In this document: positions 1 through 25,393 of the stretch, piece after piece | Position numbering within the stretch: position 1 is the first letter of the stretch | Layout: each line of letters begins with the position of its first letter | From: Hyalangium minutum | Lineage (GTDB): Bacteria > Myxococcota > Myxococcia > Myxococcales > Myxococcaceae | Length of the DNA: 25,393 nucleotides | NCBI RefSeq assembly: GCF_000737315.1 | Contig: NZ_JMCB01000003.1 | Location: forward strand, 1 to 25,393 | Reading direction: 5' to 3' | The notes under the pieces: model-generated | Database searches by the model: none | The model's input: only the letters and a program-made list of their open reading frames with translations | What the model was told of the DNA's origin: nothing | Translations under genes and position numbers: made by a program

Positions 1-161
1 TGAAGCTGCCGGAGAACGTGGAGATGGTGATGCCGGGCGACAACATCGCCATCGAGGTGGAGCTCATCACCCCTGTGGCCATGGAGGCGCAACTGCGCTT
101 CGCGGTTCGCGAGGGTGGCCGTACGGTGGGCTCCGGCGTTGTGGCCGAGGTTATCGAGTAA
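1..161 (+). CDS. tuf: Elongation factor Tu, C-terminal fragment (5' end outside window)
   Basis: Frame starting at nt 3 translates to ...[52 protein letters not shown], the conserved EF-Tu C-terminus. The stop TAA is at 159-161. The gene sits immediately upstream of rpsJ as in the str/S10 junction. Confidence 0.9.
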
Positions 162-173
162 GTAGTTTGACGA

Positions 174-206
174 CACCCTGACGGCCACAACCTGGCTGTC
201 AGGGTG
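174..206 (+). other. 9-bp GC-rich stem-loop (CACCCTGAC-N15-GTCAGGGTG) just downstream of tuf stop. No U-tract follows it.
   Basis: Inverted repeat read directly from the sequence. It lies in the 183-nt tuf-rpsJ spacer. Confidence 0.4.
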
Positions 207-344
207 ATGACGGAATAGAGTTGCAACCAGAGGGGTGTGGTGGTACATGCCGCGCCCCTCGTCTGAAGCACGGCTCTGTGACATCCAGGGGACGTCGGTC
301 GTAACGCCTCCACTGCTAGGGGCCGTCTAAGAGGTTTTTTCGAA

Positions 345-653
345 ATGGCGACAACGAAGATTCGCATCCGGCTGAAGGCGTACGACTCGAAGCTCCTGGA
401 CCAGAGTGCCGGGGAGATTGTTGAGACGGCCAAGCGCACGGGCGCCAAGGTGGCCGGTCCGATCCCCCTGCCCACGCGCATCAACAAGTTCACGGTTCTG
501 CGTTCTCCGCACGTGGACAAGAAGAGCCGCGAGCAGTTTGAGATCCGCACGCACAAGCGCTTGCTCGACATTCTCGAGCCCACCCAGCAGACGCTGGATG
601 CGCTGATGAAGCTGGATCTGTCGGCGGGCGTTGACGTGGAGATCAAGTCCTAG
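345..653 (+). CDS. rpsJ: 30S ribosomal protein S10
   Basis: 102-aa product [21 protein letters not shown]...VDVEIKS is the canonical S10 sequence. RBS AAGAGG lies 8 nt upstream. Confidence 0.97.
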
Positions 654-703
654 GAAGCGGGGCAGGGCGGGAGTGGTTTCACTCCGACCCGCGAGGAAAT
701 GTC

Positions 704-1327
704 ATGGCGAAGTTCAAGGTAATCGACCTGGATGGCAAGCAGGTGTCGGAGATCGAGCTCTCCGACGAGGTGTTCGGCGCTGACCCGAACCCCCACCTCC
801 TCTATGAGGTGGCAAAGATGCAGCAGATCAACCGGCGTCGCGGCACGGTCGGGGTGAAGAACACCTCGCTGGTCAGCGGCGGCGGCAAGAAGCCCTGGAA
901 GCAGAAGGGGACCGGCCGCGCTCGTCAGGGCTCCATTCGCGCCTCCCACTGGGTGGGCGGTGGTAAGGCCATGGCTCCCAAGGCCCGGGACTACTTCTAC
1001 CGTCCTCCTCGCAAGGTCCGTCAGGGCGCGCTGCGCGCTGTGCTGTCCCTGCGCGCCAAGGAGAACTCCCTGTTCATCCTGGACGGCTTCAAGTTGGACG
1101 CCCCCAAGAGCAAGCAGGCCTTCGACGTGCTGACCAAGCGCCTGAAGCTGGAGAACGCGCTGGTCATCGACGAGAAGGGCAACATCAACCTGCACCGCAG
1201 CGTGCGCAACCTCGAGAAGTTCGATGTGCTGCCGCCCGAGGGTCTGAACCTCGAGTCCGTGCTGCGCCACAAGCAGCTGGTGCTCACCTCCGCGGCCGCC
1301 AAGGCCATCCAGGAGGCTCTGTCATGA
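704..1327 (+). CDS. rplD: 50S ribosomal protein L4
   Basis: 207 aa with the L4 signature [29 protein letters not shown]. It lies 50 nt after rpsJ, so no L3 gene separates them. Confidence 0.95.
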
Positions 1328-1617
1328 AGCTCCACGACGTCATCAAGGGTCCGCTCATCACCGAGAAGCTGGATCAGGCCCGCGAGAAGTTCCGCCAGTA
1401 CTCGTTCATCGTGGACAAGAAGGCCACGAAGATCGATGTGGCGCGCGCGGTCGAGAACCTCTTCAAGGTCTCTGTCGAGGGCGTTCGCACCAACATCGTC
1501 CACGGCAAGGTGAAGCGCGTCGGCAAGAGCATTGGCCAGCGCCCCAACTACAAGAAGGCCATCGTCACCCTCAAGGAGGGCGACAAGATTGAGCTCTTCG
1601 AGGGAGGGACGGCCTAG
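1324..1617 (+). CDS. rplW: 50S ribosomal protein L23
   Basis: 97 aa, [15 protein letters not shown]..., typical L23. ATGA start/stop overlap with rplD. Confidence 0.95.
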
Positions 1618-1649
1618 GCGCACCGCGCTGACCGTCTGAGGAAACCACC

Positions 1650-2495
1650 ATGGGCATCAAGAAGTACAAGCCGACATCCGCCGCTCGTCGCCTGATGACG
1701 GTGTCCGACTTCGCGGACATCACCAAGGACACGCCGGAGAAGAAGCTCACCGCTCCCCTGAAGCGCTCGGGAGGCCGTAACGTTCACGGCCACATCACCC
1801 GGCGTCACCAGGGCGGTGGCCACAAGCGCCGCTACCGCGTCATCGACTTCAAGCGCCGGGACAAGGATGGCGTGCCGGCCAAGGTCGCCTCCGTGGAGTA
1901 CGACCCGAACCGCACCGCCAACATCGCGCTGCTGCACTACGCGGACGGCGAGAAGCGCTACATCCTGGCCCCCGTGGGCTTGGCCGTGGGCGACACCCTG
2001 TTCGCGGGCCCGAGCTCGGACATCCGTCCGGGCAACTGCCTGCCGCTGCTGAACATCCCGGTGGGTACGGTCATCCACAACGTGGAGCTGAAGCCGGGCC
2101 GCGGCGCGCAGATCATCCGCTCGGCCGGCACCTCCGGCCAGCTGATGGCGAAGGAGGAGCGCTACGCTCAGGTGCGTCTGCCCTCTGGCGCGGTGCGCAA
2201 GGTCCTCATCGAGTGCCGCGCCACCGTGGGCCAGCTCGGCAACATCGAGCATGAGATCATCCGCATCGGTAAGGCGGGTAAGAGCCGCTGGCTGGGCATC
2301 CGGCCCACCGTCCGCGGTCTGGCGATGAACCCTGTCGACCACCCGCACGGTGGTGGTGAGGGTAAGTCCGGCCAGGGTAACCCGCACCCGGTGTCGCCGT
2401 GGGGCAAGAAGACCAAGGGTCTCACCACGCGCACCAACAAGCGGACTGACAAGTTCATCGTGAGCAAGCGCCGGCAGGGACCGCGCAGCCAGTAG
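1650..2495 (+). CDS. rplB: 50S ribosomal protein L2
   Basis: 281 aa, [14 protein letters not shown]... with the HPHGGGEGK motif. Confidence 0.97.
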
Positions 2496-2517
2496 CTCAT
2501 AGCCCAAGGATTCTGAA

Positions 2518-2805
2518 ATGGCTCGTTCGATCAAGAAGGGACCGTTCGTCGACGATCATCTCCTCAAGAAGGTGGAGGATATGATCAAGACGAACCAGAA
2601 GAAGGTCGTGAAGACGTGGTCGCGGCGCTCCACCATCCTGCCGGAGTTCGTCGGTCACACCTTCGCGGTTCACAACGGGAAGAAGTTCATCCCGGTCTTC
2701 GTGACGGAGAACATGGTCGGTCACAAGCTCGGTGAGTTCGCGCCGACTCGGACCTTCGGTGGGCACTCGGCGGAGAAGAAGGTCGCCAAGGCTCCCGGTA
2801 AGTAA
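2518..2805 (+). CDS. rpsS: 30S ribosomal protein S19
   Basis: 95 aa, [19 protein letters not shown]..., canonical S19. Confidence 0.97.
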
Positions 2806-2829
2806 TCCGGACCGCACTAGGAGATGACG

Positions 2830-3174
2830 ATGGAGTCCACTGCACATCTGCGCTACGTCCGCATGTCGCCCCGGAAGCTCTCCACGGTGGCTGCGCTCAT
2901 CCGCGGCAAGCCTGTTGAGGCCGCGCTGAACATCCTGAAGTTCACCCCCCGCGCGGCGGCCGCCCCGGTGGCCAAGCTCATCAAGAGCGCCGTGGCCAAC
3001 GCGACGGACAAGTCCAAGGGCCAGGTCGACGTGGATACTCTCTACGTGAAGACCATCTCCGTGGACCAGGCCCCCACCCAGCGCCGGTACATGCCGCGCG
3101 CCATGGGCCGGGCGACCCGCATCAACAAGAAGAGCGCCCACGTTCACGTGGTGCTCGCCGAGGCCAAGAAGTAG
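2830..3174 (+). CDS. rplV: 50S ribosomal protein L22
   Basis: [39 protein letters not shown] aligns with the L22 N-terminus. The ORF track starts at 2824. The RBS AGGGAG (2818-2823) sits flush against that ATG but 6 nt from the ATG at 2830, so 2830 is preferred. Confidence 0.92.
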
Positions 3175-3208
3175 CCCTCCGGGCCTTCAATCTTTAAGGA
3201 GAAGCACG

Positions 3209-3871
3209 TTGGGACAGAAAGTTCATCCGATCGGGTTCCGCCTCGGTGTCATCAAGACCTGGGACAGCAAGTGGTTCGAGCACAAGAACTACGCCCAGTG
3301 GCTGCATGAGGACATCCGCATCCGCGAGTTCGTGAAGAAGTCGCTCAACCACGCGGGCGTCTCCAAGGTGGAGATCGAGCGCGCGGCCAACAAGGTCAAG
3401 GTCAACGTCCACACCGCGCGTCCGGGTATCGTCATCGGCAAGCGCGGCGCGGGCATCGAGACGGTGAAGAAGGACCTGCAGCAGTTCACCAAGAACGAGG
3501 TCTTCCTCAACATCGTCGAGGTCCGCAAGGCCGAGACCGACGCGCAGCTGGTGGCCGAGAACATCGCCACGCAGCTCGAGCGCCGCATCGCTTTCCGCCG
3601 CGCCATGAAGAAGGCGCTGCAGACGGCCATGAAGTTCGGGGCCAAGGGCATCCGCGTGGCCTGCTCGGGCCGCCTGGGCGGCGCGGAGATGGCGCGCTAC
3701 GAGTGGTACCGCGAGGGCCGCGTGCCCCTGCACACCCTGCGCGCTGACATTGACTACGGCTTCGCCGAGGCCAAGACGACCTACGGCAAGATCGGCTGCA
3801 AGGTCTGGATCTGCCGCGGTGAGGTTCTGCCGGGTAAGGGCGGCCAGGCCCCCCTGCCCACCAACCGCTAG
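3209..3871 (+). CDS. rpsC: 30S ribosomal protein S3
   Basis: 220 aa, [23 protein letters not shown]... (KH domain). TTG start with RBS AAGGAG 7 nt upstream. Confidence 0.96.
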
Positions 3872-3926
3872 CTTGAGCTCCCCGGGGCGCCCACGGGTGC
3901 CCCTTTGGGGATGAAGGACACCGACG

Positions 3927-4346
3927 ATGCTTCAGCCTGCTCGTACCAAGTACCGCAAGATGCACAAGGGCCGGACCCCCGGCCGGGCCTATCGCGGCAG
4001 CGACCTCACCTACGGTGAGTACGGCCTCATGTCCCTGCAGCCGGGGTGGATCACCTCGCGCCAGATCGAGGCGGCCCGTATCGCCATGACCCGCCACGTG
4101 AAGCGCGGCGGCAAGATCTGGATCCGGGTGTTCCCGGACAAGCCCATCACCAAGAAGCCCGCCGAGACTCGTATGGGTACCGGTAAGGGTGGCGTGGAGT
4201 ACTACGTGGCGGTGGTGAAGCCGGGCCGCATCCTCTACGAGATGGAGGGCATGACGGCCGAGGTGGCCACCAGCGCGCTGAAGCTCGCGCAGGCCAAGCT
4301 GCCTGTGCTCACCAAGATCGTGAACCGCAGCGCGCTGTCGCTCTAG
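3927..4346 (+). CDS. rplP: 50S ribosomal protein L16
   Basis: 139 aa, [16 protein letters not shown]..., canonical L16. Confidence 0.96.
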
Positions 4347-4368
4347 TGGCTGCGCGAGGAGACTGAAG

Positions 4369-4581
4369 ATGGCGACTGCGAAAGAGTTGAGGGAGTTGGC
4401 GGCGGAAGACCTGCAGCGGCGCGCGGATGAGCTGCGCGGCACGCTGTTCCAGGACCAGCTGAGCATGCGGACGGGCAATCTGGACAGCCCCACCTCGCGT
4501 ACCCAGCACCGCAAGGACCTGGCGCGGATCCTCACCGTGCTGACCGAGAAGAAGCGGGCCCCCGAGAAGACGGATAAGTAG
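4369..4581 (+). CDS. rpmC: 50S ribosomal protein L29
   Basis: 70 aa, MATAKELRELAAEDLQRRADELRGTLFQ..., L29 helical protein. Confidence 0.92.
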   Translation: MATAKELRELAAEDLQRRADELRGTLFQDQLSMRTGNLDSPTSRTQHRKDLARILTVLTEKKRAPEKTDK

Positions 4582-4661
4582 CACCCGGCAGCCCCCTGGG
4601 AAGGGGGCGCCACTTCCCCCGGGACATCCTGGGGAACACTGACTGACAGGCGAGATTCACG

Positions 4662-4979
4662 ATGGCTGAAGAGACCCAGACCACCTCCGCTCCAGAGACT
4701 TCCTCCCGTGGCCGTCCCAAGACGCGCGTGGGGATCGTCACCTCGAACAAGATGCAGAAGACGGTGGTCGTCACCGTCTCGCGCCGTGCGCCGCACGCCA
4801 AGTACGGCAAGATCTTGAGCATGCGCGAGAAGTACAAGGCGCACGTCGAGGACCACGACTACCCGAAGAAGATCACCATCAACGAGGGTGATCGCGTCCG
4901 CATCGCTGAGACCAAGCCGGCCTCGAAGGACAAGCGGTGGCGGGTGGTCGAAGTGATCGAGAAGAGCAAGAACGTCTGA
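4662..4979 (+). CDS. rpsQ: 30S ribosomal protein S17 (with about 20-aa acidic/Ser-Thr-rich N-terminal extension)
   Basis: The core [21 protein letters not shown]...WRVVEVIEK matches S17. The N-terminal [21 protein letters not shown] is extra. An alternative GTG start at 4728 would give the short form but has no RBS. Confidence 0.88.
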
Positions 4980-5011
4980 GCCATTGGGCTCGCGGCTGAG
5001 GAGACTTCCAA

Positions 5012-5380
5012 ATGATTCAGATGACGAGCGTGCTCGATGTGGCGGACAACTCGGGCGCGAAGAAGGTGTTCTGCATCAAGGTGCTCGGTGGTTCGAAGCG
5101 CAAGTACGCGTCGATCGGCGACGTGATCGTCGTGTCGATCCGCGAGGCGCTGCCGAACTCGAAGGTGAAGAAGGGTGACGTGGCCAAGGCCGTGATCGTC
5201 CGCACCAAGACCGAGGTGGGCCGTCCGGACGGCAGCTACATCAAGTTCGATGGCAACTCCGCCGTCCTCATCAACAAGGACATGGAGCCCATCGGCACGC
5301 GTATCTTCGGGCCGGTGGCCCGCGAGCTGCGCGCCCGCAAGTTCATGAAGATCATCTCGCTGGCGCCGGAAGTCCTCTAG
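5012..5380 (+). CDS. rplN: 50S ribosomal protein L14
   Basis: 122 aa, [19 protein letters not shown]..., canonical L14. Confidence 0.96.
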
Positions 5381-5418
5381 GACAGCAGGCCCGCAGGCGA
5401 GTGTAAGAGAGGAACCCC

Positions 5419-5748
5419 ATGCAGAAGCTCAAGGTTGGAGACACCGTGCAGGTCATCTCGGGCGCCGAGCGCTCGGAGAAGACGCCTGCCACCAAGCGCG
5501 GCAAGGTGCTGAAGATCGACCACGACGCCGGCCGCGTCACGGTCGAGGGACTCCGGATGGTCAAGCGCCACCTGCGCAAGACCGCTCAGAGCCCCGAGGG
5601 CGGCATCATCGAGAAGGCGGGCACCATCGCTCTCTCGGACGTCCAGGTGGTGTGCACCAAGTGCGACAAGCCGACCCGGGTGGGTATCCGGGCGGATGGC
5701 ACGGACAAGAAGCGGTTCTGCAAGAACTGCGACGCCCTGATTGACTAG
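5419..5748 (+). CDS. rplX: 50S ribosomal protein L24
   Basis: 109 aa, MQKLKVGDTVQVISG... (KOW motif), with a C-terminal CxxC...CxxC zinc ribbon. Confidence 0.94.
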   Translation: MQKLKVGDTVQVISGAERSEKTPATKRGKVLKIDHDAGRVTVEGLRMVKRHLRKTAQSPEGGIIEKAGTIALSDVQVVCTKCDKPTRVGIRADGTDKKRFCKNCDALID

Positions 5749-5819
5749 GTAACCGGGTTGGGGCATGTATGCGCGCCCTTTGGCCACCTGTGGCCAGAGG
5801 CGGGCAGACAGGCTGACAC

Positions 5820-5860
5820 GAGGGCCCGAAGCTTTGGGCCCTCTCGGTGTTTCTGAGATT
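5820..5860 (+). other. Terminator-like or attenuator-like hairpin GAGGGCCC-N8-GGGCCCTC followed by TCGGTGTTTCTGAGATT, inside the 173-nt rplX-rplE spacer
   Basis: 8-bp perfect inverted repeat followed by an interrupted T-rich tract, read from the sequence. Confidence 0.4.
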
Positions 5861-5921
5861 CCAGATGTACTGATCGGGGCCGCTGGGTCCACGACGGCGC
5901 TCCGAAGCAGAGGACCACACA

Positions 5922-6587
5922 ATGGCTGACGAGAAGAAGGCCGACCAGGCCGAGAAGAAGGAAAAGAAGGAAAAGAAGGGCCGCAAGAAGGAAGACGTCA
6001 AGAAGGCGGGATTTGCGGCCAATATTGAGGAGGGCCTCGAGGCGAAGCCGGCGCGGCTGAAGCTGCGCTACCGCAAGGAGGGCGTCCCTGCTCTGATGAA
6101 GGAGCTGAGCCTGAAGAACCCGTACCAGGTTCCCAAGCTCGAGAAGATCGTCGTCAACATGGGTCTGGGCGAGGCGCTCGCCAACAACAAGATCCTGGAG
6201 TCCGCGGTGGACCAGCTGGGCGCCATCACCGGCCAGAAGCCCATCATCACCCGCGCGCGCAAGTCGATCGCGAACTTCAAGCTGCGCCAGGGCCAAGCCA
6301 TTGGCTGCGCCGTCACGCTGCGCGGCGACCGGATGTACGAGTTCCTGGACCGCCTCATCTCCGTCGCGCTGCCGCGCGTGCGTGACTTCAAGGGCGTGTC
6401 CCCCAAGGCCTTCGACGGGAAGGGCAACTACACGCTCGGCGTCCGCGAGCAGATCATCTTCCCTGAGATCAACTACGACCAGATCGAGAAGGTGAAGGGG
6501 CTCAACATCAGCTTCGTCACCACCGCGCGCAACGACGAGCAGGGGTTGGCGCTCATGCGTCACTTCGGCATCCCGTTCCGTACGTAA
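5922..6587 (+). CDS. rplE: 50S ribosomal protein L5 with a 43-aa Lys/Glu-rich N-terminal extension
   Basis: From [21 protein letters not shown]... onward the product matches L5. The preceding [28 protein letters not shown]... has no counterpart in typical L5. No alternative in-frame start lies near the conserved core. RBS AGAGGA is about 9 nt upstream of 5922. Confidence 0.88.
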
Positions 6588-6610
6588 CTCCTCAAGGAAT
6601 CCATCAATCC

Positions 6611-6796
6611 ATGGCCAAGCTCTCCAAGATCGCCCAGGCGAAGCGCAAGCCGAAGTTCTCGGTGCGTAAGTACAACCGCTGCCCGCTGTGCGGCCGTCCC
6701 CGCGCGTTCCTGCGCAAGTTCCAGATGTGCCGCATCTGCCTGCGCCTCCGCGCGCTGCGCGGTGAGATCACCGGCGTCACCAAGTCGTCCTGGTAG
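6611..6796 (+). CDS. rpsN: 30S ribosomal protein S14, zinc-binding type Z
   Basis: 61 aa with CPLCGRP...CRIC Cys4, the short type-Z S14. Confidence 0.93.
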
Positions 6797-6963
6797 CCGG
6801 AAGAGGGTGCCCCAGGCTGTGAGGCCTGGTCCCCTGGCGCTGCACGCAGCGCCGAAACGTTAAGAGCAGTGCGATCGCGGCGAACCCCCGGGATGGGCCC
6901 GGCAGGCGCGGCGGTCGAAGTCGCGGAGAGCCTCGGAGTTCTCCGCCTGGAAGGTTGTCACCC

Positions 6964-7362
6964 ATGCCGGTCAATGATCCTGTCGGCGACATGCTGACCC
7001 GCCTGCGCAACGCCTCGCGTGCGCGGCACGACAAGGTTGTCATTCCTCACTCGAAGCTGAAGGTCGAGATCATCCGCGTCCTCAAGGAGGAGGGCTACAT
7101 CGGGGACTACACGATCCACGAGCGCAAGCCCCAGAGCGAGATCACCGTTCAGCTGAAGTACGGTCAGGACCGCAGCTCCGCCATCAGCGGCATCCGCCGC
7201 GTGTCCAAGCCGGGCCTGCGCCGCTACGTGCCGATGCGCGACATTCCCCGCGTCCTGAACGGCATGGGCATCGCCGTGCTGTCCACCTCCAAGGGCATCC
7301 TGTCCGACGGCGAGGCGCGCAAGCAGAACCTCGGCGGCGAGCTGCTCTGCACCGTCTACTAG
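6964..7362 (+). CDS. rpsH: 30S ribosomal protein S8
   Basis: [20 protein letters not shown]... aligns with the S8 N-terminus. RBS GGAAGG (6949-6954) is 9 nt from the ATG at 6964. The track's TTG at 6955 abuts the RBS and is unlikely. Confidence 0.92.
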
Positions 7363-7423
7363 CCAGTTGCCTGGCGCCGCGGCCCGGAAGGGTCGCGCTC
7401 CGGGCAGACCTTACGAGGCCATC

Positions 7424-7990
7424 ATGAGTCGCATTGGAAAGCTGCCGATCAAGCTGGACGCCAAGACGAAGGCAGCCGTCGCCGGCAAGAAGGTCAACTT
7501 CGAGGGCCCCAAGGGCAAGCTGTCCGTCAATCTCCCCGCCAAGGTGAAGGTGGAGATCAAGGACGGCAACGTGGTGGTGGTCCGCGAGGATGACTCCCGC
7601 GAGGCTCGGAGCCTGCACGGCCTGGCCCGCACCATCCTGGCCAACGCCGCCAAGGGCGTGAGCACGGGCTTCGAGCGCCGCCTGAGCATCCGCGGCGTCG
7701 GTTTCCGCGCCGAGGTGAAGGGCAAGAGCATCCAGTTCTCGCTGGGCTACTCGCACCCGGTGGTGTTCAACCTGCCGGAGGGTGTCACGGCCGAAGTGGA
7801 TAAGACGGCCCGCACCGAGGAGAGCCTCCCGACGGTGGATCTCACCCTGCGCTCGGCGGACAAGGAGGCCCTGGGGACCGCCGCCGTGAAGATCCGCGCG
7901 CTGCGCCCGCCCGAGCCGTACAAGGGCAAGGGCATCAAGTACGCCGAGGAGAAGGTTCGCCGCAAGGAGGGCAAGACCGGTACGACTTAA
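7424..7990 (+). CDS. rplF: 50S ribosomal protein L6
   Basis: MSRIGKLPIKLDAKTKAAVAGKKVNFEGPKGKLS... is the L6 N-terminus. The 19 codons upstream of it in the ORF track (from 7367) are probably not translated. Confidence 0.92.
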   Translation: MSRIGKLPIKLDAKTKAAVAGKKVNFEGPKGKLSVNLPAKVKVEIKDGNVVVVREDDSREARSLHGLARTILANAAKGVSTGFERRLSIRGVGFRAEVKGKSIQFSLGYSHPVVFNLPEGVTAEVDKTARTEESLPTVDLTLRSADKEALGTAAVKIRALRPPEPYKGKGIKYAEEKVRRKEGKTGTT

Positions 7991-8095
7991 TCGTCGTCCG
8001 TGCCCTGAACGTTCAACCCCGCGGGCTCCTCTGGGGGCCCGCAGTCATCCGGAGGCGGAAGGCCTCATCGCCGCCGGAAGGAAGAGAAAGCAGCC

Positions 8096-8449
8096 ATGGC
8101 TACAATCGATCCGCGCATCAAGAGGAAGAACCGCATCCGCAAGAAGCTCTCGGGTACCACCGAGCGCCCGCGGCTCACGGTTTACAAGAGCCTCAAGCAC
8201 ATCTACGCCCAGGTGGTGGATGACTCCACCGGCAAGACGCTGGCGTATGCCTCGTCCCTGTCCAAGGAGCTCAAGGGCCAGGATGAGGGCGACAAGAAGG
8301 CCGACGCCAAGCGCGTGGGCAAGCTGATCGCCGAGAAGTGCAAGGCGGCCAACGTCGGGGCGGTGGTGTTCGACCGCAACGGCTTCCCTTATCACGGGCG
8401 CATCGCCGCCGTGGCTGACGCCGCGCGCGAGGCCGGGCTGAAGTTCTAA
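8096..8449 (+). CDS. rplR: 50S ribosomal protein L18
   Basis: 117 aa, ...[31 protein letters not shown]..., canonical L18. Confidence 0.94.
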
Positions 8450-8473
8450 GAAATTCGAAAGGAAGCTCTCCAA

Positions 8474-8995
8474 GTGGCAACTCCGATCAATCCGAACGAC
8501 CTGGACCTCACCGACCGCGTGGTGAACATCAACCGCGTGGCCAAGGTGGTGAAGGGTGGCCGCCGGTTCTCGTTCGCCGCCCTCGTGGTGGTGGGTGATG
8601 GCAATGGCCATGTGGGCGTGGGCCTGGGCAAGGCCAACGAGGTCCCCGAGGCCATCCGCAAGGGTGGCGAGAACGCCAAGAAGAACCTGTTCCGCGTCCC
8701 GCTGTCGGGTCACACCATCCCGCACGAGGTGCTCGGGCACTTCGGCGCTGGGTGGGTGCTCCTGAAGCCGGCCAGCGAGGGTACGGGCGTCATCGCCGGT
8801 GGTGCGGTGCGCGCGGTCCTCGAGGCGGCGGGCATCCGCAACATCCTGACCAAGAGCCAGGGCTCGCGGAACCCCCACAACGTGCTGAAGGCCACGGTGG
8901 CGGGCCTGAAGCGGCTGCGCTCGGCCGAGCAGGTTTCCCGGCTGCGCGGTAAGGACGTCGAGACGGCCAAGCTGGCCGGTGAGGCGAGGACCTAG
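8474..8995 (+). CDS. rpsE: 30S ribosomal protein S5
   Basis: 173 aa, ...[40 protein letters not shown]..., S5 dsRBD. GTG start with RBS AAAGGAAG upstream. Confidence 0.95.
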
Positions 8996-8997
8996 TC

Positions 8998-9258
8998 ATG
9001 GCGCTCAAGGTGAAGCTGGTGAAGAGCTCCGCTGGCTCTTCCAAGGAGATGCTGGACACCATCCGCGGGCTCGGGCTGAAGAAGTTCGGCGACGAGCGCC
9101 TGCTCAAGGACACCCCGTCCAACCGGGGCCTGGTGTTCAAGGTGAAGCACCTGGTCTCCAGTGAGACGGTGAGCCAGGAGGCTCCGGCCCCCAAGCGCCG
9201 GAAGCCCCGTAAGATCATCGTCCGTGACCGCGCCCGGGCCAAGGCGGCCAAGAGCTAG
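8998..9258 (+). CDS. rpmD: 50S ribosomal protein L30 with about 25-aa basic C-terminal extension
   Basis: The N-terminal approximately 60 aa, [53 protein letters not shown], match L30. The tail ...[25 protein letters not shown] is extra. Confidence 0.88.
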
Positions 9259-9315
9259 GACGGATTCGTTCCGCGGGCCCCGCGAACCGGGGCTGCCGCG
9301 CATGAGGACTTCAAG

Positions 9316-9846
9316 ATGTCGACGACTCTCAACAACCTGAAGCGGCCGCATAACTCGTGGCACCGCAAGAAGCGCGTGGGCCGCGGGCAGGGTAGCGGTC
9401 TGGGCAAGACGGCAGGCCGTGGTGGCAAGGGCCAGAAGGCTCGTTCCGGCAACATGCGGTTCGAGGGCTTCGAGGGCGGTCAGAGCCCCCTGCAGCGCCG
9501 GCTGCCGAAGTTCGGCTTCATCTCGCCCAACCGCGTCATCTACGCGGTGGTGAACCTGGCGGACCTCGAGCACGCGTTCGAGGCGGGCGCCACGGTGGAC
9601 GAGGCCGCGCTGAAGGCCAAGGGCCTGGTCAAGGGCCGCTATGACGGCGTGAAGGTGCTCGGCCAGGGCGAGCTCTCCAAGAAGCTCACCCTCAAGGTGC
9701 ACAAGCTGTCCGGTAAGGCCCAGGAGGCCATCCAGAAGGCGGGCGGCGCAGTTGAGGTGCTCCCCCTGGTGGCGCACAAGCCTGAGTCTGCCTCGAAGGC
9801 TCACTCTGGCAAGGGCGTCAAGGCCCCCAAGCAGACGAACGCCTAG
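9316..9846 (+). CDS. rplO: 50S ribosomal protein L15 (C-terminally extended)
   Basis: 176 aa, [45 protein letters not shown]... The Lys/Ala-rich tail beyond about residue 150 is extra. Confidence 0.93.
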
Positions 9847-9974
9847 CTGTGCTGGGCCGCGCTTCACTTTGGGTGGTGCGCGCCGGTTCGCTTGTGTAGG
9901 CTCACGCGCCCCTCTCCTTCGTGGATTGGGGCGCTGTCGTTCTATCAGGACCTTTCGAAGGGGATGGCTCCGTC

Positions 9975-11321
9975 GTGGCACTGAATGCCTTCGCCAACAT
10001 TTTCCGCATCGCGGAGCTGCGCAACCGGCTCGCGTACACGCTGGTGCTGCTGGCGGTCTACCGCCTGGGCATCTTCATCAACACGCCGGGCGTGGATCGC
10101 GCGGCGATGAACGCGTTCATGGACGCCCAGAAACAGTCGGGCGGCCTGGTGTCGCTGTTCAACCTGTTCTCCGGTGGCGCGCTGGAGCAGATGTCCATCT
10201 TCGGCCTGGGCATCATGCCGTACGTGTCCGCCTCCATCATCATGCAGCTGCTGGCGGTGGTCATCCCCAGCCTGGAGCGGCTGCAGAAGGAGGGCGCGGC
10301 GGGACGGCAGAAGATCAACCAGTACACTCGCTACGGCTCCATCGTCCTGTCCGTCATCCAGGGCATCGGTATCTCCCGCTGGCTGGCCTCGCTGGGCCGC
10401 AGCGACGCGGGGCAGACCGGCTTCAACCAGATCGTCGTGCCGGATGACAGCGTGTGGTTCACCTTCATGACGGTGATCAGCCTTACCGCTGGCACGGCCT
10501 TCATCATGTGGCTGGGCGAGCGCATCACCGAGCGCGGCATCGGCAACGGCATCTCGCTCATCATCTTCGCCGGCATCATCGCGGGCCTGGTGCCCGCCTC
10601 CAAGCAGCTGTTCGACCTGACGTCGCAGGGCGCCCTCGAGCCTGCGATGCTGGTGGCGCTGGGCGTCTTCATGCTCGTGGTCATCGCGGTCGTGGTCTAC
10701 GTGGAGCGAGGCATGCGGCGCATCCCGGTCCAGTACGCCAAGCGCATGGCGGGGCGGCGGATGTTCGCGGGCCAGGCCACTTACTTTCCGATGAAGGTGA
10801 ACAGCGCGGGCGTGATCCCGCCTATCTTCGCCGGCGCGCTGCTGTCCTTCCCGGCCACGCTGGGCACCTGGTTCCCCTTCCTGAACACGTTCCGCCAGGG
10901 CCTCGAGGGCAACCCGTGGCTCTATGACGGCCTGTTCGTCCTGCTCATCATCTTCTTCGCCTACTTCTACACCGCGCTGACGTTCCGGCCGGATGACGTG
11001 GCCGACAACATCAAGAAGCAGGGTGGCTACATCCCCGGCATCCGCCCGGGCCGCCAGACGGCAGACTTCATCGAGCGCGTGCTCAACCGCATTACCTTCG
11101 GCGGCGCCGTCTACCTGGCCATCATCTGCGTCATCCCCTCCATCATCACCAACACGCTGGGGGTGCGCTTCCAGTTCGGCGGCACCGCGCTGCTGATCGT
11201 CGTCGGCGTGGCGCTGGACACAGTGCAGCAGATCGAGGGCCACCTCATCAGCCGCAACTACGAGGGCTTCGCCGGTCCGCGCGGCCCGCGCATCCGTGGC
11301 CGGGTCCGGGTGGCGGCCTAG
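9975..11321 (+). CDS. secY: Preprotein translocase subunit SecY
   Basis: Multi-TM protein. (M)ALNAFANIFRIAELRNRLAYTLVLLAVYRLGIFINTPGVD matches the SecY N-terminal consensus, so the GTG at 9975 is preferred over the track's upstream GTG at 9921, which would add 18 aa. I could not reconcile my manual nucleotide count near the stop (off by 1 nt), so the track's end coordinate is kept. Confidence 0.92.
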   Translation: MALNAFANIFRIAELRNRLAYTLVLLAVYRLGIFINTPGVDRAAMNAFMDAQKQSGGLVSLFNLFSGGALEQMSIFGLGIMPYVSASIIMQLLAVVIPSLERLQKEGAAGRQKINQYTRYGSIVLSVIQGIGISRWLASLGRSDAGQTGFNQIVVPDDSVWFTFMTVISLTAGTAFIMWLGERITERGIGNGISLIIFAGIIAGLVPASKQLFDLTSQGALEPAMLVALGVFMLVVIAVVVYVERGMRRIPVQYAKRMAGRRMFAGQATYFPMKVNSAGVIPPIFAGALLSFPATLGTWFPFLNTFRQGLEGNPWLYDGLFVLLIIFFAYFYTALTFRPDDVADNIKKQGGYIPGIRPGRQTADFIERVLNRITFGGAVYLAIICVIPSIITNTLGVRFQFGGTALLIVVGVALDTVQQIEGHLISRNYEGFAGPRGPRIRGRVRVAA

Positions 11322-11340
11322 CCGGTGAGTTTGTTTCACG

Positions 11341-11374
11341 GACGCCTCTCTCCGGATGGCCGGGGAGGGGCGTC
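11341..11374 (+). other. 15-bp stem / 4-nt loop RNA hairpin (GACGCCUCUCUCCGG-AUGG-CCGGGGAGGGGCGUC, two G-U pairs) 20 nt after the secY stop
   Basis: Inverted repeat read from the sequence. It is followed by TCGTCGTTC and has no clean U-tract. Confidence 0.45.
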
Positions 11375-11473
11375 TCGTCGTTCAGGGATAGTCAGTCGTG
11401 CACGGGGAGCGAGTTCGAGGGTTGGCGCCGCGGGCTTCCCGTGCGTTCCTTCGAAGGAGCTGAAGAGGAGCAC

Positions 11474-12121
11474 ATGAACCTGATCCTGTTGGGCCCGCCG
11501 AACGCGGGAAAGGGTACCCAGGCGAAGAATCTGTTCCGGGACTTCCAGATCCCGCAGATCTCCACCGGGGACATCCTCCGCAAGGCCGTGAAGGATGGGA
11601 CGGAGATGGGCAAGATTGCCGGGCCGCTGATGGCCTCGGGCGCCTATGTCCCAGATGACATCGTCATTGGCATCGTCGAGGAGCGGCTCAAGCAGCCGGA
11701 CTGCGCCAACGGCTTCGTGCTGGATGGCTTCCCTCGCACCACTCCCCAGGCGGATGCCCTGGAGCGGATGCTGGCGAAGAACGGCAAGAAGATCGAGGCC
11801 GTGGTCTCGCTCGAGGTGCCGCACGAGAAGCTCATCGAGCGCGGCTCCGGCCGGCGCTCCTGCCCGGTGGATGGCAGCGTCTACCACGTCATCCAGAGCC
11901 CTCCGAAGCGGGCCGGGTTCTGCGACAAGTGCGGCGCGGGCCTTGTCCAGCGTGACGACGATCACCCCGAGGTGATCGAGAAGCGGCTCAAGAAGTACGA
12001 CGCCGAGACGTCGCCGCTGAAGGACTACTACGCCAAGAAGGGCTTGCTGAAGACCATCGACGGCGTGGGGCCCGCCGAGGGTATCTACGCGGAGATCAAG
12101 GCCGCCATCGGGAAGCCCTGA
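11474..12121 (+). CDS. adk: Adenylate kinase (Cys4 zinc-lid type)
   Basis: MNLILLGPPNAGKGTQA... P-loop. The lid carries CPVDGSVYH...CDKCG. The ATG at 11474 fits the family N-terminus. The track's 11441 start adds 11 aa. Confidence 0.93.
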   Translation: MNLILLGPPNAGKGTQAKNLFRDFQIPQISTGDILRKAVKDGTEMGKIAGPLMASGAYVPDDIVIGIVEERLKQPDCANGFVLDGFPRTTPQADALERMLAKNGKKIEAVVSLEVPHEKLIERGSGRRSCPVDGSVYHVIQSPPKRAGFCDKCGAGLVQRDDDHPEVIEKRLKKYDAETSPLKDYYAKKGLLKTIDGVGPAEGIYAEIKAAIGKP

Positions 12122-12135
12122 GCGTGTAGATCCCC

Positions 12136-12894
12136 ATGGCCCAAGTCGAGATCAAGAGCGCGGACGAGATCGCCCTCATGCGTGAGGCCGGCCGAATCGT
12201 CTGCGAGATCCTCGACGAGCTCGAGAAGGCCGTGGCCCCGGGGGTTACCACCTGGGACCTGGATGCCCTGGCCGAGAAGCTCATCTACGCCAAGGGAGCC
12301 AAGCCAGCGTTCAAGGGCTACCTCGGCTTCCCGAGCTGCCTGTGTGCGTCCATCAACGAGGAAGTCGTACACGGCATTCCCTCCAAGAAGCGGAAGCTGG
12401 CGGCGGGCGACCTGATGAAGCTGGACTTCGGGGTGGTGTACCGGGGGTTCTTCGGGGACTCGGCGCGCACCGTGCCGGTGGGGAAGGTGGGGCAGGAGGC
12501 CCTGGCGCTCGTTAATGTCACCCGGCAGTCCCTGCAGAAGGGGATTGCCGCGGCGGTACCGGGCAACCGGATCGGCGACATCAGCCACGCGATCCAGAGC
12601 TACGTCGAGGCGCATGGGTATTCCGTGGTGCGCAGCTTCACGGGGCATGGGATCGGCCGCAAGCTCCACGAGAAGCCAGAGGTGCCCAACTACGGTTCGC
12701 CGGGGTCGGGCATGAAGCTCCGTTCGGGAATGACCATCGCCATCGAGCCCATGGTCAACCTGGGAACCGATGAGGTAGGCCTCCTTGAGGACGACTGGAC
12801 GGCGGTGACGCTCGACTCCAAGCTTTCCGCCCACTTCGAACATACCGTGCTGATCACGGATCATGGCCCCGAGGTGCTCACCCGGAGGTCCTAA
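12136..12894 (+). CDS. map: Methionine aminopeptidase type I
   Basis: 252 aa, MAQVEIKSADEIALMREAGRIV..., with metal-binding His/Asp/Glu pattern and the GHGIG motif. Confidence 0.93.
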   Translation: MAQVEIKSADEIALMREAGRIVCEILDELEKAVAPGVTTWDLDALAEKLIYAKGAKPAFKGYLGFPSCLCASINEEVVHGIPSKKRKLAAGDLMKLDFGVVYRGFFGDSARTVPVGKVGQEALALVNVTRQSLQKGIAAAVPGNRIGDISHAIQSYVEAHGYSVVRSFTGHGIGRKLHEKPEVPNYGSPGSGMKLRSGMTIAIEPMVNLGTDEVGLLEDDWTAVTLDSKLSAHFEHTVLITDHGPEVLTRRS

Positions 12895-13052
12895 GAGGGC
12901 CTGCCCCGGCGAGAAATACGTTGTTATCATGAGGGGTTGGTAGAAGTTTGGAGCGGGCGCTTCTGGGTACTTGCCACTTCGGGACCAAAGTGCTATCCCG
13001 CCGCGCTTCCAAGAGTTACTGAGTTACTGGTGGTCCGGAAGAGGGTTTTCGA

Positions 13053-13271
13053 TTGCCGAAGGACGATTCGATCGAAGTTGAGGGGACCGTGATGGAGCCC
13101 CTGCCCAACGCGATGTTCCGCGTGGTGCTAGACAATGGCCACAAGGTGCTCGCGCACATCTCCGGCAAGATGCGGATGCATTTCATCCGTATTCTGCCGG
13201 GCGATAAGGTCAAGGTGGAGCTGTCCCCCTATGACCTGACCCGTGGACGGATCACCTACCGGGCGAAGTAA
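13053..13271 (+). CDS. infA: Translation initiation factor IF-1
   Basis: 72 aa, (M)[61 protein letters not shown].... TTG start with RBS GGAAGAGGG 7-8 nt upstream. Confidence 0.93.
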
Positions 13272-13343
13272 TCGGGCCCGCCCGCTCTTCAGGCGGGCAG
13301 CCCTTGCAGACTTTTCTAATTCACGAAGGAAGGAAGTAGCGCC

Positions 13344-13460
13344 ATGAAGGTTCGGGCGTCCGTCAAGAAGATTTGCGACAAGTGCAAGGTGATCCGCCGC
13401 AAGGGGATCGTCCGCGTCATCTGCGCCTCCAACCCGCGGCACAAGCAGCGCCAGGGCTAA
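13344..13460 (+). CDS. rpmJ: 50S ribosomal protein L36 (zinc-ribbon type). Too short to appear in the ORF track.
   Basis: Manual translation gives [38 protein letters not shown] (38 aa), a C-x2-C-x12-C-x4-H zinc ribbon. RBS GGAAGGAAG is upstream. Confidence 0.87.
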
Positions 13461-13509
13461 CGGGCAACCGTTGGCTCCAGACCAACTCCACTGAAGAAGG
13501 AATGTAACG

Positions 13510-13896
13510 ATGGCTCGTATCGCCGGTGTCGATCTCCCGCCTGCCAAGCGCGCGGTGATCTCGCTCCAGTACATCTACGGGATCGGTAACAAGACCGCCC
13601 ATGAGATCTGCGCTCACGCGGGGATCGCGCTCGAGACCCGGACCAAGGACCTGACCGATGATCAGGCCCGTAAGATCCGTGAGTACATTGAGGCCAACCT
13701 CAAGGTTGAGGGTGACCTGCGGCGCGAGGTGACGATGAACATCAAGCGTCTGATGGACCTGGGCTGCTACCGGGGCCTCCGTCACCGCAAGGGCCTGCCC
13801 GTCCGCGGCCAGCGCACCCACACCAACGCGCGCACCCGCAAGGGTCCGAAGCGCCGCATCGTTCGCGCCAAGCCGGCTGCTCCGGCGGGCCGCTAG
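13510..13896 (+). CDS. rpsM: 30S ribosomal protein S13
   Basis: 128 aa, [30 protein letters not shown]..., canonical S13. Confidence 0.95.
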
Positions 13897-13970
13897 ACGT
13901 TCCTCCCCACTGCGCCAGCGCCGCCTAGGCTCTGGCGTCGATCATCTACTCCTCAGGAGCTCCGACTCTC

Positions 13971-14417
13971 ATGGCTGAAGAAGTCCAGACCCCTGCCGCC
14001 GCCACGACGACCCCCGAGGGTGGTGGCGAGACCGCTGCGGCCAAGAAGGCCAAGCGCAAGGGCAAGAAGAACATCCTCAACGGCGTGGTCCACATCCAGT
14101 CCACGTTCAACAACACCATCATCACGATCACGGACGTGTCCGGGAACGTGATCTCGTGGTCCTCGGCGGGCGCCCGTGGCTTCAAGGGCAGCCGCAAGTC
14201 GACCCCGTTCGCCGCGCAGGTTGCCGCCGGTGACGCCGCCGCCAAGGCCATGGAGCACGGCCTGAAGACGGTGACGGTGCTGGTGAAGGGCCCTGGCGCT
14301 GGCCGCGAGTCCGCGCTGCGCGCCCTGGCCGCCGCTGGCCTGAAGATCACCCTGATCCGCGACGTGACGCCCATCCCGCACAACGGCTGCCGTCAGCCGA
14401 AGCGCCGCCGCGTCTAA
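13971..14417 (+). CDS. rpsK: 30S ribosomal protein S11 (about 20-aa Ala/Thr/Lys-rich N-terminal extension)
   Basis: ...[30 protein letters not shown]..., S11 core. Confidence 0.93.
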
Positions 14418-14480
14418 TTCCCTCATCCGGGTCCTGCCTGAGAGGGCAGGGCCCTAGACCACCTCTGAAGGAGAAGTTCC

Positions 14481-15107
14481 TTGGCTCGTTACACCGCCAG
14501 CGCCTGCCGCATCTGCCGGCGCGAGAACCTGAAGATGTACCTTAAGGGCGATCGCTGCTACACGGACAAGTGTGCCATCGAGCGCCGCCCGTATCCCCCC
14601 GGCCAGCACGGCCAGGGCCGCGTGAAGTTCTCCGGCTACGGCGTGCAGCTGCGCGAGAAGCAGAAGGTCAAGCGCATGTACGGCCTGCTCGAGAGCCAGT
14701 TCCGCGGCTACTACCACCGCGCGTCCGCGGCCAAGGGCAAGACGGGTGAGAACCTCCTGCAGCAGCTGGAGCTCCGCCTGGACAACGTGGTGTTCCGCAT
14801 GGGCTTCGCGGACACGCGCAACGAGGCTCGCCAGCTGGTGCGTCACGGCCACTTCAAGGTGAACGGCAAGCGGGTGAACATCCCCTCGTTCGCGGTGAAG
14901 CCGGGCAGCGCCGTCGAGGTGGCCGAGAAGAGCCGCAAGGTTCTGCGCATCTCCGAGGCTCTGGAGACTGTGGACCGCCGCGGCGTGCCGCAGTGGATCG
15001 ACCTGGACAAGAAGGCCTTCAAGGGGACCGTGAAGACGGTGCCGAACCGCGAGGACCTGACCATGCCGATCCAGGAGCAGCTCATCGTGGAGCTCTACTC
15101 CAAGTAG
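14481..15107 (+). CDS. rpsD: 30S ribosomal protein S4 (zinc-finger type, Cys4 near N-terminus)
   Basis: 208 aa, (M)[30 protein letters not shown].... TTG start with RBS GAAGGAG 7 nt upstream. Confidence 0.95.
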
Positions 15108-15293
15108 GCCTGAGGCCCCTCAAGGGCCTGATTGCCTGCTTCAGGCGCCCTGGCGGCCTCCGCCGGGGCGTCGTGCTTCTTTCTGGCCGGTTCGTCCGGC
15201 CTCGGTTAATCGTCGTACCCCCCGCGTCTCCATCCTCCTGCCGTTCTGGCGGGTAAGTCGGTGGTGGAGTGCGCTTCGAGAGGTAGCAACACC

Positions 15294-16340
<1,047 letters not shown>

Positions 16341-16360
16341 TTGTTTCCGTAGGACCTCGG

Positions 16361-16393
16361 CCCGCGCCGTGACACGGCTTCACGCGGCGCGGG
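16361..16393 (+). other. 12-bp GC stem hairpin (CCCGCGCCGTGA-N7-TCACGCGGCGCGGG, 2-nt bulge) 20 nt after the rpoA stop. A second short G/C hairpin and an AT-rich CATAAAAG patch follow.
   Basis: Inverted repeat read from the sequence. No U-tract. Confidence 0.4.
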
Positions 16394-16523
16394 AAGAGGG
16401 GGCCCCTCCCCATAAAAGTGGGGGCCTATTGGCAATAGCGGACCTCGGTGTCGAGTCCGCTCTTCCCACCCGGTACCTGATACGGCCGGTGTGGTGGAGC
16501 CGAGAGGCTCCGGAGTCACGCTC

Positions 16524-16949
16524 ATGCGTCACAAGGTTGGACAGAGGAAGCTTCACCGCACCACGCCGCACCGGCTCGCGATGCTCAACAACATGGTCAC
16601 CTCGCTGCTCGAGCACGAGGCGATCCGCACCACCGTCCCCAAGGCCAAGGAGGCCCGGAAGATGGCGGAGCGGATCATCACGCTCGGCAAGCGCGGCGGG
16701 CTGGCCAATGTTCGTCTGGCTGCCCGAATCGTGAAGGACAAGGACGTCCTCCAGAAGGTCTTCAGCACCTACAAGGACCGCTACGCCAGCCGTAAGGGCG
16801 GCTACACCCGCATCATCAAGCTCGGCTTCCGCCGGGGTGACGCTGCGGAGATGGCCCTCCTGGAGTTGGTGGACCGTCCCGCCAAGGCTGCCCCCGCCGA
16901 GGGTGGTGAGGCCGAGGGTGAGGCGAAGACCGAGGAGAGCAAGGGCTAA
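16524..16949 (+). CDS. rplQ: 50S ribosomal protein L17 (with about 25-aa acidic Ala/Glu-rich C-terminal tail)
   Basis: [37 protein letters not shown]... is the L17 N-terminus. The ATG at 16524 is preferred over the track's 16491. Confidence 0.93.
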
Positions 16950-16985
16950 TCGCCCGGCTCTCACGCCGACGCCGTCACGGAGCGT

Positions 16986-17019
16986 CCTTCCCGCGAGGGA
17001 AGGGCGCTTTCGTGTTTCT
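16986..17019 (+). terminator. Rho-independent terminator closing the alpha operon: CCTTCCC-GCGA-GGGAAGG, then GCGCTTTCGTGTTTCTG
   Basis: 7-bp stem with a GNRA tetraloop and a T-rich tail, 37 nt after the rplQ stop. It lies between convergent genes. Confidence 0.6.
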
Positions 17020-17032
17020 GGGGGCTGGGCTG

Positions 17033-17701
17033 CTACTCGCCGACGGCCTGGCCGTTCTTCACCAGCTCCGCCTTGCCGTCGTTCGTCTTCATCTCCGCGC
17101 TGACGAAGCGCTCGTCGCCGGGCATGGGCCCCGTGGGGCCCAGCAGGTTCTTGGGCGTGAGCGTGACGTCGCCCCCGGGAGCCACTTTGTCCACGATGGC
17201 CTTGTACTTGCCGTTCACCGTGAAGATGACGTTCTCCCACGGATCGTCATCCGTGTTGCTCACCAGCAGCGCTGGCGACGCCTTGGGGCGATCCGCGTTC
17301 GGCAGCACGATGACTCGCGCACCCAGGTCCGCCGTCTTCACGCCTTGGCCCGGGCAGGCGATCACGATGCTCACCAGCGAGATGAAGGCCCAGCCTCCGA
17401 TGATCCCCGCTTTCGCCTTGAAGAAGCGATCCGAGGACCGGAAGTCCTGGAACATCTCCTTCAGCATCGACAGGCCGTTGAGGAACTGGTTGGACGCCTC
17501 CGAGGCGATCCGCTGGCCTACCTGACCTTCGGCCTTCTTCCCCGCCGGGCCGGCGCGCGCCGCGCTGAGCGCGCGCATGTTCGGGTTGGTCGGCACACGC
17601 GGCATTCCGGGACTGGAGACCGTGCGCTGAGGAGTCGCCGCCGAGTCCGAGGACCCCGCCGGCGGAGCATTGTGATCAGGCACCTTGCGACCGTCGCTCA
17701 T
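17033..17701 (-). CDS. Hypothetical bitopic membrane protein. About 100-aa Pro/Ser/Ala-rich cytoplasmic N-terminus, one TM helix (IIGGWAFISLVSIVIAC), about 100-aa C-terminal extracytoplasmic domain.
   Basis: 222-aa ORF. It is the last gene of a minus-strand run and starts 36 nt after the TPR gene stop. I recognise no family. Confidence 0.55.
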   Translation of the reverse strand: MSDGRKVPDHNAPPAGSSDSAATPQRTVSSPGMPRVPTNPNMRALSAARAGPAGKKAEGQVGQRIASEASNQFLNGLSMLKEMFQDFRSSDRFFKAKAGIIGGWAFISLVSIVIACPGQGVKTADLGARVIVLPNADRPKASPALLVSNTDDDPWENVIFTVNGKYKAIVDKVAPGGDVTLTPKNLLGPTGPMPGDERFVSAEMKTNDGKAELVKNGQAVGE

Positions 17702-17737
17702 CGGACAGCCAGTGTAGAGGCGCCGGGCGCCCGGTGG

Positions 17738-19129
17738 CTACTCCTGAGCTTTCACCTGCTGCAGGGCCCTCGAGGCCAGCGCGTTGTCTGGCTGCTCCTC
17801 CAGGACCTTCAGGAGCCACTTCTCCGCCTCCGCGCCCGCTGCCTTGCGATCCTCGGGCTTGCGCGTCCGCGTCGATTGCTCGGCGAAGAGCAGCCCCAGC
17901 CGCAGCGCAAACTCCATGTTCTCCGGGTCTTTTTCGACCACATACCGCAGCTCGCGCTCGGCCGCCGGGAAGTCGCCCTCCAGCTGGTACACCACCGCCA
18001 GCTGGCCCCGCGCGGGCACTGCGTTCGGAGACAGCCACGTGAGGATCTGGAACGCCTCCCGTGCCGCCTTCAGGTCCCGCTTGTCCAGGCTCAGGTTTCC
18101 CAGCCGGAACCAGGCCTCGTCCAGCAGCGGGTTGAAGGCCACCGCCTTGCTGAAGGCCTCCCGCGCCGCCTCCGCCCGCTGCCGCGAGAGGTACAGCTCC
18201 CCTAGGTAGAAGTAGTTCTTGCCGTCCTTGGGCGAGAGCTCGATGGCCTGCTTGAACTCGTCCACTGCCCGCCCCGCGTCGTCCAGCCGCTGGTACGCCA
18301 GCCCCAGCAGCGCGTGCACCACCGCCAGGTCCGGGTAGTCGTGGAGGATCTCCTCGAAGGCCAGGATGGCCTGCTGCGGTACGTCCAGCTCCTGCAGGAA
18401 GCGCATGCCCTCCTCGAGCTTGCCCTCGGCCGCCTTGGGGAAGCTGTTGAACGGGTCCGCGATCTGGTTCATCAGCGCTCGCGCCGTCGTTACCTCCGGA
18501 GGCGTGGGCGCCGCCCGGACCACCGCGTTGAGCGCCGCCACGGCCCCCGCGCTGTCTCCCGTGCGGTGCAGCGCCTTGGCCAGCGGGAGCCGGACGGCGG
18601 CACGAGCCGGGGCCAGCTCGGCGGCGCGGCGCAGCGGGCCCAGCGCGGCGCTGTACTGCTCGGACTCCAGCAGGGCGATGCCCAGGCGGTAGTGGAACTC
18701 GGCCTCGTTGGGGGCCAGGGCGATGGCGCGCTCGAAGGCGGCCACTGCCGGGGCTCCGGCGTCCGAGGCCCGCGAGAAGTACGCCAGCCCGAGCATGTAG
18801 TGGTTCACTGCCCGCTCGGACTGGGTGTTGCGGCGCTGGAGCTCGGCGATCCACGCGTCCGTCCGCCCCGACTTCACCTGCGCTTCCGTGAGGGTGCGCG
18901 CCACGTCGAGATCGCCCGGGCTCTTGGCGTGCAGTTCCTCCAGGAGCGCCAGGGCCTTGGCCGGCTGGTTCTGCTCCATGTAGACGCGGGCCTGCTCGCG
19001 CGGGGTGAGCACCCGCTCCATCGAGGCGCTGTGCTGGCAGCCGGTGAGCAAGGTGCCGCTGAGCACTGCGGCCAGGGTGGTGCAGCGGAGGAGAGAGGCG
19101 CGGCGGAGAGCGAGGGGCTTCACGGTCAA
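17738..19129 (-). CDS. TPR-repeat lipoprotein
   Basis: 463 aa. N-terminal signal peptide with lipobox LLTGC. The remainder is tandem TPR-like helical repeats (e.g. YMLGLAYFSRASDAG..., HALLGLAYQRLDDAGRAVDEFKQAIELSP..., AWFRLGNLSLDKRDLKAAREAFQ...). Confidence 0.8.
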   Translation of the reverse strand: MTVKPLALRRASLLRCTTLAAVLSGTLLTGCQHSASMERVLTPREQARVYMEQNQPAKALALLEELHAKSPGDLDVARTLTEAQVKSGRTDAWIAELQRRNTQSERAVNHYMLGLAYFSRASDAGAPAVAAFERAIALAPNEAEFHYRLGIALLESEQYSAALGPLRRAAELAPARAAVRLPLAKALHRTGDSAGAVAALNAVVRAAPTPPEVTTARALMNQIADPFNSFPKAAEGKLEEGMRFLQELDVPQQAILAFEEILHDYPDLAVVHALLGLAYQRLDDAGRAVDEFKQAIELSPKDGKNYFYLGELYLSRQRAEAAREAFSKAVAFNPLLDEAWFRLGNLSLDKRDLKAAREAFQILTWLSPNAVPARGQLAVVYQLEGDFPAAERELRYVVEKDPENMEFALRLGLLFAEQSTRTRKPEDRKAAGAEAEKWLLKVLEEQPDNALASRALQQVKAQE

Positions 19130-19131
19130 GA

Positions 19132-19926
19132 TCAGGAGGTCTTCGAGGCAGGGGGGGACGGTTCGCGGAAGCCTTCGTGCCCCGCGGCGGCGACAGCGTC
19201 CTCGAGGTCTCCGCCCTTGCCGCCGAGTTCCAGGCTCTGGGCGATGATCACTTCCCGGACAGCCCGGGCCAGGCCCTCGCGGTCGTTCGCGGCAAAGGCC
19301 GTGGTGTCGATGGGCTTGCCGATCTTCACGTGGACGGGGCCGGGGACGATGTTCCAGGAGTTCTTGGGCATGATGGAGCCCGTGCCTTCGACGGTGACAG
19401 GACAGATGGGCACGCGGGCCTCAAGTGCCAGGGCGAACGGCCCCTTCTTGAAGGGGAGGATCCGCCCGTCCGGCGAGCGGGTGCCCTCCGGGTACAGGAA
19501 GATGCTGGTGCCGCTGCGGATCTTCTGCCCGGCGCGCTGGAGCGAGGTGATCGCCGCCTGCCGGTTGGAGCGGTTGACGAAGACGTGCCCCGCCACCCAC
19601 AGATACCAGCCGATGAAGGGCACCCACCCCAGCTGGCTCTTGGCCACGTAGCGGAAGGGCACCGGCACCGTGACGAAGTGCGCCGGGATGTCCAGGGTCG
19701 ACTGATGGTTGGAGACGTAGATGGTCGGCCGCTTGGGATCGACGTTCTCCTGGCCGTGCACCACCAGACGGGCACCGCCGGCCCACAGCAGCACAGGCGA
19801 CCACAGGTGGCGGCAGATCCACACCGAGGCGTCCCCACCGAGCAACAGAGCGGTCAGGGAGGCGAACGGGAACAGGAACGCCGTCCACGCGCCCGCAACG
19901 AACATGCAGAAGAGTTTACGTGGCAT
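19132..19926 (-). CDS. plsC: 1-acyl-sn-glycerol-3-phosphate acyltransferase (LPAAT)
   Basis: 264 aa with acyltransferase motif I NHQSTLD (HX4D), motif III FLYPEGTRS and an N-terminal hydrophobic anchor. Its stop abuts the TPR gene start. Confidence 0.85.
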   Translation of the reverse strand: MPRKLFCMFVAGAWTAFLFPFASLTALLLGGDASVWICRHLWSPVLLWAGGARLVVHGQENVDPKRPTIYVSNHQSTLDIPAHFVTVPVPFRYVAKSQLGWVPFIGWYLWVAGHVFVNRSNRQAAITSLQRAGQKIRSGTSIFLYPEGTRSPDGRILPFKKGPFALALEARVPICPVTVEGTGSIMPKNSWNIVPGPVHVKIGKPIDTTAFAANDREGLARAVREVIIAQSLELGGKGGDLEDAVAAAGHEGFREPSPPASKTS

Positions 19927-20004
19927 ACGAGGCTTGAGAGTGTGAGCCTGCCATACCCAGGGCCCTCGCGCGGCTTCGTCGAGAGGGTCTTTTCGGACGG
20001 CCTT

Positions 20005-20063
20005 CCTGCCGCCCCGGAGGGGAGGCAGGTTCTAACACGCCCAGTCCATGCCTTTGGGACTGG
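20005..20063. promoter_or_regulatory. Divergent regulatory region between plsC and the kinase gene. It contains inverted repeats CCTGCC-N13-GGCAGG (20005-20029) and CCAGTCC-N9-GGACTGG (20041-20063).
   Basis: Palindromes read from the sequence in the 173-nt spacer between divergent start codons. Confidence 0.35.
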
Positions 20064-20099
20064 TATGCGCCGCCCGGTGCGGCTACAAGCAGGGGTGGC

Positions 20100-20714
20100 G
20101 TGGCCAGGAAAAAGTTCATCGCCGTCGCGGGTAATATTGGCGCCGGGAAGACGGAGCTCACCTCGTTCCTCTGCCGGAAGTACGGCTTGACGCCGTACTT
20201 CGAGCCGAACGACCAGAACCCCTACCTGGCCGACTTTTACAAGGACATGAAGAAGTGGGCCTTCCGCTCACAGATCTTCTTTTTGACCCATAAGTTCCGG
20301 CTGCACCGCGAGCTGGAGCGTCAGCCCGGAACGGTATTGCAGGACCGGACCATCTACGAGGACGCGGAGATCTTCGCCAAGAACCTTCACCGGCAGCGCT
20401 TCATCGACAAGCGGGACTGGCAGATGTACCGGGAGCTGTACGAGACGGTGGCCCAGGTGCTCACCCCGCCGGATCTGATGATCTACCTGCGCTGCCCCGT
20501 GCAGACCCTCAAGGAGCGCATCCGCCTGCGAGGCCGCGTCATGGAGAAGGACATCCCCACGCTCTACCTCAAGCGCCTGAACGCCCTCTATGAGGAGTGG
20601 TTCAGCCACTACAAGATGTCGCCCGTGCTCGTGCTGCCGACCGACAAGCTCGACTACCTCACCAACCTGGTGGATCGCGTGGATCTGTTCCGCCAGATCG
20701 AGAAGCACCTGTGA
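20100..20714 (+). CDS. Deoxynucleoside kinase family protein (dAK/dGK/dCK-like P-loop kinase)
   Basis: 204 aa, (M)ARKKFIAVAGNIGAGKTELTSFL...FEPNDQNPYL...QDRTIYEDAEIF..., with P-loop, ERS-like and lid regions typical of the dNK family. GTG start. Confidence 0.82.
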   Translation: MARKKFIAVAGNIGAGKTELTSFLCRKYGLTPYFEPNDQNPYLADFYKDMKKWAFRSQIFFLTHKFRLHRELERQPGTVLQDRTIYEDAEIFAKNLHRQRFIDKRDWQMYRELYETVAQVLTPPDLMIYLRCPVQTLKERIRLRGRVMEKDIPTLYLKRLNALYEEWFSHYKMSPVLVLPTDKLDYLTNLVDRVDLFRQIEKHL

Positions 20715-21886
20715 AGGAGGTCTACGTCCTCGCCGTCGAGTCGTCTGCTCCCATCCCGTTGGAGGAGCTGCGCCCCGCGTTCGAGTCGGAAGACGTGCGC
20801 TTCGCGATGCTGGAGGGCGGGAACGGTTTCTCCGTCCATGCTGAGGGCACTCAGGTCGAGGTGCGCTTCGACACCCAGCGGCCCACGAAGGGCGTGGATC
20901 CCCGCCTGCTCACTGGCAGCGAGGAGGCTCAGAAGGCGTTCCAGCGCACCCAGGGCTATTACTGGCTCTCCGTGGAGCCGGGCTCCGGGCCTCAGCCCAC
21001 CGTGCCCGTTTTCGAGGCCCTGTGGTGCGCGCGCACGCTGATGGAGCAGACGCAGGGCGTGCTGCTGGACCTCACCGCGTACAAGCTGCACGACGTGGCG
21101 GACGTGGTGGAGATCACCGAGCTGGACTTCGACATTCGCGACCACGTCAACCTGCACGCCGTGGCCGCCATCGAGGGCGATACGCCCCTGTGGGTGCACT
21201 CGCACGGCATGGAGAAGTTCGGCACCCGGGACTTGGAGATCTTCCACCTGGGCGAGGAGGACCTGCTGGCCGCGGAGATGTTCCTCCATGAGCTGTGCAC
21301 GGACATGGCCTTCGGCCAGGGCCCCGGCGCTCGCAAGGAAGTGCATACCAGCGAGGGCCAATCCTTCCGGCTCGTGCCCTCCGAGGAGGCCCGGGTGAAC
21401 CTGCTCGGCGTCCCGCTGGAGACCTTCGAGGGCCACGAGGCCCTGTTCCTCAGCGTCGTGTCCCCGCTGGGCCGGCACAACACCGCCGAGTTGCTGCGCC
21501 CCTACCGCGAGCGCTTCGTCCCCGAGCCCGAGGAGCGCACCGAGTCCCTCCGGCTCGAGGCCCAGGCCCTGCTGCCTGCCTTCAAGGCCCGCTTCGGCCG
21601 CAAGGGGCTCATGGAGCCGCTCACCTTCCTGGTGCGAGCGCCCTTCGAGACCCACCCCGAGGGCCAGGCCGTCGAGGAGAACCTCTGGCTGGAGGTGGTG
21701 GCCTGGGAAGAGGGCACCGTGGTGGGCAAGCTCGTGGATGGCGCCGTCCACACCACCGAGTGGCGCAAGGGCGCTCACGTGGAGGTGGATGAGGAGCACA
21801 TCAACGCGCTCGCCATCAGCCACGAGGGCCGCACGCTGGACGAGGAAGAGATCCGCGCGCTGCTCATTGCCGAACGGCCCATGTAG
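20711..21886 (+). CDS. Uncharacterised 391-aa protein, translationally coupled to the kinase (GTGA overlap). The C-terminal approximately 100 aa resemble the DUF2314 (YegJ-like) pattern ENLWLEVVAWEEGTVVGKLVDGAVHTTEWRKGAHVEVDEEHINALAI. N-terminal domain possibly DUF4026-like.
   Basis: Continuous high-GC3 ORF. The GTG at 20711 overlaps the kinase TGA. The ORF track's upstream extension would lie out of frame inside the kinase. The family assignment is from memory of Pfam patterns and is not verified. Confidence 0.65.
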   Translation: MKEVYVLAVESSAPIPLEELRPAFESEDVRFAMLEGGNGFSVHAEGTQVEVRFDTQRPTKGVDPRLLTGSEEAQKAFQRTQGYYWLSVEPGSGPQPTVPVFEALWCARTLMEQTQGVLLDLTAYKLHDVADVVEITELDFDIRDHVNLHAVAAIEGDTPLWVHSHGMEKFGTRDLEIFHLGEEDLLAAEMFLHELCTDMAFGQGPGARKEVHTSEGQSFRLVPSEEARVNLLGVPLETFEGHEALFLSVVSPLGRHNTAELLRPYRERFVPEPEERTESLRLEAQALLPAFKARFGRKGLMEPLTFLVRAPFETHPEGQAVEENLWLEVVAWEEGTVVGKLVDGAVHTTEWRKGAHVEVDEEHINALAISHEGRTLDEEEIRALLIAERPM

Positions 21887-21898
21887 GCTCCGCGCTCC

Positions 21899-23608
21899 AT
21901 GCCAGCCCTGCTGCTGCTCTCCGGTCCCTCCGCCGGCCGCCGCTATGAGGTGGTTTCGGACGTCTCCATTGGCCGCAGCCCGTCGTGCGAGATCCAGCTC
22001 GACGACGACAAGGTGTCCCGGCGGCACGCCCACATCTTCTTGAGCGAAGGGCAGATGCGCGTCCGGGATCTGGGCTCGCGCAACGGCACGCTCGTCAACG
22101 GAGAGCGCCTCCAGGGCGAGGCGCGCTTGGTGCCCGGCGATCGCATCCAGGTGGGAGAGACGACCGCCCTCTACGAGCCGCTCACCCAGGCCGCCTTGAC
22201 GGAGCAGGCGCCGCTCGATGCCCGCCATGTCCCCATCGCCGAGGTACTGCCGCACGTGGGGCCCGAGGCGGCTCTGCTGTCCGCTGGGGTGGCCCTGCTG
22301 GGCGCCACCAGCGAGGCCATGGTGCTGCGGCGGTTGGTGGACGAGGCCCTTCATGCCTTGAGCGCGGATCGGGCCGCGGCGCTGCTCGGAGGGCAGGGTG
22401 GGTTGCTCACCGCGGCGGTGTCAGGCACGGCCTCTGTGGAGGTTCCGCGCGTCATGGCGAGCCTGGCGCTGGAGCAGAAGGAGGTCGTTTCCACGGCCAA
22501 TGCCCTCTGTGCTCCCTTGGTGGCCGCCGGAGGCATGCCGTTCGGACTGCTGTATGTGGCGTGTGATGAGCCGCGCTTCAGTGCGAAGGATGCGGGCATC
22601 GTGGCCGCGCTGGGGCGCATGGGCGGCGAGGCGTACACCGCCATGCACTCCCGGATGGAGGAAGAGCAGGCCCCCGTTCAGCTCGTCGGCACGTCCCGGC
22701 CGTTCCGCCGCATGGTGGAGCAGGCCCGGCGCGCGGCTGCCAGCGCCGCTCCCGTGGTCATCTCCGGCGCCCCCGGAAGTGGGAAGAGCCTCCTGGCCCG
22801 GTTCATCCATGTGCACTCCCCTCGGGCGCTGGGGCCGCTGGTGGCGGTGGACTGCCGTCTGCCGGGGCCTGCCGTGGAGGAGTTCCTCTTTGGCCGCGCG
22901 AGTGCTCCCGGGCTTCCGCCGCGCTCGTCCGCGCTCCTGCGCGCGGATGGAGGGACGCTGCTGCTCCAGCACGTGGAGGGGCTCTCGGGCGCCACGGTCG
23001 AGCGGCTGGTGCGGCTGCTCGCGCGCAAGGTGGCTCCGGCCCGGCAAGGAGGCGAGGAGCCTGTCAATCTGCGCCTCATCGCCACTGCGATCGAGCCCAC
23101 GCAGCTCCTGGCCGCCAAGGGCGGGCTGGATCCCGCCCTGGCCATGGCGCTGTCCGGACTGGAGATCGAGGTGCCGCCCCTGCGCGAGCGCCGCGCCGAT
23201 CTGAGCGCCTTGTTCGAGCACTTCGCCGCCCGGGGCGCCCAAGCCACCCGGAAGCCACCTCCGGTGCTCAGCCCGGGGGCCAAGCGCCTCCTCGTGGACT
23301 ACGCGTGGCCACAGAACGTGAGCGAGCTGAAGCTGGTGGCAGAGCGGCTCGGGCGGCTGTACTCCGGCCGCGAGGTGCACGCGCTGCGCTTGCCTCCGGA
23401 GATCCAGGAGGGCTCGGCGGAGGCCAAGCCTCGCAGCCTGCAGGAGATGGTCGAACGCCTGGAGCGGGAGGCCATCGTCGAGGCGCTCCAGTCCGCGGGA
23501 GGCCGGAAGATCCGCGCGGCCGAGCAGCTCGGCATCAGCCGCCCCACGCTGGACAAGAAGATCGAGGAGTACGCCATCCAGTTGGAGAAGCCACGGCGGC
23601 GACAGTGA
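21899..23608 (+). CDS. FHA-GAF-sigma54-interaction(AAA+)-Fis HTH regulator whose ATPase motifs are degenerate (pseudo-enhancer-binding protein)
   Basis: N-terminus is FHA (GR...SRRHAHI...NGTLVNG). The middle is GAF-like. The AAA+ module has Walker A GAPGSGKS, HVHSPRA and PPLRERR conserved, but ESELFGHEKGAFTGA becomes EEFLFGRASAPGLPPRS, Walker B GTLFLDEIG becomes GTLLLQHVEG, and FREDLxxRL becomes GLDPALAMAL. C-terminal Fis-type HTH is GGRKIRAAEQLGISRPTLDKKIEEY. Confidence 0.8.
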   Translation: MPALLLLSGPSAGRRYEVVSDVSIGRSPSCEIQLDDDKVSRRHAHIFLSEGQMRVRDLGSRNGTLVNGERLQGEARLVPGDRIQVGETTALYEPLTQAALTEQAPLDARHVPIAEVLPHVGPEAALLSAGVALLGATSEAMVLRRLVDEALHALSADRAAALLGGQGGLLTAAVSGTASVEVPRVMASLALEQKEVVSTANALCAPLVAAGGMPFGLLYVACDEPRFSAKDAGIVAALGRMGGEAYTAMHSRMEEEQAPVQLVGTSRPFRRMVEQARRAAASAAPVVISGAPGSGKSLLARFIHVHSPRALGPLVAVDCRLPGPAVEEFLFGRASAPGLPPRSSALLRADGGTLLLQHVEGLSGATVERLVRLLARKVAPARQGGEEPVNLRLIATAIEPTQLLAAKGGLDPALAMALSGLEIEVPPLRERRADLSALFEHFAARGAQATRKPPPVLSPGAKRLLVDYAWPQNVSELKLVAERLGRLYSGREVHALRLPPEIQEGSAEAKPRSLQEMVERLEREAIVEALQSAGGRKIRAAEQLGISRPTLDKKIEEYAIQLEKPRRRQ

Positions 23609-23649
23609 GGGCACCATCCCGCTTGTCCCCCCGTGCCCCCGCAGCGTAG

Positions 23650-24564
23650 ATGCCCCCCATGAGCTTCCGTTACTCCGACGAGGTGCGTCGCGCCCTGGAC
23701 ACGAAGGCGCCGCTGGTGGCGCTCGAGACGAGCGTGGTGGCCCAAGGCCTGCCTTACCCGGACAACCTCCGCGCCGCGCGCGCCTGCGAGGAGGCCGTTC
23801 GCAGCGCCGGTGCCGTGCCCGCTCCCATCGCCGTGGTGGATGGCGAGGTGTGGATCGGTCTCGAGGAGGCCGCCATGCTCCGGCTCGCCGAGGGCAAGGA
23901 GAAGCTGATGAAGCTCGGCTCGCGCGATCTGCCCGTGGCCATCGCCTTGAAGGCCTCGGGGGGCACCACCGTGAGCGCCACCTGTGAGCTGGCCGCCGCC
24001 GCCGGCATCCGCGTCTTCGCCACCGGCGGCCTGGGCGGTGTCCACCGGGGCGTCAGCGAGCACTGGGACATCTCCCAGGACATTGGCGCGCTGGCCCGCT
24101 ACCCCGTCGCCGTGGTGTGCGCCGGCGCCAAGTCCATCCTGGATCTGCCCAAGACGATGGAGGCCCTGGAGACCGCGAGCGTGCCCGTCATCGGCGTGCG
24201 CACCAGCGAGCTCCCATCCTTTTATAGCCGCAGCTCGGGCATGCCGCTGGAGCACCGGGTCGAGGACGCCGTCACGGCCGCTCGCATCGTCCGCGCCCGG
24301 GGCGAGCTGGGGCAGGGGGGGCTCGTCTTCGCGCTTCCGCCACCCGACGAGGCGGCCCTGCCTCGGGAGGACGTGGAGCGGCACATCGCCTCCGCGCTCG
24401 CCGAGGCCGAGCGCCAAAGTATTCGAGGCAAGGCCGTCACCCCGTTCCTGCTCGGGGACATGGCCCGGCGCACGGGAGGCCAGAGCCTGAAGGCCAACCT
24501 GGCCCTCCTGGCCAACAACTCGCGCTTCGCCGGAGAGCTTGCCGTCGCTTTGACGCGGGGATGA
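23650..24564 (+). CDS. psuG: Pseudouridine-5'-phosphate glycosidase (IndA/YeiN family)
   Basis: 304 aa, collinear with PsuG: ...PLVALETSVVAQGLPYP...GGTTVSATCELAAAAGIRVFATGGLGGVHRG...VVCAGAKSILDL...GKAVTPFLL...SLKANLALLANN. The ATG at 23659 is an alternative start. Confidence 0.85.
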   Translation: MPPMSFRYSDEVRRALDTKAPLVALETSVVAQGLPYPDNLRAARACEEAVRSAGAVPAPIAVVDGEVWIGLEEAAMLRLAEGKEKLMKLGSRDLPVAIALKASGGTTVSATCELAAAAGIRVFATGGLGGVHRGVSEHWDISQDIGALARYPVAVVCAGAKSILDLPKTMEALETASVPVIGVRTSELPSFYSRSSGMPLEHRVEDAVTAARIVRARGELGQGGLVFALPPPDEAALPREDVERHIASALAEAERQSIRGKAVTPFLLGDMARRTGGQSLKANLALLANNSRFAGELAVALTRG

Positions 24565-24577
24565 CATGACCGGAGGG

Positions 24578-24599
24578 GCAGCTTCACGAAGCTGCTTTT
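24578..24599 (+). terminator. Intrinsic terminator GCAGCTTC-AC-GAAGCTGC followed by TTTT, 14 nt after the psuG stop
   Basis: Perfect 8-bp inverted repeat immediately followed by T4. Confidence 0.6.
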
Positions 24600-24628
24600 G
24601 AGGTGGCATGCTCTAGGGAGGCCCCTGC

Positions 24629-25393
24629 ATGCCAGCACCTTCCATTCCGGCGGATGAAGCCCAGCGCCTCAAGGCTTTGTGGGATCTGTGCGTGCTGGAC
24701 ACCCCGCCGGAGGAGCGGTTCGACCGCATCGTCCGGATGGCGGTACGGCTCTTCCAGGTGCCCATCGCCTTGGTGTCGCTGGTGGACAAGGACCGGCAGT
24801 GGTTCAAGGCCCGGTACGGGATCGCGGAGCTGTCGGGGCCTCGCAACACCTCGTTCTGCGGCCACGCCATTCTCCATTCCGAGATGCTGGTGGTGCCGGA
24901 CGCCACCCTGGACCCTCGCTTCCTGGACAACCCGAATGTCCTGGACGCGCCCCACGTCCGCTTCTACGCGGGCCAGCCGCTGAGGGCGCCCAACGGAAGG
25001 CTTGTCGGGACGCTGTGCGTGGTCGACTACAAGACCCGCGAATTCAGTGAGGAGGATCGTCGCGCCTTGAGGGACTTGTCCGCGTGGACGGAGCTGGAGC
25101 TGTCCATGAAGGCGCTCCAGGAGGCCCAGGCCGCCGTCAAGCAGCTGGATCACTTCTTCGAGCTGTCGGCGGACATGCTCAGCATCACCAACCTCGAGAG
25201 CCGGCTGCTGCGCTGCAGCGTCTCCTGGAGCCGGACCTTGGGCTACTCCACCACGGAGCTGAGGGACATCCGGTTGCGCGAGCTGTTCCACCCGGAGGAT
25301 CTCCCCCAGGTGCTCGAGGCTCGACAGCGGGCCATCGAGGGCAGGCCACTCCCCAGTGTCGAGTGCCGCATTCGCGACCGCGCTGGCACCTGG
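24629..25393 (+). CDS. GAF-PAS sensor protein, N-terminal 255 aa (3' end beyond window). Absent from the ORF track because no stop lies in the window.
   Basis: Manual translation from the ATG at 24629 (RBS GGGAGG 7 nt upstream) gives MPAPSIPADEAQRLKALWDLCVLDTPPEERFDRIVRMAVRLFQVPIALVSLVDKDRQWFKARYGI...CGHAILHSEMLVVPDATLDPRF...RFYAGQPLRAPNGRLVGTLCVVDYKTREFSEEDRRAL... (GAF), then ...LDHFFELSADMLSITNLESRLLRCSVSWSRTLGYSTTELRDIRLRELFHPEDL... (PAS). Codon GC3 is high in this frame. The track's ORFs here (24603..24983 plus strand, 24584..25291 minus strand) are Arg/Ser/Trp-rich wrong-frame artefacts. Confidence 0.75.
   Translation, partial: MPAPSIPADEAQRLKALWDLCVLDTPPEERFDRIVRMAVRLFQVPIALVSLVDKDRQWFKARYGIAELSGPRNTSFCGHAILHSEMLVVPDATLDPRFLDNPNVLDAPHVRFYAGQPLRAPNGRLVGTLCVVDYKTREFSEEDRRALRDLSAWTELELSMKALQEAQAAVKQLDHFFELSADMLSITNLESRLLRCSVSWSRTLGYSTTELRDIRLRELFHPEDLPQVLEARQRAIEGRPLPSVECRIRDRAGTW

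Follow-up and report, generated by a model that had tools for sequence, protein, structure and literature searches.

The window, by which the whole analysed stretch of Hyalangium minutum DNA (25,393 nt, 25.4 kb) is meant, begins with the final 52 codons of tuf (stop codon TAA at 159-161) and continues into the S10 operon. The features are the following:

3-161, + strand: 3' end of tuf (EF-Tu domain 3; Pfam GTP_EFTU_D3, E 3.6e-17)
174-206, + strand: hairpin directly 3' of tuf (CACCCTGACGGCCA / TGGCTGTCAGGGTG)
221-249, + strand: promoter-like TTGCAA-17 nt-TACATG, then a GC-rich discriminator, read by eye
250-344, + strand: nearly invariant leader of about 95 nt, 5' of rpsJ
345-653, + strand: rpsJ (uS10, 102 aa; Pfam PF00338 Ribosomal_S10, E 1.7e-38)
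654-703, + strand: rpsJ-rplD spacer, 50 nt, the usual rplC slot in most bacteria
704-1327, + strand: rplD (uL4, 207 aa; Pfam PF00573 Ribosomal_L4, E 6.2e-60)
1324-1617, + strand: rplW (uL23; Pfam PF00276, E 2.1e-31)
1650-2495, + strand: rplB (uL2; Pfam PF00181, PF03947)
2518-2805, + strand: rpsS (Pfam S19, far above cut-off)
2824-3174, + strand: rplV (Pfam L22, far above cut-off)
3209-3871, + strand: rpsC (Pfam S3, far above cut-off)
3927-4346, + strand: rplP (Pfam L16, far above cut-off)
4369-4581, + strand: rpmC (Pfam L29, far above cut-off)
4662-4979, + strand: rpsQ (Pfam S17, far above cut-off)
23650-24564: pseudouridine-5'-phosphate glycosidase gene

The first gene of the operon, rpsJ, is located downstream of the str operon (fusA/tuf) and ends with the stop codon TAG at 651-653. 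It is not followed immediately by rplC. The nine Pfam-assigned ORFs between 704 and 4979 are arranged as rplD-rplW-rplB-rpsS-rplV-rpsC-rplP-rpmC-rpsQ, with rplW overlapping the rplD stop by 4 nt. The rplD product was 100% identical to the NCBI entry '50S ribosomal protein L4 [Hyalangium minutum]'. The window shares 10 of the 11 genes of the E. coli S10 operon, with order and orientation unchanged; rplC is the missing one.

The original prediction placed an L4 gene with its signature 50 nt past the S10 stop at 653, with rplC absent from between rpsJ and rplD and no L3 in the 183-nt tuf-rpsJ spacer. All of this agreed with the ORF coordinates and the Pfam assignments; the length of the tuf-rpsJ spacer was exact. 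No L3 match was obtained in the six frames of the window with tblastn using E. coli L3 (E<=10), and neither the window nor 24 related loci gave a match with the L3 sequences of B. subtilis, E. coli and Thermus. As the absence of rplC is a discrete gene-order fact, no chance model is applicable to it.

The spacer at 654-703 is, with its 50 nt, too short for a gene. Its only element is the Shine-Dalgarno sequence GAGGAAA at 693-699, ending 4 nt 5' of the rplD ATG. Neither a promoter nor a terminator was called in the spacer by the scan, and its folding was no better than that of shuffled sequence (z -0.85 to +1.1). In 10 relatives with a homologous spacer of 50-52 nt, the ends (GAAGCGGGG... and ...CACTCCGACCC.CGAGGAAA) are kept and the middle is variable. 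Two other readings of the spacer were considered and rejected. A regulatory hairpin was dismissed, since the folding energy was no better than that of the shuffles and the small stem was not kept in the relatives. A decayed rplC, as a remnant or pseudogene within the spacer or its flanks, was dismissed because no L3 similarity was found. A distant lineage copes with a gap of only 2-8 nt at this position, which indicates that no special element is needed in the spacer. The rplD gene is simply the second cistron of the operon.

The tuf-rpsJ spacer (162-344) has more content. In an RNAalifold alignment of 8 Myxococcaceae loci, several stem pairs of the hairpin 3' of tuf had compensatory changes. 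The hairpin carries no T-run and was not called by the terminator scan; it is likely an inter-operon terminator or stabiliser. The TTGCAA-17-TACATG element is conserved in the same 8-locus alignment and was missed by the consensus scan owing to a G at position 6 of the -10 hexamer. It is regarded as a candidate S10-operon promoter. In the leader at 250-344, which includes the Shine-Dalgarno sequence AAGAGG of rpsJ at 329-334, nearly all the columns are identical in the 8 loci, and the upstream hairpin region is variable. The whole spacer is a candidate for an S10-operon regulatory leader. This conserved leader differs from the L4-responsive, L4-binding S10 leader RNA of the E. coli type, which was not detectable here: Rfam returned no match in 100-760 at the gathering thresholds or at E<=5. 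PMC3616713 describes most E. coli ribosomal-protein leaders as restricted to Gammaproteobacteria. The sole Rfam match in the window at gathering threshold was the L17-Actino-Proteobacteria leader (RF03132) at 16438-16494, just 5' of rplQ, with 38.1 bits versus 34.9.

Some further observations were made on the ribosomal proteins of the window. The uL5 protein (5922-6587, 221 aa) is extended at its N-terminus by about 40 aa rich in Lys/Glu. Likewise, uS11 (13971-14417, 148 aa) and uS17 (4662-4979, 105 aa) have N-terminal extensions beyond what we take to be the usual lengths. The lengths of all three are similar in related loci. Among the solved ribosome structures, the best match of uL4 was 4wce with 195 bits; this and the other closest entries are presumably Firmicutes ribosomes, and the groups scoring 122 and 113 bits are taken by us to be E. 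coli and Thermus, respectively. There is no PDB entry for a Myxococcus ribosome.

The order tuf-rpsJ-rplD-rplW-rplB was found in 10 of 10 loci with an identical S10 protein among the matches listed, and tuf was immediately 5' of rpsJ in loci L001-L010. The ten identical-S10 loci include the finished chromosome of Stigmatella aurantiaca DW4/3-1 (CP002271.1) and contigs matching H. versicolor and H. rubrum entries. Their rpsJ-rplD gap was 50-52 nt, and no Ribosomal_L3 domain was detected within 10 kb in any of the ten. When the complete genome of Archangium violaceum (CP069396.1) was counted, the gap in the 11 related loci was 50-53 nt; in this genome, tuf-S10-L4 is located at about 5.547 Mb on the + strand with a gap of 53 nt. 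Myxococcus xanthus DK1622, which belongs to a different genus, has the same tuf-rpsJ-rplD order as the window (MXAN_3298 is tuf). According to the supplementary tables of PMC6791715, its S10 is MXAN_3299 (3854626-3854934) and its L4 is MXAN_3300 (3854988-3855611), resulting in a gap of 53 nt. The 50-nt gap of the window is within the 55 nt taken as the upper limit of a Myxococcota-type operon.

The S10 homologues listed were all at least 93% identical and therefore gave no taxonomic depth. The L4 matches listed reached down to 80% identity. After the identical protein, the best named matches of the window L4 were from other Hyalangium, followed by Pyxidicoccus, Myxococcus, Archangium, Aggregicoccus and Vitiosangium, with identities of 83-94%; an L4 assigned to Myxococcus (P0058) was 84% identical. 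In the lineage represented by L011-L015, whose L4 is 75-85% identical, rpsJ is followed by rplD with a gap of 37 nt. In L016-L024, which are MAGs labelled 'Myxococcales bacterium' with L4 only 52-56% identical to that of the window, the gap is shortened to 2-8 nt. The taxonomy of these deep lineages follows the submitters' labels and the sequence divergence.

Two separate observations concern S10 itself. In L011 and L012 (Myxococcota-like, S10 93% identical), rpsJ comes immediately after fusA, and a tuf copy between the two is lacking. Two metagenomic S10 homologues, P0121 (166 aa) and P0122 (141 aa), are longer than 102 aa and, with 261 and 223 bits, outscored the 100%-identical S10 match P0123 (207 bits); the search gave no identity for either. 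Both may represent S10 sequences, duplicated or misjoined, on short contigs.

Of the three alternatives in the original prediction (L3 encoded elsewhere, a deletion or rearrangement at the locus, a wrong assembly), the first was supported by the relatives, as rplC was stand-alone in every one examined; its guess of Myxococcota was also right. In M. xanthus, L3 is annotated as MXAN_3370 (3913660-3914304), at a distance of 59 kb on the downstream side of rpsJ, and its neighbours are MXAN_3368, a hypothetical gene, and nfsA, MXAN_3371 (PMC6791715 supplementary tables). In A. violaceum CP069396.1, it is located at 7,342,547-7,343,230 on the - strand, 1.8 Mb from tuf-S10-L4. How far rplC lies from the S10 operon thus varies among the relatives, from 59 kb in M. 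xanthus to 1.8 Mb, with inverted orientation, in A. violaceum. These are the only two genomes in which the S10-L4 adjacency and the isolated L3 were seen together.

Two scans extended the survey. A high-GC DNA pattern of the L3 motif G-x-[ST]-K-G-[KR]-G-F-x-G was run against metagenome contigs. Of the 120 loci returned, nearly all had S10 and/or L4 beside L3; the GC-rich contigs L050 and L126 carried L3 with neither neighbour. The L3 profile of these two contigs retrieved NCBI-named L3 of Nannocystaceae bacterium, Paraliomyxa miuraensis, Myxococcales bacterium and Myxococcaceae bacterium. The scan of species-representative genomes with the Myxococcaceae-type L3 P0352 resulted in at least 23 Myxococcaceae/Myxococcota loci and at least 57 outgroup loci. 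The Myxococcaceae/Myxococcota loci included Vitiosangium sp., Archangium lansingense, A. gephyra, Cystobacter fuscus (including the complete CP043491.1) and MAGs. Among the matches listed, S10 or L4 was present within 10 kb of L3 in none of the 23 Myxococcaceae/Myxococcota loci, whereas the order S10-L3-L4 was present in 55 of the 57 outgroup loci. With the outgroup loci as an internal control, the contrast proved to be lineage-specific.

Altogether, a stand-alone rplC was found in M. xanthus, A. violaceum, C. fuscus, A. gephyra, A. lansingense, Vitiosangium and 17 MAGs. The clusters of Archangium, Cystobacter and MAG L3 proteins contained no Hyalangium or Stigmatella L3, and no L3 match was obtained in the viral contigs scanned. 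From the relatives and the essentiality of L3, we infer that rplC lies elsewhere in H. minutum itself. The relocated L3 is full-length: C. fuscus L3, P0352, P0283 and L194 matched the TIGR03625 equivalog over model positions 1-202 with 246-277 bits versus a cut-off of 142.9, and the relocated rplC products are annotated as L3 in public records.

The surroundings of the stand-alone gene are also shared. Homologues of MXAN_3367 and MXAN_3368 are located 5' of rplC in Cystobacter, Archangium and Vitiosangium. Homologues of the nfsA-D/gltA-D type are located 3' of it in 17 of the 23 loci among the matches listed (L145-L167, L226, L229), usually at a distance of 0.2-4 kb, and M. xanthus is alike, with MXAN_3370 followed by nfsA-H. 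The Nannocystaceae-type L3 is isolated too and has rlmE/ftsJ next to it (L050 and the 11.1-Mb contig L225). Other breaks of the stable S10 cluster next to rplC are of a different kind. In the Verrucomicrobiota MAG L204 and the metagenome contigs L052, L069, L128 and L142, L3-L4 occurs with no S10 upstream, so that rplC remains with rplD and rpsJ is apart, whereas in Myxococcota rplC alone is gone and rpsJ joins rplD.

The Myxococcota L3 carries the motif THG(T/V)HE(Y/F)xRHxGxIG (P0352, P0271, P0283, L160), and the Myxococcaceae type also carries RVYPNKK(M/L)PG(Q/H)YG. In contrast, typical bacterial L3 has SHGS..HRxPGSIG and RVFKGKKMAGHMG at those positions. The L3 types of Nannocystaceae and Myxococcaceae share about 50% identity and are about as far from each other as from other phyla. 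In a neighbour-joining tree of 133 L3 sequences, which carries no support values and whose sampling is biased by the search patterns, one clade comprised the 39 isolated L3 of myxobacteria, with L194 as its sole other member. A single ancient event would be consistent with this tree. Myxococcaceae L3 also seemed close to Clostridia L3, but this was rejected as a by-product of the peptide patterns used in the scan (e.g. NKKMPGQY).

The L3 gene of L194 (9992-10651; MAG 'Bdellovibrionota bacterium' ABC1.69, GC 0.44) is likewise isolated; cysS and uvrB precede it and an OmpA-like gene follows it, and its product has the myxobacterial-type motif THGTHEFFRHGGSIG. In the Bdellovibrionales MAG L215, the order is the canonical S10-L3-L4.

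The stand-alone rplC of C. fuscus is preceded by a promoter-like TTGACC-16-TACATT with an upstream TG, 97 nt 5' of the GTG start codon; this was the one site found by the promoter scan versus 0.1 expected from the shuffles. The site and the leader following it are within 9877-10000 of L160 (CP043491.1). The leader, a 5' UTR of about 100 nt, is highly conserved in eight Archangium, Cystobacter and Vitiosangium loci (L160, also L150-L154, L157 and L162). Two hairpins were predicted in it, with compensatory change in only two pairs, and base pairing of its 5' end (GCCGCTTCC) across the GTG start codon was also predicted. The leader matched no Rfam family. It may be an L3-specific leader.

In the M. 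xanthus RNA-seq data (PMC6791715), rplC belongs to developmental expression group 6, as do the S10-operon genes. The mRNA values at the seven time points were 1043, 690, 2260, 2682, 1766, 1565 and 1456 for rplC, and 1455, 522, 2213, 2779, 1893, 1921 and 1803 for rplD. Thus, rplC closely tracks rplD over the time course at near-equal levels. The expectation that uncoupling L3 from the operon would change the stoichiometric control was not borne out by these profiles. The argument from the autoregulation of the operon by L4 through the S10 leader in E. coli does not transfer to this locus, as such a leader was not detectable with Rfam. Since rplC tracks rplD in M. xanthus, the stoichiometry appears to be held by the parallel regulation of separate promoters.

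The absence of rplC from its slot could result from an assembly artefact, in which the gene between rpsJ and rplD had been collapsed or lost. The only point in favour of this is the prior expectation of rplC at that position. The junction and a homologous spacer occur in more than 25 independent assemblies produced by different groups and methods, including the three complete chromosomes CP002271.1, CP069396.1 and M. xanthus DK1622, and the probability of an artefact is negligible. A recent, strain-specific deletion or rearrangement in H. minutum is opposed by the same assemblies and deserves practically no credence either. The 50-nt spacer has no rplC remnant, its ends are conserved across genera, and other Hyalangium genomes (L001, L005) are also devoid of rplC in the slot. 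Moreover, the junction is common to lineages with L4 only about 53% identical, and the event is therefore ancient and not strain-specific. As the related genomes have exactly this rpsJ-rplD junction with rplC conserved elsewhere, the arrangement is a lineage-typical trait and not an anomaly of one genome.

A displacement is harder to set aside, since it leads to the same final gene order as a relocation: a second L3 would have been gained by horizontal transfer or duplication, and the native copy in the S10 operon lost later. The distinctive motif of Myxococcota L3 is in favour of this, as is the Nannocystaceae-Myxococcaceae distance comparable with that to other phyla. However, no donor lineage stands out. 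The nearest outgroups among the matches listed, Clostridia and Deinococcus, have 50-56% identity, and as they were picked by the 8-residue patterns of the scan they are not evidence of a source. In addition, the isolated L3 form one clade in the neighbour-joining tree, as predicted by vertical descent after a single event. A displacement is thus considered improbable, though clearly less so than an artefact or a recent deletion.

The locus is, with high confidence, an ordinary Myxococcota S10 operon from which rplC was anciently relocated to a stand-alone site with its own putative promoter. According to this relocation model, an ancient rearrangement would have taken rplC out from between rpsJ and rplD. 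Transcription of the S10 operon probably starts at a promoter within the tuf-rpsJ spacer, and rplD would be translated from its own Shine-Dalgarno sequence, 50 nt past the rpsJ stop. L3 would be produced from the stand-alone rplC at another chromosomal site under its own putative sigma-70-type promoter, and its supply is presumably kept in step at the promoter level and not by co-transcription, as the M. xanthus RNA-seq data suggest.

A broader reading is put forward more tentatively, with somewhat more doubt than trust. The removal of rplC may have been a single ancient event shared by all Myxococcota (Myxococcaceae and relatives as well as the Nannocystaceae type) and at least one low-GC 'Bdellovibrionota' lineage. 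The gene would have its own promoter and a structured leader, possibly with L3-specific feedback, and in the Myxococcaceae type a stable link to the envelope gene cluster of the nfs/glt type.

The arrangement can already be seen in the publicly annotated genomes of M. xanthus DK1622 and many other myxobacteria. The literature found on rplC together with Myxococcus, Myxococcota or the S10 operon consisted of marker-gene lists in which the gene order is not discussed; one such list records rplC as conserved in all the Myxococcus genomes studied (PMC4765838). There is nothing wrong or unusual in the window, which represents the normal state of the lineage.

The finding is of modest interest. Few gene orders in bacteria are as well conserved as that of the str-S10-spc-alpha cluster, and for this reason an exception on the scale of a phylum is worth recording. 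Pipelines that require 16 syntenic ribosomal proteins per contig always miss uL3 in Myxococcota bins. The rpsJ-rplD junction could act as a rare-genomic-change marker, and as a deep phylogenetic marker if a single ancient event is true. Myxococcota also provide a natural case in which to study how the stoichiometry of L3 would be attained without co-transcription.

Follow-up and report, generated by a model that had tools for sequence, protein, structure and literature searches.

Gene content and genomic context

The window, a 25,393-nt stretch of the Hyalangium minutum contig NZ_JMCB01000003.1, carries a tight same-strand cluster in the order deoxynucleoside kinase (dNK), DUF2314-like gene, regulator, and psuG. 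The features of the cluster are as follows.

19927–20099, no strand assigned: divergent intergenic region upstream of dNK, candidate promoter/operator (71 aligned upstream regions)
20100–20714, + strand: dNK gene (Pfam dNK, E=9e-53; PDB dNK and dGK matches)
20711–21886, + strand: DUF2314/DUF4026_C-like gene, function not assigned (GTG start overlaps the dNK stop in GTGA)
21899–23608, + strand: regulator gene of the type FHA-GAF-(degenerate AAA+)-lid-HTH, an ORF with an ATG start encoding 569 aa (Pfam; orthologs; AF2 model)
23650–24564, + strand: psuG-like gene (Indigoidine_A/pseudouridine-5'-phosphate glycosidase family; Pfam E=3e-111)

Besides the GTGA overlap between the first two genes, the spacing amounts to 12 nt before the ATG of the regulator and 41 nt between the regulator and psuG. 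The start codon of the regulator is backed by the N-terminus MPALLLL[ST]GP, which is common to all orthologs.

The dNK gene was found upstream of the regulator in 76 of 80 genome loci, and the four loci from which it is missing all come from MAGs. In three distant relatives (L081–L083; 41–46% identity), dNK immediately adjoins the regulator and the other neighbours differ. In most loci psuG follows downstream, next to the regulator or 1–5 kb away. The Myxococcaceae loci contain the DUF2314-like gene, which the three distant loci lack; neither a PDB relative nor an NCBIfam model was found for the encoded protein. This conserved synteny with dNK and PsuG strongly supports the link to nucleoside metabolism that had been drawn in an earlier note on this DNA. 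A context of anti-phage defence was also considered and rejected, as PADLOC gave only generic AAA+/HTH (RtcR-like) and P-loop matches.

Domain architecture and predicted structure of the regulator

The Pfam search of the 569-aa protein yielded the series FHA, GAF, Sigma54_activat, AAA lid, and Fis-HTH, so that the domain order read from the sequence in the earlier note (FHA, GAF, sigma54 domain, Fis HTH) was right.

21899–22180, + strand, aa 1–94: FHA domain (Pfam FHA, residues 22–86, E=1.8e-21)
22235–22666, + strand, aa 113–256: GAF-like domain (Pfam GAF, residues 142–240, E=9e-4; alpha/beta in the AF2 model)
22682–23182, + strand, aa 262–428: AAA+ alpha/beta core of the enhancer-binding protein (EBP) type (Sigma54_activat, PF00158, residues 262–419; Foldseek; dN/dS)
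23183–23431, + strand, aa 429–511: AAA+ lid (AAA_lid_14, residues 429–511, E=8e-17)
23450–23572, + strand, aa 518–558: Fis-type HTH (HTH_8, residues 518–558, E=2.8e-13)

Public records label the orthologs "sigma-54-dependent Fis family transcriptional regulator". The match to Sigma54_activat was weak, at only 63.6 bits (E=2.3e-17), and against the NCBIfam equivalog models the protein scored 98–160 bits at best, with cutoffs of 440–800.

The FHA region is all-beta over residues 3–94 in the AF2 model. The phospho-Thr-binding residues R26, S40, H43, and N62 are kept in 121 of 121 orthologs, among which the positions G25-R26, S40/H43, and N62-G63 do not vary. The GAF assignment is of lower score: 20.2 bits in this protein, under the Pfam gathering cutoff of 22.4. 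Nevertheless, 69 of 75 family members match GAF at E<=0.01 (best 2.6e-7), and the predicted alpha/beta secondary structure is compatible with a GAF domain. A long helix (aa 229–256) closes this region and runs into the AAA+ core. At the C-terminal end, the HTH includes LGISRPTLDKKI, the best conserved stretch of the whole protein, and within the HTH LGISRPTLDKK is unvaried in 75 orthologs and 13 distant cluster representatives.

The AF2 model has a pLDDT of 88. Its AAA+ core superposes on FleQ, FlrC, PspF, and LuxO with target-normalised TM-scores of 0.85–0.89 and an rmsd of about 2.4 A in Foldseek; the best E-value was obtained for NtrX, and VpsR was also among the matches. Thus, the EBP AAA+ fold is predicted to be intact despite the loss of the catalytic residues described below.

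State of the AAA+ motifs

The motifs were aligned residue by residue with those of five solved EBPs, namely ZraR (1ojl), NtrC1 (4l4u), NifA, NtrX, and FleQ, and the residues at each position were counted over 121 orthologs.

22766–22789, + strand, aa 290–297: Walker A, GAPGSGKS, retained in the alignment
22886–22927, + strand, aa 330–343: L1 loop region, LFGRASAPGLPPRS, with GAFTGA replaced by a Pro-rich conserved loop
22952–22981, + strand, aa 352–361: Walker B position, GTLLLQHVEG, DE replaced by QH (LFLDEI to LLLQHV)
23033–23065, + strand, aa 379–389: pre-sensor-I (L2) insertion, APARQGGEEPV, family-conserved and unlike canonical EBPs
23072–23101, + strand, aa 392–401: sensor-I strand, RLIATAIEPT, polar T/N pair replaced by A/I (AATH/N to ATAI)
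23120–23152, + strand, aa 408–418: Arg-finger region, GGLDPALAMAL, with GRFRQDL replaced by GGLDPAL and Arg by Asp
23306–23332, + strand, aa 470–478: sensor II, WPQNVSELK, with NIRELE replaced by NVSELK and R by S

All motif strings quoted in the earlier note were located at their positions in the protein, and the alignment, a check which that note had called for, demonstrated that the motifs are replaced in register, with no shift. GAFTGA reads SAPGLPP in this protein and occurs in none of the orthologs; in its place PG.PP is conserved (P337 in 100, G338 in 119, P340 in 121, and P341 in 120 of the 121). The two acidic positions of Walker B are occupied by D in 0/121 and by E in 0/121 orthologs, and the Arg-finger position is acidic (D/E) in 117/121. 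The reported losses of GAFTGA, the Walker B DE, and the Arg finger were therefore borne out by both the alignment and the ortholog counts. In addition, the Asn of ..NCAA.., the glutamate-switch Asn, is D318 here, and the sensor-I position 398 varies across the family. In the L2 insertion, G384 and E386 are invariant among 75 sequences, and A379, P380, G385, E387, P388, and V389 are each conserved in at least 90%.

The case of sensor II is different. Its Arg had also been described as lost, which is correct for the present protein, where it is S, but does not hold as a general trait: 95 of 121 orthologs still have the Arg, and only the present lineage has S. Among the AAA+ losses, this is the only one specific to that lineage.

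As for the motifs said to be retained, HVHSPRA (aa 304–310) and PPLRERR (within PPLRERRAD, aa 426–434) are present in the protein, as is Walker A. The three Gly of Walker A are found in 121/121 orthologs. The Lys is kept in 105 and replaced by R in 16 orthologs, and roughly half of the distant clusters have Arg there as well; the S/T that follows, which binds Mg, is present in only 81/121 and is thus lost in a third. Because of these substitutions, nucleotide binding by the P-loop is uncertain. A nucleotide-binding switch, one of three mechanisms suggested earlier for this protein, may still operate, and the reading is weakened by the same two features.

According to the established mechanism of EBPs, a protein with these replacements would be unable to hydrolyse ATP or to engage sigma-54 in the canonical way, in line with the earlier reading of the sequence.

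Conservation and selection in the family

The losses are common to the 121 orthologs, which share 57–98% identity and extend across Myxococcaceae/Archangiaceae, and the same losses were found in more distant cluster representatives at about 35–56% identity. Canonical motifs return only among relatives at or below about 225 bits. On the neighbour-joining tree, the protein falls in a clade of 28 sequences, none of which has DE at the Walker B position; the single flagged sequence was picked up solely because of a "DE" string in a shifted place. Members are confined to myxobacteria, and the M. xanthus one is ABF85993.1.

The dN/dS values were 0.19–0.31 overall and 0.15–0.25 on the AAA+ core, and lay within 0.15–0.31 for every domain. 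The length is near-constant (557–579 aa) and the reading frame intact in 120 orthologs, and few segments are better conserved than the L1 and L2 loops that took the place of the canonical ones. Thus, the family is old, monophyletic in the neighbour-joining tree, and under purifying selection, and is not a one-off dead copy. The very low Sigma54_activat score might suggest a decaying, functionless EBP relic. However, the dN/dS values in every domain, the constant length and intact frame, the conservation of the replaced loops themselves, and the confidently predicted fold all speak against decay; a pseudogene is refuted by the dN/dS and the conservation, and we give a relic almost no chance.

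The nearest non-degenerate relatives are canonical FHA-containing EBPs, at about 35–39% identity. This relationship, together with the retention of the AAA+ fold and of most of the ring-forming core, would suit an anti-activator or poison subunit, another of the mechanisms put forward earlier, in which the dead AAA+ domain joins active FHA-type EBPs in mixed rings and lowers their activity, with phospho-Thr binding controlling recruitment. Hetero-oligomeric EBPs such as HrpR/HrpS and FleQ/FleT provide a precedent. Nothing specific to such a role was found, however, and three features are at odds with it. An invariant DNA-binding HTH would serve no purpose in a pure poison subunit; the Arg finger, which acts in trans, is acidic and the L1/L2 loops are rebuilt, so that the surfaces between subunits are unlike those of active EBPs; and the tight, ancient pairing with dNK would be left unexplained. 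We therefore regard the anti-activator as quite improbable.

A further alternative is a post-translational partner of the kinase, for example with the FHA domain binding phospho-Thr on the dNK or on the DUF2314-like protein and controlling the activity or localisation of the enzyme, not transcription. Gene adjacency with gaps of 4–42 nt, kept across the whole family, is consistent with this possibility, as are the invariant FHA binding residues and the conservation of the new L1/L2 surfaces. The most conserved segment is nevertheless the HTH, and distant members occur without the DUF2314-like gene, which makes such a partner unlikely.

Upstream region and promoter searches

The alignment of 71 upstream regions revealed a conserved proximal block upstream of dNK and a conserved TACAAG, a -10-like hexamer, 10 nt before the dNK GTG; a simple scan of the region upstream of dNK found no consensus sigma-70 promoter. 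A sigma-54-like site (TGGCAC-N5-TTGC, up to 2 mismatches) was not found in 19927–20099, and window-wide such matches were fewer than expected by chance (11 vs. 28). The terminator scan returned a single terminator-like match, inside dNK, and no riboswitch or leader RNA was matched in Rfam at E<=1 in 19800–24800. No conserved inverted repeat or dyad was found as an operator upstream of dNK, and none is common among genera: the perfect repeat CCAGTCC-N9-GGACTGG is private to the lineage of the window, and the distant loci have unrelated direct repeats. Since no conserved operator or dyad can be defined there, synteny is the one line of evidence that points to autoregulation.

These searches also bear on the possibility that the protein still works as an activator with sigma-54, through non-canonical loops or with ATPase activity borrowed in trans. 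The public annotation of the orthologs as sigma-54-dependent would agree with it, and myxobacteria rely heavily on sigma-54, whose gene rpoN is essential in M. xanthus; moreover, a GAFTGA-less mutant of Caulobacter NtrC can raise the expression of sigma-54 genes (PMC12421884), so that motif loss is not absolute proof of sigma-54 independence. On the other hand, both GAFTGA and the Walker B DE are missing in 121/121 orthologs, no -24/-12 element was found upstream of the operon, and GAFTGA substitutions abolish activation in tested EBPs (PMC3162934). Activation through sigma-54 is therefore very unlikely.

Relation to known enhancer-binding proteins

Atypical EBPs without GAFTGA, often with a defective Walker B, act at sigma-70 promoters; members of this class include TyrR and DhaR of E. 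coli, PhhR of P. putida, HupR of R. capsulatus, HsfA of M. xanthus, NtrX of B. abortus, VpsR of V. cholerae, and NtrC of Caulobacter (PMC6158489, PMC3162934, PMC12421884). GAFTGA-less EBP paralogs at sigma-70 promoters are thus a recognised class (same sources), and the description of the protein as new territory in the earlier note was overstated. The present family has the features by which the class is defined, an EBP-homologous AAA+ core together with a C-terminal HTH and an absent or defective GAFTGA (PMC6158489, PMC3162934). Atypical EBPs are activators or repressors that work without sigma-54, and some have non-consensus Walker motifs, such as VpsR, in which DE is replaced by ND.

The family differs from the named members in several respects. 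Their input domains are REC or ACT/PAS, whereas here they are FHA and, by prediction, GAF. Degeneration has also gone further, in that none of Walker B, the glutamate-switch Asn, sensor I, and the Arg finger is left and the Arg-finger position is acidic. New conserved L1 and L2 loops, a range limited to myxobacteria, and the tie to dNK further set it apart. There is no orthology to the named atypical EBPs, as every NCBIfam equivalog score was far under its cutoff. The literature search, apart from the Kaiser-lab EBP papers of 2004 and 2005, found no paper on the family or on its M. xanthus ortholog. The family thus appears to be a previously undescribed branch of the known atypical EBPs.

The FHA-domain EBPs of M. 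xanthus (Jelsbak, Givskov and Kaiser, 2005, as cited in PMC12288465), as far as that citing account describes them, resemble the family in being myxobacterial, in combining an N-terminal FHA domain with an EBP core and a Fis-type HTH, and in a presumed Ser/Thr-kinase input. Unlike the present family, canonical FHA-EBPs keep GAFTGA, DE, and FRxDL and activate sigma-54 promoters. In the group III GAF EBPs (NifA, NorR, FhlA, and PexR of M. xanthus; PMC12754779), a GAF domain is connected with the AAA+ core by a long helix, as predicted here, and can gate the activity of that core. Those proteins, however, are active ATPases with GAFTGA, whereas in the present family an additional FHA domain precedes the putative GAF domain, which would have no ATPase activity to gate. 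PexR itself, an M. xanthus bEBP termed "noncanonical" (PMC12754779), was considered as a family member and rejected, since it retains GAFTGA and Walker B and is a canonical GAF-EBP.

Proposed function

We consider it fairly probable that the protein is an atypical EBP relative, namely a sigma-54-independent, non-hydrolysing, DNA-binding regulator, probably of its own nucleoside-salvage operon. Among the three mechanisms proposed earlier, the invariance of the HTH most favours a DNA-binding regulator. The AAA+ domain is devoid of the sigma-54 contact loop and the hydrolysis apparatus and would therefore most likely serve as a scaffold for oligomerisation and signal transmission, whose P-loop may still bind nucleotide. 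The rebuilt, conserved L1/L2 loops would form new surfaces, which suggests a new partner. The intact FHA domain would read a phospho-Thr mark from a Ser/Thr kinase, a small molecule may be the ligand of the GAF domain, and the Fis-type HTH would bind DNA as the output. The regulator gene is probably co-transcribed with dNK and usually lies near psuG. Given this putative co-transcription and the near-constant adjacency to dNK, the regulator would most likely act on the nucleoside-salvage operon to which it belongs, at a promoter that does not depend on sigma-54, although the adjacency could reflect co-expression instead of regulation.

More speculatively, and with rather low probability, the regulator may be a pseudo-ATPase sensor combined with a transcription factor. 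The dead P-loop (with K or R in Walker A), the GAF domain, or both would then read the nucleotide/nucleoside pool, the FHA domain would integrate Ser/Thr-kinase signals, and L1/L2 would contact a new partner, for example sigma-70 RNAP or the kinase itself, thereby setting the deoxynucleoside-salvage and pseudouridine-catabolism operon. If true, myxobacteria would have their own equivalent of NrdR-like nucleotide-pool control, assembled on an EBP chassis.

In conclusion, the family appears to represent an AAA+ transcription motor turned into a scaffold, which was stripped of its catalytic residues and sigma-54 contact and yet has long been kept under selection with new conserved loops. The label "sigma-54-dependent" on such proteins inflates the EBP counts of myxobacteria and misassigns regulons. 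Through ABF85993.1, the M. xanthus ortholog, the near-universal pairing with dNK offers a concrete target in a genetically tractable relative, and the family could link signalling by Ser/Thr kinases with nucleotide salvage.

Domain architecture and catalytic motifs of the regulator

The start codon of the regulator gene is supported by an N-terminus, MPALLLL[ST]GP, that is common to all orthologs. The Pfam domains detected in the 569-aa product of the ORF at 21899-23608 (plus strand) were as follows:

Residues 22-86: FHA (E=1.8e-21)
Residues 142-240: GAF, weak (E=9e-4, slightly below the gathering score)
Residues 262-419: Sigma54_activat (63.6 bits only)
Residues 429-511: AAA_lid_14
Residues 518-558: HTH_8

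The GAF assignment appears firmer across the family than in the query alone, as PF01590 was matched by 69 of 75 orthologs at E<=0.01 (best 2.6e-7). The phospho-Thr-binding residues of the FHA domain (G25-R26, S40, H43, and N62-G63) were invariant among the orthologs, as was the HTH stretch LGISRPTLDKK, the latter even in distant clusters. All NCBIfam equivalog models (DhaR, AtoC, NtrC, NtrX, ZraR, TyrR, PspF, and others) scored far under their cutoffs; the regulator is claimed by no curated family.

The earlier note had proposed that the AAA+ domain lost the GAFTGA, Walker B, arginine-finger, and sensor-II motifs of a sigma-54 enhancer-binding protein (EBP). HMMER alignments to EBPs of solved structure (ZraR 1ojl, NtrC1 4l4u, NifA, NtrX, and FleQ) confirmed these losses and placed the substitutions in register, so that the motifs are replaced and not shifted.

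Motifs of the AAA+ domain (motif: canonical form; form in the regulator)
L1 loop, sigma-54 contact: ELFGHEKGAFTGA; FLFGRASAPGLPP
Walker B: GGTLFLDEI; GGTLLLQHV
Sensor I: RLIAATH/N; RLIATAI
Arginine finger: GRFRQDLYYRL; GGLDPALAMAL
Sensor II: WPGNIRELE; WPQNVSELK

In addition, the Asn of ..NCAA.., which is the glutamate-switch residue (N64 in PspF), is replaced by Asp (VDCR). Walker A (GAPGSGKS), HVHSPRA, and PPLRERR were kept. With the exception of sensor II, which is the sole lineage-specific change among the motif losses, the replacements extended over the 121 orthologs (the query and 120 relatives).

Residues at motif positions among the 121 orthologs
Walker B D: 0/121 (Q, H, L, R, or K in place)
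Walker B E: 0/121 (H in 102)
Arginine-finger position: D or E in 117/121
L1 P337, G338, P340, and P341: 100, 119, 121, and 120 of 121
Walker A glycines: 121/121
Walker A Lys position: K in 105, R in 16
Residue following the Walker A Lys: S/T in just 81/121
Sensor-II Arg: retained in 95/121; Ser in the window protein and 3 other orthologs

By the Nei-Gojobori method, dN/dS relative to seven orthologs of the Hyalangium clade was 0.19-0.31 over the complete gene; the AAA+ core, at 0.15-0.25, ranked with the lowest-scoring domains. The L1 loop (FGR.S.PG.PP..SALLRADGG) and the pre-sensor-I insertion L2 (APARQGGEEPV) were among the best conserved parts of the alignment, which is what a repurposed surface, rather than drift, would show. 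An AlphaFold2 model built with 75 sequences (pLDDT 88, pTM 0.70) was placed by Foldseek, in its core, on FleQ, FlrC, PspF, LuxO, and NtrC1, with target-normalised TM-scores of 0.85-0.89 and an rmsd of ~2.4 A; the best E-value was obtained with the atypical EBP NtrX.

Distribution and age of the family

The regulator belongs to an old family and is no copy in decay. When 5.8 billion proteins were searched, 120 full-length relatives (57-98% identity) were recovered, every one from Myxococcaceae/Archangiaceae. The closest were from Hyalangium (87-89%), followed by Myxococcus, Corallococcus, Pyxidicoccus, Archangium, Cystobacter, Vitiosangium, and Aggregicoccus; the ortholog in M. xanthus DK1622 is ABF85993.1. 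An exhaustive HMMER scan over 1.84 billion cluster representatives recovered full-length relatives down to ~41% identity (330-620 bits) and likewise degenerate clusters at ~35-39%, often with the Walker A Lys changed to Arg. Canonical EBPs bearing GAFTGA, DE, and FRxDL turned up only at <= ~225 bits, several of them also with an FHA domain at the start. On a neighbour-joining tree built from the AAA+ region, where long-branch attraction is possible, the query fell inside a clade of 28 sequences; in none was DE correctly placed, and the single flagged member had only a shifted "DE" string.

Two side observations were made. The FHA-containing EBP-like clusters P0156-P0164 and P0173-P0176 (~35-39% identity) combined a shortened or deleted L1 with the Lys-to-Arg change in Walker A, and dead FHA-EBPs may comprise more than one lineage. 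Records titled "Comamonas sp. KCTC 72670" and "Comamonas sp. JC664" (locus L015, BNCN01000021.1; protein P0126) carried a Myxococcus-type locus with full synteny and ~62% identity to the query, equal to that of Myxococcus orthologs; mislabelling or contamination of these assemblies is likely.

Genomic neighbourhood

The genes surrounding the regulator were arranged as follows:

1-17000: ribosomal-protein, secY, adk, map, rpsD, rpoA, and rplQ cluster
17033-17737, minus strand: 234-aa ORF with coding-like GC3 and no Pfam match, between rplQ and the TPR gene
After the ribosomal cluster, minus strand: TPR gene and acyltransferase gene
20100-20714, plus strand: deoxynucleoside kinase gene (dNK), first of a tight plus-strand cluster
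From 20711: DUF2314/DUF4026_C-like gene
21899-23608, plus strand: regulator gene, beginning 12 nt past the preceding gene
23650-24564, plus strand: pseudouridine-5'-phosphate glycosidase family gene (psuG), 41 nt past the regulator gene
24617-25393, plus strand: start of a GAF-PAS signalling protein gene that continues beyond the window end

The GTG start of the DUF2314/DUF4026_C-like gene overlaps the TGA stop of dNK (GTGA, 20711-20714), which suggests translational coupling of the two. Neither a PDB relative nor an NCBIfam model was found for the former. The operon lies directly downstream of the ribosomal-protein/rpoA supercluster, and the distant locus L082 shows the same rpoA-rplQ neighbourhood.

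Both dNK and the DUF2314-like gene preceded the regulator at fixed spacing in 74 of 80 genome loci, and the same genes were visible in 2 more interrupted by contig ends. In four loci of a small Myxococcaceae MAG clade (L038, L039, L040, and L080), a GT2 glycosyltransferase replaced both genes, with psuG still directly downstream of the regulator; in most of the 80 loci, psuG was downstream, either adjacent or 1-5 kb off. Three distant members (41-46% identity) had otherwise different neighbourhoods that lacked the DUF2314 gene, yet dNK was directly upstream in all three (gaps of 4-42 nt); in one, psuG overlapped the regulator stop. Thus, the dNK-regulator pair is the conserved core of the locus, which bears out the previously noted link to nucleoside metabolism genes. 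The cluster pairs a PsuG-family glycosidase (23650-24564) with a dNK-family kinase (20100-20714), not with a PfkB-type pseudouridine kinase, and it is conceivable that the "dNK" is a non-orthologous nucleoside kinase that supplies PsuG.

Region upstream of dNK

No sigma-54-like element, consensus sigma-70 promoter, or Rfam match was present in the 173-bp region upstream of dNK. Its proximal part was conserved across genera (...CTGGTG.GCGCCGC.CGG.GGGGTTACAAGCA.GGGTGGCGTG), and a TACAAG, TAGAAG, or TAGATC hexamer occurred 8-13 nt ahead of the start codon, in distant loci too. The upstream elements in the window were:

20041-20063: perfect 7-bp inverted repeat CCAGTCC-N9-GGACTGG, in the lineage of the window only
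20070-20099: cross-genus conserved block ending in TACAAG, 10 nt ahead of the dNK GTG start

These features may indicate a nearly leaderless transcript whose promoter departs from the consensus; this candidate promoter may depend on an activator. At a similar distance, the distant loci L081 and L083 had tandem 8-bp direct repeats with a 10-bp period instead; no conserved operator upstream of dNK could be defined.

Proposed function

In EBPs, GAFTGA contacts sigma-54 region I, and Walker B acts with the Arg finger and the sensors to drive hydrolysis (PMC3162934, PMC6158489, PMC7175178). Since all of these are lost, canonical sigma-54 activation by the regulator is very unlikely. With its FHA, probable GAF, and HTH domains intact and under selection, the most fitting interpretation is a DNA-binding regulator that integrates signals, in which the AAA+ domain would serve as a scaffold for oligomerisation and transmission. 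Non-hydrolytic nucleotide binding has a precedent among atypical EBPs in NtrX, crystallised with ATP and with ADP (5m7n and 5m7p among the Foldseek matches). The three P-loop glycines are all kept in the family, as is a basic K/R; the Mg-binding Ser/Thr is lost in a third of the orthologs and the acidic Walker B residues in all. Nucleotide sensing has roughly even chances. We infer the target of the regulator from synteny alone.

EBPs that dispense with GAFTGA and act with sigma-70 are already recognised as an "atypical" class, including TyrR, PhhR, HupR, M. xanthus HsfA, NtrX, VpsR, DhaR, and Caulobacter NtrC (PMC6158489, PMC3162934, PMC12421884), and Francke et al. counted 51 true EBPs in M. 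xanthus versus 53 annotated. Thus, the pseudo-EBP concept is not new; the earlier interpretation was partly supported, in that the nucleoside-metabolism link stood and the novelty was overstated. The family itself appears to be undescribed: no paper on it was found in the literature, and an earlier mention in the two M. xanthus EBP surveys from the Kaiser laboratory is possible. It is set apart by FHA and probable GAF inputs, full loss of the catalytic set (the Arg finger being exchanged for a residue of opposite charge), L1 and L2 loops that are both new and conserved, and near-obligate adjacency to dNK. One more GAFTGA-less EBP would not greatly surprise a specialist; however, the complete degeneration, the apparently repurposed loops, and the dNK link offer a clean experimental entry point.
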